NCBI GenBank assembly: GCA_003485325.1
Contig: DMZI01000068.1
Location: 38,553-102,552 of the forward strand
Length of the DNA: 64,000 nucleotides
Reading direction: 5' to 3'
Origin: Desulfotomaculum sp.
Lineage (GTDB): Bacteria; Bacillota; Desulfotomaculia; Desulfotomaculales; Nap2-2B
Shown: positions 1 to 64,000 of the stretch, in pieces
Position numbering within the stretch: the stretch's first letter is position 1
How the letters are laid out: every line of letters starts with the position of its first letter
Position numbers and translations under genes: made by a program
The notes under the pieces: generated by a model
What the model was told of the DNA's origin: nothing
Databases searched by the model: none
What the model saw: the letters and a program-made list of their open reading frames with translations, nothing else

Positions 1-237
1 ACAGGCACTGACAGCCCGGGTCTGGATCTTGACAATGCTTCCCCGGAATTTTTTAGATTAATTGAACAGGCTGATTTGCTCTTTGCTAAAGGCATGGGAT
101 ATTACGAAACTTTACCGGAGCTGGATTTATTAAAACCAATGTTTTTCCTTCTGAAAACAAAGTGCCGCCCCATAGCAAAGTCCCTCAAAGTACCCTTAAA
201 CAGTTATGTTGGTTTACTTATTGAAAGTCCTGCTTAG
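1..237 (+). CDS. DUF89/ARMT1-type damage-control phosphatase, C-terminal fragment (5' end outside window)
   Basis: Frame 1 is open from the window edge to TAG at 235-237. It translates to ...ADLLFAKGMGYYETLPE...FFLLKTKCRPIAKSL..., which resembles the conserved C-terminus of DUF89 proteins. Confidence 0.55.
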   Translation, partial: TGTDSPGLDLDNASPEFFRLIEQADLLFAKGMGYYETLPELDLLKPMFFLLKTKCRPIAKSLKVPLNSYVGLLIESPA

Positions 238-281
238 AAAAATAAATTAACAGTTCATTAAGCCAAAAAAGGGGAGAGCAA

Positions 282-953
282 ATGAAGCCTTTTCAGGTTT
301 TTGAACGTGTCTATCAAATTGGCGGCCCGGACATTACCTCGTCTGCAGACTGCTGCATATACCTGATCAACGGCGGCAGCGAACTGGCTGTTATTGACAC
401 AGGCCTTGGGAAAAGCGTTTCCAAACTGATTAGGAACATTGAGCAGCTGGGTTTTAACAGCGCAGCTGTGAATTATCTGGTTGCAACTCACGGCCATATA
501 GACCACATCGGCGGGCTGGCTTACTTAAAGGAAACGCTAAATTCCAGAGTATTGGCCCATGAGCTTGAACTTCCCGCAATCGAAGGGAAAAATATCAGGC
601 GTACAGCGGCAGGAGTTTACGGTGTAAGTTACGAACCTGTAGATGTGGATATAGTGATCAGGGGAAATGAGGGCTTTATAGAAATAGGGGACATAAAACT
701 CATCTGCCCGCATACACCCGGGCACACTCCCGGCGGATTATCACCCTATCTTGATCTTAAGGGCAAGAGGGTCCTTTTTGGACAGGATATTCATGGGCCT
801 TTTAATCCTGCCTGGGGGTCGGATGTTGCCGCCTGGAAGCAGTCCCTGAAAAAACTTCTCGACCTGGATGCGGATTTTCTTTGTGAAGGTCATTTTGGTA
901 TTTATAAAACGAAAGAAAAAGTAAGGAAATATATAGAAAGTTACCTGGATTGA
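282..953 (+). CDS. MBL-fold metallo-hydrolase
   Basis: 223 aa with the HxHxDH motif (ATHGHIDHIGG) and downstream His/Asp ligands. A GGGGAG RBS lies upstream. Confidence 0.85.
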   Translation: MKPFQVFERVYQIGGPDITSSADCCIYLINGGSELAVIDTGLGKSVSKLIRNIEQLGFNSAAVNYLVATHGHIDHIGGLAYLKETLNSRVLAHELELPAIEGKNIRRTAAGVYGVSYEPVDVDIVIRGNEGFIEIGDIKLICPHTPGHTPGGLSPYLDLKGKRVLFGQDIHGPFNPAWGSDVAAWKQSLKKLLDLDADFLCEGHFGIYKTKEKVRKYIESYLD

Positions 954-988
954 CAGTTAATAAATTTTAATGAGGGGCTGAATAAAAA

Positions 989-1315
989 GTGTCCTTCGAT
1001 TTAGAAAAATTAAAGTATGACGCTGCCGGTCTAATTCCTGCCGTTATTCAGGACGAAAAGACCGGCATTGTGCTGATGCTGGGATATATGAATAAAGAGT
1101 CTTTGGGCCGGACCCTGGCCTCCGGGGAAACATGGTTCTGGAGCCGCAGCCGTCAGGAATACTGGAATAAGGGCGCGACCTCAGGCAATATACAAAAGGT
1201 GCGGGAGATCTATTACGACTGTGATGCCGACGCGCTTCTGGTCAAAGTTGATCAAAAGGGAGTAGCCTGTCACGAAGGTGATTTCTCCTGTTTTCACAAT
1301 CCCTTGCAGTTATAG
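989..1315 (+). CDS. hisI: phosphoribosyl-AMP cyclohydrolase (monofunctional HisI)
   Basis: 108 aa. [19 protein letters not shown]...[13 protein letters not shown]...[10 protein letters not shown] is the HisI signature including the Cys ligands. Confidence 0.85.
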
Positions 1316-1327
1316 ATTTTAACCGGG

Positions 1328-3529
1328 ATGTGTTTTTTAATGTCGGACATTTTGAACGGTTTAAATGAACATCAAGCGGAAGCGGTTAAGTATACAAAGG
1401 GGCCCCTTCTTGTCCTTGCAGGCGCCGGAAGCGGTAAAACCAGAGTCCTGACAGCTAAAATTGCTTACCTCTTAAAGGAGATGAGGTTATCCCCGTTTAA
1501 CATACTGGCGATTACGTTTACCAACAAAGCAGCCAATGAAATGAGGGAAAGAGTGGCGGCCGCCGTCCCGGATGTTGCAAAGGATATTTGGATACTTACC
1601 TTTCATGCCGCATGTGTCAGGATTTTAAGGAGGCAGGCCTTTTTTTTGGGTTATAACGGGGACTTTGTTATCTACGATGATGCAGACCGGCAGACGCTTC
1701 TCAAAGAATGTTTAAAAGAATTAAATTATGATGACAAAAAGTTTTCGCCAAGGGCTGTGGGAGCGGTTATTTCAAGGGCTAAAAACAATTTAACGGATCC
1801 TGAAGAATTTACAGAGCAGGCCCAGGAATATTTCGAGCAAAAGGTAGCGGAGATATATTCGTTCTACCAAAACCGCTTACTTAAAAACTGCGCTCTTGAT
1901 TTTGATGATCTGATTATGCAGACAGTGCGGCTTTTCGAACAGAAACCCAATGTCCTGTCGTATTATCAAAGCAAGTTTCGCTTTATTCTTGTGGATGAAT
2001 ATCAGGACACCAACACAGCTCAGTATGTGCTTGTAAAACTGCTTTCGGCGGCGCACCGCAATCTGTTTGTTGTCGGTGATCCGGACCAGAGCATTTACGG
2101 CTGGCGGGGGGCAAATATCCGCAACATCCTCAATTTTGAGAAAGATTATCACGACGCCAGAATAATCAAACTGGAACAGAACTACCGCTCAACCCAGGTT
2201 ATCCTTGATGTAGCTAACGAGGTGATTAGCAACAACAGTTCCCGGAAAGAAAAGGACTTATGGACTGCTGAAGGCCAGGGAGCGCCTGTAATGCTCTATC
2301 TCGGGCCGGATGAACATCAGGAAGCCCAATTTATAGCTGACCGGATAAGATCAATAAGGGAGCATTCCGGCGCCAATTACAAAGATTTTGCCGTTTTATA
2401 CCGCACGCATGCAATGTCCCGTGTGGTTGAGGAGATATTTCTGCGGGAGATGATTCCCTATACCATTATAGGAGGCTTAAAATTTTACGAACGCAAGGAA
2501 ATCAAGGATTTGCTCGCTTATTTGCGCCTGCTTGTCAATCCTGCGGATGCGGTAAGCCTTTCCAGAATAATCAATATACCTAAAAGAGGGGTAGGAGAGG
2601 CTTCTTTGCGGAGGTTGGCAAACTTTGCTCTTGAACAGAACATAACCATTCTTGAAGTTCTGGAGCGGGCTGCAAAAATTCCCGGCCTGACCAGCAAAGT
2701 CCGCCAGGCCTGCCTTAGCCTTGCGGGCGTGTTAAATAAGATTGCCCAGGAAAAAGAAATGATGAGTGTTACAGAGATCACTCAGAAAATTTTACAGCAG
2801 ACCGGCTATTGGCAGGAACTTATCAGTGAAAACACGGTGGAATCGCGGACAAGGCAGGATAACTTAAGGGAATTTATGTCTGTAACAAAGGAGTTTGACA
2901 AGTCTGCCGGCCACGGCAGCCTCTCGGCTTTTTTAGGTGAAATGGCTCTTTCCAGCGATATTGACTGGTACACAGATACGAGTGACCAGGTAGTGCTGAT
3001 GACACTCCACAGCGCCAAAGGGCTTGAATTTCCGGTTGTATTTTTAATTGGCCTGGAAGAGGGTGTTTTTCCTTATTCCCGTTCGCTGGACGAACAATTC
3101 GAGCTTGAAGAAGAGCGCCGCCTCTGCTATGTCGGGATAACACGGGCCAAGCAGCGTTTGTATCTTTCCCGCTGTTGGCAGCGAACGCTTTACGGTGTAA
3201 CACGTTTCAACAAGCCTTCACGGTTCCTTGAGGAAATTCCCGCTCACCTGATTATGTCCGAAGATCCCCTTACTATGGAAATAATACAGCCAAAAACTTA
3301 TTACAGAGGCCTTGAGACAAAGGAAAGAGTTGTTTCTATACCGGCAGGACCAGTTACAGCCCCGTATTTTAATCTCGGCGAACGTGTCCGGCACAGCAAA
3401 TGGGGTATAGGAACAATTGTCGACTTAAGCGGCAAGGGAGATTCTGCAGAGGTTAAGGTTGCCTTCCCCGATCTGGGCATAAAGACTCTGCTGGTCATTT
3501 ATGCGCCGTTGGAAAAAGTTTCATCCTAA
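1328..3529 (+). CDS. pcrA: ATP-dependent DNA helicase PcrA (UvrD family)
   Basis: 733 aa with Walker A AGAGSGKT, the DEYQDT box, the QNYRS motif and a C-terminal Tudor-like tail. The start could instead be the ATG at 1340. Confidence 0.9.
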   Translation: MCFLMSDILNGLNEHQAEAVKYTKGPLLVLAGAGSGKTRVLTAKIAYLLKEMRLSPFNILAITFTNKAANEMRERVAAAVPDVAKDIWILTFHAACVRILRRQAFFLGYNGDFVIYDDADRQTLLKECLKELNYDDKKFSPRAVGAVISRAKNNLTDPEEFTEQAQEYFEQKVAEIYSFYQNRLLKNCALDFDDLIMQTVRLFEQKPNVLSYYQSKFRFILVDEYQDTNTAQYVLVKLLSAAHRNLFVVGDPDQSIYGWRGANIRNILNFEKDYHDARIIKLEQNYRSTQVILDVANEVISNNSSRKEKDLWTAEGQGAPVMLYLGPDEHQEAQFIADRIRSIREHSGANYKDFAVLYRTHAMSRVVEEIFLREMIPYTIIGGLKFYERKEIKDLLAYLRLLVNPADAVSLSRIINIPKRGVGEASLRRLANFALEQNITILEVLERAAKIPGLTSKVRQACLSLAGVLNKIAQEKEMMSVTEITQKILQQTGYWQELISENTVESRTRQDNLREFMSVTKEFDKSAGHGSLSAFLGEMALSSDIDWYTDTSDQVVLMTLHSAKGLEFPVVFLIGLEEGVFPYSRSLDEQFELEEERRLCYVGITRAKQRLYLSRCWQRTLYGVTRFNKPSRFLEEIPAHLIMSEDPLTMEIIQPKTYYRGLETKERVVSIPAGPVTAPYFNLGERVRHSKWGIGTIVDLSGKGDSAEVKVAFPDLGIKTLLVIYAPLEKVSS

Positions 3530-3549
3530 AAGATATATAGTTATTTTCT

Positions 3550-3570
3550 GGCAATAATATTATTATTGCC
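3550..3570 (+). terminator. perfect AT-rich palindrome GGCAATAATAT/TATTATTGCC after pcrA (hairpin, no clear U-tract)
   Basis: Inverted repeat read directly. It lies 20 nt after the pcrA stop and is followed by ttacat rather than a T-run. Confidence 0.3.
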
Positions 3571-3585
3571 TTACATGGGGGTCTA

Positions 3586-4446
3586 ATGAAGCAGCTTTTA
3601 ATTGTAGCTATTCTTACAACCGTTATTCATATGGTGAACACTTTAATTTACTCCGTGCGTTTGTCGGGAGTCAGGACCGAGCGGCTGGCCACGGCGTTGT
3701 CGCTCTTTCAGGTGATTTTCCTTATTGCCAGCACGGCAAATTTAATCCAGGCCCCGCTAATGTCCTCGATCGTCGAGCATGCAATAAATAACGGAATTGC
3801 CAGGGTTGGCGCGAATGAACTGCTTGGCAGTTCCTTTTACCAACACCAGCTGGGCTTGTTAAATACTAAGATAAGGCTTGTAATTCTAGCCGGAACTATA
3901 GGCACTATCCTGGGAGGTTTGCTGATCCCGGCGTTTGTTTCGGTATTTGTAAAGTGGATAATGCTTTTAGAGGGTATTGGTTCAGTTCCGCGCATGCTTT
4001 TAGAGGCAATCTTAAGGCCGCGGAAAATTTCTTCCATGACCAGTAGATTCAGATTGCCAAGCCCGGGCAGATTCAGGGATGCCTTAAGAGAACCTTTAAA
4101 CATACCCAGGCATTTTTTAATTGCAAACATAATTATCACAGGAATCTGGACAACCGGCGTGCTTTCCGCTTTATACGCAGGCGCCCTGATACCTCACTTC
4201 AGATCCACAGCTACCCTGATGTCGGGTATTATCAACGGAGTTGCGGCTGTTTTGGCAGCCACGGTTGTAGACCCGACAGCTGCGCTTATTACGGATCAGG
4301 CCATGCGCGGCGTAAGAAAAGAAACAGACGTAAGACAGATGGCCATCTATCTGGCCTTCACGAGGCTGCTTGGCACAATGTTAGCCCAGGTTATCTTCGT
4401 GCCGGCAGCGTTAATTATCCGTGCAGCGGTAGTAATTATAACTTAG
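3586..4446 (+). CDS. amj: lipid II flippase Amj family protein (DUF2837)
   Basis: 286-aa polytopic membrane protein. The N-terminus LIVAILTTVIHMVNTLIYSVRLSGVRTERLATALSLF matches my recollection of the Amj/YdaH family consensus. Confidence 0.7.
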   Translation: MKQLLIVAILTTVIHMVNTLIYSVRLSGVRTERLATALSLFQVIFLIASTANLIQAPLMSSIVEHAINNGIARVGANELLGSSFYQHQLGLLNTKIRLVILAGTIGTILGGLLIPAFVSVFVKWIMLLEGIGSVPRMLLEAILRPRKISSMTSRFRLPSPGRFRDALREPLNIPRHFLIANIIITGIWTTGVLSALYAGALIPHFRSTATLMSGIINGVAAVLAATVVDPTAALITDQAMRGVRKETDVRQMAIYLAFTRLLGTMLAQVIFVPAALIIRAAVVIIT

Positions 4447-6465
<2,019 letters not shown>

Positions 6466-6567
6466 AAATGATTTGATGATGTCAAATATTGCCGGACAAC
6501 TGTTTTAAATCAACTTGTTTTGTTATAATTTGAATGTATTTATAGATTAATTGGGCAGGTGAGACTA

Positions 6568-6849
6568 TTGATTAAAAAATCCGATGTTGAACATGTAGCT
6601 TTACTGGCCAGATTGGAGCTTACTGATAATGAAAAAGAGATTTACACAAGGCAGCTGAATGATATTTTGGGGCATTTTGAGTCTCTGCAGGAACTGGAAA
6701 CAACGAACGTTGAGCCTATGGCTCATGTTCTATCACTTTTTAATGTATTCAGGGAGGATAAGGTTGACCGGCACCTGCCTTCGGAAAATGTTCTGGCCAA
6801 TTGTCCGGATAGGGACGAGGATTGTTTTCGAGTACCAAAGATCGTTTAG
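6568..6849 (+). CDS. gatC: Asp/Glu-tRNA amidotransferase subunit C
   Basis: IKKSDVEHVALLARLELTDNE is a typical GatC N-terminus. The TTG at 6568 has an AGGTGAG RBS. The ORF track's longest form starts at the GTG at 6559. Confidence 0.9.
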   Translation: MIKKSDVEHVALLARLELTDNEKEIYTRQLNDILGHFESLQELETTNVEPMAHVLSLFNVFREDKVDRHLPSENVLANCPDRDEDCFRVPKIV

Positions 6850-6861
6850 GGAGGCGTTTTT

Positions 6862-8319
6862 TTGTCGCTTTATTATTTAACGGCTCATGAACTGCATGAT
6901 TTGTTGTTAAAAAAGGAAATATCGGCAGTGGAGGTTAACGAAGCTGTTTTCGATAGAATTGAATCCGTCGAAGACAGCGTAAAGGCCTATCTTACTTTGA
7001 CCCGCGATCAGGCCATGAAAACTGCGCAAGAGGTAGATGACATGATTGGGGCCGGCCGGCCGGTTCCTCCTTTGGCGGGCATACCTATTGCGATAAAAGA
7101 TAATATTTGCACCGAAGGGGTGCGGACAACCGCTGCCTCAAAGATCATTTATAATTTTATCCCGCCGTATGACGCCACTGTTGTTAAAAAACTCGCCGGA
7201 CAGCATATTGCGATGACAGGCAAAACAAATCTTGATGAATTTGCCATGGGTTCTTCAACAGAGAACTCGGGGTTTTTTGCAACCCACAACCCCTGGGATC
7301 GTGAATGTGTTCCCGGCGGTTCCAGCGGCGGCTCCGCTGCTGCGGTTGCAGCCGGGGAGTCCGTTTGCGCAATCGGTTCTGATACCGGGGGATCTATCCG
7401 CCAGCCGGCTGCTTTCTGCGGAGTCGTGGGGATTAAACCAACCTACGGGGCTGTATCCCGCTACGGGTTGATTGCTTTCGCTTCCTCCCTTGACCAGATC
7501 GGGCCCTTTACCAGAGATGTTACAGACTGCGCGCTGATGCTTAACGCCATCTGCGGCCATGACCCGCTTGACTCAACTTCTTCTCCGTACGAGGTTCCGG
7601 ATTTCAGGCGCTGTCTTGTTAATGATGTTAAGGGACTAAAAATTGGTGTGCCCCGGGAATATATGAGTGAAGGAATTGATGCAGACGTCAGGCAGATTAT
7701 CGAGAAAGCTATGTCCCTGCTTGAATTGAACGGGGCCAGAATAGAGGAGACAAGCCTTCCCCACCTCGGTTTCTCACTTCCTGTTTATTATCTGATTGCA
7801 CCGGCTGAAGCCAGTTCAAATTTGGCCCGCTACGACGGAGTCCGTTACGGGTTCAGGTCTGCGGGCGCACAGGATGTTGTGGATATGTTTATGAAAACAA
7901 GGAGTCAGGGTTTCGGTGCCGAGGTCAAGCGCCGGATCATGCTGGGCACCTATGTTCTTTCAGCCGGCTATTACGATGCCTATTATTTAAAGGCGCTCAA
8001 AGTCCGTACGCTAATAAAAGAAGACTTTAACAATGCATTTGAGAAGTTTGATATTTTGCTTTCACCGACGACACCGTCTCCGGCTTTCCGTTTTGGCGAA
8101 AAAACCGGAGATCCGCTGAAGATGTACCTTTCAGACGTATTCACAATAGCGGTAAATCTTGCCGGAATTCCGGGCCTGTCTGTACCCTGTGGATTTGTCA
8201 ATGGCTTACCCGTGGGGCTTCAGCTAATGGGCAGGCCTTTCAGCGAAGGCAAACTGCTTCAGGCAGCCTATACTTTCGAACAATGTACAGACCATCATAG
8301 AAAGCACCCGGAGTTATAA
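6862..8319 (+). CDS. gatA: Asp/Glu-tRNA amidotransferase subunit A
   Basis: 485 aa with the amidase signature [12 protein letters not shown]...[12 protein letters not shown]. Confidence 0.95.
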
Positions 8320-8341
8320 ACAAAAAGGGAGGGTTTTTATC

Positions 8342-9784
8342 TTGACCCAGTATGAGACCGTCATCGGTCTTGAAGTGCATCTGGAATTAAAAACAGACTC
8401 AAAAATCTTTTGCAGTTCCTCCACATCTTTCGGAGGAAAGCCAAATACCCATGTTTGCCCGGTATGCCTTGGTCTGCCCGGCGTACTTCCGGTAGTAAAT
8501 AAAAAGGTCGTGGAGGATGCTATACTGGTAGCCCTGGCCTTAAACTGCCGCATTGCCGAGTTCTCGAAGTTTGATCGAAAAAATTACTATTATCCCGATA
8601 TGCCTAAGAATTATCAGATTTCACAATATGATCTGCCAATAGCGTTAAACGGATACCTGGAAATTGAACTGGATGGAGAATTAAAGAAAATAGGCATTAC
8701 GCGGCTTCATATGGAAGAGGACACAGGGAAATTGGTGCATCAGGGAACGATAACCACTACGCCTTTTTCACTTGTAGATTACAACCGGGCTGGAGTTCCG
8801 CTGCTTGAAATAGTATCCGAACCGGATCTCCGCTCGCCCGAGGAAGCCAGAATATATCTGGAAAAATTAAAATCAATTATCCAATATACGGGAGTTTCCG
8901 ACTGCCGGATGGAGGAAGGCAGTTTAAGGTGCGACGCTAATGTTTCTGTGCGGCAGCTAGGGAAAGAGGAGTTTGGCACAAAAACAGAGATTAAAAACAT
9001 GAATTCTTTCAGATCTCTTCAAAAAGCCCTGACCTACGAAGTCAGCAGGCAAATAGAGGTTTTGGGAGAAGGCGGGCGAATTGTCCAGGAAACCAGGACC
9101 TGGGACGAAGGCCAGGGGATAACCCTACCTATCAGAAGCAAGGAAGAAGCTCATGATTACCGCTATTTTCCTGAACCCGATCTGGTACCCATGATTATTG
9201 AAAGGGAATGGGTAGAGTCTGTCAGAAAACGGCTCCCGGAACTGCCCGACGCCCGACGCGAACGCTATGTGCGTGATTACGGCCTGCCTGTGTATGATGC
9301 CGGTGTTCTTACTTCGACAAAGGAAATGGCTGATTATTTTGAAGCCTGCCTCAATGCCTATTCTTCACCAAAGACAGTCAGCAACTGGATTATGGGGGAT
9401 CTTTCGAGATTGCTTAACTCCAACAATCTCGAAATAAATGAATGTCCCGTCAGCCCCGTTAACCTGGCCTCTTTATTTAAAATTCTCGACGAAGGCACGA
9501 TTAGCGGCAAGATCGCCAAAGTTGTATTCGAAGAAATGTTTGCAACAGGAAAGGATGCCGGTACTATCGTCAAGGAAAAAGGGCTGGTCCAAATCAGTGA
9601 TGAAGAATCGCTGACTGCGATTGTGGAAGAAGTAATTGCCGGAAATCCAAAATCGGTAAGTGATTATAGAAGCGGCAAAGATAAAGCGCTGGGATTTTTA
9701 GTGGGTCAGGTTATGAAGGCCACGAAGGGTAAAGCTAATCCTGAACTGGTCAATAAACTTTTTAAGGAAAAAATATTGAATTAA
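8342..9784 (+). CDS. gatB: Asp/Glu-tRNA amidotransferase subunit B
   Basis: 480 aa with [13 protein letters not shown]...CPVCLGLPG and a C-terminal YqeY-like tail. Confidence 0.95.
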
Positions 9785-9980
9785 GGCGCTTAAGCATCTT
9801 AAGTAAGCGGCGCATCGGAAGGATGAAAATTCATCAACAAGGGAGGTCAATGCCTCAAGTGCGATTTTGAGCCTTAATTCAAAGAAAGAGAGAACCCGAG
9901 GATAAGCGAGGGAACTGTTTGAGGCGTGTTAACGCCGAGTTTGACCGAGCCCGAGGGTCATCAACTTCATCGGACAACTA
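9785..9980. repeat. intergenic repeat copy (B-tail fragment + head remnant + A-body), forward orientation
   Basis: 9821-9960 aligns by eye to the reverse complement of 61213-61355. 9785-9818 resembles the ...GCTTAAGCAYCGGAGTAAGCGG... block seen at 27310-27335, 46970-46993 and rc 60815-60845. Confidence 0.8.
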
Positions 9981-9981
9981 C

Positions 9982-10022
9982 TAAGGCTTGACAAAAAAAA
10001 TGTTTAAGCCTTATTCTTTTTT
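9982..10022 (+). terminator. hairpin TAAGGCTT-N16-AAGCCTTA followed by a T-run (putative gatCAB terminator; first part of the duplicated cassette)
   Basis: 8-bp perfect inverted repeat followed by ttcttttttg. The same structure recurs at 20108-20148. Confidence 0.45.
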
Positions 10023-10033
10023 GTTGTTAAATA

Positions 10034-10087
10034 TACAAATTTATTGTAATTATTTTAATTTAACCGGTCTATTGTTTTTTTTATTAT
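10034..10087 (+). promoter_or_regulatory. palindrome TACAAATTTATTGTA (10034-10048) plus putative sigmaA promoter TTAACC-16-TATTAT (10060-10087) upstream of adenine deaminase
   Basis: Read directly. The whole block is near-identical to 20160-20213 upstream of the hydroxylase operon. Confidence 0.45.
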
Positions 10088-10115
10088 TAAATTAAATATA
10101 AGGAGATTTCCAGTT

Positions 10116-11870
10116 ATGAATTTGAGAGAATTAAACAGTTTGATTAAGGTGGCGATGGGAGAAGAAAAGGCGGATTTAGTGCTCCAAAACGGCTCACTGG
10201 TTAACGTATATACGGGCGAAATACTGGAAGAACATTCTGTGGCCGTCAAGGGGGAAAGAATAGCCTGGGTAGGCAAAGACGACAGGAATGTTACAGGGCC
10301 TGAGACGAATGTTATCGACTGTACAGGGAAATTTATCATCCCGGGATTTATAGACGGCCACACCCATTTAATTCTTTTCTATCAGGCGGATCAGTTTCTT
10401 AGATATGCGATGCGGGGCGGGACTACCACAATAATTACAGAACTGATGGAAATCAGCTTTCCGCTTGGATATCAGGGAATTCTGGAATATCTGGAATCCC
10501 TTAAAAACCAGCCCATAAAGATTTTTGGTGTGGCGCCTCCGATGGTTACAAACAGCTTAAGGACGCGATCAAGAGCGATTAACCTTGATCAGATTGCCGA
10601 ACTGCTCAAACGTGATGATATTTTAGGTTTGGGAGAAACATACTGGTCAGCCGTAATTGAACGGGATGAAAAGATACTGGAGTTTTTTGTTGAGACTTTC
10701 AAGGCGGGCAAGATAATTGCGGGCCATACGGCCGGCGCCAGGGGCAACAGGCTTACAGCTTATGCGGCGGGAGGTGTCCGGTCGTGCCATGAGCCAATCA
10801 CCGCGGCGGATGTTTTGGAAAGGTTAAGGCTGGGTCTTTATGTACTGATCAGGGAAGGAGGTATCCGGAAAGAACTGGCGGAAATATCGAAAATAAAGGA
10901 TCTGCAGCTCGATCTGAGACAATTGATTCTATCCACGGACAGTATTACTCCTGAGCAAGTGGTAGAGGAAGGTTATATGGAAGCAGTGGTCCAGAAAGCC
11001 GTCGACCTTGGTTTTGATCCTGTTTGCGCTATCCAAATGGCTACACTAAACGTGGCCAAATACTGGAATCTGGATCATCTAATTGGTGGTATTGCGCCCA
11101 GCAAATATGCAGATATCATTATTCTGCCGGATCTGTACAATATAAAAGCCGAGTATGTAATCAGCAACGGCAAGGTTTTATCAAAAGAAGGCAAACTTCT
11201 TTTAGAACCAAGTAAATATACATTTCCGGCCTGGGCGCATAAAAGTATGCGGCTGACCAAGAATTTTGGACCTGAGGACTTTGAAATAAATGTTAAAAGC
11301 AACAGCGACCCTGTAAGAATCAGAGTAATTGAACAAATAACTGAACTGGTGACAAAGGAAACAATCCTGGAAGTCCCCGTCCTGGAGGGAAAAATCAAGG
11401 TTGATTTGGATAAAGACTTAATAAAAATTGCTGCTGTAGATTTTCTGGATGACCAGTTAAAAATGTTTGTCGGGTTAATCAAGGGCTTTCGGATGAAGAA
11501 AGGGGCGTTTGCCAGCAGCATGGCCTGGGATTTGACTAATATAGTGGTCATAGGAGCTGACGAAAAGGATATGGCGGTTGCTGTCAACAGGGTTCTAGAA
11601 CTTCAGGGAGGTATCGTGGTCTGTTCAAATGGTAAAATACTGGCTGAACTACCCATGTCCATAGGAGGTTACATGAGCAATCTTCCGATTGAAGAAATCG
11701 TCCAAAACCTTAAAGATATTCAAAAAGAGGCATCAGGTCTTGGCATCCCCTTCCCTGATGCGGAACTAAGCTTAAATACCCTGACAACTTCCGCAATACC
11801 ATTTTTCCGGATTTGCGAGGAAGGCTTTTATGATCTGAAAAACAACCGTTTGGTTGGCCTGCTGGTTTAA
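10116..11870 (+). CDS. ade: adenine deaminase
   Basis: 584 aa. It has the amidohydrolase metal motif IPGFIDGHTHL, and its length and the CHEP region are typical of the Ade family. An AAGGAG RBS is present. Confidence 0.9.
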   Translation: MNLRELNSLIKVAMGEEKADLVLQNGSLVNVYTGEILEEHSVAVKGERIAWVGKDDRNVTGPETNVIDCTGKFIIPGFIDGHTHLILFYQADQFLRYAMRGGTTTIITELMEISFPLGYQGILEYLESLKNQPIKIFGVAPPMVTNSLRTRSRAINLDQIAELLKRDDILGLGETYWSAVIERDEKILEFFVETFKAGKIIAGHTAGARGNRLTAYAAGGVRSCHEPITAADVLERLRLGLYVLIREGGIRKELAEISKIKDLQLDLRQLILSTDSITPEQVVEEGYMEAVVQKAVDLGFDPVCAIQMATLNVAKYWNLDHLIGGIAPSKYADIIILPDLYNIKAEYVISNGKVLSKEGKLLLEPSKYTFPAWAHKSMRLTKNFGPEDFEINVKSNSDPVRIRVIEQITELVTKETILEVPVLEGKIKVDLDKDLIKIAAVDFLDDQLKMFVGLIKGFRMKKGAFASSMAWDLTNIVVIGADEKDMAVAVNRVLELQGGIVVCSNGKILAELPMSIGGYMSNLPIEEIVQNLKDIQKEASGLGIPFPDAELSLNTLTTSAIPFFRICEEGFYDLKNNRLVGLLV

Positions 11871-12097
11871 AGTAAACTGAAAAAAGGGCAAACTGCCTTT
11901 TTGCCATGGTATAGGCGTCGGTTGTGTAGGGTTTGTTTCTGGAGCGGGGTATGCAATTTACAGAACAGATCTTCCGCACTCGGCGGCTATTAACAGCCTT
12001 CCGATTTCTTACGAAAAAATCTGGAAGGCAATTCGGGATAAGAAAAAAGAGATTCAAACTACCGGTTAATGTTTATATAGATTTGCAGGTGAGATTA

Positions 12098-12436
12098 ATG
12101 CGGCCTGTTTTTAAGATTTGGCTTGAGAATAACGGAAAAGTTTTTGGCGAAGGGCCTTTGGAGATTTTGCAAAAAGTTGAGAAAACGGGTTCTCTAAGAA
12201 GTGCAGCCGCACAGATGGGGATGTCTTATAATAAGGCCTGGCGCTTGATTGCCGCTCTTGAAGAAAGGTTGGGGTATTCTCTTTTAGAGAAAAGAGTTGG
12301 CGGAGCATGCGGCGGTGGCTCAAAAGTCACCCCGTATGCCCAACAGTTAATGAAAAGGTATTCCGAACTCAAGGAAGAAGCTGAAATTGTGCTAGAAAAG
12401 CTTTACCTTAAGCATTTTGAAGGGTTTAAGACCTAA
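12098..12436 (+). CDS. ModE N-terminal-domain-like (LysR-type wHTH) molybdate-responsive regulator
   Basis: 112 aa from the ATG with an AGGTGAG RBS. LEILQKVEKTGSLRSAAAQMGMSYNKAWRLIAALEERLGYSLLEKRVGGACGGGSKVTPYAQQL matches the ModE/MopA N-domain pattern. The upstream in-frame extension to 11933 looks non-coding. Confidence 0.7.
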   Translation: MRPVFKIWLENNGKVFGEGPLEILQKVEKTGSLRSAAAQMGMSYNKAWRLIAALEERLGYSLLEKRVGGACGGGSKVTPYAQQLMKRYSELKEEAEIVLEKLYLKHFEGFKT

Positions 12437-12467
12437 ACTAAAGCACTGTTATATTTTTTTATATCCA

Positions 12468-12487
12468 TTATACTAATATGAGTATAA
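12468..12487. promoter_or_regulatory. inverted repeat TTATACT-N6-AGTATAA (ending ...TATAACG), candidate ModE-type operator overlapping a TATACT -10
   Basis: Read directly, 64 nt upstream of the 12551 start. It resembles the TATAT-N-TAYATAACG architecture of E. coli ModE sites. Confidence 0.3.
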
Positions 12488-12550
12488 CGCTGTTAAAGAA
12501 ATGGATGCTTGACGCAGGTTTGGAATAAGTCTTGTTAAAGGAGAAACACC

Positions 12551-13600
12551 ATGCAGGCAAAAACAGTTAACCTTGAAGATGCGGTAGGCAGAATCCTTTC
12601 TCACGATCTGACCAAAATCGTCCGCGGTAAGTTTAAGGGACCTGCTTTTCGCAAAGGCCACCTTATTTGTCGTGAAGACATTGAAGAATTACTAAAAATG
12701 GGAAAAGAAAATGTTTATGTCTTGGAGCTTGCCGAAGATGAATTACACGAAGATGATGCCGGAATTCGCCTGGGAGCAGCCGCAGCCGGGGCAGGGATTA
12801 AGTGCTGCCAGCCAAAAGAGAGCAGGGTTTCTCTTTTTGCCGAATATGCTGGCCTGCTCAAAATTAATCTGGCTGTTCTTGAGGCGGTTAACGACCTTCC
12901 GGAGGTTGTTCTGTCTACCCTGCCTAACAACACACCGGTAATAAAAGGGGAAATGGTAGCCGGCACAAAAGTCATCCCGCTGGCCGTCAAGGAAGATATT
13001 ATAATATCGGCTGAGAAAATATGCAGGGAAAGCGGCGGAATTCTCCGTATAGCGCCGTATCAAAAATTAAAGGCAGCTGTTATCGTAACCGGCAGTGAGG
13101 TTTATTCGGGCAGGATTAAGGATGAATTTGGTCCGGTTTTAAAGGAAAAAATAGAATCCTTTGGCTCAACGGTGGACGAGATCGAATATGCTCCTGATAA
13201 TGCTCAGGAGATCAGCAGGTTGATTAATGGGGCAATCGACCGGGGAGCAGAAATTGTTCTGGTCAGTGGAGGTATGTCAGTTGATCCTGACGACGTAACA
13301 CCGCTGGGGATCAGACTTAGCGGGGCTGTAATAGAAAAATACGGGGCACCGGTTCTTCCGGGAGCAATGTTTTTACTGGCCTATAAAAAGGATGCTGCTG
13401 TTTTAGGAGTGCCGGCCTGCGGGATGTTTTTCAGGACTACCGTGTTGGACATTGTCCTGCCGCGCTTGTTTACCAAAGAAAAGGTTAAAAAGTATGATCT
13501 GGTTGCCCTGGCTCATGGCGGACTATGCAGGAGCTGTCCTGAATGCCGTTATCCGAGGTGCAGCTTCGGTTTGGCCGGATCCGGTTTTCAACTTGCCTAA
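12551..13600 (+). CDS. molybdopterin-binding (MoeA/MogA-like) protein with C-terminal CxxCxxCxxxxC cluster
   Basis: 349 aa. The N-terminus resembles a MoeA-like domain and the centre resembles a MoCF-biosynthesis domain (IVLVSGGMSVDPDD). The C-terminus reads CRSCPECRYPRC. Confidence 0.7.
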   Translation: MQAKTVNLEDAVGRILSHDLTKIVRGKFKGPAFRKGHLICREDIEELLKMGKENVYVLELAEDELHEDDAGIRLGAAAAGAGIKCCQPKESRVSLFAEYAGLLKINLAVLEAVNDLPEVVLSTLPNNTPVIKGEMVAGTKVIPLAVKEDIIISAEKICRESGGILRIAPYQKLKAAVIVTGSEVYSGRIKDEFGPVLKEKIESFGSTVDEIEYAPDNAQEISRLINGAIDRGAEIVLVSGGMSVDPDDVTPLGIRLSGAVIEKYGAPVLPGAMFLLAYKKDAAVLGVPACGMFFRTTVLDIVLPRLFTKEKVKKYDLVALAHGGLCRSCPECRYPRCSFGLAGSGFQLA

Positions 13601-13669
13601 AAGAGGAGTGATAACGGGTGTGTTTTCTGACTACTCGCGTCACGAATAACAGAAAGAGGTGCTTATGAG

Positions 13670-14458
13670 GTGCTTATATTGAAGATAAAAGTATATATCA
13701 AAATATTCGCGGTTGCATTTTTATGTCTAGCTTTAACAGGATGTGCACAAACAAAAAAGACAGAAGCTCCAGAAACTCTTTTTATATACTGCGGTTCCGG
13801 GCTATCGAAGCCCGTCCAAGAAATTGGAGAAGCTTTTGAAAAAAGGACAGGAACGGAAGTCACTTTTACTTTTGGCGGTTCAGCGCAGCTGGCCGGCCAG
13901 ATCCTTTTAACAAGGAAAGGCAATTTGTTCATCCCAGGTGATTTGAAGGACCTTGCGCCGGTGGAAGAAAAAGGATTAATAAATAAAAAGGCAAATATAG
14001 TTTACCATATTCCTGCGCTGGCAGTTCCCAAAAGCAACCCTGCCGGTATACACGGACTGATGGATCTGAAGCTTCCGGGCGTGAAGGTTGCCCTTGGCGA
14101 TCCCAAGTCATGCACGATAGGAAAAGTCGCCGATACTATGCTGCAGGAAAACCAAATTTATGATGACGTTGAAAAAAACGTTGTGGTCCGGACGGCGACG
14201 GCGAGAGAACTGGTCTTGTATTTAAGCACCGGGCAGGTGGATGCAGCTGTAATCTGGAAGGAGAACATTATTAATTGTAAGGACAAAATTGAATTAATAC
14301 CAGTTCCGGAATTAGATAGCTTTACTAAGATAGTCCCTGCTGCTATACTTACCTTTTCAGAACAAAAGGAAGCAGCCGAGCAGTTTTTAAATTTCCTCAA
14401 CACCGAAGAAAGTAAAGAAATCTGGAATAAATGGGGTTATCAGACAGTCGAAAGATAA
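13670..14458 (+). CDS. modA: molybdate ABC transporter substrate-binding lipoprotein
   Basis: 262 aa with the lipobox LALTGC and the ModA-like FGGSAQLAGQI region. It is followed by modB and modC. Confidence 0.85.
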   Translation: MLILKIKVYIKIFAVAFLCLALTGCAQTKKTEAPETLFIYCGSGLSKPVQEIGEAFEKRTGTEVTFTFGGSAQLAGQILLTRKGNLFIPGDLKDLAPVEEKGLINKKANIVYHIPALAVPKSNPAGIHGLMDLKLPGVKVALGDPKSCTIGKVADTMLQENQIYDDVEKNVVVRTATARELVLYLSTGQVDAAVIWKENIINCKDKIELIPVPELDSFTKIVPAAILTFSEQKEAAEQFLNFLNTEESKEIWNKWGYQTVER

Positions 14459-14497
14459 AAAACCCTTTTAGATTTAAAAGAAGGGAGGCTTAAAACT

Positions 14498-15289
14498 ATG
14501 AAGCTTTTCAGGATAACTAATATTATCATAACCTGCCTTCTTTGTTTGTTTATCCTAACAGCAGTTTGTACAGTGCTTGTAAGGGGCGTCCCTGAATTAT
14601 ACAGGGCGTTGAAAACTCCTGAAATTATATTTGCCCTGAAATTGAGCCTTTTTACATCAACAATTTCAACATTCTTATGTCTAATAGTTGCCTTGCCGGT
14701 TGCTTATACACTGAGCCGTTACAATATTCCAGGACAAGGTATGTTGGGGGCTGTCTTAAGGATACCTTTAAATTTACCGCCTATAGTTTCTGGGGTTTGT
14801 CTTTTGCTGCTGTTCGGTACGACACATTTTGGCAAAACAATGGAGAAAATAGGCCTGGACCTAGTTTTCACTGTTCAGGGTATTGTTGTAGCCCAGTTCT
14901 TTGTCAATTCACCAGGGCTCGTTACAGTGCTTAAAGGAGCCCTGGAATCTGTAGATGCAAGGCTTGAGTATGTTGCCAGGACACTTGGCTGCAGCCCCTG
15001 GCAGGCTTTTTGCAGGGTTACCATTCCCTTGATTAGAAACAGCGTGATTGCCGGTTTGGTGCTTGCCTGGGGGAAGGCCCTTGGAGAATTCGGGGCGGTT
15101 TTAATGCTTGCCGGCGCAATCAGGTTTAAAACCGAAACCCTCCCTATTTCAATTTTTTTAAACATGTCTACCGGTGATCTTGATTTGCTTATGGCTTCCG
15201 CTTCCATTTTGGTGCTCGTTTCTATACTGTCACTTCTGTTTTTTGAAAAAGCAGGAAATAAATTGTTTTGGCGGGTGTATGGACCATGA
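14498..15289 (+). CDS. modB: molybdate ABC transporter permease
   Basis: 263 aa, multi-TM, with the EAA-type loop RTLGCSPWQAFCRVTIP. Confidence 0.9.
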   Translation: MKLFRITNIIITCLLCLFILTAVCTVLVRGVPELYRALKTPEIIFALKLSLFTSTISTFLCLIVALPVAYTLSRYNIPGQGMLGAVLRIPLNLPPIVSGVCLLLLFGTTHFGKTMEKIGLDLVFTVQGIVVAQFFVNSPGLVTVLKGALESVDARLEYVARTLGCSPWQAFCRVTIPLIRNSVIAGLVLAWGKALGEFGAVLMLAGAIRFKTETLPISIFLNMSTGDLDLLMASASILVLVSILSLLFFEKAGNKLFWRVYGP

Positions 15290-16374
15290 CAGGCTATCTT
15301 AAAAATGAGGGTAAATTATTATTACAAGGTGTAACCAAGCGAATTGACGATTTTCACTTAAAAGATATCACTCTGGAGATTGCCCCGGGTGAATATTTCA
15401 TCCTCTTAGGCCCGTCTGGCGCTGGTAAAACAGTATTGTTGGAAACTATTGCCGGAATATATTCACCGGATCAGGGCGAGATATGGCTTGGCGGTATAAA
15501 CATAACCGTTCAGCCACCTGAAAAAAGGAGGTTTGGTTTTGTTTATCAGGACTATATGCTTTTCCCCCATCTTAATGTTGAGCAAAATATTTATTTTGGG
15601 CTCAGAAAAAAAAGAAAGCCTGGCAGCACTTTAGCTGGGATGGTGGAACATGTGGTATCTTTTCTTAAAATAGGCCACCTCCTTAATAGGTTCCCCCACA
15701 CCTTAAGCGGCGGGGAGCAGCAGCGGGTAGCCTTAGCCCGGGCACTTGCAATGGAACCACCGGTTTTGTTGATGGATGAACCGTTATCATCTTTAGATCC
15801 CCAAAGCAGGGAATCGCTTCAGCAGGAACTATCGGAACTTCATAAAATAACAAACATACCTACTATCCATGTAACGCATAATTTTGAGGAAGCATACTTT
15901 TTTGCAGACAGGGTAGGTGTAATGGATAAAGGCAGGATATTGCAGACAGGTAAACCACAGGAAATCTTTCCGCGGCCCTGTTCTGCAGAGGTGGCCAGTT
16001 TTGTTGGGGCGGAGAATGTCTTTTACAGTGATTTAATTTATAAAAACGGCAAGAAATTTGTCAGTTTAGGAAAGTCGATTTTAGAAGTAACAACCAACCT
16101 GTTTGGCAGAGTCGGATATTCAATAAGGCCGGAGCATATTTTGTTAAGCCTATCGCCGAAACCTGGAAACTGTTTAAAGGGAAGGATTGTTTCCGTTAAT
16201 TCAAGAGGTTTATTTTCCAAGCTAATTGTAGATGTCGGTGTTAAAATTAATGTTCTTTCCTTTCAGGAACATAATACTGGCCTGACTGCCGGAAAAGAAG
16301 TATACTGCTTTATTCCATATTGGGATATAAATATTTTCGATAACGGGGGCTATCTCGATGAAGCATGTCTATGA
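15286..16374 (+). CDS. modC: molybdate ABC transporter ATP-binding protein with C-terminal TOBE-like domain
   Basis: It has Walker A GPSGAGKT, the signature LSGGEQQRV and Walker B LLMDEP. The ATG at 15286 overlaps the modB stop (ATGA). The longest ORF starts at the TTG at 15268. Confidence 0.9.
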   Translation: MTGYLKNEGKLLLQGVTKRIDDFHLKDITLEIAPGEYFILLGPSGAGKTVLLETIAGIYSPDQGEIWLGGINITVQPPEKRRFGFVYQDYMLFPHLNVEQNIYFGLRKKRKPGSTLAGMVEHVVSFLKIGHLLNRFPHTLSGGEQQRVALARALAMEPPVLLMDEPLSSLDPQSRESLQQELSELHKITNIPTIHVTHNFEEAYFFADRVGVMDKGRILQTGKPQEIFPRPCSAEVASFVGAENVFYSDLIYKNGKKFVSLGKSILEVTTNLFGRVGYSIRPEHILLSLSPKPGNCLKGRIVSVNSRGLFSKLIVDVGVKINVLSFQEHNTGLTAGKEVYCFIPYWDINIFDNGGYLDEACL

Positions 16375-17500
16375 AAGTCTGCTTGATGCGCTGAAAACAG
16401 GTGACAGACCTGTATTGGTCACTCTGGTTTTTCGCAATGGAGATATTCTGCCGCCGCCGGGAAGTAAAAAATTATTCATTAAAAACAAGACGGTTGGAAA
16501 TCTTGAAACAGAGTGGCTTAACGGGGATATTGAACGTCTGGCTGAACAATCTAGAAAAACTAACCGTCTGGAAAAAACGGATGTATTTTTCCCGGGGGAT
16601 AAAGAAATATACTGTACACTTGTTGCAGAACCCATTTATGGAGTTGAAAAGCTATTTGTTTTGGGAGGCGGGAATATAGCACGTCCTTTGGTGCGTTTGG
16701 CTGATCTGCTAGGGTATCATGTTACTGTAGTTGATGACAGGCCAGAATACGCTAATTATGAACGCTTTCCTGAAGCCCGTGAAGTTATCTGCAGTGAATT
16801 TTTAGCTTATCTTGAAAATATGCCGGTAGATTTGTGGACCAGTGTTGTTATAGTTACCCGTGGTCACCAGTATGATTTACTCTGCCTTGAAGCGTTATCA
16901 GCACGTGAAATGGCCTATCTGGGCATGATTGGCAGCAAACAAAAAGTCGAAATGTCCAGAAAACATTTGCTGGCTGCAGGTATACCAACCGATAAAATAA
17001 AAATGATCCATGCTCCTATCGGGCTGGATATCGGTGCTCAAACCCCGGAGGAAATTGCTGTCAGCATAACAGCTGAGCTAATTAAAGCAAGGCGCGGTGG
17101 GAAGGCTCTTTCCTTATCGGAGGATTCAAATGACGGAAAGAAAGTTGAAGGCTACCTTCAGGGCAGTTCCCCCGCAACAAGTGATCTTTACCTGTTTGAA
17201 ACTGTCTTAACACGCATTAATGAGGGTTTGCCGGCAGCGCTTGCCACAGTGGTATCAACTTCGGGTTCGACACCCCGCAAAGCAGGCGCAAAAATGATGG
17301 TATCCCCGGATGGAGCAATAACAGGTACAATCGGCGGCGGGGTTTTTGAGGAAAAAGTTCGTCAGCTATCTGTCTCCATACTTGAAACCGGCCAGGCAGA
17401 ATTATATAGTTTTCAACTTGATAATAAATCAGCTGCTTCCCTGGGAATGCTCTGCGGCGGAGGAATGGAAGTTTTTATCGAACCTGTGAAAGGGGAGTAG
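16358..17500 (+). CDS. xdhC: XdhC/CoxI-family molybdenum hydroxylase maturation protein
   Basis: 380 aa with an XdhC_CoxI-like N-domain, a Rossmann segment (FVLGGGNIARPLVRLADLLGYHVTVVDDRPE) and a second XdhC_CoxI-like C-domain. It overlaps the modC 3' end by 17 nt. Confidence 0.85.
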   Translation: MKHVYESLLDALKTGDRPVLVTLVFRNGDILPPPGSKKLFIKNKTVGNLETEWLNGDIERLAEQSRKTNRLEKTDVFFPGDKEIYCTLVAEPIYGVEKLFVLGGGNIARPLVRLADLLGYHVTVVDDRPEYANYERFPEAREVICSEFLAYLENMPVDLWTSVVIVTRGHQYDLLCLEALSAREMAYLGMIGSKQKVEMSRKHLLAAGIPTDKIKMIHAPIGLDIGAQTPEEIAVSITAELIKARRGGKALSLSEDSNDGKKVEGYLQGSSPATSDLYLFETVLTRINEGLPAALATVVSTSGSTPRKAGAKMMVSPDGAITGTIGGGVFEEKVRQLSVSILETGQAELYSFQLDNKSAASLGMLCGGGMEVFIEPVKGE

Positions 17501-17506
17501 ACTAAC

Positions 17507-18346
17507 TTGAAAAATGTTCTTGTATTAATTAAAGGAGCTGGCGACCTTGCGAGCGGAGTAGCTCACCGCCTGTACAGGTGCGGGTTTATTCCGGTAATGA
17601 CGGAACTCGAAAAGCCCCTTGTAGTTAGAAGGAAAGTTGCTTTCGCCGAGGCCGTTTACTCCGGTGAAACAACGGTTGAGGGGGTTCGTGCCGAGCTTTG
17701 CAGTTCAATAAGTGATATTTCAAGCTTGCAGAAAAAGAAAATTATACCCGTAGTTATTGATCCGCAAGGAGAGCTTGTGCGTATTTTAAAGCCTGACGTT
17801 TTGATTGATGCTGTTATGGCAAAACGTAATACAGGAACAAAGATTACCGACGCGCCTGTTGTAATTGCGTTAGGTCCCGGTTTTACAGCCGGAGTTGATG
17901 TTCACGCCGTTATTGAAACGAAAAGAGGCCACGAACTGGGGAGAGTGATCCTGGAAGGGACTCCACAAGAAGATACCGGCGAACCACATATGGTAAATGG
18001 CTACACTTATCAAAGACTGATCAAAGCTCCTCAAGAAGGTGTTTTTATTTCATACTGTTCTATTGGAGAGATAGTTGAAAGCGGACAGATAATTGGCTAT
18101 ATCGAAGGCCGCCAGGTACAGACTCAAATTAAAGGTGTTTTACGAGGCCTTGTTGCAGACGGGTGTATTGTAAAAGAGGGAATGAAAATAGGAGATGTGG
18201 ATCCCAGATGCAAACCCGAGTACTGCTATACAATAAGTGATAAAGCCAGGGCAGTTGCCGGAGGGGTACTGGAAGCGATGCTTGATAGGGTACTTGACTG
18301 GGTGTTGAACAAAAAAGTTTCGGGTGGTGCTGGATTTGTTAATTGA
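17507..18346 (+). CDS. yqeB: selenium-dependent molybdenum hydroxylase system protein, YqeB family
   Basis: 279 aa. The N-terminus VLIKGAGDLASGVAHRLYRCGF, the length, and the position between xdhC and yqeC fit the YqeB-specific domain, which is fused to XdhC in E. coli YqeB. Confidence 0.75.
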   Translation: MKNVLVLIKGAGDLASGVAHRLYRCGFIPVMTELEKPLVVRRKVAFAEAVYSGETTVEGVRAELCSSISDISSLQKKKIIPVVIDPQGELVRILKPDVLIDAVMAKRNTGTKITDAPVVIALGPGFTAGVDVHAVIETKRGHELGRVILEGTPQEDTGEPHMVNGYTYQRLIKAPQEGVFISYCSIGEIVESGQIIGYIEGRQVQTQIKGVLRGLVADGCIVKEGMKIGDVDPRCKPEYCYTISDKARAVAGGVLEAMLDRVLDWVLNKKVSGGAGFVN

Positions 18347-19124
18347 ATACCCGACTTCATCTTTTCGTCAGGCAATGAATCTTTCTCCACGAGAATTGGT
18401 GGCTTTTGTTGGAGGAGGGGGTAAAACCACTGCTCTGCAATGTCTGGCCAAAGAACTATACGCTTCCAAGAAAAAAGTTGCTCTAACGACTACCACAAAA
18501 ATGCTCCTGAAACAGCTTTATTTTCAGGGAGGCTGTATTATTTCCGGCGACTACATTGAAATAGAAGAAAAAGTCAGTAGCCGGAATGGTTCTATACCGT
18601 TGATTGCCCTGATAAAAGAACAAATGTCTCAAGAAAAAATTTGTGGTCTACCACCGGAGTGGGTTGACAGGTTATGGAATCTTGATAAAGTTGATTATCT
18701 TGTTGTTGAAGCCGATGGCAGCCGCGGGAAATCATTGAAAGCTCCGGCTAATCATGAACCTCAAATACCCGGCGAAGCTACCCTGGTAGTGCCTGTTGTT
18801 GGTCTTGACATATTGAACAAGCGGCTGACAGCTGAATTTGTCCACCGTCCGGAACTGGTTTCCCTGCTCTGCGATGCAGCACAGGGTTCTGTAATCATAA
18901 CCGGGACAATCTCAAAGATAATTGTTCATCCTCTCGGATTAAAAAAAGGAGTTCCTGCCGGGGCAAGGTTTATACCATTGATTAATAAAGTTGACGTGGC
19001 AGAGGATTGGTCGGTTGCCAGAACACTCGCGATAGAGATTTTTAAGTCTGATAAGGATATTGAAAGAGTCATTTTGGCAAGTTTTATACAAAATAGTTTT
19101 TCTGTGATCCGCCGCTCCAATTAA
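18324..19124 (+). CDS. yqeC: selenium-dependent hydroxylase accessory protein, YqeC family (P-loop)
   Basis: 266 aa with VAFVGGGGKTT and VVEADGSRGKSLKAPANHEP. An alternative start is the ATG at 18375. Confidence 0.75.
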   Translation: MVLDLLIEYPTSSFRQAMNLSPRELVAFVGGGGKTTALQCLAKELYASKKKVALTTTTKMLLKQLYFQGGCIISGDYIEIEEKVSSRNGSIPLIALIKEQMSQEKICGLPPEWVDRLWNLDKVDYLVVEADGSRGKSLKAPANHEPQIPGEATLVVPVVGLDILNKRLTAEFVHRPELVSLLCDAAQGSVIITGTISKIIVHPLGLKKGVPAGARFIPLINKVDVAEDWSVARTLAIEIFKSDKDIERVILASFIQNSFSVIRRSN

Positions 19125-19145
19125 ATTCTACCGGGGGAGTGCTTT

Positions 19146-19757
19146 TTGAGCAATTTTATTTCAGCTGTTATTTTAGCAGCGGGACAGGGAACAAGAATTG
19201 GCCGGCAAAAACTTCTCCTGACACTTGGCGGGAAAACAATAATCGAAATTGCAGTTGCTGCCGCACTGGGATCGAAGGTCAGTGAAACAATAGTTGTTTT
19301 AGGCCACCAGTCTGAAGAGATTGCCCAAGTTTTAAAAGGTCTGCCTGTCAAAACGGTTTTCAACCCCGATTACCGTTTAGGGCAAAGCACTTCCTTGATT
19401 TCCGGAATAAAGGCGATAAATCCTAAATCCGATGCATTCCTGGTTGTTCTGGGCGACCAGCCCTTCGTAACCTCTTTGTTGATCGATCAACTTATTGATT
19501 TTTATGAAAGATCTTTATGCCTCATTGCCAGGCCGCAATTTCAGGAAATACCCGGCCACCCAGTGCTTTTTAATACCAGTCTTATCCCGGAATTGTTAAA
19601 CAATTTAAAAGGAGATATTGGAGCCCGCGAAATAATCGCCCGTCATCAGGACAAGGTCAGTTTAATGCGGATTAAAAATGAGTCTGCGTCTAAGGACATT
19701 GATACATACGGTGATTATCAGACCGCTAAAGAATATTATTCAAAGACCTTAAAGTAA
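19146..19757 (+). CDS. mocA: MobA-like nucleotidyltransferase (YgfJ/MocA, molybdenum cofactor cytidylyltransferase family)
   Basis: 203 aa with the N-terminal AVILAAGQGTRIG..K motif and LGDQP. A GGGGGAG RBS is present. Confidence 0.8.
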   Translation: MSNFISAVILAAGQGTRIGRQKLLLTLGGKTIIEIAVAAALGSKVSETIVVLGHQSEEIAQVLKGLPVKTVFNPDYRLGQSTSLISGIKAINPKSDAFLVVLGDQPFVTSLLIDQLIDFYERSLCLIARPQFQEIPGHPVLFNTSLIPELLNNLKGDIGAREIIARHQDKVSLMRIKNESASKDIDTYGDYQTAKEYYSKTLK

Positions 19758-19892
19758 ATAACAAGAGATTTATCAGGTTGTACTAAGCAGGAGTGCAGAT
19801 GTAGCCTCGTAATACATAAAATCCGGTGGCTGAGCCAGTCGATACGGGGCGAAGGCGGAAGGTATAAAGAACAGACTGACCGTTCGGCTTTT

Positions 19893-19923
19893 CACCCATC
19901 GGCGGAGTATCAGCGGCGACAGG
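19893..19923. repeat. weak B-tail-like repeat fragment (CACCCATCGGCGGAGTATCAGCGGCGACAGG)
   Basis: It resembles CATCGGAGTAAGCGGTGACAATG (27314-27336) and CACCGGAGTAAGCGGCGATAAAT (46977-46999). Divergent. Confidence 0.3.
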
Positions 19924-20107
19924 TATTATTATTGATTAATCATATAGATCGGGTTTATAATAAACCCAATTATCTTCGCAAGGTGGAAAGAAAATTAAAC
20001 AGAAGTGACTTCTAAACCAGCCGGACAGGGGATTACAAAAAGAGCCCGTGTCTTTAATTCTTTAATATTGAATCTAAAAAAAGTTTACAAATTTATAGGG
20101 CAACTTC

Positions 20108-20148
20108 TAAGGCTTGACAATTTAAAAGTGTTTAAGTCTTATTTTTTT
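20108..20148 (+). terminator. hairpin TAAGGCTT-N18-AAGTCTTA followed by a T-run (second copy of the cassette terminator, after the ygfJ/mocA operon)
   Basis: Read directly. It has one mismatch in the stem relative to 9982-10013. Confidence 0.4.
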
Positions 20149-20159
20149 GTCGCAAAATA

Positions 20160-20213
20160 TACAAATTTATTGTAATTATTTTGATTTGACCAGTTATCTG
20201 ATTCTTTTATTAT
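20160..20213 (+). promoter_or_regulatory. palindrome TACAAATTTATTGTA (20160-20174) plus putative sigmaA promoter TTGACC-16-TATTAT (20186-20213)
   Basis: Read directly. An extra half-site TACAAATTTAT lies at 20086-20096, and a 5'-UTR hairpin ATTAATGC-N14-GCATTAAT lies at 20221-20250. Confidence 0.45.
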
Positions 20214-20300
20214 TAAATTAATTAATGCAGCTTGCGGTGCAGGCATTAATACATTGCCGAAAGCAACTTGTTAAAAGTTAATATAAAGGAGAGTAATTTT

Positions 20301-20684
20301 ATGGAAGATGAAAAAGATGCGGTTTGTTGGCAGGACGGAGGTGTAAACCCTTCTCATGAAACCCCGACCCTTATTAAAGCTGCCCATGAACGTGAGCATA
20401 AACATGACATAGAACATTATCTCGATGAAATCAAGAAATGGGAGTACTGTTATTGCGCGAATTGCAGGCAAATGAGATTTAGTACGGAACTTGAGGCAAC
20501 AGAGAACGGGATTCGCTGCGCCAAATGCAAAAGTTATAACCTGGAAGCCCCTGGCTGGGTTGTTTGCCCTTATCACAAAGATTCATTGGTTAAGTGCGCC
20601 CGGGCGGGTAAGGGAATAGTGAAATTAAAGCATGAAGCCGAGTGTAGGGATCACTGCCATTTTCGGGTAACCAAGGAAAAGTAA
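20301..20684 (+). CDS. hypothetical Cys-rich (10 Cys) zinc-ribbon-like protein, first gene of the hydroxylase operon
   Basis: 127 aa from the ATG with an AAGGAGAG RBS. Motifs are CYCANC...CAKC (ribbon-like pair), then C..H, C and CRDHCH. I recognise no family. Confidence 0.6.
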   Translation: MEDEKDAVCWQDGGVNPSHETPTLIKAAHEREHKHDIEHYLDEIKKWEYCYCANCRQMRFSTELEATENGIRCAKCKSYNLEAPGWVVCPYHKDSLVKCARAGKGIVKLKHEAECRDHCHFRVTKEK

Positions 20685-20794
20685 TAAAAGCTGGAAAAAT
20701 ACGATTTTAACAATTTGTAAGAAGAGGTGGTACAGGAAACTAGGGATAGTCGGGGTTTTTAGTGTTTGAAAAATTGCGAAGAGGTGATCAAAAC

Positions 20795-21664
20795 ATGTAT
20801 CTGCCAAATTTTGAATATTTTCAGCCGGATAGTATTGAGGAAACCTGCCAATTGTTGTCACAGTTTGGTTCCAAAGCCAAATTGTTCGCCGGCGGGACCG
20901 ATGTTATCATCAAGATGAAAAAAGAGTTGTTGTCGCCGGAAATCCTCGTCTCCATCGAGAAAATCGACCAATTGAAAAAAATCGAGTATGTACCCGGCAA
21001 AGGCGTTGTTATCGGAAGCGGAGTTACCCATAACGATTTAGTCTATTCAGAGCTTTTGCATGAAAAATACCTGTCCATATCCGAAGCGGCCCGGCAAATG
21101 GCGAACAACCAGGTGCGAAACCTCGGCACCGTAGGCGGCAATATCGGCAGCGCCGTACCTTCCGCCGATCTGCCGCCGATACTCATCGCCCTTGGCGCAA
21201 CCGTTAAAATTACGGGTGTGAAGGGAGATCGGACCATGGATCTGGAAGATGTGTTCATCGGTCCCGGTAAGACCGTTTTGGCACAAGACGAAATTATCAC
21301 CGAAGTAGTCATCCCCGACCAGAAAATGACCGGCAGCAATTACATCAAATTCGGGCTGCGGGCATCGGGCGCCTTAGCCGTGGTTGGTGTGGCGGCAGCA
21401 GTTCAAGTTGAAAACAATGCCATCAAAGAGGCGAGAATAGTACTGGGAGCGGTTTCACCCACACCGGTGCGGGCAAAAAAAGCCGAAGAGTTCCTGAAAG
21501 ACAAGAAAATCAGCGACGAACTATTGGCCGGAGCCGGGGTCATTGCCTCCGGGGAATGCGTGCCTATCACAGACATACGGGCCTCGGCCGAATACCGTAA
21601 AGACATGGTGCGCGTCTTTACCAGGCGGGCATTGCGCAAAGCTATCGACGAAGGGCATGCTTAA
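20795..21664 (+). CDS. xanthine dehydrogenase family FAD-binding subunit (CoxM/XdhB-like)
   Basis: About 289 aa from the ATG with an AGAGGTGA RBS. It has FAGGTDVIIKMK and GTVGGNIGSAVPSADLPP, and a C-terminal CO dehydrogenase flavoprotein domain (SAEYRKDM). Confidence 0.9.
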   Translation: MYLPNFEYFQPDSIEETCQLLSQFGSKAKLFAGGTDVIIKMKKELLSPEILVSIEKIDQLKKIEYVPGKGVVIGSGVTHNDLVYSELLHEKYLSISEAARQMANNQVRNLGTVGGNIGSAVPSADLPPILIALGATVKITGVKGDRTMDLEDVFIGPGKTVLAQDEIITEVVIPDQKMTGSNYIKFGLRASGALAVVGVAAAVQVENNAIKEARIVLGAVSPTPVRAKKAEEFLKDKKISDELLAGAGVIASGECVPITDIRASAEYRKDMVRVFTRRALRKAIDEGHA

Positions 21665-21680
21665 GAAAGGGGCGCTGAAA

Positions 21681-22178
21681 ATGTTAAAGTTCGTTACAGA
21701 TAAAGACGGAGTCAAACGTTATTTAGTTTCATTAAAAGTTAACGGCAACGAGTATACAAGGATGGTTAAAGCCAACAGCCTGCTGGTAAACTTCTTGCGG
21801 GAGGAGCTTGACCTTACCGGAACTAAAAAGGCGTGCGAACAGGCCGATTGCGGCGCCTGCACCGTGCTGCTGGATGGGAAACCGGTCAACTCCTGCATGA
21901 TCCTGACCATCAACGCCGACGGGCGGGAAGTCATAACTGTCGAAGGTCTCGCTACAAATGGAAAGCTGGACATACTCCAGGAAAAATTCATAGAACACTC
22001 GGCGCCGCAATGCGGCTACTGCACTCCCGGCATACTCATGTCGGCCAAAGCGTTGCTTAATCGCAATCCCCACCCAACCGAATATGAAGTACGCGAGGCT
22101 ATAGCAGGCAACCTGTGCCGTTGCACAGGATATGTCAATTACGTCAAGGCAATTTTAGACGCGGCAGAAAATCAATAA
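21681..22178 (+). CDS. xanthine dehydrogenase family (2Fe-2S)-binding subunit
   Basis: 165 aa with CEQADCGACTV (plant-type cluster) and CGYCTPG...CRCTGY (second cluster). Confidence 0.9.
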   Translation: MLKFVTDKDGVKRYLVSLKVNGNEYTRMVKANSLLVNFLREELDLTGTKKACEQADCGACTVLLDGKPVNSCMILTINADGREVITVEGLATNGKLDILQEKFIEHSAPQCGYCTPGILMSAKALLNRNPHPTEYEVREAIAGNLCRCTGYVNYVKAILDAAENQ

Positions 22179-22186
22179 AGAAAGGA

Positions 22187-24526
22187 ATGGGAACATTGAG
22201 CGAAAAACATTCCTATGTTGGAAAAAACCTTCAGAGAACTGACGTACTGGATAAGGTGACCGGGCGCGGCAAATTTACCGCCGACCTCAAATTTTCTAAC
22301 ATGTTGTATGGAAAACTTATTTACAGCACGCATGCTCACGCGCGAATTTTAAATATCGACACATCCGAAGCTGAAAAACTGCCCGGTATAAAGGCCATTA
22401 TTACCGCCAAAGACGTGCCCTCGATAAGATACGGGCTTAGCCCCGCCCGCTATGACGAAAACATATTTTGCATCGACACAGTCAAATTTTATGGTGATAA
22501 AATAGGCGCTGTGTGTGCGATTGATGAAGATACGGTATATGAAGCCCTCAAGTTGATTAAAGTAGAATACGAAGCGCTGCCGGCCGTATTTACTCCCGCT
22601 GAAGCGGCTGCAGAAGGCGCGCCGCAAATCTTTGAGGAATACCCGCGCAACCTTAACACAGAAATTCACCAGCATTTCGGTGATTGCGACAAAGCACAGG
22701 AAGAAGCCTACTACGTGCGCACCGACCGCTTTCAGGGACAACGCACGATACACGGCGTCATCGAACCACACTGCACAATCGCCTACTGGGAAGGGAAAAG
22801 AGTAATTGTTCATGCCGCCCACCAGTCAGTCCACTACCTGCAGCATCACCTAGCCCGGATTTTAGGAATGAAAGAAGGCGACATACGCGTAATCACCCCC
22901 TATGTGGGCGGCGGTTTCGGCGGAAAACTCGATGTCAGCGGCCTGGATATTTCAGCCATTATCCTTTCCAAAATAACCGGCCAGCCGGTCAAAATGGCTT
23001 ATGACCTGGAAGAAGTTTGGCTAAACGGCCGCGGCCGTCACGGCATGGATATGGAATACACCACCGGCGTAACCAAAGAAGGAAAAATCCTCTTCGTAAA
23101 AAATGAGATTGTCATAGACGGCGGCGCGTACACTGGTCTGGGTATAGCCTCGGCTTACTACGCGGGAGCCCTGCTGACCGTGTTGTATAATTTCGATAAC
23201 TACAAGTTTGACGCGTATAGGTACGTAACCAACCTGCCGCCCTGCGGCGCACAAAGAGGACACGGGCAGCCGCACCCGCGCTACGCTTTTGAAAGCCACT
23301 TGGATCACATCGCTGAAGATCTTGGTATAGACCCGATCGAGATACGTATAATCAATGCCCGCAAATCCGGTGATGTAACACCAAACGGATACGAACTAAA
23401 GTCATATTTCTTGAAAGAAGCAAATGAACTGGCGCGGGACGCCTCCGGGTGGAAAGACAAGAAAGGCAAGATGGCCAAGGGCAGAGGCATCGGCGTCGGC
23501 AACGGCGGTTTTGTTTCCGGCGCGGGTTTCTGTCAGTACCGGACCGACCTGCCGCACTCGATAGCCATGATCAAAGTGTATGACGACGGTTCCCATGCGA
23601 TCGTATATACCAATGCAGTCGATATTGGTCAGGGCAGCGATACGGTGCTCAGACAGATGGCCGCCGAGGGGATGGGTTATCCATACGACGACATCTCTAT
23701 CGTGTCCCATGATACCGACCTGGCTACCCTTGATTTTGGCGCTTATGCCAGCCGGCAGACCTTGATGGCCGGCTGGGCGGTAAAAAGAGCGGGAGAAGAT
23801 GTCAAGAGAAAAATTCTTGAGATGGCGGCGGAAATGATTAAAGTCAAGGAGGATGGCGGTTACCGCTCGGGCAAGTTGATGCCGGAAGAACTGGACTGCA
23901 GGGAAGGCATCGTATTTATGAAGCAGGAACCGGCTGTTAAAATAACCTTTGCCGAAGTGGCCCGTGCTTATTTTGTGAAAAACGGTTTGTTGATTGGGCG
24001 CGGCTATTACCACCCCGGCAAACTGGGCGGCCAGCACAAAGGGGCGGCGGTTGGCACGTCCCCGGCCTACAGCAGTGCGACCCAGGTTTCCGAGGTGACT
24101 GTTGATGAAGAAACCGGTATGGTAAAAGTTCTCAATACTTGGGACGTGCACGACAGCGGCGTCGCAATCAACCCGAATTTGTTGCACGGACAGGTGCACG
24201 GCGCCTTTGCCATGGGCATTGGTGAGACCCTCTGGGAAAAAGTAATGTTTGATGAAAAAGGAAAACTGCTCAACGGGAACTATGCTGAATACCGGCTGCC
24301 GACCGCGCTGGATATGCCGCCGGTGCATTCAATGATCTTGGATACTTTCGAACCCAACGGGCCTTATGGCGCGAAAGAAGTTGGCGAGGGCGCCACCACC
24401 CCGACCTTGGGTTGTGTTGCCAACGCTGTTTACGACGCCACAGGAGCCAGGGTATCCAGTCTGCCGCTTACTCCGGAGAAGGTCTGGCGCGCCATGAAGG
24501 AAAAAAGAGAGCGCGAAGAAAAGTAA
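22187..24526 (+). CDS. xanthine dehydrogenase family molybdopterin-binding large subunit (candidate selenium-dependent purine hydroxylase)
   Basis: About 779 aa with GKNLQRTD..KVTG, YVGGGFGGK, GQGSDT and AKEVGEG near the C-terminus. The start is uncertain (ATG 22187 or TTG 22196). Confidence 0.9.
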   Translation: MGTLSEKHSYVGKNLQRTDVLDKVTGRGKFTADLKFSNMLYGKLIYSTHAHARILNIDTSEAEKLPGIKAIITAKDVPSIRYGLSPARYDENIFCIDTVKFYGDKIGAVCAIDEDTVYEALKLIKVEYEALPAVFTPAEAAAEGAPQIFEEYPRNLNTEIHQHFGDCDKAQEEAYYVRTDRFQGQRTIHGVIEPHCTIAYWEGKRVIVHAAHQSVHYLQHHLARILGMKEGDIRVITPYVGGGFGGKLDVSGLDISAIILSKITGQPVKMAYDLEEVWLNGRGRHGMDMEYTTGVTKEGKILFVKNEIVIDGGAYTGLGIASAYYAGALLTVLYNFDNYKFDAYRYVTNLPPCGAQRGHGQPHPRYAFESHLDHIAEDLGIDPIEIRIINARKSGDVTPNGYELKSYFLKEANELARDASGWKDKKGKMAKGRGIGVGNGGFVSGAGFCQYRTDLPHSIAMIKVYDDGSHAIVYTNAVDIGQGSDTVLRQMAAEGMGYPYDDISIVSHDTDLATLDFGAYASRQTLMAGWAVKRAGEDVKRKILEMAAEMIKVKEDGGYRSGKLMPEELDCREGIVFMKQEPAVKITFAEVARAYFVKNGLLIGRGYYHPGKLGGQHKGAAVGTSPAYSSATQVSEVTVDEETGMVKVLNTWDVHDSGVAINPNLLHGQVHGAFAMGIGETLWEKVMFDEKGKLLNGNYAEYRLPTALDMPPVHSMILDTFEPNGPYGAKEVGEGATTPTLGCVANAVYDATGARVSSLPLTPEKVWRAMKEKREREEK

Positions 24527-24592
24527 TCCGGGCATTGTAGGGGGCTTTAAAATGAACCAAAAAGAAATTGATGAAATCAATAAAACTATACC

Positions 24593-25043
24593 TTAGATCT
24601 GATGACTGGCGTTGAAACCGCCGCCGGGACCATGTTGCTTGTTTCCAAAGATAGGTTTTGGCAAATTCATTTTTACATCAACCGTATCGATAATGTAATG
24701 GTTAAATAATACCATTGCATTTCGATTATTGGGCGGTTTTGAAAATGTCAATGCAGCAAGAAAAGAATCAAGCCTAAAAGTTTTAAAGGAACGGTTTTCT
24801 TTTGTTGCATTTAGGATAGTTTCAGTCCTTGATAGAGAAAAGCAGGTTTCTTTTGGAAGCCTGTTTTTTATTGCTTCGTTTAAAAAATAGGACAAAAAAT
24901 AATGGTCTGACAAAAGCAATGAAAAAAATTTCATTTTTTAAACCCAATCGGTCATGAACAGGTGACGAACCGCTATGGTATGCAGTAAAAGAATTACATA
25001 TTATTTTATTTAAAGACTTAAAGTAACACCGGTTCCAGTTCAT
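24593..25043 (-). pseudogene. frameshifted hypothetical ORF pair in an AT-rich spacer (possible gene or mobile-element remnant)
   Basis: Two overlapping - strand ORFs (24822-25043 and 24593-24934) would join with a single frameshift. The region is low GC and I recognise no family. Confidence 0.3.
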
Positions 25044-25136
25044 TTTTGCCGCCGGTTAGAAAAAGGTTTATGTAACCGGCAGGAGAATATTTAATGTATA
25101 TAAAATTATGATCAGAGAACCTGCATATTATAGAGT

Positions 25137-25985
25137 ATGCTTCTAGCAAGAAATGAATTGGGAAGGACAGGAAAATTGAGAGATTCAAGGCCTATCGGTT
25201 TGTTTGATTCGGGATTGGGAGGGCTTACTGTATCCCGGGAAATATTCAGCCTGATGCCCGATGAATCAACCATTTACTTCGGGGATACACTGCATGTGCC
25301 CTACGGATCTCGCAGCATACAGGAGCTAATTAATTTTGCTGATCAAATAATTGCTTTTCTGGTAAGTTGTAATGTAAAATACATTGTCTTTGCCTGCAAT
25401 ACAAATTCATCGCTTTCTCTTCAGGCCATGAGAAAACGGTATCAAGTTCCCATGAAAGGCTTGATTGAACCAGGAGCGAAACTGGCCGTGAGCTCCACTG
25501 TGAATAAAAGGGTTGGCATCATCGCAACGGAGGCGACTGTAAACAGCCAGGCATACCAGCGCGCAATCAATTCATTGAATCCGTCTGTTTCTGTTTTTGC
25601 CCAGCCTGCCCCGCTTTTAGTTCCTCTGGTAGAGGCCGGGATGTCGGAAACCCAAAAGGTGTTTGACGCTGTATGTGAATATGTGAGTCCGTTAAAATCA
25701 GCTCATATAGATACTCTAATCCTCGGCTGTACCCATTATCCGTTTCTGCTTGCGCATTTCCGGAAGTGCCTTGGTCCGGAAATTGTTTTTATCGATCCCG
25801 CTGCAGCAGCAGTTTTAGAATCAAAGGAAGATATGAGCAGTTTAAATCTGTTGAAAAAATCATCAAAGGTCGCTCCCAGTCATCGTTATTTTGTAAGCGG
25901 GGACCCTGCCGATTTTGCTTTTAAAGCAGAAAGCCTGGGTTGCGGCCGGATTACAGTTGAACGTATCGTGCTGGATAAGAGCTGA
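25137..25985 (+). CDS. murI: glutamate racemase
   Basis: It has GLFDSGLGGLTV, FACNT and LGCTHYP catalytic Cys motifs. The start may be the TTG at 25176. Confidence 0.9.
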   Translation: MLLARNELGRTGKLRDSRPIGLFDSGLGGLTVSREIFSLMPDESTIYFGDTLHVPYGSRSIQELINFADQIIAFLVSCNVKYIVFACNTNSSLSLQAMRKRYQVPMKGLIEPGAKLAVSSTVNKRVGIIATEATVNSQAYQRAINSLNPSVSVFAQPAPLLVPLVEAGMSETQKVFDAVCEYVSPLKSAHIDTLILGCTHYPFLLAHFRKCLGPEIVFIDPAAAAVLESKEDMSSLNLLKKSSKVAPSHRYFVSGDPADFAFKAESLGCGRITVERIVLDKS

Positions 25986-26026
25986 AAATCTTTTTTGAAC
26001 TTTTACAAAGGTGATAGCTGGCGCTG

Positions 26027-27019
26027 ATGAACAGGGGTAAAATAGGGATTACAACAACAATACCTGTTGAAATTGTTTACTCTGCCGGATATATTCCGGT
26101 GGATTTGAACAACTTGTTTATAAGTGACCCTGATGCGTTGACGCTTGTTGAAGAAGCTGAAATAGCGGGATACCCGCGTAATACCTGCGCATGGATTAAA
26201 GGCCTTTACAGTATCGTATTAAAGCACAGGGATATACGGACCGTTATTGCAGTTACCCAGGGGGATTGCAGCAACACCCATGCCCTTATGGAAACATTGC
26301 AATTGGAAGGTGTACAAGTTATTCCTTTCGCGTATCCTTTTGATCGCGACAGGGATCTTTTAAAACTGCAGATAGAAAAACTAATGTCCTATTTTGGTGT
26401 AAAGAATCAACAGGTTGAACCGGTCCGCGAGAAGCTCAACAAGATCAGGCGTAAGGTTTGGAAACTTGATCAACTTACATTTTCCGAAAATGTAATCAGC
26501 GGCTGGGACAACCATTATTATCAGGTAAGCTGCAGCGATTTTAAAGGCAACCCTGAAAGATTCGAAAGTGAGCTGGACACTTTTTTATCAGGTTTAAAGG
26601 GGGCAGTTTTACCCGAGACAGAGATCCGGCTGGGATATGCCGGTGTGCCGCCGATCATAGGTGACTTGTACAGCTACATGGAGGAAAAGGGCGCCCGGAT
26701 TGTTTTTAATGAAACACAGCGTCAGTTTACGATGCCCTTTGAGACACAGGATTTGGTTGAACAATATCGGTTATATACTTACCCGTACGGTATTTTTTTT
26801 CGTTTGCAGGACATTCTGAGGCAGATCGAAAAACGTAAAATAGACGGCCTTGTCCATTATGCCCAGGGTTTCTGTTTTCGGCAGATAGAAGACCTGATCA
26901 TGAGAAAAAAAATAAATATTCCAGTGCTTACCCTGGAGGGGGACAAGCCCAATCATCTGGATGCACGGACACGAACGAGGATCGACGCCTTTTTAGAAAT
27001 GATCAGCCGGTCTAAATAA
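26027..27019 (+). CDS. 2-hydroxyacyl-CoA dehydratase family protein (HgdB/BcrC-like, stand-alone)
   Basis: 330 aa. The N-terminus KIGITTTIPVEIVYSAGYIPVDL and conserved Cys residues (C54, C81) are typical of the HGD-D family. No activator or partner subunit is adjacent. Confidence 0.65.
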   Translation: MNRGKIGITTTIPVEIVYSAGYIPVDLNNLFISDPDALTLVEEAEIAGYPRNTCAWIKGLYSIVLKHRDIRTVIAVTQGDCSNTHALMETLQLEGVQVIPFAYPFDRDRDLLKLQIEKLMSYFGVKNQQVEPVREKLNKIRRKVWKLDQLTFSENVISGWDNHYYQVSCSDFKGNPERFESELDTFLSGLKGAVLPETEIRLGYAGVPPIIGDLYSYMEEKGARIVFNETQRQFTMPFETQDLVEQYRLYTYPYGIFFRLQDILRQIEKRKIDGLVHYAQGFCFRQIEDLIMRKKINIPVLTLEGDKPNHLDARTRTRIDAFLEMISRSK

Positions 27020-27399
27020 TTAGACATCCATGCTGCTACGCAGCACCAGCAGCAGGATGAAAAAGTAAGTATTCAGTAAAACCGTCCAAAGGGCACGGGT
27101 TGTCAAAGCGAACGACTTGCGAAGCTCCGGTAACATCAGATAAGCGAAGCGAGGGTAACCGGACAGCGATGCGAAACCAGCGGCTCTCTTAAGTTGTTAT
27201 AAAAGCAGTCTTAATTCCAAAGTTAACAGGGCGATGTTGTTAGTTACTCATATGCCGCCTTTGCAGCGCCGCTAGTCCGGTCCGATGCAAGCTGCGCTGC
27301 TGTCGGTGCTTAAGCATCGGAGTAAGCGGTGACAATGCCGTGTCTATAGGACTCATTATATAAAAAACTAATTTTCAGGATGGATAGTTATCAGGATAG
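27020..27399. repeat. intergenic repeat copy: head + B-body + duplicated tail, forward orientation
   Basis: 27071-27184 aligns to rc 60970-61086, 27252-27350 aligns to rc 60801-60898, and head 27021-27065 aligns to rc 61347-61390. The central ~65 bp is not alignable. Confidence 0.85.
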
Positions 27400-27441
27400 T
27401 TGCCTATGGTACTATATAAAGGATAAAGGGGAGGAATGTAT

Positions 27442-28659
27442 GTGAAAAAAGTTGTCTTAGCGTACTCCGGTGGTCTTGATACTTCTATAATTATTCCATG
27501 GCTTAAAGAAAACTATGATTGCCAGGTAATTGCAATGGTTGCCGATCTGGGCCAGGGCGATGAGCTTAACCTGATCGAGGAAAAGGCGCTTAAAAGCGGC
27601 GCCAGCAAAGTTTATATCCAGGATGTAAGAAAGAGATTTGTTGAAGAATATATTTTCCCGGCTTTAAAAGCCGGAGCAATATATGAAAGCAGATACCTTT
27701 TGGGTACTTCCCTGGCTCGCCCTTTAATAGCCCAGCAGTTGGTAGAAATAGCTGAAAAGGAAGGGGCCGAAGCGGTTGCCCATGGCGCAACCGGCAAGGG
27801 TAACGATCAGGTGCGTTTTGAATTGAGCGTTAAAGCGCTGAATCCGCGTTTAAAAATTATTGCGCCCTGGCGTGAGTGGAAAATAATCTCCAGGGATGAA
27901 GCAATAGACTACGCCAATGCAAGAGGCATTCCCGTACCTGTAACAAAAGAGCGGCCATACAGCATGGACCGCAACCTCATGCACCTCAGCCATGAGGGAG
28001 GACTTCTTGAGGACCCGGCCAATGAAATGCCTGCTGATGTCCTGATGCTTACGGTACAACCGGAAAAAGCGCCCGATAATCCTACCTATCTGGAAATTTA
28101 CTTCGAATGCGGGTCGCCAAAAAAGGTTGATGGCATTGAGCTTGATCCCGTTTCTTTGTTGGAAAGATTGAACCTGATCGGCGGCGCCAACGGAATTGGC
28201 ATAGTTGATATGGTTGAGAACCGTCTGGTGGGAATTAAATCACGCGGCGTCTATGAAACGCCCGGCGGCACATTGCTTTTCATCGCGCACAGAGAATTGG
28301 AAAGCCTTTGTCTGGACCGGATGACCATGCATTTTAAAGAAATAGTGGCTTCGAGATACTCCGAGTTGGTTTATGAAGGGGTTTGGTTTGCGCCTTTAAA
28401 AGAGGCCCTGGACGCTTTTGTAGAAAATACTCAAAAGACAGTTACCGGAACTGTGCGTCTTAAATTATATAAAGGGAACTGTACGCCGGCGGGAGCGCTT
28501 TCTCCTTATTCATTATACGATCCCGAACTGGCCACTTTTGGGCGTGATCAAGCATATAACCAGGCTGATGCCACCGGTTTTATTAACATTTTCGGGCTTC
28601 CTCTAAAAGTTAGGGCGTTGATGGAGGAGAAAGCTGGTTTAAAGAATGGGTCAAAATAA
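27442..28659 (+). CDS. argG: argininosuccinate synthase
   Basis: It has [14 protein letters not shown] and [15 protein letters not shown]. The GTG at 27442 lies 7 nt after GGGGAGG. The longest ORF starts at the ATG at 27436. Confidence 0.95.
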
Positions 28660-29812
28660 AAAAATTCTTGTTGTATTTGGTACCAGGCCCGAAGCAATTA
28701 AGATGGCGCCGTTGATCAAGGAACTGGCCCGTTATCCTGAAGAGATCAACTGTCTCGTTGCCGTAACAGCCCAGCACCGGGAAATGCTTGATCAGGTTCT
28801 TGATCTTTTTGGCATCCGGCCGGATTTTGATTTAAATATCATGAAATCCGAGCAGAGCCTTTTCGAGATTACTTGCAGGGTACTTTCAGGTCTGCAGGAA
28901 ATATTTAATGAAGAACGTCCGGACCTGGCGCTTGTTCACGGAGATACAACAACCACATTTGTTTCAGCGCTCGCAGCCTATTATTTGCAGATACCTGTAG
29001 GGCATGTCGAAGCCGGTCTGCGTACAGGTGATAAATATGCCCCCTTTCCGGAAGAAATTAACAGGCGGCTTACTGCGGGAATAGCCGACCTTCATTTTGC
29101 GCCGACCGGCCTGGCAAGGGACAACCTTTTAAAAGAGGGTATCAGCAGGGAAAAAATCTTCGTCACCGGAAATACTGTAATTGACGCGCTTTTTTTAACC
29201 TTAAAGGACAACTATAGTTTTAATAATAGCGTTTTAAACAACATAGACTATAAAAATCATAAGGTGATACTTGTAACTACACACAGGCGTGAAAATTTTG
29301 GCGGGCCAATGAAATCGGTTTACAGAGCGCTTAAAACAATTGTTGATTTATACCCCGAAGTGGAGGTTGTCTTTTCGGTACACAGGAATCCCGTGGTAAG
29401 AAACGCCGTTGCCGAATTGTTAAGTAATCTTAATCGTGTACATCTGATTGATCCGCTTGAGTATGAGCCATTTATTAACTTAATGAACCGCAGTTACCTT
29501 GTCCTTACTGACTCGGGCGGCCTTCAGGAAGAGGCCCCGGCCCTCGGTAAACCAGTGCTGGTCTTAAGAGATGTTACGGAAAGGCCTGAGGCAGTTTGGG
29601 CTGGAACGGTACGGGTTATTGGTACGCAATATGAAAAAATCGTTTCAGAGGTCCGGTTTTTGCTTGATGATCAACAGCATTACCAGAGGATGTCTGAAGC
29701 AGTAAACCCGTATGGGGACGGGATGGCTTCCCAACGGATCTGCGGGGCGTTGTTCCATTATTTTGGATTTGCCGGGAACCCTCCCGAAGAGTACGTTGCG
29801 AATAAAAAATAA
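28646..29812 (+). CDS. wecB: UDP-N-acetylglucosamine 2-epimerase (non-hydrolysing)
   Basis: 388 aa with [21 protein letters not shown] and [20 protein letters not shown]. Confidence 0.9.
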
Positions 29813-29904
29813 AATTGAATAAAAACTAAAATTTTAAAATATATATGCAGGATTTATGCTGTGCTCGTAGAAAATAATAATAAGATGGGTGAATCTGTAG
29901 AAAT

Positions 29905-30186
29905 ATGAAAACAAGGTCCCCAGAAAAGAACCAGGCAAAAAATGAAGATAAAAAAAACAATCAGAAACGGCAGATATTCAGTTACGCAAGGATTTATGCA
30001 CTGGCTTCTACAGTTGGATTTCAAATCGCCATACCTATAGTAGTTGGCATATTGGGAGGAAGGTATTTAGATCGTAGGTTTGGCACTGAGCCGTGGCTTA
30101 TGGTAGTGTGTTTGTTCCTGGGGATCGTGGTAGGCATAGTAGGATTAGCAAAACTGGTAGAGGATTTTTTCGGAGAGGGGAAGTAG
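29905..30186 (+). CDS. atpZ: AtpZ/AtpI-family small membrane protein
   Basis: 93 aa with a basic N-terminus and two TM helices, located at the head of the atp operon. Confidence 0.65.
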   Translation: MKTRSPEKNQAKNEDKKNNQKRQIFSYARIYALASTVGFQIAIPIVVGILGGRYLDRRFGTEPWLMVVCLFLGIVVGIVGLAKLVEDFFGEGK

Positions 30187-30187
30187 G

Positions 30188-30601
30188 ATGAAGGATCTGC
30201 CTTTTGAACAAATGGCGGGCAGAACTTTAAAAATAGGCGCCTTTTTGCTGATTCCCTGTGTTATGATTTTAATTATAGATTATGCCTCAACTGTAGCTTG
30301 GGGGCTGATTATAGGAATCGGAACAGGGATGTGGAATACTTACTTTCTTGTTAGAAGATCCAAGATTGCAGATCCAAAGGATGCATTTTTTAAGCATAAG
30401 CTGCAGCAGAGTTTAATGTCTGGGATTGCTCTTCGTCTCTTTACTACAATTGCCATGCTTTATTTGGCGGCGAAAATATCAATGGTAACTGCAATCGCCG
30501 CAGCGTCAGGAATATTTGCAATATGGGGGATATTTACAGCTATTGCAGCGGGTGTTCTGTTTAAAGAAGCAAAGACCGGTTATAAGACTTCCAAATTATA
30601 A
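30188..30601 (+). CDS. atpI: ATP synthase protein I
   Basis: 137 aa with 4 predicted TM helices, located upstream of atpB. Confidence 0.65.
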   Translation: MKDLPFEQMAGRTLKIGAFLLIPCVMILIIDYASTVAWGLIIGIGTGMWNTYFLVRRSKIADPKDAFFKHKLQQSLMSGIALRLFTTIAMLYLAAKISMVTAIAAASGIFAIWGIFTAIAAGVLFKEAKTGYKTSKL

Positions 30602-30627
30602 GACTTTGTTTTGCAAAGTCTTTTTTT
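30601..30627 (+). terminator. intrinsic terminator AGACTTTG-loop-CAAAGTCT followed by T7, directly after atpI
   Basis: 8-bp perfect stem and a T-run, read directly. Confidence 0.6.
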
Positions 30628-30637
30628 GAATTAAGAT

Positions 30638-30667
30638 TTGTAAATATTTAATAGCTGTTTATATAAT
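30638..30667 (+). promoter_or_regulatory. putative sigmaA promoter TTGTAA-18-TATAAT for atpBEFHAGDC
   Basis: Hexamers read directly, about 50 nt upstream of the atpB start. Confidence 0.45.
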
Positions 30668-30715
30668 TAAATTATAAAATTTTATATATAAAGTTTACAG
30701 TAAAGGGGGTGATTC

Positions 30716-31462
30716 TTGTCGATGGACCTGCATGAGGTTGAGGAGAGTTTAAATTTTTGGCATTTTCCCCACACAGGCGCATGGCATTTAGGAACAGTTG
30801 GCAATTTCCCAATTGATCTTAATCCGAAAACATTGATTGTTACATGGCTTACAATGATTTTGGTTGCGGCTTTTGCAATTGTGGCAACGCGCAATATGTC
30901 CATGAAAAGGCCAAACTCGGCGCAGACTGCTTTTGAAATGGTTTATAATTTTGTCGGCGGTATTGTAAAAGAACAGATCACTGACCCGATAAAAGCAGCG
31001 GCGTTTCTGAGCATTCCCGTAACGTTTTTCATATTTATTTTGTTTTCTAACATATTAGGGCTGATACCCACACTTACTTCGCCAACAGCCGATCTGAATA
31101 CAACTGTTGGTTTGGCGCTAACTACCTTTTTGCTGTTTGAGTTTATGGGTATTTACTACAAGCGTGGAAAGCATTTTAAGCATTACCTGGAACCATTTGT
31201 ATTTTTTCTTCCAATTAATATCATCGAGGATCTATCAAAACCGATTACGCTGTCCTTCCGTCTTTACGGAAACATTTATGCCGGTGAAGTTTTACTTCTT
31301 GTAATCCTTGGGCTTATGCCGCCAGTTTTAAATTTTTGCGGTGGATTTGTCATTCCGGTGGTTTGGCTGGCATACAGCATTTTCGTAGGCTGTATTCAGG
31401 CGTTTGTATTTACTATTTTGAGTACGGTTTATGTGTCTCAGAAGATTAGTGATACACATTAA
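30716..31462 (+). CDS. atpB: F0F1 ATP synthase subunit a
   Basis: 248 aa with LSFRLYGNIYAGE (essential Arg motif). Confidence 0.95.
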   Translation: MSMDLHEVEESLNFWHFPHTGAWHLGTVGNFPIDLNPKTLIVTWLTMILVAAFAIVATRNMSMKRPNSAQTAFEMVYNFVGGIVKEQITDPIKAAAFLSIPVTFFIFILFSNILGLIPTLTSPTADLNTTVGLALTTFLLFEFMGIYYKRGKHFKHYLEPFVFFLPINIIEDLSKPITLSFRLYGNIYAGEVLLLVILGLMPPVLNFCGGFVIPVVWLAYSIFVGCIQAFVFTILSTVYVSQKISDTH

Positions 31463-31503
31463 ATTGAATAAGAATTCAGGTTCAGCAGAAAGGAGGGAGA
31501 GGA

Positions 31504-31737
31504 ATGGAAGTAGGAGCTGGTGCTGCTCTTGGTACTGCCCTGGCAGTAGGATTAGGCGCATTAGGCGCTGGGTTGGGTGATGGTCTGGCCACATATAGTG
31601 CTGTACAAGGTATTTCACGTCAACCAGAGGCCAGAGGTGCAATTTTTTCCACTATGTTAATTGGTATTGGTCTGATTGAAGCTATTCCTATTATTGGTGT
31701 GGTTATCGCCTTCATGCTTTTTGGTAAAGTTGCCTAA
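31504..31737 (+). CDS. atpE: F0F1 ATP synthase subunit c
   Basis: 77 aa hairpin protein with GISRQPEA and GLIEAIP. Confidence 0.95.
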
Positions 31738-31842
31738 TACTCAAATCTAACATGGGAACGGCATAGCGGGTGTGGTTTAATAACCGCTATCGCCTTCCAC
31801 TTGTTAGAGTGCTCTCTTAAGAAAGCAAAGGGGGGAGAATTT

Positions 31843-32331
31843 TTGCTCGAATTTAACGCTACCCTAATAGCTCAGATGTTTAACTTTGTAATCTTGCTTA
31901 TATTTCTAAGATTTGTTGCCTATAAGCCTATAGCCAAACTTCTTAAGGACCGCCAGGACTTTATTGCTAATAATGTCGCAACAGCAGAAGAGGAGAGGAA
32001 ACAAGCCCAGGAGCTGCGCGAGCAGTATCTGGCAGATATGCAAAAGGCCCGTGAAGAAGCGCAGGCTATAATCGCTCAAGCCGCAAAGGTTGGCGAGATA
32101 CAGGCTCAGGAAATAATTGCTGCAGCAAAGGAAGAGTCTAATAGGGTAAAAGATAATGCATTAAAGGAAATAGAGCGCGAGAAGGAGAAAGCCGTTCGTG
32201 AGTTAAGGGATCAGGTTACGGTGCTTTCCGTTGCGGTAGCCGGAAAAATCATCGGGCAGACTATTACACCTGAAATACAGCATGACATGGTACAACAGTT
32301 CATCAGGGAGGCAGGGGATCTGCCGTGTTAG
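31843..32331 (+). CDS. atpF: F0F1 ATP synthase subunit b
   Basis: The TTG lies 5 nt after GGGGGGAG. It has an N-terminal TM helix and a long charged coiled coil. The longest ORF starts at 31801. Confidence 0.9.
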   Translation: MLEFNATLIAQMFNFVILLIFLRFVAYKPIAKLLKDRQDFIANNVATAEEERKQAQELREQYLADMQKAREEAQAIIAQAAKVGEIQAQEIIAAAKEESNRVKDNALKEIEREKEKAVRELRDQVTVLSVAVAGKIIGQTITPEIQHDMVQQFIREAGDLPC

Positions 32332-32867
32332 AAGGGGCTGTTGGTTCCAGGTATGCCGGCGCTCTGTTTGAAATTGCGGAGCGGGATGGCATTATAGACA
32401 AGCTGGAACAGGAACTGGATATCATTCGGGATATAGTTACGGGTTCACGTGATTTGCAAAAAGTTATGTATTACTCACAGGTTAATCCCGATGAAAAAAA
32501 AGATATTCTGAAAGGCATCTTTAAAGATCAAATTTCCGGCTTAACATTTAATTTTTTATTTCTCTTAATAGATCGGCAGAGAGAGTCCTTTTTGGATAGC
32601 ATAATATCAACGTTTAAAGAACTGGCCTATAAAGCCCGCAATACTGAGCAGGTTCAGGTCACAAGCGCAGTTAAGCTGAATGAAAATGAAAAGGCGGAGC
32701 TTGAAAAGTCTCTTGGAAAACTCACCGGGAAAAAAGTCCAGTCCAGCTATAGTGTGGATCCACTTCTTATCGGCGGAGTGATGGTGAGAATAGGTGACAG
32801 GATAATAGATGGAAGCGTCCGCAACAAGTTATCTAGTTTAAGAGAATTCTTAAGACAAACCAGCTAA
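32325..32867 (+). CDS. atpH: F0F1 ATP synthase subunit delta
   Basis: 180 aa, OSCP-like, in the expected position. Confidence 0.9.
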   Translation: MLEGAVGSRYAGALFEIAERDGIIDKLEQELDIIRDIVTGSRDLQKVMYYSQVNPDEKKDILKGIFKDQISGLTFNFLFLLIDRQRESFLDSIISTFKELAYKARNTEQVQVTSAVKLNENEKAELEKSLGKLTGKKVQSSYSVDPLLIGGVMVRIGDRIIDGSVRNKLSSLREFLRQTS

Positions 32868-32882
32868 AAGGGATTGAGGTGA

Positions 32883-34412
<1,530 letters not shown>

Positions 34413-34459
34413 TACAGTTGAACAACTAGCTTAAAAGGCCAAGGTGGTGAAATATATAG

Positions 34460-36741
<2,282 letters not shown>

Positions 36742-36742
36742 T

Positions 36743-37150
36743 ATGGCTGGAAAAACACAACGCCTGGAAGTTGTTACTCCTGAACGCAAAGTGTACAGTG
36801 AGGATGTTGAATTTGTAGTTGTACCAGGTTCAGAAGGTGAAATGGGCTTTCTGCCAGGACACACACCTTTGGCCAGTAGCTTGAAAATTGGGGCTATCAG
36901 AGTTACCAAAGAAGCCGGCGCCAAACCTTTACGGATTGCCATTACCGGAGGATTTGTCGAGGTAATGGATAGCCGTGTGACAATTCTTACCAATGCCGCC
37001 GAACGGGAAGATGAGATTGACAGAAAACGAGCGGAGGCTGCCAAGGAAAGAGCTGAGCAGCGTCTTGCGGCAAAAATGCCGGATTTAGACGTGATGAGAG
37101 CTGAGCTGGCTTTAAAACGAGCTCTGAACAGGCTAAAATTATTCGAGTAA
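36743..37150 (+). CDS. atpC: F0F1 ATP synthase subunit epsilon
   Basis: The ATG follows a GAAGGA RBS. It has a beta-sandwich and a helical hairpin. The longest ORF starts at 36734. Confidence 0.9.
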   Translation: MAGKTQRLEVVTPERKVYSEDVEFVVVPGSEGEMGFLPGHTPLASSLKIGAIRVTKEAGAKPLRIAITGGFVEVMDSRVTILTNAAEREDEIDRKRAEAAKERAEQRLAAKMPDLDVMRAELALKRALNRLKLFE

Positions 37151-37176
37151 AAACAGTTTAACCTAAATTTATAAAA

Positions 37177-37216
37177 ATAAGCCTTGATGCTGTATTCATC
37201 ATGGCTTATTTTTTTC
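37177..37216 (+). terminator. intrinsic terminator after atpC (13-bp stem with 1 mismatch, then T8)
   Basis: ATAAGCCTTGATG-ctgtatt-CATCATGGCTTAT followed by ttttttt. Confidence 0.75.
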
Positions 37217-37296
37217 TAAATAGGGCATGTATATAGTGTATATAAAACATATATAACAATATATGGTATAATGATGTAATATATTTTTGAGGAGGT

Positions 37297-38286
37297 GTGA
37301 GCATCAGAAGGTTTTTAATTGGAATATTTCTATTGATAATTGCTTTGTTTTTAGGAGTACCGTATTTAGCAAACCTATTTTCCCCTGTGCAAATGAAAAA
37401 GCAGCAAACCTTAGTCAAGCTGTATATCCATGATCAGAATAAGATTGTCAATATCACAATTGACGATTACGTACTGGGTGTGGTGGCTGCTGAGATGCCG
37501 GCAAGTTTTCCGCTGGAGGCTTTAAAAGCACAGGCTGTAGTTGCCAGGACTTATATACTAAAGCGTTTAAATTCAGGTGGACTTCTTAACCCCAATCATC
37601 CCGGCGCAGATATTTGTGATGATCATAAGCACGGGCAGGCATGGATTTCAAGGGAGGAAATGAAAAAGCGTTGGGGTTCTTTAAGCTATTATTATTACTA
37701 CAATAAAATTGCTCAGGCTGTGAAGGATACAAGGGGGCTTATCATAGTCTACAAGGGGAACCTTATTGATCCGGTTTATCATTCTTCATGCGGAGGCAAA
37801 GGAACAGAAGATGCGGAAGAAGTCTGGCATTTTGGGGAACCATATCTGGTTGGGGTTTCCTGCCCCTATTGTTCTGATTCCAGTCCTGTGCAAAGCTCAT
37901 TTTTGCCTGTTGCAAGAGTAAATTCGCTTTTAGGGTTAAACAAAGGCTGTCTTTCGGCAACAGGTAAACTTGGTATGAATACAAGATCATCTATCCCGGT
38001 AATGGAAGTAGTAAAATATACTCCTTCCGGCCGTCCCAAAGAAATAAAAATTGGCCATAAGATATTTTCAGCTATAATGGTTAGAGATCTGCTAAACCTT
38101 CGTTCTGCTGATTTTACAATGGATTTAAAAAACGGGGAGGTGGAAGTGACCACCCGCGGGTATGGTCATGCAGTAGGAATGTGTCAATATGGAGCAAAAG
38201 GTTTTGCAGAACACGGATATAACTTTAACAAAATAATAAAGCACTATTATAAAGGCGTTGATGTTGCCAAACTGCCGGACAGGTAG
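37297..38286 (+). CDS. spoIID: stage II sporulation protein D (SpoIID lytic transglycosylase)
   Basis: 329 aa with a signal anchor, EMPASFPLEALKAQAVVARTY, and SSCGG...HG.GMCQYGA. Confidence 0.9.
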   Translation: MSIRRFLIGIFLLIIALFLGVPYLANLFSPVQMKKQQTLVKLYIHDQNKIVNITIDDYVLGVVAAEMPASFPLEALKAQAVVARTYILKRLNSGGLLNPNHPGADICDDHKHGQAWISREEMKKRWGSLSYYYYYNKIAQAVKDTRGLIIVYKGNLIDPVYHSSCGGKGTEDAEEVWHFGEPYLVGVSCPYCSDSSPVQSSFLPVARVNSLLGLNKGCLSATGKLGMNTRSSIPVMEVVKYTPSGRPKEIKIGHKIFSAIMVRDLLNLRSADFTMDLKNGEVEVTTRGYGHAVGMCQYGAKGFAEHGYNFNKIIKHYYKGVDVAKLPDR

Positions 38287-38325
38287 GAAAAATCATTTTA
38301 ATCTGGATATTTCTAAACCTACAGG

Positions 38326-38353
38326 GTATTTCCACATTTTCAGCGCATATAAT
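38326..38353 (+). promoter_or_regulatory. sigmaE-like promoter (GTATTT-14-CATATAAT) upstream of spoIIID
   Basis: It resembles the Bacillus sigmaE -10 CATACAnT with an AT-rich -35. Read directly. Confidence 0.3.
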
Positions 38354-38387
38354 TTTTTAGTAGCTTTTTGCTGGGAAGGTGGGGGCT

Positions 38388-38639
38388 ATGCAGGAGTATA
38401 TCCAGAAAAGAGTGCTGGAAATCTGTGCTTATATACTTGAGACAAAGGCAACCGTACGCCAGGCGGCGTCTGCGTTTCAGGTTAGTAAGAGCACCGTCCA
38501 TAAGGATATGACAGAAAGGCTTTCTTCGTTAGATAAGTCTCTTGCCCGCAGGGTAAGGCTAATCCTTGAACATAACAAAGCCGAGAGGCATTTGCGGGGT
38601 GGGGAAGCTACCCGTAAAAAATATAAAGAAACAGTTTAA
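38388..38639 (+). CDS. spoIIID: sporulation transcriptional regulator SpoIIID
   Basis: 83 aa with KSTVHKDMTERL and HLRGGEATRKKYK, nearly as in B. subtilis SpoIIID. Confidence 0.92.
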   Translation: MQEYIQKRVLEICAYILETKATVRQAASAFQVSKSTVHKDMTERLSSLDKSLARRVRLILEHNKAERHLRGGEATRKKYKETV

Positions 38640-38675
38640 GTTCTTTTATTAATCGGGCAGCCAAACATCAAGGCC

Positions 38676-38705
38676 GTATATTTAACTCGCTCCAGGGCTA
38701 TATTA
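38676..38705 (+). promoter_or_regulatory. forespore sigmaF/G-like promoter (GTATA-15-GGCTATATTA) upstream of ytfJ
   Basis: It matches the GYATA-N15-GGnnAnAHTR pattern. ytfJ is forespore-expressed in Bacillus. Confidence 0.35.
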
Positions 38706-38738
38706 TGCTTAAATTCTATCGTCAGGGAGTGAGTAAAT

Positions 38739-39197
38739 TTGTCTGAGCAGCACCCTATAGAAGGTTTAATGAAGACTGCTATGGAGAGCATTAAAGAAAT
38801 GATTGACGTAAACACTATAGTAGGAGATCCTGTAGAAACTCCAGACGGAACAATAATCATCCCTATTTCAAGGGTAACCTTTGGTTTTGGCGCTGGCGGC
38901 GGTGAATTTGAACATGATGTGCAGGAAGAAAGGGTTGAAGATCAAAAACCTTTTTTCGGCGGCGGCAGCGGCGCCGGTGTTTCAGTGCAGCCAGTTGGGT
39001 TTTTGGTAGTTGGACACGGCAATATTAGATTGCTGCCGGTGGAAAATAACGTAATTCTCGACAGGCTTATCGATCTTGCGCCTCAGGTCTTAGAGCAGAT
39101 ACAGTCAATTTTAGGCGAAAAAGTACAGCAGGCGAAGAAGGGTAATTCATCAACTCGATATCAGGAAACAGTTATTAATACAACACCGCCTTTGTAA
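38739..39197 (+). CDS. ytfJ: sporulation protein YtfJ (GerW family)
   Basis: 152 aa with IVGDPVETPDGTIIIPISRVTFGFGAGGGE...GGGSGAGVSVQPVGFLVV. Confidence 0.85.
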   Translation: MSEQHPIEGLMKTAMESIKEMIDVNTIVGDPVETPDGTIIIPISRVTFGFGAGGGEFEHDVQEERVEDQKPFFGGGSGAGVSVQPVGFLVVGHGNIRLLPVENNVILDRLIDLAPQVLEQIQSILGEKVQQAKKGNSSTRYQETVINTTPPL

Positions 39198-39337
39198 ATC
39201 AAAGGTGATTCCTCCTTTCAAATCGGTTTCAACCGACCTTTTTTGCACTTAAAACTTAATAAAGGCCATCGACCAGGCTAAAGTTCTATCTTGTCCACCA
39301 TTTACATAAGATTAGGAAAAACAGTGAATAACCAGAA

Positions 39338-39943
39338 TTGGTGGTGGGCAGAGTGGTTAATTATATCTGGCTGGGTATGATCGTTTTTAGTATTATTGTC
39401 GCGAGTATGAACGGACACATTGAGATTATCACCAAAGCTGCGCTTGAAGGCGCCGGCGAGGGAGTTAAAACTTCTCTTCATCTTATATCGATTATAGCAT
39501 TTTGGTTAGGTCTGATGCGCATAGCTGAAGCTGCCGGGCTTGTACAGATACTTGCCAGTATTATGCGTCCCCTTACACGGATTTTATTTCCCGATCTCCC
39601 CAGAGATCACCCGGCACTTGGCGCAATAATCATGAACATTAGCGCAAACATACTTGGCCTTGGGAATGCTGCAACGCCGATGGGTTTGATTGCCATGCAG
39701 GAACTTCAAAAAATAAACAATGAACCAAAAACTGCCTCACCGTCTATGTGTACCTTTTTAGCATTAAACACATCTTGTCTGACTTTGATACCTTCAACGA
39801 TTATTGGTATCCGTCTGCTGCATAATTCAAGTGATCCAACGTCTGTGGTAGGGACAACCATATTTGCAACAGCCTGCGGGATGATTGTTGGTGTTTCCGT
39901 TGATCGGCTGATGCGTTTTATTTACCGCGTCCAGGGGAGGTAA
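39338..39943 (+). CDS. spmA: spore maturation protein A (nucleoside-recognition domain)
   Basis: It has a Gate-domain membrane protein pattern and is paired with spmB. The likely true start is the GTG at 39353 (VNYIWLGMIV). Confidence 0.85.
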   Translation: MVVGRVVNYIWLGMIVFSIIVASMNGHIEIITKAALEGAGEGVKTSLHLISIIAFWLGLMRIAEAAGLVQILASIMRPLTRILFPDLPRDHPALGAIIMNISANILGLGNAATPMGLIAMQELQKINNEPKTASPSMCTFLALNTSCLTLIPSTIIGIRLLHNSSDPTSVVGTTIFATACGMIVGVSVDRLMRFIYRVQGR

Positions 39944-39948
39944 GTTTT

Positions 39949-40482
39949 ATGTACGGTGTTATAGCTGAAATTTCTCGCTGGGCAATACCGTTTGCAATAT
40001 TTTTCATCCTTCTTATCGCATCTCTTAAAGGATTGCAGGTATTCGAGATATTTGTTGAGGGCGCAACTGAAGGGTTTGCCACAGCAATTAAAACTATTCC
40101 TTATCTTGTAGCAATGCTTGTAGCCATAAATATTTTTAGGGCTTCAGGGGCGATGGCCATTATTTCAAAGCAAATATCCCCGCTCTTAAATAATTTTGGT
40201 TTTCCCGCTGAAGTATTGTCCCATGCCCTGATGAGGCCTCTTTCTGGAAGCGCAGCCCTCGGTATTGCAACAAACCTTATCTCAACGCACGGGCCGGATA
40301 GTTTTATTGGTCAGTTGGTTTCCACAATGCAAGGCAGTACTGATACAACCTTTTATGTGCTTGCTCTGTATTTTGGCTCCGTCGGAGTTACAAAATATCG
40401 CTATGCCATAGTTGCAGGCCTGGCTGCTGATTTTACATCGCTGGTTGCATCTGTTTATATTGTTAATAAGCTGTTTGGGTAA
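39949..40482 (+). CDS. spmB: spore maturation protein B
   Basis: 177-aa membrane protein adjacent to spmA. Confidence 0.85.
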   Translation: MYGVIAEISRWAIPFAIFFILLIASLKGLQVFEIFVEGATEGFATAIKTIPYLVAMLVAINIFRASGAMAIISKQISPLLNNFGFPAEVLSHALMRPLSGSAALGIATNLISTHGPDSFIGQLVSTMQGSTDTTFYVLALYFGSVGVTKYRYAIVAGLAADFTSLVASVYIVNKLFG

Positions 40483-40501
40483 TGTTACGATAGGAAGAAA
40501 A

Positions 40502-40876
40502 TTACAAAAGAAATAAATCGGGGCGTAACTGGGATGCTTTTCTTAAATAGACATGTTTTATTTCCTGCTGCGGCCTCTCTGTATTTATATGCAATAAGAC
40601 ACGGATACACATGCCGAGTTTCCCTGGCGCATTCATTTCATTCATGCATAGCAGAGGCACACACTTCCAGCCCAATAATTCGCGTGCGGCTTCTGCAGGG
40701 AATGCAGCGTCCAGATCGTTTGTTACAGTAAAAATAATACTGACTATATCCTCACTAATAAGATCATTTTCCTTAACAATTATTTTAAGCAATTCAAGAG
40801 TTGCTTCCAGAATTTCTTCACGGTCGTTCTTTTCTACCGTTGTCGCTCCCCTGATACCACGTACAGCTGCGGACAA
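40502..40876 (-). CDS. aroH: chorismate mutase, AroH class
   Basis: 124 aa with [13 protein letters not shown] and a C-terminal [12 protein letters not shown]. Confidence 0.85.
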
Positions 40877-40899
40877 GATTTTATCTTCGCTCCTTATAT

Positions 40900-41361
40900 C
40901 TAACGCAAGTTATGTGTATGTTCAAAGCGGAGACGGTAATCTCTCACTTCTTCGGAAATAGCGAATATTAATCTTTCTAAATCGTAGCGGTGAAGAGAAA
41001 GTGCAGTTGGTGAACTTATTTCAACTTTTCTAAAATCATCACGCATTGTGAACCTGATCAGGTCTTCCAGTGAATCTGCGGTCAGTTGCAGCACTACAGG
41101 AGCGTAGGCAACCTCAAAACCGCTGCTTTCCTCATAAATTGTATAAATTTCAATGCCCAGATCTATATCATCAATATGTATACCCTGAATGGGCACATTT
41201 CGTAGTAAAGTAACCTGTTGTTCCCTTGATTCCTCAGCGGCCTTATCCATTGTTTTACCGCCGAATAAAAATTTTCCCGGCCTGGCTACGCCTTTTATAT
41301 CCAAGCGTACCTTTGCCTTAATATCACGGTCGTTATTATCTCCGGCCTGTAAGCTAGCCAT
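40900..41361 (-). CDS. hypothetical protein
   Basis: 153 aa from the ATG, which lies 7 nt after GGAGG. The longest ORF starts at the GTG at 41403. I recognise no family. Confidence 0.6.
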
Positions 41362-41469
41362 GCCATAACCTCCATCTAGATACTTTGCGACATTTTTTGC
41401 CACTGTACTGCTTGATTGTATTTAGACTTTTCGCCACAGGTAACAAATTTCCTGCAACAATTCTATCTA

Positions 41470-42195
41470 TTAAGTCAAAATACCTGCCAATATTTTTAAT
41501 TGCTTAATTTCTTCAAAAGAAAGAAAACGGTATTGGCCAGGATTTAAACCATCAATTTTGAGTTGGCCAATGCTGATTCGCTTAAGACGTTTCACGGGAT
41601 GGCCGATTTGGTCGCACATTCTTCTGATCTGCCTTTTGCGGCCTTCATAAATTGTAATTTTAAGTACAGATCCATGTTTTGTTGTTTTTTGAAGACTGAC
41701 CTGGGCGGGAGATGTCCGGCCATCAGAAAGCAGCAGACCTTTTGCCATCATCGAAAGCTCTTCACTGGAAGGATTTCCCGAAACCCATGCAAGATATGTT
41801 TTAGGTATCCGGTGACTGGGGTGTGTAATCAGATAGGTTAACTGTCCGTCGTTCGTTAAAAGAAGCAGTCCTTCGCTGTCATAATCAAGCCGTCCAACCG
41901 GGAATAAACGATGGGGAATATCTTTGATCAGATCAGTTACTTTGCGCCGGCCCTGTGGATCATGAAGCGTGGTAACACAGTTCCTTGGCTTGTATAACGC
42001 AAGATAAACTTTTGCTTCTGTTTCCTTAAGGATTTTTCCGTTTATTTCAACCCTGGTTTTTGATGGATCTATAAGAATACCAGGACGTGTTACCGTTTCA
42101 CCGTTTACTTTTACAATGCCTGAAGCAATAAGCTGCTCGCAACGCCTGCGTGATGCTATTCCTGTTCTGGCCATATATTTTTGCAAACGCTCCAT
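41470..42195 (-). CDS. rluB: rRNA pseudouridine synthase (RluB/RsuA family, S4 domain)
   Basis: 241 aa with an S4 N-terminus (RLQKYMARTGIASRR) and the catalytic motif PVGRLDYDSEGLLLLTNDG. Confidence 0.88.
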   Translation of the reverse strand: MERLQKYMARTGIASRRRCEQLIASGIVKVNGETVTRPGILIDPSKTRVEINGKILKETEAKVYLALYKPRNCVTTLHDPQGRRKVTDLIKDIPHRLFPVGRLDYDSEGLLLLTNDGQLTYLITHPSHRIPKTYLAWVSGNPSSEELSMMAKGLLLSDGRTSPAQVSLQKTTKHGSVLKITIYEGRKRQIRRMCDQIGHPVKRLKRISIGQLKIDGLNPGQYRFLSFEEIKQLKILAGILT

Positions 42196-42204
42196 AAGTC
42201 ATCC

Positions 42205-42720
42205 TCAATATTGATGCATTACCGGGATAAAGCCCTGATCTTCTTGCAGGGGCTTTTTCTTACTGGCCTCTTGGGCAAGCTTGTCACAACGGTTATTGTA
42301 TATATTATCATCGTGGCCTTTTACCCAAACCCAGGTAATTTTATGTTTTTCAGCAAGGTTTAAAATTTTTATCCACAGGTCGGCGTTCTTCGCTGGTTTA
42401 TTACGGTCACGGCGCCAGCCGTTTTCTTTCCATTTCCCAGCCCATCCTTTGTTCAGCGCATCGATTATATACTTGCTGTCGCTGTATATTTTAACCGCAC
42501 AGGGTTTTTTTAAAGCTTCCAAACCTTTGATTACGGCAATTAATTCCATCCTGTTATTTGTTGTTTGACGGTATCCCCCTGAAACTTCTTTTATGTTGTC
42601 TTTGTACTTTAAAACTATCCCGTAACCGCCGCTTCCAGGATTGCCGCTGCAAGCGCCGTCAGTATAAATTTCTACTTCAGGAAATTGTTCCATCATTAAC
42701 CACGCCCATTTTATTTTCAA
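42205..42720 (-). CDS. rnhA: ribonuclease HI
   Basis: It has VEIYTDGACSGNPG, the MELIA region and VKGHDD. The start may be one of the ATGs at 42696/42693. Confidence 0.88.
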   Translation of the reverse strand: MKIKWAWLMMEQFPEVEIYTDGACSGNPGSGGYGIVLKYKDNIKEVSGGYRQTTNNRMELIAVIKGLEALKKPCAVKIYSDSKYIIDALNKGWAGKWKENGWRRDRNKPAKNADLWIKILNLAEKHKITWVWVKGHDDNIYNNRCDKLAQEASKKKPLQEDQGFIPVMHQY

Positions 42721-42844
42721 CTATTATATAATAATTTAACATAATTACACAGCTTCACTAAAAATTTAATAAAATAGATTGCTTTTTTTGTACTGGACAG
42801 CAACATGAAAATATGATATGCAAAAATTTAAAATTAAATATTAC

Positions 42845-42935
42845 CGGGGTGCCCCTGCTTTAGGGAGGCAGGGGGTAATAGGGAACCAGGTTAAAATCCC
42901 ATGCTTCAGTTATCTCATCTGGGACGGCTGGAGTT
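42845..42935 (+). promoter_or_regulatory. cobalamin-riboswitch-like 5' fragment (probably degenerate)
   Basis: GGTGCC, a CCCCTGC...GCAGGGG hairpin and TAATAGGGAACCAGGTTAAAATCC match the conserved Cbl core. The expected downstream CCCGCCACTGT and B12-box are not recognisable. Confidence 0.3.
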
Positions 42936-43291
42936 TTTATTTTGCGGAATGCGCCCTGGATTATGAATCTTTGATCATGGACCGCTTTTATTTCCCCGTT
43001 GAATCTTAATTCTCTTTTTACCGTTTATGCAGCCAGTTTCTGGTTTGATACTTTTCACGCGCTTGGCAACGCATCTTTTTGTCTGATCTTTAATACGAGC
43101 TTGGCGAAGGTTCTGCAGCGTTTTCAAAAGAAGCTTGAAATAAGTGAAATCATAAACGAATAAAAATGCCCTGCTTATAAGGTGTCAAAGGCTTGAAAAA
43201 TAAGCAAGGTTGTTTTTTTGCTTCGTATATACTAAAATATCAATAATGTTTTTTAGAATTGGTAAAGTTAAAATTTTCCGGGGGCTTTGTG

Positions 43292-46126
43292 ATGATTCAG
43301 GAAGTAAGGGTGACAAACCGTTCTGACGCTGGTGACCCTGTAGGAAACGGGCTGCTTTACGATATTAATACTTTTTTGGGTATAAAAAGCATAACGGGCA
43401 TACGAACTGCTAAAATATACAGGTTTGAAAACATCAGCGAAAAACAAGCCGATCTTTTAGCACAAAAGCTTCTGGCGGAAGAAGTATTTCAGTTGTATAG
43501 TATAAATGCTCCAGTCCTGCAAGGCGCCCAAAGGGTTGTTGAGGTAGCCTACAAACCCGGGGTGATGAACCCTGAAGCAGCCTCGCTTTTAAAAGCGGCC
43601 GCAGATTTGGGAGTTTATGCTGATGCTGCCGATTCAAGCAGGGAATATGCCTTTTATGGCACAAAAATTAAAGAGAAGGACATCCTGGCCATAATCGAAC
43701 ATCTCTTAGTAAATACGACTGTTGAAAGAGTTGTTGACCAGGCGCCTTTAACACTTATAATCCGCGGCAATCCCACCAGTTCCGAATCTATTCCAATCGC
43801 ACAGATGGACGATAGGCAGTTAATGGAACTTAGCAGTGAAAAGCTCTTTCTAAATCTGGAAGAGATGCGGTTAATCCAAAGTTATTTTAAGAAAGCCGGT
43901 CGCAATCCGACAGACTGCGAAATTGAAACTATCGCCCAGACATGGTCCGAACACTGCAGTCATAAGACATTCAAAGCAAAGCTGATCGTCAACGGAGAGG
44001 AAAAGACTCCTCTTTTAAAACGTCTGCAGCAAGCAACCAGTGATACGCGTCATCCGCTCGTTCTCTCAGCATTTGTCGACAATTCGGGAGTAATGGATTT
44101 TTACGATGGATGGGCAATTTGCGGAAAAGTGGAAACGCACAACTCACCCTCAGCAATTGAACCGTATGGCGGGGCGATGACCGGAAGCGGTGGTGTCTTT
44201 CGGGATGTTCTTGGAACAGGGCAAGGCGCAAAAGTAGTTGCTTCCACAGATATTTTTTGTTTTGCTCACCCGGATACCCCAAGAGAAGAGATTCCTCCAG
44301 GCTGTCTGCACCCGCACTATTTGCTGCGCAGGGTTGTAGCAGGGGTAAGAGATTACGGGAACCGCATGGGCATACCGACTAATAACGGATCGGTCCATTT
44401 CCACCGGGACTTTCGCGCCAAGCCAACCATAATAGTGGGGGCATACGGCATTTTACCGCGGGAAAGGTGCACGAAAGGGCAGCCGCAAATTGGCGATCTC
44501 GTTTTGGCTATTGGTGGCCGCACAGGACGGGACGGCATTCACGGGGCGACTTTTTCAAGCGGGGAAATGACTGAAAGAACTACAGAGGTCAATTCCAGCG
44601 CGGTCCAAATCGGGCACCCGATAGAAGAAAAAAGAGTAAGTGACGCCATAATAAAGGCAAGTTTAGCCGGCTTAATAAGGGCTGTAACAGACTGCGGGGC
44701 CGGGGGGTTTAGTTCCGCGATAGGTGAAATGGGTTCGCAAACAGGTGTGGAGGTTGCCCTGGAAAAAGCTCCTCTTAAGTACCCGGGACTGAAACCATGG
44801 GAAATATGGGTGTCGGAAAGCCAGGAAAGAATGGTCCTGGCGGTTGCTCCTGAGAATTTAGGCAGTGTTTTAGAAATTTGCAATTTGTTAAACGTTGAAG
44901 CTTCGGTTCTCGGCCAGTTCAAAGACAGCAAAAAACTGGTTGTTACTTACCGGGGAGAGACGATTTGTGATTTGCAGATGAGCTTTCTTCATCACGGGCT
45001 GCCTCAAAGGGTAATGAAGGCGTCTTTTGCAAAAAAAGACTGTATTGAAGTTAAAAATATACCCCTTCCCGCAGATTTTCCTATATTATATCAACGGGTA
45101 ATGGGTCATCCCAATATTTGTTCAAAAGAGCCTATCGTGCGCATGTATGACCATGGGGTTCAAGGCTCTTGCTGCTTACCGCCTTTTTCCGGGATCGGCG
45201 GGGACTGTCCCAATGATTCAGTGGTCTTAAAACCACTGCTTGGTTATCCTTACGGTATGGTCATCAGTCATGGCCTGAATCCTGTCTTAAATACGATAGA
45301 CCCTTATTACGGAAGTTTATGGGCGGCTGCGGAAGCTGTGTCAAATGCGGTCGCTGTTGGCGCAAATCCGGAAGAACTGGTTCTGATAGATAATTTTATC
45401 TGGCCGTTTCCTGATGAGGAATCACTGGGAGACCTGGACAGAGCTGTTGACGCATGTGTAGATTTCGTACATGCAACCGGAATGCCTTTTATATCAGGTA
45501 AGGATAGTTTATCAAGCACTTATCGCAGAAGTGACGGGACATTGCTGAAAATACCTCCTGTCCTTTGTGTTTCCGCTTTTGGCAGAATAGCGGACGTGAA
45601 AAAAACTGTTTCAGCTGATTTTAAGCGTCCGGGCAGTTCGATTATAATCGTGGGAAAACGGGAACTGGAACAAATGGGGGGTTCAACATATTACGACCTG
45701 GAAGGATTGGAAGGCCCTCTTCCAGTTATTAATCTGGATATAATGAATCTCACCTTTAAAAAAATTCATCAAGCAATCGGCAAAGGGCAAATTCTTGCCT
45801 GCCACGATATAAGCGAGGGTGGGGTTGCAGCCGCTCTTGCCGAAATGTGTTTTGGAGGCGGCATAGGCGCAGAAATAACTTTGGGAACAGAAATAAGGCC
45901 TGATTACTTTCTCTTCAATGAAACAGCAGGTTGCTTTCTTATTGAGATGAATTCAGAAACAGACTGCGAAACTGTTTTTTCGGGTGTTCCGTATGTAAAA
46001 ATAGGCAATACAACAAGTCAGCGCGAAATTAGCCTGTTGGCCGGTGATAATGAGCTGTTCAGAATAGATCTCGGGCTTTTAATTGAACCATGGAAAGGTC
46101 TGATGCAAAAGGTTTTTAATGCCTAG
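43292..46126 (+). CDS. purL: phosphoribosylformylglycinamidine synthase, PurS-PurS-PurL fusion
   Basis: About 944 aa. The first ~170 aa contain two PurS-like segments (VRVTNRSDAGDPVG..., VEVAYKPGVMNPEAASLL...), followed by PurL motifs (QTWSEHCSHKTF, ETHNSPSAIEPYGGA). The longest ORF starts at 43259. Confidence 0.9.
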   Translation: MIQEVRVTNRSDAGDPVGNGLLYDINTFLGIKSITGIRTAKIYRFENISEKQADLLAQKLLAEEVFQLYSINAPVLQGAQRVVEVAYKPGVMNPEAASLLKAAADLGVYADAADSSREYAFYGTKIKEKDILAIIEHLLVNTTVERVVDQAPLTLIIRGNPTSSESIPIAQMDDRQLMELSSEKLFLNLEEMRLIQSYFKKAGRNPTDCEIETIAQTWSEHCSHKTFKAKLIVNGEEKTPLLKRLQQATSDTRHPLVLSAFVDNSGVMDFYDGWAICGKVETHNSPSAIEPYGGAMTGSGGVFRDVLGTGQGAKVVASTDIFCFAHPDTPREEIPPGCLHPHYLLRRVVAGVRDYGNRMGIPTNNGSVHFHRDFRAKPTIIVGAYGILPRERCTKGQPQIGDLVLAIGGRTGRDGIHGATFSSGEMTERTTEVNSSAVQIGHPIEEKRVSDAIIKASLAGLIRAVTDCGAGGFSSAIGEMGSQTGVEVALEKAPLKYPGLKPWEIWVSESQERMVLAVAPENLGSVLEICNLLNVEASVLGQFKDSKKLVVTYRGETICDLQMSFLHHGLPQRVMKASFAKKDCIEVKNIPLPADFPILYQRVMGHPNICSKEPIVRMYDHGVQGSCCLPPFSGIGGDCPNDSVVLKPLLGYPYGMVISHGLNPVLNTIDPYYGSLWAAAEAVSNAVAVGANPEELVLIDNFIWPFPDEESLGDLDRAVDACVDFVHATGMPFISGKDSLSSTYRRSDGTLLKIPPVLCVSAFGRIADVKKTVSADFKRPGSSIIIVGKRELEQMGGSTYYDLEGLEGPLPVINLDIMNLTFKKIHQAIGKGQILACHDISEGGVAAALAEMCFGGGIGAEITLGTEIRPDYFLFNETAGCFLIEMNSETDCETVFSGVPYVKIGNTTSQREISLLAGDNELFRIDLGLLIEPWKGLMQKVFNA

Positions 46127-46155
46127 AAAACGGATGAGTAAGGAGACGGGCCGGT

Positions 46156-46935
46156 ATGAAACCAAGGGTTTGCATACTTAGAACAGACGGTACAAATTGT
46201 GATGAAGAAACTTTTTACGCCTTTAATAAATCAGGTGGGGAAAGTGAACTTGTTCATATCAATATGCTCCGCAGCGGAGAAAAGAAATTGCTTGACTATC
46301 ATATTCTTGTTATTCCTGGTGGATTTTCTTACGGAGATGATGTTCATTCAGGGAAAATTCTGGCTGTAGAATTGACCTCCTTTTTAAAGGAAAAACTCCA
46401 GGAATTCGTAGCAGCCGGCAGGCCGGTGCTGGGAATTTGCAATGGTTTTCAGGTGCTGGTTCGTACTGGGCTTCTGCCGGACAGGCAGGTTTCAGGAAAA
46501 ATAAAGGCGGCTTTAATTCATAATGACAGTGGCCGTTTTGAATGCCGTTGGGTGAAACTTCTGATCGAAAATACAAATTGTGTTTTTATTAGAAACAATG
46601 AAAGCGGGCAGATAAGCCTCCAGGTAGCCCATGGAGAAGGTAAATTCTATACAGATTCTGCTACGTTAAACGAGATAGAGGCTGCTGACCAGGTGGTTTT
46701 TAGATACACCAGCGATGGATTCCTTCCGACTGGCGAATATCCCGCAAATCCAAATGGTTCATTGAATGCTATTGCAGGTATTTGTGATTCAACAGGGCTT
46801 ATTTTAGGCATGATGCCGCACCCGGAAAGATTTGTTGATCAAATCCATTATCCCAACTGGCGCCGTGGAAACCAATTACAACCCCAGGGAGAGGCAGTTT
46901 TCCGAAATGCTGTAAACTACGCAAAAGAGATGTAA
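46156..46935 (+). CDS. purQ: phosphoribosylformylglycinamidine synthase glutaminase subunit PurQ
   Basis: 259 aa with GGFSYGD, the GICNGFQ catalytic Cys, and MPHPER. Confidence 0.92.
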   Translation: MKPRVCILRTDGTNCDEETFYAFNKSGGESELVHINMLRSGEKKLLDYHILVIPGGFSYGDDVHSGKILAVELTSFLKEKLQEFVAAGRPVLGICNGFQVLVRTGLLPDRQVSGKIKAALIHNDSGRFECRWVKLLIENTNCVFIRNNESGQISLQVAHGEGKFYTDSATLNEIEAADQVVFRYTSDGFLPTGEYPANPNGSLNAIAGICDSTGLILGMMPHPERFVDQIHYPNWRRGNQLQPQGEAVFRNAVNYAKEM

Positions 46936-46938
46936 ATA

Positions 46939-46996
46939 CCGGTCCGAGGCGAGCCGTACCGCTGTTGGCGCTTGGGCACCGGAGTAAGCGGCGATA
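46939..46996. repeat. B-tail repeat fragment directly after the purQ stop
   Basis: GGTCCGAGGCGAGCCGTACCGCTGTTGGCGCTTGGGCACCGGAGTAAGCGGCGATAAA aligns to 27279-27338. Confidence 0.65.
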
Positions 46997-47029
46997 AATA
47001 GTTAGTTGTTATCCATTGGGGGAGATGAA

Positions 47030-48136
47030 ATGGAAGAGCAGAATCCAAGTACCGGGCCGGTTGCAAACAGGAATAATTCAAAACTAAAAATGATAAGCTT
47101 TGCAGTCGTTGCTATTATAGTATTGGGAATTGCCGCAGGCGCTTTTTTATGGTGGCGCGATCTGCGGATTTCAGTTTCCACCGATGACGCACAGGTCAGC
47201 GGTGACATTATTAATATCAGCCCTGCAATAGCAGGCCGCCTGGACAAAATATATGTTAAGGAAGGGGATGTTGTCAAGGCGGGCCAGACAGTAGCTGAAC
47301 TCGACAATGATCAGTACTACATAGCGCTTGCCCAGGCTGAGGCAAACCTTAACCTTGCCAAGGCCAATTATGCCAAGCTCCCTTACGACATCAGGTCGGC
47401 GCAGGCCGCGCTGGACAAGGCCCAACAGGGCCTGCTTGCCGCTCAGGCGCAAGTCAAGTCAGCAGAATTGGGCTGCAACGACGCAAAAAGGTTTCTTGAC
47501 CAGTATCAGTCTTTGTATTCTTCCGGCGCTGCTTCGAAAGAACAGCTGGATACGGCTCAATCGCGCTTTGGAGTCGCGCAGGCGTCATTGGAAGCAGCTA
47601 AAGCTGGGTTTGTATCCGCCCAGGAGTCCCTGAAAGACGCAAATGTAAAGCTTGAAGCCCTCAACAACACCGGAGCGGGCGTTTACCTTGCCCAGCAGAA
47701 ACAGGCCCAGGCAGCTTATGACAATGCCAGGCTTACTTATAACAATTCGATAATTCATTCTACAAAAAACGGTACTGTGATCCGCGTATCAGCCAAGGAA
47801 GGGGAGAACCTGGCGCCCTATCAAACTATTCTTACTATCTGTGACCTTTCTTCTACATGGGTAATCGCAAATATCGAAGAAAAAAAATTCAACCGGATCC
47901 ATTTGGGCCAAACAGTGGATATAAATATTGACGCCTACCCCGGAAAGGATTTCAAGGGAGAAGTAATAGAGTTAGGCGGAGCAACTCAGGCAACTTTCTC
48001 TCTTATTCCTACCCAGAACTATTCAGGGAATTTTACCAAGGTTACGCAGAGACTGCCCGTAAAAATCAAGCTAAACAAAGGAGATCAGGTTTTAAAACCG
48101 GGCATGTCTGCAGAAGTAAAAATACATACCGCTTAA
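47030..48136 (+). CDS. HlyD/EmrA-family membrane fusion (periplasmic adaptor) protein
   Basis: It has an N-terminal TM anchor, a lipoyl-like segment (VKEGDVVKAGQTVAELD), a long Ala/Gln coiled coil and a beta-barrel tail. The ATG lies 5 nt after GGGGGAG. Confidence 0.85.
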   Translation: MEEQNPSTGPVANRNNSKLKMISFAVVAIIVLGIAAGAFLWWRDLRISVSTDDAQVSGDIINISPAIAGRLDKIYVKEGDVVKAGQTVAELDNDQYYIALAQAEANLNLAKANYAKLPYDIRSAQAALDKAQQGLLAAQAQVKSAELGCNDAKRFLDQYQSLYSSGAASKEQLDTAQSRFGVAQASLEAAKAGFVSAQESLKDANVKLEALNNTGAGVYLAQQKQAQAAYDNARLTYNNSIIHSTKNGTVIRVSAKEGENLAPYQTILTICDLSSTWVIANIEEKKFNRIHLGQTVDINIDAYPGKDFKGEVIELGGATQATFSLIPTQNYSGNFTKVTQRLPVKIKLNKGDQVLKPGMSAEVKIHTA

Positions 48137-48151
48137 GCAGGAAAATAACTC

Positions 48152-48181
48152 TTGACCAGAACATGTGTTTGCTGGCATAAT
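48152..48181 (+). promoter_or_regulatory. sigmaA promoter TTGACC-18-CATAAT with embedded LexA (Cheo) box AGAACATGTGTTTG
   Basis: GAAC-N4-GTTT at 48159-48170 lies between the -35 and -10 elements, 35 nt upstream of the dinB start. Confidence 0.6.
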
Positions 48182-48215
48182 CAGATCAAATATGTTCGAT
48201 CAGGAGTTTTTTTAT

Positions 48216-49400
48216 ATGTTGAGAGATATCCTGCTTGCGGATATGAATGCTTTCTTTGCCAGCGTTCATCAGGCCCTCGAACCGGATCTCAGGGGGAAGC
48301 CCGTGATAGTCGGGGGCGACTCAGCCAAACGCCACGGCATCGTTCTGGCAGCCAGTTATGAAGCCAAGTCTAAAGGCATAAAGACCGGCATGACGGTCCA
48401 CGAGGCCCGCATACTCTGTCCGCAGGCAATCTTCATCAACCCCCAGCACCACCTTTATGTCCACTTTTCCACACGTATTTTACGTATTATGAAGGATTTC
48501 ACACCTTTAGTCGAACCTTTTTCCATTGACGAGGCATTTCTCGATGTTACCGGATGCCGGGGCCTTTTTGGGGCGCCTGTTGATATTGCCAGGAAATTAA
48601 AAGAGCGAATCCGTAAAGAAACCGGCATAACATGCAGTATAGGTATAGGGCCGAACAAACTGCTGGCAAAAATGGCCGCCGGCCTGCAAAAGCCTGACGG
48701 ATTGACCTTTCTGCGTTATGAGGATGTGCCTTTCCGGATCTGGCCCCTGCCGGTGAGACAGCTTTTCGGAGTGGGACCGCGGTATGAACGCCATTTAAAC
48801 CTTTTAAACATTCACACTATAGGGGACCTTTCCAAATTTCCCGTATTCATTCTTAAACGAAAATTCGGGGTTTACGGAGAAGTGCTCTGGCGAAGCGCCA
48901 ATGGGATGGACGGCAGTCCTGTCGATCCCAATACTTTGGACATTACGAAAAGTATTGGCCAGCAAATAACCCTGCCGCGCGATTACCAAAGCCGCGAAGA
49001 TATAAAAGTAGTTATTCTGGAGCTTGCCGATCTGGTTGCGGAACGGGTCAGGGCAGGGGGCTATGTGGGGAGGACAGTCGTTTTGTCTTTGAAAGACAGC
49101 AACTTTACCTGGCTGTCCAGAATGCATACACTGCCTGAATTTACCGACCTTGCTTTCGATATCTCCAAGACAGGATTGACAATTTTAGAACGGCACTGGC
49201 CTGATGGCTGGCCTGTGCGTATGGTCGGGGTGGCGTTGGCGGGTTTAACCTTTCAAAGAATGCAGCAGTTGACCTTGTTCGGTGAAAAGGAAAAGCTTAA
49301 AAAAATGGAAGAAGCGTGCGACAGGATCAGAAGCAGATTTGGTGAGAAGGCTGTTTTCAGGGCGGTTTCTCTTACCGGGGCGGGGATCAGATATGCATGA
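48216..49400 (+). CDS. dinB: DNA polymerase IV (Y-family)
   Basis: It has ILLADMNAFFASV, the FSIDEAFLDVTG catalytic motif, and SIGIGPNKLLAKMA. Confidence 0.93.
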   Translation: MLRDILLADMNAFFASVHQALEPDLRGKPVIVGGDSAKRHGIVLAASYEAKSKGIKTGMTVHEARILCPQAIFINPQHHLYVHFSTRILRIMKDFTPLVEPFSIDEAFLDVTGCRGLFGAPVDIARKLKERIRKETGITCSIGIGPNKLLAKMAAGLQKPDGLTFLRYEDVPFRIWPLPVRQLFGVGPRYERHLNLLNIHTIGDLSKFPVFILKRKFGVYGEVLWRSANGMDGSPVDPNTLDITKSIGQQITLPRDYQSREDIKVVILELADLVAERVRAGGYVGRTVVLSLKDSNFTWLSRMHTLPEFTDLAFDISKTGLTILERHWPDGWPVRMVGVALAGLTFQRMQQLTLFGEKEKLKKMEEACDRIRSRFGEKAVFRAVSLTGAGIRYA

Positions 49401-49755
49401 TAATAAGCTCTGGGAAGGCCACAGGCTTATCCTGCCTGAAATGAGGGAGAAGGCCTTGATGTATTGCCGTGACTGCAGGTTCTTTACGCAGGTGCGGGGC
49501 AGGGAGGAGGTCAGACGCGGCTGTTTGGCCGGTGTGCCTGCTTACGGGACCCTGCAGAAACGGGTCCCTCCGGAAATAAGTTATCTTGAGCTGTTGAAGA
49601 TGGCCGGCCCTGCGGGAGCAAATAAGATATTGGAAAGCGGCAATCCGGATGCCCAGGCCTGCGGGTTGTTTAAACCCGGGTATAAGCCTAAACCTGGAGC
49701 AGTTCGCGAATCATCCGGGCGTTTCGGACCGCCTGACCGCGGTAATGGTTATTGA
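49393..49755 (+). CDS. YolD-like protein (putative Y-polymerase accessory), Cys-containing
   Basis: The ATG overlaps the dinB stop region. The N-terminus NKLWEGHRLILPEMREKAL resembles the YolD-like W...MLPEH motif. The rest is unlike YolD (CRDC, C, C), and the 3' end overlaps the convergent DUF72 gene. Confidence 0.45.
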   Translation: MHDNKLWEGHRLILPEMREKALMYCRDCRFFTQVRGREEVRRGCLAGVPAYGTLQKRVPPEISYLELLKMAGPAGANKILESGNPDAQACGLFKPGYKPKPGAVRESSGRFGPPDRGNGY

Positions 49756-50467
49756 AGGCGACAAATACCTGCTTTGCCTGTTTGGCCAGCTTATTTATTT
49801 TTGGGGCCCATTTGCCGATTTCCTCCAGGGTATATAGATAGTCATATCTTTCGTATGATTCTTCATGCTTCCACCATTTGGCAAGATTGCGGCCGTGAAA
49901 ACGGACATAGGCAACTTCACTGGTGCATGTGGCTGCCTGGCCGACAAGTCCTTTTATATTTGGTTCGTCCACACAGACATACCCTATTTCCAACGTTCGC
50001 AGAAAATCCCAGGTAGCTTCTTTAACCCAGCTGTGGTGCCTGAATTCAACAGCAAGGGGGATTGATTTTAAGAACAGCCCCTTTAAGCCGGCCAAATAAC
50101 GCCTGTTTTCCTCCTGATTATGAAAGGAATACGGAAACTGCAGCAATACTGCGCCAAGCTTTTCTGTCTGTAATAGAGGTTCTAAAGAGCAGCAAAACTT
50201 TTTTGTGTCTTCCGGAACGCTTTCCTGCCGCTCGTGGGTAAGTGTTTTGTATGCTTTTATCGTAAATATAAAATCTTCGGGGGTCCTTTTAGCGAGCTGA
50301 AGAAAGAGATTTTGTGAAGGAAGATGATAGTAGGAAGAATTTATTTCCGTGAAGGAAAACTCTTTTGCGTAAAACTCCAGCATTTTGTTTTTACTGACCG
50401 CAGCGGGGTAGAAAGGCCCCCGCCAATCATCATAACTATACCCTGAAGTGCCGATAAGAATTGACAT
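49688..50467 (-). CDS. DUF72 (YecE/UPF0759) family protein
   Basis: 259 aa with IGTSGYSYDDWRGPFYP and FTEINSSYY. Confidence 0.85.
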   Translation of the reverse strand: MSILIGTSGYSYDDWRGPFYPAAVSKNKMLEFYAKEFSFTEINSSYYHLPSQNLFLQLAKRTPEDFIFTIKAYKTLTHERQESVPEDTKKFCCSLEPLLQTEKLGAVLLQFPYSFHNQEENRRYLAGLKGLFLKSIPLAVEFRHHSWVKEATWDFLRTLEIGYVCVDEPNIKGLVGQAATCTSEVAYVRFHGRNLAKWWKHEESYERYDYLYTLEEIGKWAPKINKLAKQAKQVFVAFNNHYRGQAVRNARMIRELLQV

Positions 50468-50496
50468 GTCAAAACCGTCTCCTTAGAATCTTTTTC

Positions 50497-51864
50497 TTAA
50501 TTTGATTCTTCGCTGTTTAAGGAGTTAATTAATTCAAGTGTTTGTATTATACGTGTATCTTTTTCAACTATTTCGGAGTCTTTTATTTCGTTTCCGGCCG
50601 CAGCTCCGTATTCCTTGAATTTACGCGCGCTGACCAGTACCCTGCTTTCCAGAGCGCCTACAGCCCTGTTGTATGCTTCGATTGAATTATCCAGACTCTT
50701 CTTGAGGTCTGAAAAATATCCGGCAAGGCCTCTCACCCTTTCGTATAACTGGTTGCCCAGGATGCTGATAGCTTTTGCGTTCTCGGCCAGTTTTTCCTGT
50801 TTCCAGCCATAGGCTACCGCATGTAAAAGAGCAATTAAAGTCGTGGGGGTAGCCATTAGAACATGCTGCTCAACGCCGAACTCGATCAGGCCCGGTTCCT
50901 GTTCGAGCGCCGCGCTGAAAAAAGCTTCACGCGGCAAAAACAAAACCACAAATTCCGGACTGGGTTCAAACTGGCTCCAATATGATTTGCTTCCCAGTTT
51001 TGTCAGGTGGGTGCGTATATTGCGAGCGTGTTCTTTTATTTTTTCATTCTTAATTCTCTCATCCTGAATTTCTAAAGACTCAATATAGGCTAAAATAGGC
51101 GCTTTTGAATCAATGACAATGTTTTTATTGTTGGGGAGTTTAACGACCAAATCGGGCCGGAGGCGGCCCTGCTCCGTATTCACCGATTCCTGTTGGATAA
51201 AGTCACAGTATTCAATCATTCCGGCTATTTCAACTACTCTCTTAAGTTGAATTTCACCCCAGCGCCCGCGAACATTTGGTGTCCGGAGAGCATTGACAAG
51301 GTTGGACGTTTCAAGTTTAAGCCTGTCCTGTGTCTGGGATAAAGCTTCCAATTGTTTGGTAAGGCCTGTATATGCCTCCAAACGGGATTTCTCCAGTTCA
51401 TTAATTCTAACATCTACTTTTCCCAAGGAATCTTGAACGGGTTTGACAATTTCATTAACGGCTTTTTGGCGGGCTTCAAGGTCTGTCTTTGCGCTTTCCT
51501 GGTATTTTTCCAGGGCTGTCGCAGCCAGTTCCAGGAAGGTTTGGTTATTGACACGCAGGGCGTCCGCAGAAAGAGCTTTAAAAGCGCTGGAAAGCGATTC
51601 TTTTGCTTCTTCCAGCAGGAGAAGTTTCTCTTTATTATCATTGCGTTCTTTTTCAAGAAGTGTTGTTATCTGGGCAATCCTTTCCTTTAATCCGGTAATA
51701 TTATCCTGCGCCTTGAACAGGTCGGCGTCTTTGTTTTTTAAAGCAAGCTCAAGTTCGTTGATCCTTTTATTTTTCTCTTTCATAACTGCCATTTTCTCGA
51801 AGAACAGGATTGCCAGGAAGCTTATAATAAAGATAATAAGGAAAACGATCAGGGCCTTTTCCAT
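50497..51864 (-). CDS. rmuC: DNA recombination protein RmuC
   Basis: 455 aa with an N-terminal TM helix, a long coiled coil and a C-terminal RmuC nuclease-like domain (RPDLVVKLPNNKNIVIDSKAP). Confidence 0.88.
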   Translation of the reverse strand: MEKALIVFLIIFIISFLAILFFEKMAVMKEKNKRINELELALKNKDADLFKAQDNITGLKERIAQITTLLEKERNDNKEKLLLLEEAKESLSSAFKALSADALRVNNQTFLELAATALEKYQESAKTDLEARQKAVNEIVKPVQDSLGKVDVRINELEKSRLEAYTGLTKQLEALSQTQDRLKLETSNLVNALRTPNVRGRWGEIQLKRVVEIAGMIEYCDFIQQESVNTEQGRLRPDLVVKLPNNKNIVIDSKAPILAYIESLEIQDERIKNEKIKEHARNIRTHLTKLGSKSYWSQFEPSPEFVVLFLPREAFFSAALEQEPGLIEFGVEQHVLMATPTTLIALLHAVAYGWKQEKLAENAKAISILGNQLYERVRGLAGYFSDLKKSLDNSIEAYNRAVGALESRVLVSARKFKEYGAAAGNEIKDSEIVEKDTRIIQTLELINSLNSEESN

Positions 51865-52120
51865 AAAGAGTTCCTTTCAGTTAAAGAAATCAGCGTGCTA
51901 AAATATAAAAACATGTTTACTTATCCATTATAGATCCCATATTATTTATTAAAGGAAACAGATTTTAGGCATATAATAAGTTGCAAGGATGATTAATTTA
52001 TACTGACTTAAATATAACACATTTTCATCCATTCAAACATATATATACATTAGTTCTCATACTTTAAAGATTGTAAAAACGTAAAATGTTCCCTAACTCA
52101 ATACAATTGGCTTATACAAC

Positions 52121-52160
52121 AAAATAAGGTCCCGTTCTTTTTGAGCGGGACCTCTTTTTG
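52121..52160. terminator. bidirectional intrinsic terminator (AGGTCCCG-loop-CGGGACCT with A-run/T-run flanks) after cheB
   Basis: Read directly, about 22 nt downstream of the cheB stop on the - strand. Confidence 0.65.
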
Positions 52161-52181
52161 CTTATAAAACAATCAGCCGGA

Positions 52182-53231
52182 TTATCGTGCGTTGAGCATT
52201 TTAACAATTTCCCCAGGTATAATATTAAGTGGCAGCAGGCACTCAGCGCCGCCCTTTTCATAAGCAACCCTGGGCATACCAAAGACAACTGAAGTAGCTT
52301 CATCTTGTGCTATCGTCCTGGCGCCCGCAAGACGCATGGCCAACATGCCGTCAGCTCCGTCGCTGCCCATACCGGTTAGCATAATTCCTATAGCGTTGGC
52401 GCCGACGTATTTAGCAACTGACTGGAAGAGTGTTTCTACACTGGGGCAGTGGCCATTAGTCTCTTCAGTCGAATCGCAGTTTACCTGGTAAATACCTCCG
52501 GATCGAACGACTTTCATCTGTCGTCCCCCCGGAGCAATAAGAACCCTTCCGGCCATCACACGATCTCCCGTTTTAGCCTCCATTACTTCCATAGCTGATA
52601 GACCATTCAGCCTTTCTGCAAAATGCTTTGTAAACCCGGCCGGCATATGCTGCACGACTACTGTGCCCGGCATGGTTGAATGAAAGCTGCTTATGATAGA
52701 GCGTATTGCTTCCGTTCCGCCGGTGGATGCTCCTATGGCAATAACTTTGTCTGTTGATTCAGCCAACGCCCGGCTGGGCTTTTTTAAAGGAACCGGTTGT
52801 GAATTTCTGTTACTTAACAATACATTAAGATTCGTGGAGGCTGCAATCTTTACCTTGGTTCGAAGTTCATTCAACATCATGGTCAAACCACGTTTAATAT
52901 CAGTGTTCGGTTTGGTTACAACCTCTACGGCCCCGGCTTCAAATGCGTCTAAAGTTATGGATGCGCCTTTTTTTGTTAACGCGCTGACTACCACTACAGG
53001 CAAAGGATACTGCGGCATCAAACGGCGTAAAAATTCAATTCCGTCCATCCGGGGCATTTCTACGTCCAGTGTAAGAACATCAGGGAGGAGATGAACAATT
53101 TTATCGCGTGCGATATAAGGATCCGAAGCGGTTCCAACAACTTCGATCTCCGGATCCTGAGAAAGTCCCTTGGTAAGTATTTCCCTGACCAGGGCAGAAT
53201 CATCGACAATCAGAACTTTTATCTTTTTCAT
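52182..53231 (-). CDS. cheB: chemotaxis response regulator protein-glutamate methylesterase CheB
   Basis: 349 aa with a receiver domain (KVLIVDDS...DVEMPRMDG) and an esterase domain (GASTGG, GMGSDG). Confidence 0.93.
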   Translation of the reverse strand: MKKIKVLIVDDSALVREILTKGLSQDPEIEVVGTASDPYIARDKIVHLLPDVLTLDVEMPRMDGIEFLRRLMPQYPLPVVVVSALTKKGASITLDAFEAGAVEVVTKPNTDIKRGLTMMLNELRTKVKIAASTNLNVLLSNRNSQPVPLKKPSRALAESTDKVIAIGASTGGTEAIRSIISSFHSTMPGTVVVQHMPAGFTKHFAERLNGLSAMEVMEAKTGDRVMAGRVLIAPGGRQMKVVRSGGIYQVNCDSTEETNGHCPSVETLFQSVAKYVGANAIGIMLTGMGSDGADGMLAMRLAGARTIAQDEATSVVFGMPRVAYEKGGAECLLPLNIIPGEIVKMLNAR

Positions 53232-53246
53232 CCGCTCACCCTTTTT

Positions 53247-54068
53247 TTAAATTTTTTGGTATATTGCAGGTTTTATATACTTGAAAAAACCAAGGGAACG
53301 GTCTATTGTTTCCGTATGCCCGATAAACAGGTACCCGCCCGGCTCCAGGTAACGGTGAAACCGTTCCAGGAGAGACCGGCGGGTGGGGCTGTCAAAATAG
53401 ATCATTACATTCCGGCAGAAGATAACATCAAACTTGCCTTTAAAAGGGTAACTGTCCTGGATCAGGTTCAGCCTTCGAAAGAGCACCTTATTTTTTAATT
53501 TTTGATGAATCGTCCAGTCGCCATCTTCGACTGAAATAAAATATTTCTGACGGTATGATGGCGGAACTGTTTCCAGTTGTTCTTTTGCATAAGTTCCTTT
53601 TATCGCTTTATCCAGGGAACTGATTGAAATATCCGTGGCTAAGATACTAAAATCCAATCCCTGGACCAAATTATCTAAAATAACCATAGCGGCTGTGTAG
53701 GGTTCTTCACCAGAAGAACATCCTGCGCACCAGACCTTAAGTTCCTTATCACCATTTTTTTCGAATGGTTTGGCAGCTTGGGGCAGCAATGTTTCCTTTA
53801 TAAAGTCGAAGTGGTCTTTTTCACGAAAAAAAAAGGTATGGTTTGTAGATACCCTGTCGATGAGAATTAGAAGCGCGCTTCCGCTTTTTTCCTCAACTAC
53901 ATATTGGTAGTAATCCTTAAAACTTGTAAATCCGCCTTGCTGTAATACATGCTGCAGCCTTCCTGTAATTAAAGCTTGCTTTTGTTCATTCAGGCTAATT
54001 CCAAATTTATTGTAGATCAGACCGCTGATTAATTGGTATTCCTTTTGATTAAGCTGCATTTCGTTCAA
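53247..54068 (-). CDS. cheR: chemotaxis protein methyltransferase CheR
   Basis: 273 aa with the SAM motif VWCAGCSSGEEPY and FCRNVMIYF. Confidence 0.93.
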   Translation of the reverse strand: MNEMQLNQKEYQLISGLIYNKFGISLNEQKQALITGRLQHVLQQGGFTSFKDYYQYVVEEKSGSALLILIDRVSTNHTFFFREKDHFDFIKETLLPQAAKPFEKNGDKELKVWCAGCSSGEEPYTAAMVILDNLVQGLDFSILATDISISSLDKAIKGTYAKEQLETVPPSYRQKYFISVEDGDWTIHQKLKNKVLFRRLNLIQDSYPFKGKFDVIFCRNVMIYFDSPTRRSLLERFHRYLEPGGYLFIGHTETIDRSLGFFKYIKPAIYQKI

Positions 54069-54100
54069 ATAAATTTCCCCTTAAGTCCCTTAAGTATATT

Positions 54101-54138
54101 TTTAAAAAGCAAACAAGGGGAATTTACCCCTTGTTTGC
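54101..54138 (-). terminator. strong intrinsic terminator between the MCP gene and cheR (12-bp perfect stem GCAAACAAGGGG/CCCCTTGTTTGC followed by T5 on the - strand)
   Basis: Read directly, 19 nt after the MCP stop. Confidence 0.75.
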
Positions 54139-54156
54139 ATCAGTTTTAAGGAAGAC

Positions 54157-57100
54157 TTAGAAACGGCCAAAATCAGTGTCGTCTAAAGAAATTATTTCCT
54201 CAGGCCTTAATCTGGAAGCGGCTTTCTTTTGTCCGCTGTTGTTATCCCTCTTGAGTCCTGCCAGGGAAAGCCCTTGCTCCTGTGTGTGCTGCTTTTGAAT
54301 CATCGATTGCAGCATTTGGATCATTTCGGGTGTTATCCCCTGTAGCAGTGCGTTTGCTGCGGGACTGCCGAAGCTTTGTTTTCTAAGCTTGAACTTGTGC
54401 AGGGTTTGTTTTAACTGGATTGCTTGACTGGAAAGTTCCTCGCTTGCCGAGGCCAGTTCCTGCGCACTGGCCATATTCTGCTGGGTTACTTTATCCACCT
54501 GTCCAAATGCATCGCTGATCTGATCGATGCCCAGAGCCTGCTCTTTTGAAGCCGAGGCAAGTTCACCGATAACATCAGTGGACTTTGTAGCTCCGATGGT
54601 TATTTCTTCAAGTGCCCTGGACGTTTCTTCGGCTATTTTTGTGCCGACTTCTGTTTTCTTAATTGAACTCTCAATCATTTCGGCGGTTTCTTTGGCGGCT
54701 TTGGCGCTGCGCTGGGCAAGGTTCCTTACTTCTTCGGCGACTACTGTAAAGCCTTTGCCGTGCTTGCCTGCGCGTGCCGCCTCAACTGCGGCGTTCAGGG
54801 CAAGAAGGTTTGTCTGGAAAGCTATTTCGTCGATTGCCTTGATAATCTTGGATACGTTGGATGAAGATTCGTTGATGTCATCCATTGCCTTGACCATGTG
54901 GGTCATATGCTCGGAGCCTTTTTCAGCGCATTTTACAGACTGGATAGCCAGTTGGTTGATCAAAGAGGCGTTTTCGGAAGTCTGTTTGGTCTGTTTGGAC
55001 ATTTCCTGCATTGAAGAGGAAATCTGTTCAAGCGAACTGGCTGACTCTGTAGCGCCCTGGGAAAGCGACTGGCTTGAATCCGATACCTGCTGAGCACCAG
55101 CGGCGACCTGATCGACCACGACAGTGACCTGGTTTAAAAGGTCATTCATACTGGATATTGTAGTGTTCAAAGCATCTTTGATTAAGACGAAGTCGCCCTT
55201 GTATTCTCCTTCCACCGAAACATCCATGTTTCCCTTGGCCATCTCCTGAAGGCATCTTACCGCCTCCTTCTTGATGATTTCATTTAAGGAATCAAGGCTT
55301 GTATTAAGAGAATCTTTGAGAATGGTATAATCGCCTTTGTAGTCTCCGGTCATTCTCACGTCAAGGTCGCCCTCGGCCATTGATTTCAGACAAGCGACGG
55401 TCTCATTAAGCGGGTTTACTACAGCATCGAGCATATGGTTCATGCCTTCGATAATCTTCCGGTATTCACCCTCATGCTGGGAACCGTCCGCCCTGGTTTC
55501 GAGCCTTCCATAAACACAGGCTGCGGCCAGCATATGCGCGTCTTCCGAACATTTTTGGATGGCCTCCATCGCTCTAGTATATGCCGGTACAAGTTCATCG
55601 TTCTCACATCTGCGAACAACCTGCTTGTATACGATAAGATCATCAAGTATTCCTTTGCTGATATTAGTAGTAGTACTCAAGATTTCCTCCATGCGATAAT
55701 GAACATCATTTGTTGCCAGGGCTAGTTCATTCCAGACGCCGCTGTATTGTTTTTCTATTTTTTTGGTAATGTCGTTTAACGCCATCCTGCCGAGGACGTC
55801 GGTTAATTCACTTACCGGTTCGGCCATAGAATCAAACAACTGGTTCATTCCGTTGAGAATGTCAAGATAAGCTCCCTTAAGGCCGGAAGTATCGCCTCTT
55901 TTGGTGACAACCCCTGCCATCGCTGCCTGCGTAAGCACCTCAATATCGCTGATAACGCCTTTTAACCTGCCTGTCATGGTCTTAAGCGATTTCATCAACT
56001 GGTCGTTTTCGGATCTCACCTTAATATCAACCTCAAGGTTGCCGTCGGCTATTGCCTGGGCAGAGTCGGCTACCTGCTGGGTGGCGTCAATTAAAATGTT
56101 CAGGTTGTTCTTGATTTCATTGAAATCACCCTTGTATTCTTCAGTTATTCTCGGTGGCACGTCCCCTTTGGCGATCCGGTCGACGTACTCGGCTGACATT
56201 TTCAGAGGCCTTACAATTTCGTCTACGGCGTCATTTGTCCCGCGCAGAATCTTGCGCCAGACTCCTTGCACCCGGTTCAGATTAGCTCTTTGTTCCAGTT
56301 TACCTTCCTTAGCTGCTGTTATAACGACGCCTATTTCATCAACAAGGATTCCAATTTGTTCGATAAATGAATTCAGGTTGTTCTTAATCGTGTTGAAGTC
56401 ACCCTTGTACTCATCAGTAATTATGGGAGGTGTGTTGCCTTGAGTCCACCTTTCAATATATTCTGCCGCCAGTTTCAAAGGAGTGGTTAAGGCATCAAGG
56501 GTATCGTTGATCCCCTGGACTATTTTTTTATATCCGGATATTTTATAGTTTTCGGGTTTGCCTCTTGTTTCAAGATTGCCATTATTGGCAGCCTCCATTA
56601 TCTTGCTGATTTCTTCGACTGCTTTTACCTCTTCAGAGATATCAAGCATATATTCCATGCCGCCAACGATATTGCCGTTCCTGTCCACGATTGGCGAGGC
56701 TGTACAGCGGACTGGCAGATCACCGGAAGAAAGCTTTGCCACTGTATCTCCTTTAAATACTCCTTTTTCCTTTATTGCCCTGACAACATGGCAGTTTTGC
56801 GTATTGCAGCAGCCCATGTTGAACAGGTCATAACACTTTTGTCCATGGCATGCTTCTTGTGTTTTACCGACAAGCAAAGCCGCAGCTTCATTTACAAAAT
56901 AGATATTCAGATCATTATCTACCGCTATAACCGGTGTGGGGATCTCGTTTAAAACTTTTGCTTTTCTGTTTATGTTACGCATATTCTTTTCAAGTTCTGT
57001 TATATCCTTGATTAAGCAAATGAAATAGGCTGCTTCTTTTTTACTTTTCTCGGCAAAAACAGGGGCAAGATCACATTCCAGAGTAAACTTCCTGTCACTA

Positions 57101-57384
57101 ATGTTTGCCCGGACTTCAAAGCGTGCTTTCTTACCGTCCGCCAGAGCTTTTTCCAGCAGGCTGTCTTTTGTTTTAATAAATGTAGGTACCTGATTCCCGA
57201 CTATTTTATCTTTAGTATATCCTGCCATTGCTGATAATATCTGGTTTACGTATAAGATGTTGTTGTCTTTCCCGATAATTAAAACAGGAGTGTCAAGTGA
57301 GTCAAATATGGAAAAGTCCTTATGATTGTTTTCAACCTTTTTTCCGTTTGTCTTTTCAGCAGTTTCTTCTGAACCGTTATGCAT
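54157..57384 (-). CDS. soluble methyl-accepting chemotaxis protein: 2 PAS + poly-HAMP-like repeats + MCP signalling domain
   Basis: 1075 aa with no hydrophobic TM segment seen. It has two N-terminal PAS-like regions, several repeats of ...ITxEYKGDFxxIKxxLN..., and a C-terminal [20 protein letters not shown] signalling hairpin. Confidence 0.9.
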
Positions 57385-57876
57385 TTATTCATCCCCCTCA
57401 TAAAGTAGTCTGTTGGCGTTGAGCAGAATTTTAACTTTATCGCCTACCTTGCCTAAACCCTGGATAAAATTGCTTCTTTCACTCCTCCTTATTTTGGGTG
57501 GCAGTTCTATTTCAGTTTTTGGTATGTCCAGAACTTCAGAAACCCTGTCAACGATTAGTCCTACTGCCTGCTCATTAATATTTATAACAACAATGCATGT
57601 GCGGTCATCATAGGGACGTTCTTCTATATCAAAGCGCAAACGTACGTCCATAACAGGTATAACTTTGCCGCGAAGGTTGATCACACCTTTGATAAAACCA
57701 GGCATGTCCGGAACCTGGGTAATATTCTGAATACCCACAATCTCTGTGACATATCTGATTTCGATGCCATATTCCTCTCTGTTCAGAACAAAGGTGAGAA
57801 ACTTATCCTCCTGGGTGTCTTCATCTTCATAATCTTCCTCAAGCAGATCTGCTTCCAATCTTTCTTTAACGCTCAC
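57385..57876 (-). CDS. cheW: chemotaxis coupling protein CheW
   Basis: 163 aa with a CheW-like SH3 fold pattern (GVINLRGKVIPVMDVR). Confidence 0.92.
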   Translation of the reverse strand: MSVKERLEADLLEEDYEDEDTQEDKFLTFVLNREEYGIEIRYVTEIVGIQNITQVPDMPGFIKGVINLRGKVIPVMDVRLRFDIEERPYDDRTCIVVININEQAVGLIVDRVSEVLDIPKTEIELPPKIRRSERSNFIQGLGKVGDKVKILLNANRLLYEGDE

Positions 57877-57892
57877 AGTCCCACCCCAATTT

Positions 57893-60175
57893 TTAATTAT
57901 TTTCCACGGAACTTATTAAATCTTCAATGTCGAGAATCATACTGATATCACCGTCGCTTAAAATTGCGCAGCCCGAGATTCCTTTCGCATGCCCAAGGTA
58001 GGCCGGTAGTCCCTTAATGACAATTTGCTGCTGACCGATTAATTCATCTACAAATAGGCAGCATTTATTTTCTTCATTGGCTACAATCACTAATATCCCG
58101 TCAGAAAGTTCCTGGCGCAAAGGTTCTATATTATATAGTTCGTGCAGACGAAGGACAGGCAGAAGTTCTCCGCGAACACTTACAATTTCCAATTTATCAG
58201 GTGTATATGTAATCTGATCTGCCCTGGTCTGAAATGATTCTTTTATAGAAACAATTGGGATTATATAACGGGTTTGCCCGACTTTTACGACCATTCCCTC
58301 AATTATGGCAAGGGTGAGCGGGATACGGATAATAAACATGGCGCCTTTTCCTGGCTTGCTTCGGATATCCACCCGTCCTCGCAGCTTTTCGATATTTTTC
58401 TTGACCACGTCCATGCCTACTCCACGCCCTGAGATATCAGAAACTTGTTCGGCAGTTGAAAAACCCGGTTCAAAAATAAGTTTCCAAATTTCTTCATCTT
58501 TTAAATCATTGTCACCGTCATAGATTAACCCGCGTTCAACCCCCTTTTGCAATATTCTTTCCCTGTTCAATCCCTTGCCGTCATCTTCTACGATGATCCA
58601 AACTTCACCTAACGAGTGCTTTGCTTCAATTGTCAACCGACCGGTTTCCGGTTTTCCAACGGCCCTTCTTTCTTGAGGGTTTTCTATTCCATGATCCACG
58701 GCATTACGAATCAGATGTACCAGTGGATCAGAAATATGTTCTATTATTGTTTTGTCCACTTCTGTTTCCTCGCCGATTATTTCCAGGTTGACCTTTTTGT
58801 TTTCCTTATTGGCGAGGTCACGAACCAAACGTACCATTTTACGGAATGTTCCTCCCAGGGGAATCATTCTCATGGACATGGATACTTCTTGAATTTCCCT
58901 GGTTATTTTATCTAACTGGGTTACCGTTTTTTCAAACCTGTCTATTTGAAGGCCTCTCAAAGTTTGGTTGTTAACAACCATTGCCTCGGCGATAACAAGT
59001 TCTCCAACCAGATCCAGGAGTGTATCCAGTTTTTCAACATCAACTCTGATTGCCTGCTGTTGCCCGTGCTGAGGCTGTTTTTCAGGCGCAGCGTTCTCTT
59101 TTTTGTCTTCGATTGCCAACGTCTTTTTTACGGTTTCAGGTTGTGTTTGAGCTTGAGGGCTTTTTTCTTTCTTGTTTTCCGTATCTTCCTCCGTTATTTC
59201 CACCGGCTGAAAAGATGCTGTTTCAACTGATTTTTCGGCAGGAGGAACAATAAGTTTTTCAAGGTGTTTGACCAGTTCATCTATGCCTGGTATTTCAGGA
59301 TCTTTACCATCGTTGATTAAAGCCATTGCGTTACGCAGAGCGTCAACAGCGATTAGCAGGAAAGAAGTAGTTACGGAGTTGCAGGATTGTTTCCCTTCTC
59401 TAATTTCTCCAAGGACATTTTCAACGTGGGAACTTACTTTTTCAAGCTGCTCAAATCCGAGAAAACCAGAGTTCCCTTTAAAACTGTGTATGAAACGGAA
59501 GCAATTATTTGCCAGTTCAAGATCGTCAGGCAGTCCTTCCAATTGAAGCAGAACGTTTTCCGCTTCGTCTAAAAGTTCATTTGCCTCTTCTATGAAACGT
59601 TCTGTAATCTCATTACTGTCAAGGATATCTTCGGAGTTATTTTCGGCAGGAATCTCATTGGGTTCGTTTAAGGGTTGGTTCACCAGTTCTTTTGCTTCAG
59701 TGGCAGGTAAGACGTTGTTTTCTTTTCTTTCAGAATCAACATGATTCCGGCAGGATAAAGAGTTAATTGTCTTTGTTAGTTCATTACCTATTTTTTTAGC
59801 GCTGTCTTCGAAGCCCGTATCGTTTTGCCGTTCATCCAGTACATCCAGAATATTTCTAATCAGGTCAACGGTGCAAATAAGAAGATCAACATGTCCGGGT
59901 TCAATAGCGACCTTCCCTTGACGCAAAATATCCAACAGCGTTTCTGCTTCATGTGTTACTCTGATTACATTATGAAGTTCCAGGAATGAAGCCGAGCCTT
60001 TAATGGAGTGAAATAAACGAAAAACGGTATTAAGGGCTTCCTGATCAATTTTCCCTGAATTAAGGGCGCTTTTTTCCATAATAATGATTTGTGGTTCCGC
60101 ATCATCAAGAAGCTCGCGGCTATCGGCTATAAAAAACCTTAGCAGTTCCATTTTCTCAGCTAACAAATCGTTCAC
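57893..60175 (-). CDS. cheA: chemotaxis histidine kinase CheA with two Hpt (P1) domains
   Basis: 760 aa. Hpt1 has FHSIKGSA (His56) and Hpt2 has IHSFKGNSG (His230). It also has P3 IRVDVEKLD, HATPase boxes (HLIRNAVDHG, DDGKGL, GRGVGMD) and a P5 CheW-like domain. Confidence 0.92.
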   Translation of the reverse strand: MNDLLAEKMELLRFFIADSRELLDDAEPQIIIMEKSALNSGKIDQEALNTVFRLFHSIKGSASFLELHNVIRVTHEAETLLDILRQGKVAIEPGHVDLLICTVDLIRNILDVLDERQNDTGFEDSAKKIGNELTKTINSLSCRNHVDSERKENNVLPATEAKELVNQPLNEPNEIPAENNSEDILDSNEITERFIEEANELLDEAENVLLQLEGLPDDLELANNCFRFIHSFKGNSGFLGFEQLEKVSSHVENVLGEIREGKQSCNSVTTSFLLIAVDALRNAMALINDGKDPEIPGIDELVKHLEKLIVPPAEKSVETASFQPVEITEEDTENKKEKSPQAQTQPETVKKTLAIEDKKENAAPEKQPQHGQQQAIRVDVEKLDTLLDLVGELVIAEAMVVNNQTLRGLQIDRFEKTVTQLDKITREIQEVSMSMRMIPLGGTFRKMVRLVRDLANKENKKVNLEIIGEETEVDKTIIEHISDPLVHLIRNAVDHGIENPQERRAVGKPETGRLTIEAKHSLGEVWIIVEDDGKGLNRERILQKGVERGLIYDGDNDLKDEEIWKLIFEPGFSTAEQVSDISGRGVGMDVVKKNIEKLRGRVDIRSKPGKGAMFIIRIPLTLAIIEGMVVKVGQTRYIIPIVSIKESFQTRADQITYTPDKLEIVSVRGELLPVLRLHELYNIEPLRQELSDGILVIVANEENKCCLFVDELIGQQQIVIKGLPAYLGHAKGISGCAILSDGDISMILDIEDLISSVENN

Positions 60176-60518
60176 GGCTTATCCTTTTCACCCCCCGGGT
60201 TTCCTTTAATATTTATTTAATACATAACAGACGCCAAAAAGAAAAAAAGAGATAAATATTTCATCTCATATATAATCGGCACGTTTTAGTTTTCTAAACA
60301 GTTAAAAAGCAAGTATAGTCAATAAATTTTCGCCTGTTCTTTAATATTTGAAAGATGCGTAAATAGATTTCTTAAATTTGGGAGACTGTTGGAATGCATA
60401 AAGGATTGCATGCAGCAGGGAAGAACACTGATTGCAACAAACAGTGATTACACCTTTAAATAGGCTATAATATTTTTAATACCCGGGCGGCTTTACTTGA
60501 GGTGAGGAGGTTTTACTC

Positions 60519-60704
60519 ATTAAGGAAATACGTGTACGTTATGTAAATCGCAATCACCAGCACCGTTTATACGGTGAGTGTGGTATAGTAATTGTTCGCT
60601 CTAAAGGACCCGGGCCGCGAAATATATTGGTCCGCTTTGACTCAGGTGAATTGGTAGTTGCGCCATGGGGAAACTGGCGCAAAGCAGAAGACAGACGGAA
60701 ATAA
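60519..60704 (+). CDS. possible small protein (61 aa, SH3/KOW-like pattern) with non-canonical ATT start
   Basis: The frame is open from 60501. A GGAGG at 60506-60510 lies 8 nt before the ATT at 60519, and a TATAAT lies at about 60466. The product IKEIRVRYVNRNHQHRLYGECGIVIVRSKGPGPRNILVRFDSGELVVAPWGNWRK looks protein-like. There is no ATG/GTG/TTG near the 5' end. Confidence 0.35.
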   Translation: MKEIRVRYVNRNHQHRLYGECGIVIVRSKGPGPRNILVRFDSGELVVAPWGNWRKAEDRRK

Positions 60705-60743
60705 CAAAAAAAGCTGATAGCAGTTTCTACTTTGAAAATAAGC

Positions 60744-61395
60744 TTTTCATGATTTGTGGCGCCGCTGGCGGCATGGGGAACTATCCTGAAAATAAGTATC
60801 CGATAGGCACGGCAATATCAACGCTCACTCCGGTGCTTAAGCACCGACAGCAGCACGGCTTGCTTCGGACCGGACTAGCGGTGCTGCAAAGGCGGCATGG
60901 CAAATTTTAAAAATATAGCTTCCATTATACTTCTGATCTCATTTAGCCTCTTCAAGAAACTACCAGTGTGCCGCTGGTTTCGCACCGCTGTCCGGTTACC
61001 CTCGCTTCGCCGGCTGCTGTTACCGGCGCTTCGCAAGTCGTTCGCTGTTGACAACACCGTGCCCTTTGGACGGTTTTACTGAATGCTTAATTTTTCATCA
61101 CCTGATGGCGCTGCATTGGCGGCATGGGTGTCTATCCTGAAAATTAATTTGTATTAGGGAGGTCAACTGCTAAGCGTGCTCATGTTCGCCTCTTATACTT
61201 GAACGAACTCGTTCACCCTCGGGCTTAAGTCAAAACTCGGCGCTAATGCGCCTCAAACAATTCCTTCGCTTATCCTCGGGCTCACTTGTTCTTTGAATGA
61301 AGGCTCAAAATCGCGCTTAAGGCATTGCCCTCCCTTTATTGATGAATTTTCATCCTCCTGCTGGCGCCGCTTTAGCAGCATGGATGTTCAACCCG
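60744..61395. repeat. mosaic repeat array: head-a / B-body(rc) / head-b / A-body(rc) / head-c
   Basis: Heads at 60744-60795, 61092-61146 and 61347-61390 share TTTTCATC..CTG.TGGCGC.GC....GC.GCATGG.TG..(TATCCTGAAAAT). The bodies match 27071-27350 and 9821-9960 in reverse complement. Confidence 0.85.
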
Positions 61396-61516
61396 GATAA
61401 TAATACCGACCTTAAAATTATTAGACATGTTTATCATGATCTATGCACTTTTTTACTCCGTATTTCTTGAATAAAACTGGATAAGCTAGAAAAATCAATA
61501 GTTAGGGGGTAAATAG

Positions 61517-61741
61517 ATGCTTTTTATCAAGCCGGAGCAAATATCTCAAATGGGTGTTTTTGATAAGTATGTGAAGAAACCAATACCGATTTTAGCCAAA
61601 CAAATGGATAATTCATTTTCCGTGGATACACTGGAAGGCAAGATGGAAGGGAAACCGGGAGACTATCTGATTATTGGGATAAAGGGAGAACTTTACCCCT
61701 GCGACAGGGATATTTTTGAAAAAACATATTCGAAATTATAA
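61517..61741 (+). CDS. hypothetical small protein (PGDY-motif)
   Basis: 74 aa with an AGGGGG RBS. The motif KPGDYLIIGIKGELYPCDRDIFEKTY is reminiscent of PGDYG-type small proteins. Confidence 0.6.
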   Translation: MLFIKPEQISQMGVFDKYVKKPIPILAKQMDNSFSVDTLEGKMEGKPGDYLIIGIKGELYPCDRDIFEKTYSKL

Positions 61742-61780
61742 ATGCACGGATGGCCCCATTGAGCTGCGTCTGGTAAAGAA

Positions 61781-61856
61781 GGGTACTTGTGAGGGGCTAA
61801 AGAAGATTCTTCTGGAAAATGGTGTCAGCCCCAGTAAAATTAAAGTACCCCTTTTT
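61781..61856 (+). terminator. long compound hairpin (outer GGGTACTT/AAGTACCC, inner GGGGCT/AGCCCC) followed by a T-run
   Basis: Read directly, 40 nt after the 61517-61741 ORF in a convergent intergenic region. Confidence 0.35.
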
Positions 61857-61978
61857 AGTTCAAAACAATGATTTGCTGGACTTCCTAAAGGATAGAGTTG
61901 TTTAAGGATTTCTCCGGTAAAATCAAACCTCACTTTTAAGTTACAAAAGATTTCTATGCCGGTGTTCCAAGAAAGAAT

Positions 61979-64000
61979 TTAAACGTCTAAATCGATCTCT
62001 TTAATAACTTTTAAGTTTTCCAGAGAGCTTGCTTTAAGCATGTGTTCTGAAACAGTGTAGAGGACGTCATTAATATAAAGCGACCTTTTTATGCCGTTTT
62101 CGTAGTAAGGATATTGTTCTTCGACTGCTTTTTCTTCCGAATGGTTTACTCTGCCTTTTAAGCTTATTCCGTTTTTTAAGCTTATTCCGAATACGTAAGC
62201 TCCCTGCCAGGCGCCGCCGAGATTATTTTCCCAAAAACCGTTTTTTGTCTGTACCCTTTCTTGATAATATGAAACGGGCAGGAATAAAAGGTTTTTTGAA
62301 CGGCTGAACAGGAAAGCGTGATGATCTCTTAGCGCCAGGGAGTCCGAACCCTCTTGATCAACGATATACTTAGATATTTCTTTTGGATTTGCCGGGTCGC
62401 TTACATCAAACAACCCTATTTTTAAGTATGGTCCTCCTGTCCGGGGAAGAACAGGCATAGTTCTGATTTGTTCTCCTAAAGGTTCATCTATGGGAATGGG
62501 TTGCGGCATAGACGATTCTTTGCCTATTCCAATAAGATGGTTTTCGTCAAGAGGGTGAAGATAATCCGAATAACCCGGAATCTTTAGCTCTCCAAGGAGT
62601 TTGGGATTGTATGGGTCTTTTAAATCAACCGTAAATAACGGGTCTATTTGCCGGTAGGTAACAAGGTATGCTTTAGTCCCAATATATCTGACTGAATAAA
62701 TATTTTCCGAAGGGGCAAGTCCTTCCAGCCTGCCTGCAATCTTCATTCCCTGGTCAAGAATATATATGTTGTTGGAGGTTGATAAAGGTTCACCGAAGAC
62801 AAATCTTTGAGAGGTCGTTGCTATCCTGAAGAATCCCTTGTATTCATCCATGGAGAATTGGTTTAACACGTAACCCGGAATTTCACCCTGGGAATTGTAA
62901 GTTATTCTGCCGTCTTTGATAAAAAACCTGCGGATTACAGTTTTTCTGTTTTCCCGGTTTATATTGTTATTCAGCTCTTCAAATAGACTATTCATCTTTT
63001 GTTCAAGGGCAGTTACCTGTTCATCGCTAAAATTGCTCAAGTTTTCGTTAATAATATTTTCAAGACCGCCTATTTTTTTAGCTGGGCTTAAAGTTGAAAG
63101 TCCGTCAAATTGTCTGGCGACATTGTAGGGAAGAGCTTCTTCAAGGCCGTTGATTATTTTTTGGACATAATTTTGCAGGTCAGGAATTTTAGGGCTTAAT
63201 AGATAGATATTTTCCTGTGAGGAATAAATATCTTGGGAGGCGCCGGATAAAAATGTTTCACTTGCTGCAGCTTCATTGTCATTAAGAATATTAAATGACA
63301 TTATCAAGGTGTACTGATCATAGTAATCAGGGTAATCAAAATAATGTACGTCATTCGCGTTGATTGTATCATTTTCCCCGTTCAGGCTGATTTCAGGCAA
63401 CCTGATCTGTTCCTTGCCGGTACCCGGCTCATATTCGATTGCCGGCGTGTTGGCGATTGTATAGACATAATCCCCAATCATTCTTGAATTAAGGTAGTTT
63501 CCTTTGAAAGCTATCTCCCTTTTTAAAATAGGTTTTTCGTGATCAGAAATATCGAAAACTTCGATCATTACACCTGATTGGGACTGCCGGTTTCCAAGAA
63601 TTACAGCCAGCTTGTTTTTGTTTAAATATATTTCATTTGGAATCGCCTCAGCGGCAAAGCTTATTTTAGAAACAACCTTTGCTTTCTCAGCGGGGTATGC
63701 ATAGATAATGCTTATTCCCCGGCTGTTTGCAACATAAAGATATTTGCCGTCACCGTCACACTGTACCAAATCACCTTCTTCAACCCCATCGACCTGATTA
63801 TTGGTTGTTGAAAATTCTGGGGAAGCTGAATCTCCGGCTGATTCTTCCGATATTTGCAGGCTGGGCATGGAAATGTTTTCTTTCCTTGATCCGGTTAATA
63901 TAGGAGAACCATAGGAGAACATGCTGAATTTCCGCATAAATTCCCTGTTACTGAGCAGGAAGTCTTTTAATTCGGAATAGGAATTAAATGTTTTCAGATC
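61979..64000 (-). CDS. secreted beta-propeller domain protein (Beta_propel family), N-terminus outside window
   Basis: The frame stays open upstream of Met at 63937 to the window edge (...DLKTFNSYSELKDFLLSNREF-MRKF...). The more than 670 aa have repeated YxxxxxxYxV blade-like segments typical of this family. Confidence 0.7.
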   Translation of the reverse strand, partial: DLKTFNSYSELKDFLLSNREFMRKFSMFSYGSPILTGSRKENISMPSLQISEESAGDSASPEFSTTNNQVDGVEEGDLVQCDGDGKYLYVANSRGISIIYAYPAEKAKVVSKISFAAEAIPNEIYLNKNKLAVILGNRQSQSGVMIEVFDISDHEKPILKREIAFKGNYLNSRMIGDYVYTIANTPAIEYEPGTGKEQIRLPEISLNGENDTINANDVHYFDYPDYYDQYTLIMSFNILNDNEAAASETFLSGASQDIYSSQENIYLLSPKIPDLQNYVQKIINGLEEALPYNVARQFDGLSTLSPAKKIGGLENIINENLSNFSDEQVTALEQKMNSLFEELNNNINRENRKTVIRRFFIKDGRITYNSQGEIPGYVLNQFSMDEYKGFFRIATTSQRFVFGEPLSTSNNIYILDQGMKIAGRLEGLAPSENIYSVRYIGTKAYLVTYRQIDPLFTVDLKDPYNPKLLGELKIPGYSDYLHPLDENHLIGIGKESSMPQPIPIDEPLGEQIRTMPVLPRTGGPYLKIGLFDVSDPANPKEISKYIVDQEGSDSLALRDHHAFLFSRSKNLLFLPVSYYQERVQTKNGFWENNLGGAWQGAYVFGISLKNGISLKGRVNHSEEKAVEEQYPYYENGIKRSLYINDVLYTVSEHMLKASSLENLKVIKEIDLDV

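What the first reader, a model, noticed from the sequence alone, without database searches (positions are those of the whole stretch)
12098..19757. One long operon couples molybdate uptake to selenium-dependent molybdenum hydroxylase maturation (MoeA-like, modABC, xdhC, yqeB, yqeC, ygfJ)
The genes from 12551 to 19757 are tightly packed. modB/modC overlap (ATGA), modC/xdhC overlap by 17 nt, yqeB/yqeC overlap by about 23 nt, and the other gaps are 40 nt or less except 69 nt before modA. A ModE-like regulator precedes them. YqeB, YqeC and YgfJ families are comparative-genomics markers of the labile-selenium-cofactor (SDMH) trait, and their biochemical roles remain unresolved. Here YqeB is split from its XdhC-like part, whereas the two are fused in E. 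coli YqeB. A dedicated Mo transporter embedded in the same transcript is an unusually explicit supply chain. No selD or sulfur/selenium-transferase gene lies in the window.
Basis: partly seen in the sequence, partly recalled or inferred. Interest (0 to 1): 0.6.

Follow-up and report, generated by a model that had tools for sequence, protein, structure and literature searches.

The report
Molybdate-uptake and hydroxylase-maturation gene cluster
A Desulfotomaculum-type bacterium packs a molybdate pump into the same gene row as the helper proteins (a MoeA-like protein, XdhC, YqeB, YqeC, MocA) that build the molybdenum cofactor for a neighbouring xanthine-dehydrogenase-type enzyme. The helpers are already-known markers of the selenium-dependent form of such enzymes, so only the embedded pump is unusual.

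Summary
HMMs assign YqeB (359 bits, cut-off 220) and YqeC (163 bits, cut-off 73) firmly. ModA and the permease also pass curated cut-offs. MocA, ModC, XdhC and the regulator are best hits below cut-off.

The window is 100% identical in two proteins to the MAG 'Desulfotomaculum sp. 46_296'.

Comparison adds three points:
- MoeA-like, XdhC, YqeB is a conserved order in Firmicutes. Here modABC is inserted into it. A sister lineage has deleted exactly that block, and the window has deleted a second hydroxylase operon.
- Stand-alone YqeB is the norm among its closest relatives. The adjacent XdhC is a circularly permuted three-domain protein, so YqeB is not simply 'split'.
- YqeC is predicted to be a G3E-like GTPase. 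It is fused to MocA in 32 of its 120 best-matching clusters, which suggests a MobB-like partner of MocA rather than a selenium enzyme.

A mod transporter next to yqeB is rare, with one full and about one partial case in 80 species-level loci, but it is not unique. Selenium dependence and selD cannot be tested from this window.

Verdict: a real, well-annotatable member of a known system, moderately interesting.

The parts
11880..12074 (+). Deletion scar: two fragments (11880-11987 and 11989-12074) of the large-subunit gene of a second XDH-family hydroxylase
   Evidence: The fragments are 95% and 91% nt identical to codons 422-457 and 742-767 of the intact gene. That gene lies between ade and the regulator in the sister contigs L081-L083.
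12098..12436 (+). ModE-N-type HTH regulator (112 aa) without Mop/molybdate-binding domains
   Evidence: PF00126 scores 43 bits and passes. TIGR00637 scores 67.5 bits against a cut-off of 98.5. The match to E. coli-type ModE covers only profile positions 22-93 of 263. Homologues lie within 8 kb of yqeB in 8 of 80 loci.
12468..12487 (.). Palindrome TTATACT-N6-AGTATAA, a candidate operator in the regulator/MoeA-like intergenic region
   Evidence: It is the only exact match in the window. The core TATACT..AGTATAACG is conserved in L081 and L082 while the flanks diverge. A near-consensus minus-strand promoter overlaps it.
12551..13600 (+). MoeA-like 'molybdopterin-binding protein' (349 aa): unassigned N-terminal 170 aa, a MoCF_biosynth domain, and a C-terminal CxxCxxCxxxxC motif
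   Evidence: PF00994 matches at residues 176-306. hhalign to E. coli MoeA aligns only domain III, with probability 90%. The family has more than 7900 hits of about 345 aa. It lies next to xdhC-yqeB or yqeC-mocA in three named genomes and in 10 of 80 yqeB loci.
13670..14458 (+). modA: lipoprotein molybdate-binding protein
   Evidence: TIGR01256 scores 105.4 against a cut-off of 62.5. All PDB sequence hits are ModA proteins. The signal peptide carries an LTGC lipobox.
14498..15289 (+). modB-type permease
   Evidence: TIGR01581 scores 237.2 against a cut-off of 210.3. TIGR02141 scores 179.5 against 182.6.
15286..16374 (+). modC-type ABC ATPase with a C-terminal TOBE_2 domain
   Evidence: The best hit is WtpC at 356.5 bits (cut-off 440). 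ModC TIGR02142 scores 196.5 (cut-off 285). PF00005 and PF08402 match. It overlaps modB by ATGA.
16358..17500 (+). XdhC-family Moco chaperone, circularly permuted: CoxI' (1-98), Rossmann (99-241), CoxI (288-352)
   Evidence: Pfam gives the domain order. PDB 2WE7 has CoxI, CoxI', Rossmann. E. coli YqeB residues 13-97 align to residues 289-374 here. Two-domain XdhCs align their single CoxI domain to both ends of this protein.
17507..18346 (+). yqeB: stand-alone EF2563-type protein
   Evidence: TIGR03309 scores 359.5 against a cut-off of 220. It is 51% identical to E. coli YqeB residues 270-524. The AF2 model has pLDDT 92.9 and shows a Rossmann-like domain plus a barrel-sandwich-hybrid domain. No solved analogue exists; the best TM-score is 0.26.
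18324..19124 (+). yqeC: predicted SIMIBI/G3E-like P-loop GTPase (alternative start at 18336)
   Evidence: TIGR03172 scores 163.2 against a cut-off of 73. The AF2 model has pLDDT 95.9, and its top folds are HypB, FtsY/Ffh and MeaB. The motifs GGGGKT, EADG and NKVD are conserved. Of 120 best clusters, 32 are YqeC-MocA fusions.
19146..19757 (+). mocA/ygfJ-type Moco cytidylyltransferase
   Evidence: TIGR03310 is the best hit at 174.1 bits, below its cut-off of 186.45, and matches over the full length. PF12804 scores 129.6. It is 27% identical to E. coli MocA over the full length.
19742..19917 (+). Decayed group II intron fragment in the 540-nt spacer after mocA
   Evidence: RF02005 scores 42.6 bits against a gathering score of 49, E 1e-10. 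The relative L084 carries an above-threshold group II D1-D4 match (91 bits) at the same relative position.
20088..20224 (+). Promoter-like region shared with the adenine-deaminase gene (other copy at 9962-10098)
   Evidence: Direct repeats D1 and D2 are 79-84% identical and include GGCTTGACAA and TACAAATTTATTGTA. The repeat is also present in L081.
20301..20684 (+). Small protein with 8 invariant cysteines, upstream of the hydroxylase genes
   Evidence: It is conserved in L081, L084 and L086. Only 17 cluster representatives exist among 1.84 billion proteins. It has no Pfam family.
20795..24526 (+). Probable client enzyme: XDH-family hydroxylase with FAD (20795-21664), 2Fe-2S (21681-22178) and Mo (22187-24526) subunits
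   Evidence: Family hits are. The nearest solved large subunit is 4-HBCR alpha, 1RM6, at 502 bits; the next hit scores 263. Orthologues (61-74% identity) lie directly next to yqeB in L038. Start codons were checked.

Best explanation
This is a molybdenum supply-and-maturation gene cluster for a xanthine-dehydrogenase-family hydroxylase. It lies in a genome essentially identical to the MAG 'Desulfotomaculum sp. 46_296'.

A short ModE-N-type regulator comes first. After a promoter region with a conserved palindrome come eight tightly coupled genes.

Proposed flow. Each step is inferred from homology; none is shown for this organism.
1. ModABC imports molybdate. ModA is a lipoprotein and ModC has a TOBE domain.
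2. Mo-molybdopterin, made by genes elsewhere in the genome, is handled by the MoeA-like molybdopterin-binding protein.
3. MocA adds CMP to give the cytosine dinucleotide cofactor (MCD).
4. YqeC is a G3E-like GTPase that is often fused to MocA. It acts as MocA's nucleotide-dependent partner or hand-off chaperone, as MobB does for MobA.
5. The permuted XdhC holds MCD while its terminal ligand is set. YqeB performs or assists the selenium-specific step, using activated selenium from a selD located elsewhere.
6. The finished cofactor is inserted into the FAD/FeS/Mo hydroxylase encoded 1 kb downstream. That enzyme has its own promoter region, which it shares with the adenine-deaminase gene.

History. 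The widely conserved order is MoeA-like, XdhC, YqeB (then YqeC, MocA). modABC is an insertion into that order. A sister lineage has deleted it again.
For: Packing and overlaps.

Families. YqeB, YqeC, ModA and the permease score above curated cut-offs.

Source organism: P0121 and P0241 are 100% identical to the window proteins.

The cassette is conserved. Within 8 kb of yqeB in 80 species-level loci: yqeC in 41-42, xdhC in 35-36, mocA in 31-33, a hydroxylase large subunit in 28, the MoeA-like gene in 10. The order hydroxylase, MoeA-like, XdhC, YqeB occurs in Heliomicrobium modesticaldum and Pelotomaculum propionicicum. The order MoeA-like, YqeC, MocA occurs in Desulforamulus reducens.

modABC is an insertion and is dispensable:
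- L084 (88% YqeB identity) has modABC-xdhC-yqeB-yqeC-mocA like the window.
- L081-L083 go from the regulator straight to xdhC. They keep the first 85 nt or so of the MoeA-like gene and the last 35 nt of modC.

An independent mod linkage exists in the Dehalococcoidales locus L026 (modA-modB-modC-yqeB-yqeC-xdhC-mocA-MoeA-like) and in L019.

YqeC as a GTPase partner of MocA:
- AF2 pLDDT is 95.9, and Foldseek returns HypB, FtsY/Ffh, MeaB and IcmF.
- G1, ExxG and NKxD motifs are conserved in 60-63 of 63 sequences.
- 32 of 120 clusters are fusions with YqeC N-terminal and MocA C-terminal.
- yqeC is directly followed by mocA in 16 of the 27 loci that have both.

Client enzyme: orthologous hydroxylase genes lie directly beside yqeB in L038.

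Selenium link, from the literature:
- TIGR03309 is found only in selD-positive genomes (PMC2276186).
- A C. difficile yqeB deletion phenocopies a selD deletion on xanthine and urate, while a yqeC deletion has no phenotype (PMC11448449).

The established roles of MocA (Moco cytidylyltransferase) and XdhC (Moco binding and insertion) are family knowledge. For XdhC this rests on Neumann et al. 2006, cited as reference 19 in PMC2276186.
Against: - There are no transcript data. The 69-nt and 39-nt gaps around modA, or sites inside genes, could hold promoters. The consensus scan finds many weak sites.
- MocA (174 vs 186), ModB TIGR02141 (179.5 vs 182.6), ModC (196 vs 285; best hit WtpC at 356 vs 440), XdhC equivalogs and ModE (67.5 vs 98.5) all fall below curated cut-offs. 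Those names are best guesses.
- No selD, NifS-like or sulfurtransferase gene is in the 64 kb.
- Only 13 of 80 related loci have selD near yqeB.
- No sequence feature tells Se-type from S-type hydroxylases (bioRxiv 10.1101/2025.04.24.650524).
- The hydroxylase is closest to 4-hydroxybenzoyl-CoA reductase, not to any enzyme shown to need selenium.
- The YqeC NKxD motif is not kept in E. coli YqeC, which has INRF.
- MobB itself was not among the top 50 structural hits.
Confidence: 0.7

Rival explanations
1. The cassette matures an ordinary sulfur-type (Mo=S) MCD hydroxylase here. On this view YqeB and YqeC are general MCD-enzyme maturation factors, and selenium plays no part in this organism.
For: - No selD or Se/S-transferase gene lies in the window.
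- selD is near yqeB in only 13 of 80 loci.
- YqeC looks like a MocA partner, not a selenium enzyme.
- A C. difficile yqeC deletion has no phenotype (PMC11448449).
- The nearest characterised enzyme is 4-HBCR, which to my knowledge is not described as selenium-dependent.
Against: - TIGR03309 has been found only in selD-positive genomes (PMC2276186).
- A C. difficile yqeB deletion phenocopies a selD deletion (PMC11448449).
- All uric-acid-degrading gut strains examined carried YqeB, YqeC and SelD together (bioRxiv 10.1101/2025.04.24.650524).
- selD need not be linked to yqeB. It is unlinked in C. difficile.
Confidence: 0.2
2. The genes are not one transcript. modABC, with or without the MoeA-like gene, and xdhC-yqeB-yqeC-mocA are separately promoted modules that merely abut.
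For: - The two modules occur apart in most genomes.
- A sister lineage runs xdhC-mocA without modABC.
- Non-coding gaps of 69 nt and 39 nt flank modA.
- Promoter-like hexamers occur inside the cluster, for example at 17382 and 18664.
Against: - modB/modC overlap by 4 nt and modC/xdhC by 17 nt, with a ribosome-binding site for xdhC inside modC.
- No convincing intrinsic terminator lies on the + strand between 12551 and 19757. The listed sites sit inside coding sequence with poor T-runs.
- In L081 the same upstream region, with the conserved palindrome, is what remains in front of xdhC after the deletion. This implies xdhC depends on that promoter.
Confidence: 0.2
3. The ABC transporter supplies a different oxyanion, either tungstate or selenate/selenite for the selenium step, rather than molybdate.
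For: - The best ATPase hit is tungstate WtpC at 356 bits.
- The permease also scores 140-173 bits on sulfate CysT/CysW models.
- ModA scores only 46 bits on the E. coli-type model PRK10677.
- It is established knowledge that ModA-class proteins generally bind tungstate as well as molybdate.
Against: - The binding protein sets specificity, and it passes the ModA equivalog (105 vs 62.5).
- It matches only ModA structures in the PDB. No WtpA, TupA or sulfate-binding protein matches at E <= 1e-5.
- WtpA scores only 32 bits against a cut-off of 355.
- The upstream regulator is of ModE type.
Confidence: 0.08

Closest known systems
E. coli yqeB-yqeC / mocA (ygfJ) locus inside the ygeV-ygfT purine-catabolism region
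   Same: The proteins are homologous. YqeB is 51% identical over the YqeB domain, YqeC 30% and MocA 27%. The locus lies beside XDH-family hydroxylase genes.
   Different: - E. coli YqeB (541 aa) carries an N-terminal two-domain XdhC module (CoxI then Rossmann). Here XdhC is a separate three-domain protein with the conserved CoxI domain at its C-terminus.
- In E. coli, yqeBC and mocA are divergently oriented.
- E. coli has no modABC and no MoeA-like gene at the locus.
Selenium-cofactor (SDMH) trait loci of Enterococcus faecalis (EF2563-EF2570) and Clostridioides difficile (PMC2276186, PMC11448449)
   Same: Both have stand-alone 'EF2563-type' YqeB, YqeC and a MocA-like gene next to molybdenum hydroxylases. 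In C. difficile, yqeC, mocA and a 'molybdopterin cofactor biosynthesis protein' are adjacent, as yqeC, mocA and the MoeA-like gene are elsewhere.
   Different: - E. faecalis has selD and a NifS-like gene in the cluster. None is present here.
- In C. difficile, yqeB and yqeC are unlinked.
- Neither locus is described as having an embedded molybdate transporter.
XdhC chaperones (Rhodobacter capsulatus XdhC; solved homologues 2WE7/2WE8 and 3ON5)
   Same: The same two Pfam domains are present (XdhC_CoxI and XdhC_C). Matches are E 2e-42 to 2WE7 and 5e-27 to 3ON5. The presumed role is binding and insertion of Moco.
   Different: The domain order is circularly permuted: CoxI', Rossmann, CoxI instead of CoxI, CoxI', Rossmann. 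Scores fall below the TIGR02964 and NF045664 cut-offs.
MobA-MobB (E. coli MGD synthesis) as a functional analogue of MocA-YqeC
   Same: In both, a MobA-family nucleotidyltransferase is paired, and in many genomes fused, with a SIMIBI-class P-loop NTPase. The NCBIfam model NF011056 for a bifunctional MobA/MobB appears. From my own knowledge, MobB is dispensable in E. coli. A C. difficile yqeC deletion likewise has no phenotype (PMC11448449).
   Different: YqeC is a distinct family (PF19842) of about 260 aa with an NKxD motif. No sequence or top-50 structural match to MobB was obtained.
E. coli modABC-modE molybdate system
   Same: It has a ModA-class binding protein, a ModB-type permease, an ATPase with a TOBE domain, and a ModE-type HTH. 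The candidate operator contains AGTATAACG. From memory, this resembles the E. coli ModE half-site TATATAACG.
   Different: - The regulator has 112 aa and no Mop domains.
- The transporter sits inside a cofactor-maturation cluster.
- The ModC and ModB equivalog cut-offs are not reached.
Dehalococcoidales MAG locus L026 (CAYGXW010000015.1)
   Same: It has the same gene set on one strand: mocA, modA, modB, modC, yqeB, yqeC, xdhC, mocA, MoeA-like.
   Different: - The gene order differs, and a 0.8-kb gap separates modC from yqeB.
- The mod proteins are only 31-43% identical, so the linkage probably arose independently.

Membership tests
YqeB (TIGR03309, 'EF2563 family') | Whole-protein score above the curated equivalog cut-off, with full-length match | tested here: met
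   359.5 bits against a cut-off of 220. Residues 6-259 match profile positions 1-254 of 256. 51% identical to E. coli YqeB residues 270-524.
YqeC (TIGR03172 / PF19842) | Score above the curated cut-offs | tested here: met
   163.2 bits against 73.05, and 140.4 against 27.6. 30% identical to E. coli YqeC over 240 aa.
MocA/YgfJ Moco cytidylyltransferase (TIGR03310) | Score above the curated equivalog cut-off | tested here: not met
   174.1 bits against 186.45, although it is the best hit and matches over the full length (residues 6-193 on profile positions 1-187 of 188). PF12804 passes. 27% identical to E. coli MocA. The protein is MocA-like; cytidine specificity is not shown.
Selenium-cofactor (SDMH) trait | [quoted passage not shown] | not testable with these tools
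   YqeB and YqeC are present. selD is absent from the 64-kb window.
Selenium-dependent molybdenum hydroxylase (the enzyme itself) | Labile selenium at the Mo centre that is required for activity | not testable with these tools
   No sequence signature is known (bioRxiv 10.1101/2025.04.24.650524). TIGR03311 Se_dep_XDH scores 374 against a cut-off of 830.
XdhC family | XdhC_CoxI and XdhC_C domains present | tested here: met
   PF13478 scores 145.9 and PF02625 scores 85.3.
XdhC family | Canonical domain order (CoxI N-terminal to Rossmann) and the equivalog cut-off | tested here: not met
   The conserved CoxI domain lies at 288-352, after the Rossmann domain at 99-241. TIGR02964 scores 129.8 against 161.6. 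NF045664 scores 289 against 350.
ModABC molybdate transporter | ModA-class substrate-binding protein | tested here: met
   TIGR01256 scores 105.4 against 62.5. Only ModA structures are hit in the PDB.
ModABC molybdate transporter | ModB and ModC equivalog scores | tested here: inconclusive
   For ModB, TIGR02141 scores 179.5 against 182.6, but TIGR01581 passes at 237 against 210. For ModC, TIGR02142 scores 196.5 against 285, and the best hit is WtpC at 356.5 against 440.
ModE | N-terminal ModE HTH domain plus C-terminal di-Mop molybdate-binding domains | tested here: not met
   The protein has only 112 aa. TIGR00637 scores 67.5 against 98.5. PRK10676 scores 44.9 against 369 and covers only profile positions 22-93 of 263. 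No Mop/TOBE domain was found.
MoeA (molybdopterin molybdotransferase) | MoeA_N, MoCF_biosynth and MoeA_C architecture | tested here: not met
   Only PF00994 is found. PRK10680 scores 19.3 against 440. hhalign to E. coli MoeA aligns only residues 169-316 of MoeA.
G3E / SIMIBI P-loop GTPases (for YqeC) | GxxGxGK[ST], ExxG and NKxD motifs, and a SIMIBI fold | tested here: inconclusive
   The motifs are conserved: GGGGKT in 63 of 63 sequences, EADG in 63 of 63, N and K in 62 of 63. The fold hits are HypB, FtsY and MeaB at probability 1.0 but TM-score only about 0.4. No HMM-level membership was found, and nucleotide specificity is untested.
4-hydroxybenzoyl-CoA reductase | Alpha subunit above cut-off, and a beta subunit with the [4Fe-4S] insertion | tested here: not met
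   The alpha subunit (TIGR03194) scores 925 against 994.55. The beta subunit (TIGR03195) scores 120 against 404.55. The 289-aa FAD subunit has too few cysteines for a 4Fe-4S loop.

The most novel reading that the evidence does not exclude
The marker pair YqeB and YqeC does not form one 'selenium machine'.

YqeC is a G3E-like GTPase that works with, and in many genomes is fused to, the cytidylyltransferase MocA. It is the MobB-equivalent of the MCD branch. This would explain why deleting it gave no phenotype in C. difficile.

The selenium-specific chemistry would then be left to YqeB, acting on MCD held by the permuted XdhC. YqeB combines a Rossmann-like domain with a barrel-sandwich-hybrid domain, a fold combination with no solved counterpart.

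The highly conserved but uncharacterised MoeA-like protein, with its C-terminal 4-Cys motif, would be an overlooked fifth core member of the cassette. This locus, with its own Mo pump and a client enzyme 1 kb away, would be a compact set for reconstituting the pathway.
Probability: 0.35. Interest if true: 0.6.

Novelty: new member of a known kind. Interest (0 to 1): 0.35.

Why it matters
How selenium is put onto the molybdenum cofactor is the least understood route of biological selenium use. The pathway matters for anaerobic purine and urate degradation, including in the gut.

This locus does not solve that question. It does gather transporter, regulator, five accessory genes and a client enzyme within 12.5 kb. 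Natural 'knock-out' relatives exist: one without modABC and the MoeA-like gene, and the window itself without a second hydroxylase.

The comparative results give testable roles:
- YqeC as a GTPase partner of MocA.
- YqeB plus XdhC as the selenium step.
- The MoeA-like protein as a cassette member.

The embedded molybdate pump shows that cofactor-metal supply can be wired directly into maturation. This is a rare but recurrent arrangement.

Tried and rejected
- Moco or purine riboswitch, or another known RNA, in front of the cluster. Rfam found nothing at gathering thresholds in the whole window, and nothing relevant at E <= 1 in 9700-25200.
- YqeB as a biotin/lipoyl-type carrier, following the AccB similarity noted in PMC11448449. 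The C-terminal domain is BCCP-like by Foldseek. By-eye alignment puts the BCCP biotinyl-lysine opposite a variable, non-lysine position of YqeB (alignment A1). The invariant K227 lies elsewhere. Rejected, but not rigorously.
- An invariant YqeB cysteine (C240) as a universal persulfide or perselenide carrier. E. coli YqeB has Phe at that position.
- The MoeA-like protein as a true MoeA. Rejected.
- The hydroxylase as 4-hydroxybenzoyl-CoA reductase. Rejected because the beta subunit lacks the Fe-S insertion.
- The palindrome as a general operator of ModE-N regulators next to yqeB. The pattern TATAC-N4-10-GTATA was found only in the window and in L081/L082, not in nine more distant loci. Only a half-site CGTTATAG is visible in L052.
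- Tungstate, sulfate or selenate specificity of the transporter. No support from the binding protein.
- Finding selD for this organism. The window lacks it.
- Sequence-level solved homologues of YqeB and YqeC. None were found; the TAL-effector hits to YqeC are spurious.
- Internal similarity between the XdhC N-terminal and C-terminal domains from single sequences was not significant. Homology was shown indirectly through two-domain XdhCs.

Full report
**1. What is there**

The window is a chromosome segment of a spore-forming Firmicute. It carries pcrA, ligA, gatAB, an atp operon, spoIID, purLQ and che genes. Two of its proteins are 100% identical to entries from the MAG 'Desulfotomaculum sp. 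46_296' (P0121; P0241).

I read every junction:
- modB/modC share ATGA.
- modC/xdhC overlap by 17 nt, with a GGGGG ribosome-binding site for xdhC inside modC.
- xdhC/yqeB are 6 nt apart.
- yqeB/yqeC overlap by 23 nt, or by 11 nt with the TTG start used in the public annotation.
- yqeC/mocA are 21 nt apart.
- The gaps before modA and modB are 69 and 39 nt.
- No convincing + strand terminator lies inside the row.

**2. Family tests**

| Protein | Model | Score | Cut-off |
|---|---|---|---|
| YqeB | TIGR03309 | 359.5 | 220 |
| YqeC | TIGR03172 | 163.2 | 73 |
| ModA | TIGR01256 | 105.4 | 62.5 |
| Permease | TIGR01581 | 237 | 210 |
| MocA | TIGR03310 | 174.1 | 186.45 |
| ModC | WtpC (best hit) | 356 | 440 |
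| ModC | TIGR02142 | 196 | 285 |

- XdhC passes both Pfam domains but no equivalog.
- The regulator has 112 aa. It has the ModE N-terminal HTH (67.5 bits against a cut-off of 98.5) and no Mop domain.
- The first gene has only a MoCF_biosynth domain at residues 176-306. A profile comparison with E. coli MoeA aligns only that domain. It is a 'molybdopterin-binding protein', not MoeA.
- ModA matches only molybdate-binding proteins in the PDB.

**3. Selenium genes**

No selD, NifS-like or sulfurtransferase gene was found among the ORFs of 150 aa or more.

It did hit 13 of the 80 related loci.

Whether the genome has selD could not be tested. [quoted passage not shown]

**4. Relatives**

All 120 best YqeB clusters are stand-alone proteins of 260-291 aa. 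I fetched 80 species-level loci and mapped the window's proteins onto them. Counts within 8 kb of yqeB:

| Neighbour | Loci (of 80) |
|---|---|
| yqeC | 41-42 |
| xdhC | 35-36 |
| mocA | 31-33 |
| Hydroxylase large subunit | 28 |
| selD | 13 |
| MoeA-like gene | 10 |
| ModE-N regulator | 8 |
| Complete modABC | 1 (L026, a Dehalococcoidales MAG) |

L026 carries the same gene set. In L019, a mod-type ATPase gene lies 0.2 kb from yqeB.

In three named genomes the MoeA-like gene lies directly after a hydroxylase and before XdhC-YqeB or YqeC-MocA. The conserved cassette is therefore MoeA-like, XdhC, YqeB (then YqeC, MocA). The window has modABC inserted between its first two members.

**5. Close relatives show the locus in motion**

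- L084 (88% YqeB identity) has modABC-xdhC-yqeB-yqeC-mocA and the same downstream genes as the window.
- L081-L083 have ade, a first hydroxylase operon, the regulator, then xdhC-yqeB-yqeC-mocA.
- Alignment shows that L081 keeps the regulator, the intergenic region, the first 85 nt or so of the MoeA-like gene and the last 35 nt of modC. That lineage deleted window positions 12637-16322.
- Conversely, the window keeps two fragments of the large-subunit gene of the first hydroxylase, at 11880-11987 and 11989-12074. They are 95% and 91% identical and cover codons 422-457 and 742-767. The window lineage deleted that operon.
- The modABC block is thus dispensable in a sibling, and xdhC-mocA can run from the same upstream region.

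**6. Regulation**

The regulator/MoeA-like spacer holds a perfect palindrome, TTATACT-N6-AGTATAA, which is unique in the window. Its core is conserved in L081 while the flanks drift. From memory it resembles the ModE half-site TATATAACG. It is a candidate operator only, because more distant loci lack it.

The hydroxylase genes are separated from mocA by 540 nt. This spacer contains a decayed group II intron fragment.

The hydroxylase genes are preceded by a 140-nt promoter-like region that is 79-84% identical to the region upstream of the adenine-deaminase gene. The enzyme is therefore probably co-regulated with ade rather than with the maturation genes, and it probably acts on a purine-like substrate. 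In L081 ade is followed directly by the paralogous hydroxylase.

**7. The accessory proteins**

- **XdhC.** The PDB homologue 2WE7 is CoxI, CoxI', Rossmann. The window protein is CoxI', Rossmann, CoxI. Its C-terminal domain is the one that matches the N-terminus of E. coli YqeB, at 42% identity. Two-domain XdhCs align their single CoxI domain to both ends of the window protein. Among yqeB-linked XdhCs I counted 15 window-like, 8 canonical and about 13 two-domain forms. The permutation is common and not peculiar to this window.
- **YqeB.** The AF2 model (pLDDT 92.9) has a Rossmann-like domain with a GAGDLASG loop, a barrel-sandwich-hybrid (BCCP-like) domain and a long helix. Foldseek finds no whole-protein analogue. 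The best TM-score is 0.26, with separate hits to SDR-type and BCCP domains.
- **YqeC.** The AF2 model (pLDDT 95.9) is a SIMIBI-class P-loop protein whose best matches are HypB, FtsY/Ffh, MeaB and IcmF. Its GGGGKT, EADG and NKVD motifs are nearly invariant, which is the G3E pattern.
- **YqeC-MocA link.** Of the 120 best YqeC clusters, 32 are fusions with YqeC at the N-terminus and MocA at the C-terminus, the same order as the genes here. yqeC is directly followed by mocA in 16 of the 27 loci that have both.

I infer that YqeC is the nucleotide-dependent partner of MocA, as MobB is of MobA. This would fit the lack of a yqeC-deletion phenotype in C. difficile (PMC11448449). I found no paper in the held library that links YqeC with GTP or P-loop terms.

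**8. Mechanism proposed** (all steps inferred from homology)

1. ModABC imports molybdate.
2. The MoeA-like protein handles Mo-molybdopterin.
3. MocA, with YqeC, makes and hands on MCD.
4. XdhC holds the cofactor while YqeB, with selenium activated by an unlinked SelD, sets the terminal ligand.
5. XdhC inserts the cofactor into the FAD/FeS/Mo hydroxylase.

The large subunit of that hydroxylase is closest to 4-HBCR alpha (502 bits, next hit 263), but the FAD subunit lacks the Fe-S insertion. Its orthologues sit directly beside yqeB in L038.

**9. Verdict**

This is a new member of the known SDMH-accessory gene system, described in 2008. Its operon architecture, with an embedded molybdate transporter, is uncommon but not unique.

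Selenium dependence, single-transcript status and the roles of YqeB, YqeC and the MoeA-like protein remain inferences. Interest is moderate. The locus is a compact, naturally 'dissected' model, but it does not by itself open the mechanism.

Noticed in passing
window 11880-11987 and 11989-12074: Two in-frame fragments of a hydroxylase large-subunit gene. The gene is intact at this position in sister contigs L081-L083, so this is a deletion scar. The 167-aa ORF 11933-12436 is an artefact of it. L081 itself has a second, degraded copy of the first fragment at 8081-8186.
   Followed up: yes
window 9962-10098 and 20088-20224: A promoter-like region of about 140 nt, 79-84% identical between its two copies. 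It contains GGCTTGACAA, the palindrome TACAA-N5-TTGTA and a second TTGACC/TATTAT pair. One copy lies upstream of the adenine-deaminase gene and the other upstream of the Cys-rich ORF and hydroxylase genes. It suggests a shared purine-type regulon. No regulator was identified.
   Followed up: partly
window 19742-19917; L084 6584-6719: A sub-threshold match to group II intron domains D1-D4 (42.6 bits, gathering score 49) just after mocA. The close relative L084 has an above-threshold match (91 bits) at the same relative place, plus about 550 nt of extra sequence. No domain V and no intron ORF were found, so this is a decayed remnant.
   Followed up: partly
window 20301-20684: A 127-aa protein with eight invariant cysteines (CxxC...CxxC plus four more) directly upstream of the hydroxylase genes. 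It has no Pfam family. Only 17 cluster representatives exist among 1.84 billion proteins. It is conserved in L081, L084 and L086. It could be a small metal-binding subunit or an assembly factor.
   Followed up: partly
window 16358-17500: XdhC is a circular permutant (CoxI', Rossmann, CoxI) of the solved 2WE7-type order. Among yqeB-linked XdhCs this form (15) outnumbers the canonical three-domain form (8).
   Followed up: yes
protein P0175 (metagenome, 367 aa): A fusion of a ModE-N-type HTH domain with YqeC. The HTH belongs to the same family as the window regulator. It could be a real regulator-NTPase fusion or a gene-calling artefact.
   Followed up: no
window 12467-12496, minus strand: A near-consensus sigma-70 promoter (TTAACA-18-TATAAT, 11 of 12 matches) lies on the minus strand and overlaps the palindrome. 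It would read antisense into the regulator gene.
   Followed up: no
window 13525-13563 (MoeA-like protein residues 326-337): A C-terminal CRSCPECRYPRC motif. C326, C329, C332 and C337 are invariant in 40 family members, which suggests a metal or Fe-S site in this uncharacterised 'molybdopterin-binding protein' family.
   Followed up: partly
window 26027-27019 and 25137-25985: A 2-hydroxyglutaryl-CoA dehydratase D-component-like gene lies without its usual partners beside a glutamate-racemase-like gene, just downstream of the hydroxylase. The same pair is present in L084.
   Followed up: no

Follow-up and report, generated by a model that had tools for sequence, protein, structure and literature searches.

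In Bacillus subtilis, the enzymes of purine deamination and XDH-type hydroxylation are encoded by several operons with a common operator and a common regulator, PucR, whose box is WWWCNTTGGTTAA. Control of molybdenum genes in Escherichia coli depends on ModE, which represses modABC and activates Mo-enzyme genes. At B. subtilis ohrA, repression is exerted through an operator that overlaps the core promoter. The regulator in that case, OhrR, is a dimeric winged-helix repressor of the MarR family with the proven operator TACAATTAAATTGTA (PMC2651793), and the motifs of ModE are known to differ from one lineage to another (PMC545781). Here we describe a duplicated control region in a 64-kb stretch of DNA (64,000 nucleotides, hereafter the window), and compare it with these systems. 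Our overall reading, which we consider somewhat more probable than its contrary, is that each copy is a sigma-A promoter with an upstream operator, placed behind the terminator of the upstream operon, and that the two copies co-control both downstream units. Control regions of this kind are ordinary for bacteria; the present instance is newly described here, and no description of the motif string was found in the literature searched.

An earlier note on this DNA had claimed that two regions of ~120 bp are near-identical twins. Comparison by blastn bore this out, copies A and B sharing 83.6% identity over 140 nt (E 2.9e-34). The similarity was also recovered by MAFFT alignment and by a repeat finder. 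In both copies the elements followed the same order: hairpin, T-run, the 15-mer TACAAATTTATTGTA and a sigma-A-like promoter. The features of the cassettes are:

9961–10097, forward strand: cassette copy A, between gatB and the adenine deaminase gene; nhmmer core profile E 8.6e-15.
20088–20224, forward strand: cassette copy B, between the mocA/ygfJ-like gene and the Cys-rich-protein gene; nhmmer E 6.3e-17.
9982–10022, forward strand: copy A hairpin, with TAAGGCTT at 9982–9989, N16, AAGCCTTA at 10006–10013 and a T-run at 10014–10022; fold −14.6 kcal/mol, z −3.4.
20108–20148, forward strand: copy B hairpin, with TAAGGCTT at 20108–20115, N18, AAGTCTTA at 20134–20141 and a T-run at 20142–20148; fold −12.3 kcal/mol, z −1.6.
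10034–10048, unstranded: copy A inverted repeat TACAA-ATTTA-TTGTA, putative operator, centre about −53.
20160–20174, unstranded: copy B inverted repeat TACAA-ATTTA-TTGTA, putative operator, centre about −53.
20086–20096, unstranded: upstream half-site TACAAATTTAT; TTTACAAnnTTATA in copy-A orthologues, decayed in copy A of the window (9963–9973).
10060–10087, forward strand: copy A promoter TTAACC-16-TATTAT; promoter scan 9/12, predicted start near 10094.
20186–20213, forward strand: copy B promoter TTGACC-16-TATTAT; promoter scan 10/12, predicted start near 20220.
20210–20224, unstranded: second near-palindrome, TTATTAA-A-TTAATTA, made up of A and T only and reaching over the −10 box and the start; at 10084–10098 in copy A.
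20221–20300, forward strand: copy-B-specific 5′ leader; RBS AAGGAG at 20287–20292, ATG at 20301.

A profile of the core, defined as the 82 nt from the T-run to the predicted start, was run with nhmmer against 426 kb of related loci. It recovered only the cassettes and their orthologues, at E 1e-13 or better, and the next match had E 0.08. Neither this profile nor an exact-pattern scan detected a third cassette copy in the 64-kb window or in the 426 kb of related loci. Scanning of public genome and metagenome contigs with the 20-mer TATACAAATTTATTGTAATT returned 6 and 16 loci and no further cassette copies; with the exception of the known relative LDZU01005528, these were chance matches of 20–30 nt in A/T-rich genomes. 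The locus of the window, from an uncultured Desulfotomaculum-like bacterium, is also present on a JGI metagenome contig, and its Cys-rich protein has the same sequence as a protein that NCBI assigns to the MAG Desulfotomaculum sp. 46_296. A dispersed repeat of the REP or MITE type was considered and rejected, there being two copies only, each at the orthologous promoter position in related species.

Both cassettes were present in relatives with about 90% protein identity, copy A upstream of ade (L034–L039) and copy B upstream of the Cys-rich-protein gene (L009–L012). Core identity between orthologues was 0.84–0.90, against 0.73–0.75 at 4-fold sites in ade and 0.83 in the unit-B genes, a comparison of six distinct sequences in which the excess is modest, especially for copy B (0.90 versus 0.83). 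The DNA just upstream of the core was unalignable between the two B copies (0.36). Paralogous A and B cores were 0.77–0.87 identical, and the hydroxylases 1 and 2 of a relative shared 59–63% protein identity. The species share the differences that separate type A from type B, for instance the A or G in the −35 box; the duplication is thus older than their divergence, and there has been no recent homogenisation. Judged from these alignments, the cassette pair is a pair of paralogous promoter–operator modules that appear to have been selectively maintained, of a type to be expected in front of catabolic operons under common control.

The 15-mer proposed as a palindrome common to both copies was indeed found in each, with exact matches in the 64-kb window at 10034–10048 and 20160–20174 and nowhere else. 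The exact pattern TACAA-N5-TTGTA likewise matched twice in the window, both times in the cassettes. A repeat with one mismatch, at 54000, lies inside the cheR coding sequence. The description of the 15-mer as a perfect 15-bp palindrome has to be withdrawn, since only the 5-bp arms TACAA and TTGTA are complementary and the central ATTTA is not self-complementary. The arms were invariant in 6/6 distinct versions from at least three lineages, and the spacer varied (ATTTA, ATATT, AATTA). Arms kept among orthologues around a free spacer are the signature of an operator for a dimeric HTH protein, and this is the pattern displayed by the cassette repeat. Invariant columns clustered in TTTTTTGT, in the AAATATACAAA block within which the operator sits, in TTGTA, and in the −10 and start region, TATT.TTAAA.TAA.

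Spacing was also conserved. The repeat centre lay 41 nt from the −10 hexamer in all six versions, with zero indels between. Conservation in relatives, invariant arms and this fixed distance together upheld the idea of a cis-element common to two transcription units. The position first assigned to it, 35–40 nt upstream of the −35 element, did not hold: the centre is 19–22 nt upstream of the −35 hexamer, at about −53. The suggestion that the position is typical of activator sites survives in part, an upstream site being compatible with activation once its position is corrected to about −53. The additional half-site TACAAATTTAT noted upstream of copy B is present at 20086–20096. Its distance to the main repeat, counted by hand, was 74, 76, 77 or 78 nt depending on the version, and this variation over 74–78 nt argues against strict helical phasing. 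As far as the upstream regions compared indicate, the motif TACAA-N5-TTGTA is limited to the close lineage. Both TACAA-N5-TTGTA and ACAA-N5-TTGT were absent from the relevant upstream regions of distant ade homologues (L040 and L041, 64–66% identity) and of homologues of the Cys-rich protein (L013–L017, about 70%).

Both cassette promoters have TTGACA/TATAAT-like hexamers separated by 16 nt, within the 16–18 nt expected of sigma-A promoters, and the predicted TT(G/A)ACC-16-TATTAT was confirmed at 10060–10087 and 20186–20213. The −10 box TATTAT was invariant in 5/6 versions. In the copy-A lineage the −35 box was weak (TTAACC, TTATCA or TTAATA), and in copy B it was near-consensus (TTGACC); the B-type TTGACC was common to copy B of the window and the B copy of a related species. 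Downstream of the copy A promoter, an RBS, AAGGAG (10100–10105), precedes the ATG at 10116, leaving a leader of about 20 nt. The second near-palindrome was perfect in L034 (TTATTAAATTAATAA), and its conservation may simply be promoter conservation. Other promoter assignments were rejected, their spacing or hexamers not being kept across copies: TTGACA (inside the hairpin) with TATTCT, TTGTTA with TG-n-AATTAT (where the repeat would fall in the spacer), and a minus-strand promoter with TACAAT.

Copy B has an extra 5′ UTR, as the earlier note had observed. It amounts to ~59 nt and contains ATTAATGC (20221–20228), N14 and GCATTAAT (20243–20250). The leader block at 20226–20285 was 93% identical to the leader of a related species. 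The ATTAATGC/GCATTAAT stem was not kept in that orthologous leader, in which only an inner hairpin, GCTTGC-N3-GCAGGC, was retained. An 18-codon ORF from 20225 was considered as a leader peptide and rejected, as it is not conserved in the relative.

The hairpin that opens each cassette (N16 or N18 loop, AAGYCTTA arm, T-run) was found in both copies as claimed, the copy B arm having one difference from copy A that gives a G-U pair. Across versions, the hairpins folded at −12 to −16.5 kcal/mol (z −1.6 to −4.3 versus shuffles), with a loop of 16–18 nt and an A/T-rich stem containing 3 G-C pairs, and were followed by six to eight T. A simple terminator scan did not call the cassette hairpins, and missed that of copy A because its loop exceeds 8 nt. 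The hairpin was present and nearly invariant in all copy-A orthologues, as well as in copy B of the window, and absent from the orthologous B copy of a related species. In relatives it directly follows the gatB stop codon. No compensatory changes were seen in a covariation check among orthologues, which is uninformative either way because the arms are nearly invariant. We infer that the copy A hairpin is the probable intrinsic terminator of gatCAB. It looks like an element that was duplicated with the promoter and is not necessarily part of the regulatory logic.

Copy A is located between gatCAB and ade. The two downstream units reported in the earlier note were both found, ade at 10116–11870 and an XDH-family enzyme at 20762–24526. 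The relevant genes, together with a ModE-type box, are:

10116–11870, forward strand: adenine deaminase gene (unit A); Pfam Adenine_deam_C and Amidohydro_1; sub-threshold TIGR01178 match, 373 bits (cut-off 472).
20301–24526, forward strand: unit B, a 127-aa Cys-rich protein followed by XDH-family hydroxylase subunits.
20795–21664 (FAD), 21657–22178 (2Fe-2S) and 22187–24526 (Mo), forward strand: the unit-B XDH-family subunits.
12098–12436, forward strand: gene for a ModE-N-terminal-domain-like HTH protein of 112 aa; Pfam HTH_1; sub-threshold TIGR00637 match, 67.5 bits (cut-off 98.5).
12469–12486, unstranded: canonical ModE-type box TATACTAATATGAGTATA, upstream of the moeA-like gene and modABC; sole exact TATAC-N8-GTATA in the window.

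A terminator-like hairpin (11882–11902) and a long conserved hairpin (11911–11990) lie 3′ of ade. They are followed by the modE-like gene (12098–12436), a MoeA-like gene, modABC, xdhC, yqeB, yqeC, a MobA/YgfJ-like gene and copy B. Since a terminator-like hairpin follows ade, unit A in the window is probably ade alone; in relatives, ade is directly followed by XDH-family hydroxylase 1. The Mo-uptake and cofactor genes downstream of ade have their own ModE box. The yqeB product matched TIGR03309 at 359 bits, above the cut-off, and yqeB, yqeC and ygfJ have been proposed as accessory genes of selenium-dependent Mo hydroxylases (PMC2276186). Gene order is fluid among relatives: hydroxylase 1 is lost in the window, L039 has undergone a large deletion, and a fragment of a group II intron lies at 19742–19917.

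The proposal that the cassette is the cis-element of a purine-catabolism regulon fitted unit A, in which ade encodes adenine deaminase, better than unit B. The best NCBIfam match of the unit-B Mo subunit was the alpha subunit of 4-hydroxybenzoyl-CoA reductase (925 bits, cut-off 994.55) and not a xanthine dehydrogenase model. The Mo paralogue next to ade in relatives matched the same alpha model at 1036 bits, above the cut-off. Matches of the FAD subunits to 4-hydroxybenzoyl-CoA reductase beta were weak (120–128 bits, cut-off 404.55), which argues against a true 4-hydroxybenzoyl-CoA reductase. These scores for the Mo subunit, its ade-side paralogue and the FAD subunits make the purine label insecure for unit B. 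The cassettes do front catabolic enzymes, in line with the original idea, with a purine link that is good for unit A and firm only there. For the 127-aa Cys-rich protein, the predicted structure had a mean pLDDT of 67 with a confident core, and a Foldseek search against the PDB gave no match at E ≤ 0.001.

The statement that no regulator is obvious in the window was correct insofar as no likely one was found: Pfam scans of window ORFs and of the genes called in related loci revealed no MarR-family or other plausible transcription-factor gene. It overlooked the ModE-like HTH protein, which has, however, its own box of different geometry. In the PDB, this protein matched 2ijl at E 6.5e-13 and the E. 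coli ModE entries 1o7l/1b9m at E 4e-8. It was the sole DNA-binding protein found in the cluster and comprises HTH_1 only, without molybdate-binding domains. A ModE-type box, TATACTA-N4-TAGTATA with CG flanks, lies just after the modE-like gene in five genomes (the window, L034, L042, L043 and L044); the last two, which are Pelotomaculum genomes, also have a second box upstream of the gene. The box of the window fits the published geometry of the ModE consensus (PMC545781). The cassette reads TATAC-N9-GTA(A/G)(T/G/C) and has no CG flanks.

Beyond the observed duplication, conservation and fixed spacing, the probable binder of TACAA-N5-TTGTA near −53 is, we propose, a dimeric DNA-binding regulator whose gene lies outside the window. 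A single regulator of this kind would co-control unit A (ade, with hydroxylase 1 in relatives) and unit B (the Cys-rich protein and hydroxylase 2). As to the sign of regulation, activation via RNA polymerase recruitment would be the likelier mode, given a site placed upstream of the core promoter and the poor −35 boxes of copy A; alternatively, the regulator might repress by masking an A/T-rich upstream element. The hairpin and T-run in front of the operator would shield the promoter against read-through from the upstream operon, which at copy A is gatCAB. Against this overall reading, the known sites number only two per genome, too few to show a regulon. A bolder version, which we regard as clearly improbable, is a new circuit that couples adenine deamination to the expression of Se-dependent Mo hydroxylases in Desulfotomaculum- and Pelotomaculum-like anaerobes. 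It would operate either through a MarR-like activator at −53 that senses a purine or a product, or through a single-domain ModE with two site geometries, repressing Mo uptake at an N8 box and activating Mo-enzyme operons at a half-conserved N9 site.

The main rival to a dedicated operator is an UP element for the RNA-polymerase alpha subunits, acting with no dedicated regulator to compensate for a weak −35 box, in which case the repeat-like look would be incidental. The conserved block, at about −60 to −46, occupies the distal UP-element position, for which Estrem et al. (in 1998/1999) are said to have given the consensus AWWWWWTTTTT. AAATTTATTGT fits this consensus at 9/11 positions, the spacer changes in orthologues remain A/T, the spacing to −10 is fixed, and the poor −35 boxes of copy A are what such an element would compensate. 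Yet the only C and G of the block, both in the arms, are invariant in 6/6 versions, when T would be favoured in place of that G in an UP element. The arms are moreover exactly symmetric, the same 15-bp architecture is that of a known protein operator, and copy B keeps the block despite a good −35 box. We therefore regard an UP element as fairly unlikely. A different protein-based reading gives the site to the ModE-like protein (12098–12436), which would bind the cassette as a variant, TATAC-N9-GTA, to activate Mo-enzyme operons with molybdate while repressing Mo uptake at the canonical box; this would place the cassette in a molybdenum regulon and not a purine regulon. No other DNA-binding protein was found in the cluster and relatives keep the gene there, on its left side the cassette has an invariant ATATAC that is identical to the left half-site of the local ModE boxes, (T/A)TATAC, and both cassettes in relatives precede Mo-enzyme operons. 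Nonetheless, the canonical TATACTA-N4-TAGTATA box in five genomes is the likely site of this protein, the cassette has N9 and not N8, and its right half keeps only GTA (GTAAT, GTAGG, GTAGC, GTAAG). Because of the canonical box, the altered spacing and the unconserved right half, to which the lack of molybdate-binding domains in the 112-aa protein may be added, the ModE-like protein is, on this comparison of motifs, distinctly unlikely to be the cassette regulator.

The two cassettes might instead be a historical trace of segmental duplication or gene conversion, leaving two ordinary promoters without common regulation. The fluid gene order of relatives would suit such a history, and the gatCAB terminator hairpin was copied with the promoter, pointing to a block copy and not to convergent evolution. 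A mere remnant is nevertheless very unlikely to account for copies retained in two species with type-specific differences, which make the duplication old, for cores that are 77–87% identical when the enzymes are at about 60% and the flanking intergenic DNA is unalignable, or for invariance focused in the repeat arms and −10 box and not spread evenly. Action at the RNA level, through a leader, riboswitch, attenuator or small RNA, was suggested by the attenuator-like hairpin with its T-run and by the conserved leader of 60–140 nt in copy B. However, Rfam gave no match in the window at gathering scores and, with E allowed up to 10, nothing above chance level in the cassette regions, the leaders folded no better than shuffles (z −0.15 and −0.28), and the leader stem of the earlier note is not conserved. 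With the copy A leader so short and the most conserved block lying between the terminator and the predicted start, RNA-level control is extremely improbable. The reading we retain is that of a promoter with an upstream operator.

Should the repeat prove to be a true operator, it would provide a handle on the control of adenine and purine breakdown and of Se-dependent Mo hydroxylases in an uncultured spore-forming anaerobe. Interest has recently turned to anaerobic purine degradation of this type in gut bacteria. In practical terms the gain is modest, namely a motif, TACAA-N5-TTGTA at −53, that is clearly set apart from the cluster's own ModE box. The cassettes also offer a clean case of a promoter–operator that has hardly changed since an old operon duplication, even though identity between the enzymes under its control has fallen to about 60%.

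Comparison with other known motifs was informal. CRP/FNR, TnrA/GlnR (TGTNA-N7-TNACA), the Fur-family 7-1-7 arrangement, CopY/BlaI (TACAnnTGTA), phage 434/Xre (ACAA-N6-TTGT), IHF, Spo0A and the sigma-E/K −10 motifs were all rejected, for misfit in geometry or orientation or for lack of conservation between the copies. The closest likeness was to the OhrR operator of B. subtilis ohrA, which has the same arms, TACAA and TTGTA, around a 5-bp A/T spacer, TACAATTAAATTGTA and TACAAATTTATTGTA matching at 12/15 positions. In contrast to that system, the cassette site lies at about −53, there is no MarR-family gene nearby, and the targets are adenine deaminase and Mo hydroxylases in place of a peroxiredoxin. 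By analogy, the resemblance could indicate the kind of protein that binds, without making the cassette an OhrR site.

With the ModE box (E. coli consensus ATCGNTATATA-N6-TATATANCGAT), the cassette shares a left flank, ATATAC, that is half-site-like, as well as Mo enzymes downstream, but its spacing is 1 bp longer and the right half-site and CG flanks are missing. Like activator-dependent sigma-70/sigma-A promoters, it has a conserved −10 box behind a weak −35 box, with a conserved A/T-rich element at a fixed upstream distance; it departs from them in the near-consensus −35 box of copy B. In function, the nearest analogue of the cassette units is the PucR (puc) regulon. The cassette motif differs from the PucR box and no PucR-type gene occurs in the window, and the enzymes behind the cassettes, unlike those of the puc regulon, cluster with the Se-dependent-hydroxylase accessory genes yqeB, yqeC and ygfJ-like.

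Single-domain modE-like genes in five genomes were found to be followed, 17-40 nt downstream of the stop codon, by a ModE-type box with the canonical sequence CG-TTATACTA-N4-TAGTATAA-CG:

Window 12469-12486; L034 (related locus with cassette A before ade) 14015; L042 (further genome) 10367; L043 (Pelotomaculum) 9966 and 10380; L044 (Pelotomaculum) 9949 and 10363: ModE-type box

The additional, second box in Pelotomaculum lies upstream of the modE-like gene. The box is probably the operator of this ModE-N-domain-only family in Peptococcaceae. The intergenic region upstream of rmuC in the window also contains a weak ModE-box-like site with three mismatches (51999-52016) and a TACAA-N5-TTGTA-like site with one mismatch (TACAATTGGCTTATA, 52102-52116), both of which are probably chance matches.

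The ade (or ade-hydroxylase) unit has a conserved element at its 3′ end, a terminator-like hairpin followed by a long imperfect hairpin of ∼80 nt:

Window 11882-11902 and 11911-11990; L034 13520-13630; L039 (related locus with cassette A) 2080-2195: hairpin pair

The pair is kept in three lineages, with an insertion in the apical loop in the window copy. It had no Rfam match, and comparison of the three sequences revealed no compensatory changes. In the lineage represented by L039, a large deletion has removed DNA that otherwise separates ade from the racemase gene (region 2190-3110). A spurious 127-aa ORF there encloses a remaining piece of the Mo subunit of hydroxylase 2 (DVPSIKFGLSPARYDETIFC). 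This lineage keeps cassette A, whose -10 box reads TATTGT.

Upstream of cassette B, the intergenic DNA between this cassette and the mocA/ygfJ-like gene matched part of a group II intron:

Window 19742-19917, plus strand: group II intron D1-D4 (Rfam RF02005, 42.6 bits, E = 9.5e-11; below the gathering score of 49)

Since no D5/D6 match was detected across the whole window, this sequence looks like an intron remnant, apparently at a rearrangement junction. Four independent assemblies of the related species (L009-L012) have their 5′ break 600-710 nt before the Cys-rich gene, suggesting that the DNA just 5′ of cassette B in that species holds a repeat or varies between strains.

Two further features were detected:

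Window ∼25040-25136; L009 (related-species locus with cassette B) ∼6250-6400: conserved block upstream of the Asp/Glu-racemase-like gene
Window 27277-27335 and 46939-46997: G+C-rich direct repeat of 59 nt, 78% identity between copies

The strongly conserved non-coding block (AACCGGTTC...TTTTTGCCGC...GGTTTATG...CCGGCAGGAGAAT...TTAATGTATATAAAATTATGA) may be another regulatory region. The repeat occurs once upstream of argG and once directly 3′ of purQ; no Rfam family matched it at gathering score.

The proteins of unit B and its relatives were compared with known families:

Window 20301-20684: Cys-rich protein gene, 127 aa
Window 22187-24526; L034 11174-13477: Mo subunits

The Cys-rich protein has eight invariant cysteines (CxxC...CxxC and C-x9-C-x15-C-x3-C), belongs to no Pfam family, and its AlphaFold model, confident in the core, had no significant match in the PDB. 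In relatives it occurs only beside XDH-family or selenium-dependent-hydroxylase accessory genes, and it could be an accessory factor that has gone unrecognised. The Mo subunits scored highest against TIGR03194 (4-hydroxybenzoyl-CoA reductase alpha), and the relatives' Mo subunit adjoining adenine deaminase passes its curated cut-off (1036 versus 994.55 bits). The partner FAD subunits matched the beta-subunit model only weakly (120-128 bits, cut-off 404.55). These matches are a likely source of misannotation.

Follow-up and report, generated by a model that had tools for sequence, protein, structure and literature searches.

A rare, unnamed Cys-rich protein family associated with XDH-family molybdenum hydroxylases of anaerobes: a candidate accessory or maturation factor

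Background

Whether a 127-aa Cys-rich protein encoded at the head of a molybdenum hydroxylase operon takes part in the enzyme, in its maturation or in its regulation is the question raised by a locus of Desulfotomaculum sp. (assembly GCA_003485325.1, contig DMZI01000068.1), analysed here within a stretch of 64,000 nucleotides hereafter referred to as the window. This protein, named small in the current analysis, bears on the route by which the labile Se ligand reaches those molybdenum hydroxylases that depend on selenium (SDMH). Small accompanies one group of molybdenum enzymes and the genes for cofactor maturation, and therefore constitutes a new lead on the supply of S or Se to the cofactor. 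YqeB (TIGR03309), YqeC (TIGR03172) and YgfJ/MocA (TIGR03310) have been described as SDMH accessory proteins (Haft & Self 2008, PMC2276186), and a phenotype has been reported for yqeB and none for yqeC. No description of the family of small was found in the literature consulted, which covered passages from PMC2276186 and PMC5322559 as well as the PMC11448449 abstract. We provide here the sequence and predicted structural characteristics of this protein, the gene neighbourhoods and distribution of its homologues, and an evaluation of its possible roles.

Results and discussion

Gene and protein sequence

The gene and its ribosome-binding site (RBS) are located as follows:
20301..20684, + strand: P0001, gene of the 127-aa Cys-rich protein small, stop codon included
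20286..20293, + strand: RBS of small, AAGGAGAG, read from the sequence, 7 nt before the ATG

Translation of 20301-20684 recovers the 10 Cys and all the motifs quoted in the first-pass annotation of this DNA, with Cys at positions 9, 50, 52, 55, 73, 76, 89, 99, 115 and 119 and the motifs CYCANC (50-55), CAKC (73-76), VVCPYH (87-92), VKC (97-99) and ECRDHCH (114-120). The RBS had likewise been described as strong, in agreement with AAGGAGAG being found 7 nt upstream of the ATG. Cys accounts for 7.9% of its residues, compared with 1.18% for the 37 ORFs of the window of at least 200 aa, and the core, with a pI of 8.4, is slightly basic. The dN/dS ratio is 0.16 between small and its same-genus orthologue and 0.14 for the Dethiobacteria-type pair, the adjacent FAD gene used as a control giving 0.13. 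Small is a real gene under purifying selection (dN/dS ~0.15).

The family is small in size. A word-indexed search of 5.8 billion proteins returned 10 clusters and a profile search of 1.84 billion representatives returned 19 clusters at E<=0.001, 15 of them at E<=1e-10, while an ESM Atlas search retrieved only unnamed clusters (0.88-0.90). The homologues retrieved by the profile search are stand-alone proteins of 53-129 aa; no fused form was found at lengths of 227-2000 aa, a result of little weight. Scanning one genome per species yielded 42 loci with small, labelled as Pelotomaculum, Desulfotomaculaceae, Dethiobacteria, Syntrophomonadaceae, other Bacillota, Dehalococcoidia/Chloroflexota and Desulfobacteraceae. 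An alignment of 53 sequences shows no variation at Y49, C55, C73, C76, C89, P90, C99, G103, C115 and C119, with conservation of at least 90% at C52; conservation does not extend to C9 and C50, so that 8 of the 10 Cys are kept, and these eight are common to sequences labelled Bacillota, Chloroflexota and Desulfobacteraceae. Over the first 35-45 residues, the homologues vary or have no counterpart. Small thus represents a rare, unnamed and new protein family of unproven function.

Domain layout and predicted fold

Three regions can be delimited in the protein:
20301..20405, + strand: variable N-terminal region (residues 1-35), with predicted disorder, which many homologues lack
20406..20540, + strand: helix and zinc-ribbon module, residues 36-80, C52-x2-C55-x17-C73-x2-C76
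20541..20666, + strand: second Cys4 module, residues 81-122, C89(P90)-x9-C99-x15-C115-x3-C119

The alignment-based AF2 model has a mean pLDDT of 79.3, with values above 90 for 79 residues corresponding essentially to positions 36-122, and residues 4-30 are disordered (pLDDT <50). The N-terminal region holds a short motif, P-x-H-x-x-P-T-L-I-K-A-x-H-E, common to some relatives. The first half of the modelled core consists of a short helix (37-47) and of two hairpins, 49-60 and 64-73, which carry C52/C55 and C73/C76. The second half, with pLDDT above 90 in its Cys4 module, is modelled as four short strands plus one helical turn, on which C89, C99, C115 and C119 are located, and includes the conserved VKCPRAGKGI and EC-DHC-FR motifs.

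Scans with family models assigned small to none of the known families. At E<=0.01, Pfam returned only IBR, at 16.9 bits for a cut-off of 24.3, with no match to rubredoxin, ferredoxin or zf-dskA_traR models; the best NCBIfam scores, TFE-alpha (18.3 bits) and yteA (16.2 bits), are far below their cut-offs (134.4 for yteA). The XDH-family subunit models PF00941/PF03450, PF00111/PF01799 and PF01315/PF02738/PF20256 match the three downstream genes and not small, which has no match to TIGR03309, TIGR03172 or TIGR03310 in the NCBIfam scan either. These results bear out the proposal that the gene lies outside the canonical XDH and SDMH sets.

Structural comparisons were similarly limited to generic resemblances. 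Foldseek found nothing in the PDB at E<=0.001, the LIM-type and other zinc fingers it listed having E>=0.55, and VIA-align, run on 48,161 chains, listed 20 with Z>=2 and none with Z>=5, the best Z being 3.5. The top VIA-align matches are generic zinc ribbons (TFIIE, RNF126, MetRS) and cover residues 42-87 only; rubredoxin is in neither of the two fold lists, and the second Cys4 site has no match in Foldseek against the PDB or in VIA-align. Searched with the profile at E<=10, the PDB sequences yielded three chains (E 0.16-0.47). The first site, with its CxxC-x17-CxxC knuckles at the ends of predicted hairpins, is a zinc ribbon according to the model, and both predicted Cys4 sites probably bind metal, as their Cys patterns suggest. 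The rubredoxin/Zn-ribbon-like pair mentioned in the first-pass annotation is accordingly retained for the first site only, the second being without recognisable relative.

Genomic context in the window

The genes and regions surrounding small are the following:
20088..20224, + strand: shared upstream cassette (promoter/regulatory region), with a second copy at 9962-10098 upstream of the maturation operon
20762..21664, + strand: XDH-family FAD-binding subunit (PF00941, PF03450); the likelier start is the ATG with an RBS at 20796
21543..22178, + strand: ORF of the 2Fe-2S subunit (PF01799, PF00111; NCBIfam gamma-subunit models)
22115..24526, + strand: molybdopterin subunit, 4-hydroxybenzoyl-CoA-reductase-alpha-like (TIGR03194, 925.2 bits, below the 994.55 cut-off)
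10116..19757, + strand: maturation operon after the other cassette copy, with adenine-deaminase-like, ModE-like, MoCF-domain, ModABC-like, XdhC-like, YqeB, YqeC and MocA genes

The cassette placed directly 5' of small in the first-pass annotation was found in two copies only in the 2.1-Mb assembly; the two copies, 20088-20224 and 9962-10098, are direct repeats (D1/D2) with 79-84% identity. The cassette holds a sigma-70-like TTGACC-16-TATTAT at 20186-20213, which is a consensus match only, and an Rfam scan of 9000-25500 detected no riboswitch in either copy. The FAD, 2Fe-2S and Mo subunit genes come directly after small, as had been reported. Since the sole terminator-like site in 19700-20800, a hairpin at 19951-19967, lies upstream of the cassette, a co-transcription of small with the FAD gene is plausible, and small would thus head the operon of the three subunits. 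A search of sequencing runs for 19800-22200 listed none from RNA, and the 15 DNA runs listed contained at most 0.35 of its words.

The FAD subunit is colinear with CutM-type flavoproteins of 287-296 aa and has no insertion; it is of the ordinary CutM/XdhB type and reaches only 120 bits on TIGR03195. The true start of the 2Fe-2S subunit is probably later than that of its ORF, because the family matches start near ORF residue 60. The nearest solved chain to the Mo subunit is 1rm6_A (502 bits, runner-up 263). In the maturation operon, YqeB scores 359.5 bits on TIGR03309 (cut-off 220) and YqeC 163.2 bits on TIGR03172 (cut-off 73.05). The window's own genome, the one in which selD was examined, uses selenium: selD was found there at 383 bits with one in-frame TGA.

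Gene neighbourhoods of the homologues

The neighbourhoods of the 42 loci were surveyed by tblastn (>=55 bits) with the proteins of the window and some proteins of the neighbours as queries. The flanks of small fall into four groups:
24/42 loci: FAD, FeS or Mo genes
5/42 loci: only YqeB, YqeC, MocA, XdhC or MoCF genes (cut contigs or YqeC nearby)
5/42 loci: only the Gly-tailed small protein, ThiF/MoeB or MoeA
8/42 loci: none of the listed gene classes

XDH-family or YqeB/YqeC/MocA/XdhC genes are therefore near small in 29 of the 42 loci, and the linkage to XDH-family and yqeB/yqeC genes, envisaged in the first-pass annotation, holds far more often than not. Six arrangements were distinguished:
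Arrangement A (window, G105): XdhC-YqeB-YqeC-MocA, cassette, small-FAD-FeS-Mo
Arrangement A2 (same genus, G107 and G108): adenine-deaminase-like-XdhC-small-FAD-FeS-Mo-MocA-like-Gly-tailed homologue-MurI
Arrangement B (Dethiobacteria-type): MoeA-small-89-94-aa protein ending GGG-ThiF/MoeB-FAD-FeS-Mo
Arrangement C (Pelotomaculum-type): FAD-FeS-Mo-small-MoCF domain-XdhC-(NifS)-YqeB-(YqeC)-MocA
Arrangement D (Syntrophomonadaceae-type, 15 loci): FAD-FeS-Mo-YqeB-small-YqeC-MocA
Arrangement E (second copy, P. propionicicum): CysK-CysE-small-Gly-tailed protein-ThiF

In arrangement A2, the adenine-deaminase-like and XdhC genes are visible only in G108, because the contig of G107 stops just past small; the MocA-like protein has 31% identity, and YqeB was not found above cut-off in either genome. 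In clade D, YqeC and MocA lie directly 3' of small in all 15 loci, with gaps down to 3-6 nt, and YqeB lies 5' of it in 12, the contigs of the other three beginning at or just before small. The downstream neighbour of small is a maturation gene (YqeC, MoCF-domain, or Gly-tailed with ThiF) in three of the four main arrangements. The Gly-tailed neighbour protein has no ThiS/MoaD match in Pfam at E<=0.01, and its AF2 model (mean pLDDT 49.4) is too low for use. The MoCF-domain protein was considered as a specific partner of small and discarded, its family being present in 99 of 162 genomes and hence uninformative.

A maximum-likelihood tree of small, built on 48 rows all derived from the 42-locus survey with only the partial L043 left out, separates clade D from the rest with a support of 99/97. 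Unlinked copies nest inside the linked ones. Some of them lie, for instance, between a metallophosphoesterase gene and AddB/AddA, and others adjoin unknown genes in Dehalococcoidia and Desulfobacteraceae. No XDH genes are nearby at L014, L051, L053, L007 and L015.

Distribution and enzyme sub-type

Among the 162 genomes of the window's class, small is present in 16, and its presence follows the type of the alpha (Mo) subunit. It occurs in 12 of the 13 genomes with an alpha at 880-932 bits on TIGR03194, against one of the 21 whose alpha exceeds the cut-off of this model (canonical type). In family f1, 4 of the 17 genomes have both small and an orthologous Mo subunit (at least 93% identity), and the remaining 13 have neither. 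The enzymes of arrangements B and C are of the same sub-type as that of the window, with Mo subunits at 901 and 939 bits on TIGR03194 that are 69-81% identical to the window's. The partner of clade D is an XdhA-like enzyme (556-567 bits on TIGR03194, 33-34% identity), and the two clades of small thus mirror two enzyme clades. Among the 4-hydroxybenzoyl-CoA-reductase-like enzymes of syntrophic and subsurface anaerobes, small singles out a separate sub-clade that is so far uncharacterised.

YqeB exceeds its cut-off in 74 of the 162 genomes, compared with 14 of the 16 carriers of small, and also in 8 of 10 additional carriers identified from the loci; the small-bearing genomes without it are G107 (96% complete) and G108 (94% complete). 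Conversely, neither tblastn nor a six-frame HMM search detected small in G155, G144 and G147 (91%, 90% and 79% complete), which keep enzyme clusters with a Mo subunit 66-71% identical, and the only copy of G127 is on another contig, adjoining AddB/AddA. Small is thus dispensable at the enzyme locus, and stand-alone paralogues exist.

Some observations run counter to a role in maturation. In the window and in its genus, small is first in the structural operon and tracks the enzyme rather than YqeB. Paralogues also occur in unrelated contexts, with 8 of the 42 loci unlinked.

A possible role in cofactor maturation

We favour, at a little short of an even chance, small being a dedicated factor with an accessory or maturation function, active at the insertion of S or Se into the cofactor or at the assembly of the enzyme, and it is most likely not a catalytic subunit. 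This role is favoured because small sits inside maturation modules, because orthologous enzyme clusters occur without it, because it lies directly between YqeB and YqeC in 12 clade D loci and because, within a single genus, it remains where YqeB/YqeC give way to a different module. The modules found beside small, YqeB/YqeC (in the selD-positive genome), NifS, CysK/CysE and the E1-like ThiF/MoeB enzyme, all concern the supply of S or Se, and the chalcogen-ligand step is therefore the one assigned; this step, and any physical partner of small, remain putative and are suggested by gene context. Pfam, NCBIfam, PDB sequence, Foldseek and VIA-align searches revealed no homology to a known maturation factor. 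A complex prediction with alignments for small 36-127, YqeB and YqeC gave ipSAE values of 0.00 and 0.01 for a mark of 0.32, which is no verdict either way.

In the mechanism proposed, small would be a lineage-restricted accessory component of the XDH-family molybdenum hydroxylase systems of anaerobes, made of ~90 core residues with two metal sites of four Cys each, one being a zinc ribbon and the other without recognisable relative. It would serve as a metal-stabilised adaptor when the molybdenum cofactor gains its labile S or Se ligand, acting as the cofactor enters the apo-enzyme and working with the genome's own chalcogen-supply module, which could be XdhC, YqeB, YqeC and MocA here, and the Gly-tailed protein with the ThiF/MoeB enzyme, or NifS, elsewhere. 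A further form of this proposal is a tentative one: a Cys8 two-metal adaptor would be the dedicated component installing the labile S/Se ligand on the Moco of the 4-HBCR-like enzymes and of those of the second clade, and would couple interchangeable modules (XdhC/YqeB/YqeC for Se; Gly-tailed protein with ThiF/MoeB, or NifS, for S) to the apo-enzyme.

Small is compact and easily expressed, and its position between yqeB and yqeC, its tracking of an enzyme sub-type and its persistence when YqeB/YqeC are swapped make it a new handle on this process. Its unnamed family extends an already known type of system, that of the molybdenum hydroxylase accessory genes, by one component; should it merely be a structural zinc protein, the gain would be a modest one in annotation.

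Alternative roles

The three roles envisaged in the first-pass annotation were a fourth subunit, a metal or selenium chaperone and a regulator; the present evidence leans towards the accessory or maturation role without settling among the three. Small could instead be a fourth, non-canonical subunit of the enzyme or a dedicated electron-transfer partner, with Cys4 sites binding iron as in rubredoxin and passing electrons to or from the FAD/FeS chain. We consider this rather unlikely, yet it stays a serious reading because of the operon position in the window and of the near-perfect tracking of the enzyme sub-type. Small is indeed the first gene of the FAD-FeS-Mo operon in the window and same-genus loci, it co-occurs with one enzyme sub-type (12/13 genomes with an alpha at 880-932 bits versus 1/21 above cut-off), and the match of the two clades of small to two enzyme clades fits a subunit equally well. 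Small Zn-ribbon scaffolding subunits also exist, and weak matches were obtained to BbsA (7pxp_A, E 0.16) and PhlB/MucB (Z 2.3-2.4). However, in 15 loci YqeC lies directly 3' of small (YqeB being 5' in 12 of them), so that small does not adjoin the structural genes there, some enzyme clusters whose Mo subunit is 66-71% identical lack small, and the five loci cited above carry small without XDH genes nearby. Nor does any rubredoxin or ferredoxin model match at E<=0.01.

A zinc-finger regulator of both cassette operons, binding DNA, RNA or RNA polymerase like DksA/TraR, appears improbable. It is suggested by the Cys spacing, since CxxC-x17-CxxC after a helix is that of the DksA/TraR finger, and by sub-threshold matches to yteA (16.2 bits), DksA (1tjl, E 0.3) and the TFIIE-alpha zinc ribbons, to which can be added the mildly basic core and the location directly 3' of the shared cassette. 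These matches are nevertheless all far below cut-off, the AF2 model contains the helix 37-47 only and no long coiled coil, and the cluster already encodes a ModE-like regulator. Its close packing between YqeB and YqeC in 12 loci would also be unusual for a regulator, and the cassette is limited to the genus arrangement, whereas small is conserved across phyla.

The 4-hydroxybenzoyl-CoA reductase of Thauera carries an extra [4Fe-4S] cluster on a loop of its FAD subunit, and small might supply this cluster in trans, as a low-potential electron input for a reductive reaction. The Mo subunit of the window is nearest to the 4-HBCR alpha, its FAD subunit is of the ordinary type without the insertion (120 bits on TIGR03195), and the second site brings four Cys, including a Cys-Pro, within 31 residues. 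We regard this as very improbable, considering that an HcrB-type subunit (TIGR03195) is above cut-off in none of the 162 genomes, while 21 have the canonical alpha and 20 of these lack small, that the three PDB chains retrieved at E<=10 do not include 4-HBCR, and that the partner enzyme of clade D is XdhA-like rather than 4-HBCR-like. The complementary distribution with loop-bearing FAD subunits expected under this idea was not found in the 162 genomes, and the idea was set aside.

Finally, a chance or non-functional ORF is effectively refuted because small is conserved, its dN/dS of 0.14-0.16, its Cys and Gly/Pro positions invariant across phyla, its strong RBS and its confident AF2 fold (pLDDT >90 for 79 residues) all opposing it.

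Comparison with known systems

Among known systems, the SDMH accessory set has a comparable genomic setting: small is encoded alongside its genes, lying immediately between YqeB and YqeC in 12 loci, and occurs mostly in YqeB-positive genomes. Unlike the members of this set, it has no sequence relation to YqeB, YqeC or YgfJ, its distribution is far narrower than that of YqeB (16 versus 74 of the 162 genomes) and two genomes with no YqeB above cut-off retain it. Small appears neither in the table nor in the consulted passages of PMC2276186.

The resemblance with other helper proteins is one of role. Proteins of the XdhC/PaoD type are chaperones of Moco sulfuration and insertion. Like them, small would act as a dedicated helper with no catalytic function, its gene accompanying those of XDH-family enzymes, and an XdhC-like gene adjoins it in several arrangements; it differs from them by an unrelated fold and size and by having no recognisable cofactor-binding domain, and it does not replace XdhC, XdhC-like genes being present as well. 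FdhE and HypA, small proteins with CxxC pairs, are each required for the assembly of one particular redox enzyme, formate dehydrogenase and hydrogenase, respectively; their likeness to small is by analogy only, with no homology detected in the Pfam, NCBIfam and PDB sequence searches.

The resemblance with zinc-binding proteins is one of local structure. Residues 42-87 superpose on TFIIE-alpha, the N-terminal finger of RNF126 and the MetRS knuckle (Z 3.1-3.5, rmsd 2.4-2.5 A, 36-41 residues) and share with these zinc ribbons two CxxC knuckles carried on hairpins, but the scores are low and the second Cys4 module and whole arrangement of small are unmatched. The C4 zinc finger of DksA/TraR has a CxxC-x17-CxxC spacing after a helix, identical to that of small, which differs from this family by the absence of a finger-model match (yteA, 16.2 versus 134.4 bits) and by an 11-residue helix in place of the coiled coil.

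A Gly-tailed protein encoded next to a ThiF enzyme

In other loci that carry the gene of the small Cys-rich protein, a Gly-tailed protein of 89-94 aa is encoded between this gene and the XDH genes, and the gene coming next, just downstream, is that of a MoeB/UbaA-like ThiF enzyme. The Gly-tailed protein genes are located as follows:

L008:8417-8701, Gly-tailed protein gene
L004:5587-5871, Gly-tailed protein gene
L010:8422-8691, Gly-tailed protein gene
L014:8753-9085, Gly-tailed protein gene

The protein, which ends in GGG and has no match in Pfam or NCBIfam, may be a new thiocarboxylate-type carrier; its AF2 model was unusable. The family was found in 14 of the 162 class genomes, 11 of which also encode the small Cys-rich protein. 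Locus L010 displays a second pair of Gly-tailed protein and ThiF genes, ahead of another XDH trio.

Module exchange within one genus

Two different modules occur within the genus of the window. The window genome and G105 share an upstream XdhC-YqeB-YqeC-MocA module, while the loci of G107 (L048) and G108 (L049) differ from window 16358-25137, and YqeB and YqeC are absent genome-wide from these two relatives. Instead, a MocA-like gene (31% identical) and a homologue of the Gly-tailed protein lie 3' of their Mo gene, the latter without Gly tail (C-terminus ...CFSKA). The same interval, between the Mo gene and murI, holds in the window an ORF without family match:

24593-24934 (-), 113-aa ORF

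The locus looks decayed in one relative, on a 60,075-bp contig designated both L002 and L049. The match to the small Cys-rich protein spans only residues 1-105 and is directly followed by the final 79 residues of the FAD subunit, and the Mo gene is split into two pieces.

Paralogues sharing 47-50% identity with the small Cys-rich protein have a metallophosphoesterase gene on one side and addB/addA on the other, and their genomes hold the enzyme cluster too:

L051:8300-8740, paralogue
L053:8401-8760, paralogue

Upstream features, selenium and possible substrate

Two features precede the small Cys-rich protein gene:

19742-19917 (+), sub-threshold match to RF02005 (group II intron domains D1-D4; 42.6 bits, gathering score 49, E 2e-9), overlapping the mocA end and the spacer
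20225-20300, holding an 8-nt inverted repeat, ATTAATGC...GCATTAAT (spacer 14 nt), past the shared cassette and ahead of the RBS

No domain V/VI match was found near the former in Rfam, and the repeat, as read from the sequence, is not present in the other cassette copy.

On another contig of the window genome (L044), selD (383 bits) contains one in-frame TGA, and its product is therefore probably selenocysteine-containing.

Behind the other cassette copy, the maturation operon opens with:

10116-11870, adenine-deaminase-like gene (372.9 bits against a cut-off of 472.5)
11933-12436, ModE-like regulator gene

This start hints at an N-heterocycle substrate; the Mo subunit is nonetheless closest to the alpha subunit of 4-HBCR.

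What the first reader, a model, noticed from the sequence alone, without database searches (positions are those of the whole stretch)
60744..61395. Approx. 650-bp mosaic array of a modular intergenic repeat family (head/B/head/A/head)
Three ~45-55 bp head modules (60744-60795, 61092-61146, 61347-61390) share the pattern TTTTCATC..CTG.TGGCGC.GC....GC.GCATGG.TG, and two also share TATCCTGAAAAT. They alternate with two long bodies. Each body recurs elsewhere in the window in the opposite orientation. The B-body (60796-61090) matches 27066-27350, and the A-body (61147-61345) matches 9821-9960. Conserved blocks look roughly 80-90% identical by eye and are interrupted by unalignable cores. Indels break every reading frame between copies, so the modules are non-coding. 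I recognise no IS, MITE terminal inverted repeats, CRISPR architecture or Rfam-type motif. The organisation is reminiscent of enterobacterial BIME mosaics, but the sequences are unrelated to anything I know.
Basis: seen in the sequence. Interest (0 to 1): 0.7.

Follow-up and report, generated by a model that had tools for sequence, protein, structure and literature searches.

The report
Tandem mini-elements derived from an IS110 transposon
The 650-bp "mosaic repeat" is three small gene-less copies of a mobile element inserted head to tail, whose two ends match the ends of an IS110-family (bridge-RNA-guided) insertion sequence found intact in related bacteria, so it is a real but fairly ordinary kind of selfish DNA.

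Summary
The array, its three "heads" and the reverse-oriented A and B copies at 9.8 kb and 27 kb are real, with BLAST E-values of 1e-39 to 1e-74. At least seven more B copies, 98-100% identical, lie in other contigs of the same oil-reservoir organism.

The modules need redrawing. One unit is CTAY|YCTGAAAAT, then an optional long-palindrome body (none, A or B), then TTTTCATCC-hairpin-CATGGATGT|CTAY. The array is three tandem units: minimal, B and A.

Read on the opposite strand, these termini are the left and right ends of an IS110-family insertion sequence. Four complete copies were found in relatives: (A)TAG|ACATCCATGCCGC…GGATGAAAA, about 250 nt of non-coding left end, a DEDD/Tnp_20 recombinase, then …ATTTTCAGGATAG. 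In those copies two internal loops match the element's own right end (8/8 bases, three co-varying variants) and its left flank (6-8/8). That is the pattern expected of a bridge RNA.

The window units lack both the recombinase and the bridge-RNA region. They are non-autonomous, MITE-like IS110 derivatives, like MITEPpu9 of ISPpu9. The role of the bodies is unknown, although the B hairpin is kept by compensatory changes.

The parts
60727..60784 (-). Unit 1, the minimal unit with no body. On the + strand it reads CTAC|TTTGAAAAT-AAGC-TTTTCATG..hairpin..CATGGGGAA|CTAT.
   Evidence: Sequence. nhmmer head model hit at 60744-60790, E=2e-7. The left-end motif is listed. Minimal units of the same build occur in L065 and in L034/L041.
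60781..61135 (-). Unit 2, a B unit.
   Evidence: The first ~100 nt are 98-100% identical to L005-L011. The first 48 nt of the reverse complement are 89.6% identical to the left end of IS copy L105b (E=5e-11), and the last 31 nt are 81% identical to the right end of IS copy L099. The hairpin shows covariation.
61132..61391 (-). Unit 3, an A unit.
   Evidence: It is 89% identical over 256 nt to an A unit in L095. Its left-end part is 85.7% identical to IS copy L104, and its right-end 21 nt are 90% identical to IS copy L105a.
27021..27399 (+). A solo, older B unit between the HGD-D-family gene (stop codon at 27017-27019) and argG (start at 27436). The left-end hairpin is at 27024-27063, the body follows, and the right end ATTTTCAGGATGGATAG is at 27371-27387. 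An extra partial right-end repeat TCAGGATAG lies at 27391-27399.
   Evidence: At the orthologous site the closest relative, L014, carries a unit of about 100 nt with an internal deletion, and L015 has no unit.
9785..9968 (+). A truncated, chimeric A unit that begins immediately after the gatB stop codon. Its left-end hairpin is replaced by a B-arm-like segment (GGCGCTTAAGCATCTTAAGTAAGCGGCGC), and its right-end part is missing.
46939..47001 (+). An isolated fragment of one B arm between purQ and an HlyD-family gene. It ends in ...GCGGCGATAAATAG.
   Evidence: (D3).

Best explanation
The array is three non-autonomous, MITE-like derivatives of an IS110-family insertion sequence, inserted head to tail. 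In the orientation of the IS (the - strand here), each unit keeps three things: the core (A)TAG, the first ~45 nt of the IS left end (the hairpin ACATCCATGCCGC-loop-GCGGCGCC..CAGGAGGATGAAAA) and the last 13-31 nt of the right end (...ATTTTCAGG-ATAG). Everything between them in a full IS is replaced by a non-coding long-palindrome body (A or B) or by nothing. That missing part is the rest of the ~250-nt left end, which in full copies carries the bridge-RNA loops, plus the DEDD/Tnp_20 recombinase gene.

Inferred mechanism: a resident full-length IS of this subfamily supplies the recombinase and bridge RNA in trans. It then re-inserts at short A-rich ...ATAG targets, leaving the core at both ends. 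The right end of any unit itself ends in ...ATAG, and at least one natural IS copy has its target loop set to that right end. New insertions therefore land directly behind existing units, which builds the head/B/head/A/head mosaic.

Shown: the homology of both termini, the architecture of the full IS copies, the loop-to-end matches, the multi-copy near-identical spread, and conservation of the B hairpin. Inferred: mobilisation in trans, the circular intermediate, the targeting rule, and any role of the bodies. A plausible role is that a palindromic body brings the two ends together or lessens harm to the host.
For: 1. Redrawn boundaries. All B and A copies begin at the same nucleotide after unrelated flanks (CTAY|YCTGAAAAT), and all end at ..CATGGRKGT|CTAY.
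2. Full IS copies. L099 1519-3081, L104 1862-3238, L105a 1536-3111 and L105b 3108-4695 all share one plan: the reverse complement of the head at the left end (nhmmer E=3e-9 to 7e-16), then about 250 nt of non-coding sequence, then an IS110 recombinase, then a right end finishing in ATTTTCAGGATAG, ATTTTCAGGGTAG or ATTTTCAAGATAG. The recombinase carries PF01548 and PF02371, and the 406-aa L105b protein scores 292 bits against NCBIfam NF033542 'IS110 family RNA-guided transposase', cut-off 140.
3. Window units against IS ends. Left ends are 85.7-89.6% identical over 42-48 nt (E=1e-7 to 5e-11). Right ends are 81-90% identical over 21-31 nt.
5. Bridge-RNA signature in the full copies. The loop after AGCACG equals the element's own right end plus core at 8/8 bases in all four copies, across three variants. 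The loop after RRCCCG matches the left flank plus core at 6-8/8. In L105b that loop equals the right end of the upstream copy. The long left end and short right end (257 and 80 nt) match the IS110 group as described in PMC11208160.
6. Intermediate forms exist. L029 has the left-end hairpin fused to the C-terminal half of the recombinase, followed by ATTTTTAGGGCAG. L094/L096 have a left end lacking the target-loop region, followed by the start of the recombinase gene.
7. Recent spread. At least 7 B copies are 98-100% identical in different gene contexts, and assemblies break at them.
8. Precedent. ISPpu9, also IS110 family, has the MITE-like module MITEPpu9, which forms its own circles and occurs both solo and in tandem (PMC12288879).
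Against: No IS110 recombinase gene was found in the window or in the roughly 70 kb of other contigs held for this organism (tblastn). A cognate autonomous partner in this genome is therefore assumed, not shown. Right-end homology is short (13-31 nt). The A and B bodies show no detectable homology to the bridge-RNA region of the IS left end (nhmmer), so their origin is unexplained. The B hairpin is conserved by compensatory changes across genera (17 of 40 pairs, with 0 of 500 shuffles as high). A purely selfish deletion derivative does not predict this. No clean filled-versus-empty orthologous site was recovered: L015 lacks the unit but also lacks argG. No convincing junction promoter was seen. 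The orientation bias count includes a few orthologous, non-independent sites.
Confidence: 0.8

Rival explanations
1. The heads are a host REP-like hairpin repeat that IS110 elements merely use as an insertion target, as IS621 and ISPpu9 use REPs. On this view the bodies and heads are a host repeat system, and the IS association is secondary.
For: IS110-family elements are known to target repetitive palindromes (PMC11208160 and PMC12288879). Heads occur without a recombinase gene in several relatives: L034, L040, L041, L043 and L065.
Against: In four IS copies in unrelated gene contexts, the hairpin runs straight into the conserved left-end non-coding region and the recombinase gene. The sequence outside it differs every time, and no matching head part lies beyond the right end. 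Window units carry the hairpin at one end and the IS right-end motif at the other, again with unrelated flanks.
Confidence: 0.06
2. The A and B bodies are functional structured RNAs, and the IS ends are only their vehicle. They could be sRNAs, mRNA stabilisers or terminators, or regulators of the IS like Ssr9 of ISPpu9. Selection on the RNA would explain the conserved hairpin and the sense orientation relative to genes.
For: The B hairpin keeps 89% of cells paired, and 17 of 40 pairs are changed on both sides (0 of 500 shuffles as high; slid controls give 4 or fewer), including copies from another genus, L023/L025. MFE z-scores range from -5 to -11, and the gene-sense strand is the more stable by 15-22 kcal/mol. 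About 15 of 18 independent units lie sense to flanking co-directional genes and fill the gap between stop codon and ribosome-binding site, so they are probably co-transcribed. There is a precedent for an sRNA cargo in an IS110 MITE.
Against: There is no Rfam match even at E<=10. Very few G-U pairs occur (about 3% of paired cells), and A-C oppositions are about as frequent, so neither strand is favoured. That fits a DNA palindrome or arm-to-arm conversion as well as it fits RNA. The head hairpins fold better on the opposite strand from the bodies. Truncated and chimeric copies are common. The downstream genes have no common function. No promoter or terminator signal rises above chance.
Confidence: 0.12
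3. These are single-strand (HUH-type) elements: IS200/IS605-derived palindrome-associated elements, or REP/RAYT or IS91-like rolling-circle units. They would be recognised through a subterminal hairpin and a flanking CTAY tetranucleotide.
For: Before the IS110 link was found, several features fitted this idea: no terminal inverted repeats, a hairpin about 12 nt from one end, the same tetranucleotide at both junctions, a strand bias relative to genes, and a TATCCTG motif resembling relaxase nick sites.
Against: Both termini match IS110-family IS ends, with a DEDD recombinase between them. Only one end carries a hairpin. No Y1 or HUH gene was seen near any copy.
Confidence: 0.02

Closest known systems
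MITEPpu9 (the ssr9 module) of ISPpu9, IS110 family, Pseudomonas putida KT2440 (PMC12288879)
   Same: Both are short, recombinase-less modules bounded by copies of the IS left-end and right-end boxes. Both carry a non-coding cargo, occur next to the IS, alone and in tandem duplicates, and form their own circles using the IS recombinase in trans (the circles are shown for MITEPpu9 and inferred here).
   Different: The phylum differs (Bacillota, Desulfotomaculia) and the sequences are unrelated. The cargo here is a 200-300-nt near-perfect palindrome of two types, or nothing, rather than the Ssr9 sRNA. The copies here are numerous and partly near-identical. No cognate IS has yet been seen in the same genome. 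Mobility is untested.
IS621 and other IS110-group insertion sequences with bridge RNA (PMC11208160)
   Same: The related full-length elements (L099, L104, L105a, L105b) share the defining features: a DEDD plus Tnp_20 recombinase, no terminal inverted repeats, a long left end and short right end, a short core at both junctions, and left-end loops that match the donor end and the target flank. The window units carry the same donor ends.
   Different: The window units have no recombinase and none of the loop-bearing left-end region. The core appears to be (A)TAG rather than CT. The bridge-RNA fold of this subfamily was not modelled or matched to a published covariance model.
REP/BIME mosaics of enterobacteria
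   Same: Both are intergenic, hairpin-forming, multi-copy and arranged in mosaics, and both probably end up inside mRNAs.
   Different: BIMEs are 20-40-nt REPs in alternating orientation, linked to RAYT (HUH) transposases. Here the units are 60-360 nt, lie head to tail, and their termini are IS110 ends.
BOX elements of Streptococcus pneumoniae and similar modular small repeats
   Same: Both have a modular build, with conserved terminal modules and variable internal modules, strong secondary structure and an intergenic location.
   Different: BOX has no identified parent IS with matching ends. There is no sequence similarity, and this was not tested beyond the absence of any database hit.

Membership tests
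IS110 family (autonomous insertion sequence) | [quoted passage not shown] | tested here: not met
   The array holds no such ORF, and tblastn with the 406-aa L105b recombinase finds nothing in the window or in L001-L013. The feature is met only by the related full elements.
IS110 family (autonomous insertion sequence) | No terminal inverted repeats, with a short core sequence present at both junctions | tested here: met
   The ends CTATCCTGAAAAT and ATAGACATCCATG are not inverted copies of each other. CTAY/ATAG is found at both junctions of nearly all units and of all four IS copies.
IS110 family (autonomous insertion sequence) | A long non-coding left end encoding a bridge RNA whose loops match donor and target, and a short right end | tested here: not met
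   The full copies meet it: left end about 250 nt, right end 80-100 nt, and loops matching the right end at 8/8 and the left flank at 6-8/8. The window units keep only the first ~45 nt of the left end. An nhmmer profile of the loop region finds nothing in them.
IS110-derived non-autonomous (MITE-like) element, MITEPpu9 type | Both termini homologous to the left and right ends of an IS110-family IS, with no recombinase in between | tested here: met
   Left end: 85.7-89.6% identity over 42-48 nt, and nhmmer E down to 7e-16. Right end: the exact 13-mer ATTTTCAGGATAG, with 81-90% identity over 21-31 nt.
IS110-derived non-autonomous (MITE-like) element, MITEPpu9 type | Multiple dispersed copies, including tandem ones, in different genomic contexts | tested here: met
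   There are four sites in the window. L005-L011 hold at least 9 further B, A or mosaic sites. Tandem arrangements occur in the window array and in L009.
IS110-derived non-autonomous (MITE-like) element, MITEPpu9 type | Excision as a circle and re-insertion dependent on the IS recombinase supplied in trans | not testable with these tools
   This needs read-level junction searches or an experiment. Near-identical copies and assembly breaks only suggest recent movement.
Classical MITE | Terminal inverted repeats and target-site duplication derived from a DDE transposon | tested here: not met
   No terminal inverted repeats are present. The 4-nt CTAY at both ends is a constant sequence, not a variable duplication.
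REP/BIME | 20-40-nt imperfect palindromes in alternating orientation, with short linkers | tested here: not met
   All units in the array have the same orientation, and the bodies are 200-300 nt long.
Any Rfam RNA family | Covariance-model score at or above the gathering threshold | tested here: not met
   There are 0 hits in the window at gathering thresholds. At E<=10 only chance-level hits appear. There are 0 hits on the full IS copy in L099.
IS200/IS605-derived palindrome-associated element | Subterminal hairpins at both ends recognised by a Y1 transposase | tested here: not met
   Only one end carries the conserved hairpin. Minimal units have a single hairpin. The parent element encodes a DEDD recombinase.

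The most novel reading that the evidence does not exclude
The long-palindrome bodies may not be junk. They could be a selected adaptation of donor-only IS110 mini-elements. One possibility is a DNA or RNA hairpin that brings the two ends together, so that a 60-360-bp unit can be synapsed and circularised by a bridge recombinase supplied in trans. Another is a hitch-hiking structured RNA that modulates the parent IS or the flanking operons. The conservation of the B hairpin by compensatory changes across genera would then mark a previously unrecognised functional class of cargo for RNA-guided recombinases.
Probability: 0.15. Interest if true: 0.65.

Novelty: new member of a known kind. Interest (0 to 1): 0.4.

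Why it matters
This resolves what looked like an orphan repeat family into a known mechanism: IS110, or bridge-recombinase, mobile DNA. It adds a natural example from uncultured Desulfotomaculia of donor-only mini-elements that pile up in tandem. For annotators, it explains why assemblies of this lineage break in intergenic regions. It also shows that the 'head' motif marks IS110 left ends and right-end/left-end junctions. For the bridge-recombinase field it offers several things. It provides a subfamily whose donor and target loops can be read directly from the sequence. It includes a natural copy (L105b) whose target loop is set to the right end of its sibling, which gives a simple rule for tandem growth. 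It also supplies a set of natural minimal donors of about 45 nt plus 13 nt. The units sit between stop codons and ribosome-binding sites of housekeeping genes such as argG and folD, so they may also affect operon expression.

Tried and rejected
- **Rfam and tRNA scans.** Rfam at gathering and permissive thresholds on the window, the array, the 27-kb copy and a full IS gave nothing. ARAGORN found no tRNA or tmRNA.
- **Promoter and terminator scans** of the array and the 27-kb copy gave nothing above shuffled expectation.
- **BLAST of the array against plasmids and phages** gave no match.
- **Exact-pattern scan of 185,579 species genomes** with a B 5' block gave 0 hits. The family with that block is absent from, or not assembled in, the representative genomes.
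- **HUH ideas.** I pursued an IS200/IS605, REP-RAYT or IS91-like single-strand model, and a resemblance of TATCCTG plus an upstream hairpin to IncP/VirD2 nick sites. I dropped these once both ends matched IS110 elements.
- **Mini-ORF idea.** An ATG AAA start inside GGATGAAAA, sometimes ending at the terminal TAG, is not conserved in length or frame among copies.
- **Motif resemblances recalled from memory** were not supported by the sequences: CodY box, DnaA box, dif, attC, parS and CRISPR.
- **Homology of the bodies to the IS.** An nhmmer profile of four left ends finds L029 and L094/L096 but not the A or B bodies. BLAST of the units against the full IS copies hits only the termini.
- **Search for the cognate IS in this organism.** tblastn was negative. 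Look-ups of P0002, P0064 and P0077 led to other samples, and those more distant IS110 copies lack the head.
- **Second IMG/VR pattern.** It added only two chance hits inside coding regions.
- **Strand choice from G-U against A-C counts.** This was inconclusive: the heads favour one strand and the bodies the other.
- **GC skew.** It follows gene orientation, so it could not separate replication effects from transcription effects.

Full report
**1. Checking the observation**

The region reads as described. A sensitive BLAST of 60680-61440 against the window gave these matches:
- B, 60799-61134, against the reverse complement of 27021-27351: 79.6% over 338 nt, E=8e-74.
- A, 61205-61372, against the reverse complement of 9805-9968: 83.9% over 168 nt, E=2e-39.
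- A 58-nt B block at 46939-46996: E=3e-9.
- The heads against each other, and a fourth head at 27024-27063.

Pairwise alignments show long, nearly perfect blocks around a centre that cannot be aligned. No Rfam family and no tRNA is present. The flanking genes are ordinary housekeeping genes: gatB, adenine deaminase, an HGD-D-family gene, argG, purQ, an HlyD-family gene, cheA, a PGDYG protein and a beta-propeller protein.

**2. Dispersed, recently amplified copies**

Identical DNA occurs in the oil-reservoir metagenomes of Hu et al. 2016 (LDZP-LDZU). Three assemblies of this locus break inside B at window position 60991.

A metagenome pattern scan recovered L005-L011, which are LDZT01 contigs. 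Their B 5' parts are 98-100% identical to 60781-60890 over 82-178 nt. They lie in different gene contexts, often at contig ends. L009 carries another mosaic, and L005 and L010 carry half or internally replaced copies. These are therefore not local duplications.

**3. Redrawing the modules**

Every B and A copy starts at the same nucleotide after unrelated flanks, CTAY|YCTGAAAAT. Every copy ends at ..CATGGRKGT|CTAY.

The 27-kb solo B has TATCCTGAAAAT on one side and the hairpin on the other. The head is therefore the 3' end of one unit joined to the 5' end of the next.

The array is three units that share CTAT junctions:
- minimal unit, 60727-60784;
- B unit, 60781-61135;
- A unit, 61132-61391.

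Both bodies are long imperfect palindromes. For B, the consensus fold has 40 pairs, 89% of cells are paired, and 17 pairs are changed on both sides. None of 500 shuffles reached that, and slid controls gave 4 or fewer. The alignment includes copies from another genus.

**4. Position and orientation**

They often start right after a stop codon and end 0-80 nt before the next start codon.

**5. Relatives**

A protein-anchored scan using the HGD-D-family protein placed the organism among the Desulfotomaculia. The closest loci are L014 at 90% and L015 at 89% amino-acid identity.

L014 carries a deletion derivative of about 100 nt at the orthologous HGD-D/argG site. L015 has none there. An nhmmer model of the head found copies in L023, L025, L029, L034, L040, L041, L043 and L065. 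Some carry a B-like body and some are minimal units.

IMG/VR scans added an A unit 89% identical to the window's (L095). They also added two contigs (L094, L096) whose shared 4.7 kb ends exactly at the head terminus.

**6. The decisive link: an IS110-family insertion sequence**

Pfam showed IS110 recombinase fragments abutting the family termini in L096 and L029. Homologues of the L029 fragment led to complete elements:
- L099, 1519-3081;
- L104, 1862-3238, in Pelotomaculum isophthalicicum;
- L105a, 1536-3111, and L105b, 3108-4695, which are tandem.

Each reads (A)TAG|ACATCCATGCCGC..hairpin..GGATGAAAA, then about 250 nt of non-coding sequence, then a recombinase with PF01548 and PF02371, then 80-100 nt ending in ATTTTCAGGATAG. 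The first segment is the reverse complement of the head (nhmmer E=3e-9 to 7e-16). The last is the reverse complement of CTATCCTGAAAAT. The 406-aa L105b protein scores 292 bits against NF033542, 'IS110 family RNA-guided transposase'.

The window units match these left ends at 85.7-89.6% over 42-48 nt, and the right ends at 81-90% over 21-31 nt.

**7. Bridge-RNA signature**

In the four full copies, the loop after AGCACG equals the element's own right end plus core at 8/8 bases. It does so across three variants: CAGGGTAG, CAGGATAG and CAAGATAG.

The loop after RRCCCG matches the left flank plus core at 6-8/8. In L105b that loop is identical to the right end of the upstream copy, which would direct tandem insertion.

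This is the donor-guide and target-guide logic described for IS621, along with the long left end and short right end of the IS110 group (PMC11208160). The fold itself was not modelled.

**8. What the window units are**

They keep only the first ~45 nt of the left end and the tip of the right end. A profile of the loop-bearing left-end region finds L029 and L094/L096, but not the A or B bodies. No recombinase gene lies in the window or in the other contigs of this organism.

They are therefore non-autonomous derivatives that would depend on a full copy elsewhere. This is the situation shown experimentally for MITEPpu9 (the ssr9 module) of ISPpu9, which forms its own circles and occurs solo and in tandem (PMC12288879).

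In the array, the B unit is essentially identical to the recently spread copies. A and the minimal unit are more diverged. This fits a late B insertion at the right end of the A unit (inference).

**9. What remains open**

- The cognate IS in this genome has not been seen.
- The exact core and target rule are uncertain. Left flanks are A-rich and end in ATAG, which may explain the position just after stop codons.
- It is not known whether a junction promoter exists.
- The origin and role of the palindromic bodies are unexplained.
G-U pairs are rare in B. A DNA-level palindrome therefore explains the data as well as an RNA does.

**10. Verdict**

This is a real, well-observed repeat array that belongs to a known kind of system. 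It is a new family of IS110-derived MITE-like units, and it is moderately interesting for bridge-recombinase biology and for annotation of this lineage.

Noticed in passing
window 19742-19917 (+): An intergenic stretch downstream of the ORF ending at 19757 gives a sub-threshold but low-E match to Rfam RF02005, group-II-D1D4-6 (42.6 bits against a gathering score of 49, E=8e-11). It may be an ORF-less or degenerate group II intron fragment. It also contains CGGAGTATCAGCGGCGAC, which resembles a B-arm motif.
   Followed up: partly
window 9962-10098 and 20088-20224: A segment of about 137 nt, 84% identical between the two sites, is duplicated upstream of the adenine deaminase gene (10116) and of the ORF at 20268. 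It has a terminator-like hairpin (AAGGCTT..AAGCCTT plus a T-run) followed by an AT-rich, promoter-like region. At 9.8 kb it directly abuts the truncated A unit.
   Followed up: partly
L105 3108-4695 (GCA_000430625.1): This IS110 copy has a putative target-guide loop (CAGGATAG) identical to the right end of the sibling copy immediately upstream. Its donor loop (CAAGATAG) matches its own, different, right end. It looks like a natural case of a bridge RNA programmed for tandem insertion.
   Followed up: partly
L095 10743-10957 (-): A cobalamin riboswitch (RF00174, 118 bits) sits between a full A unit (10311-10570) and an inverted mini-A unit (11142-11261) in an IMG/VR contig from a related organism.
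   Followed up: yes
L096 1-1420 and L094 4730-5756: Directly beyond the head terminus the two otherwise 96%-identical contigs diverge into AT-rich DNA. L096 has a second, divergent IS110 recombinase fragment fused to ATTTTCAGGATAAGTAG, a CRISPR-repeat-like ...GGAATTGAAAC, and an ORF whose N-terminus resembles a type III CRISPR RAMP protein by eye. L094 has a 5'-truncated ORF cluster with a Mu-transposase C-terminal domain hit, which by eye resembles IS21 istA/istB. This is either a hot spot for mobile DNA or an assembly chimera at the repeat.
   Followed up: partly
window 60519-60705 (+): A 61-aa ORF with a good ribosome-binding site lies just upstream of the array and has no Pfam match. If it is a real gene, the array is co-directional with it, which would be the one exception to the orientation trend.
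   Followed up: no
window 27388-27399; L005 425-458; L007/L008 junctions: Short stuttered repeats of the right-end tip ((CA)GGATAG / TATCC) lie just outside several units. They may be remnants of earlier units or footprints of excision.
   Followed up: no
window ~49.7 kb: Gene orientation switches from almost all + strand to almost all - strand here, and GC skew changes sign with it. The orientation of the units follows the local gene direction on both sides.
   Followed up: partly
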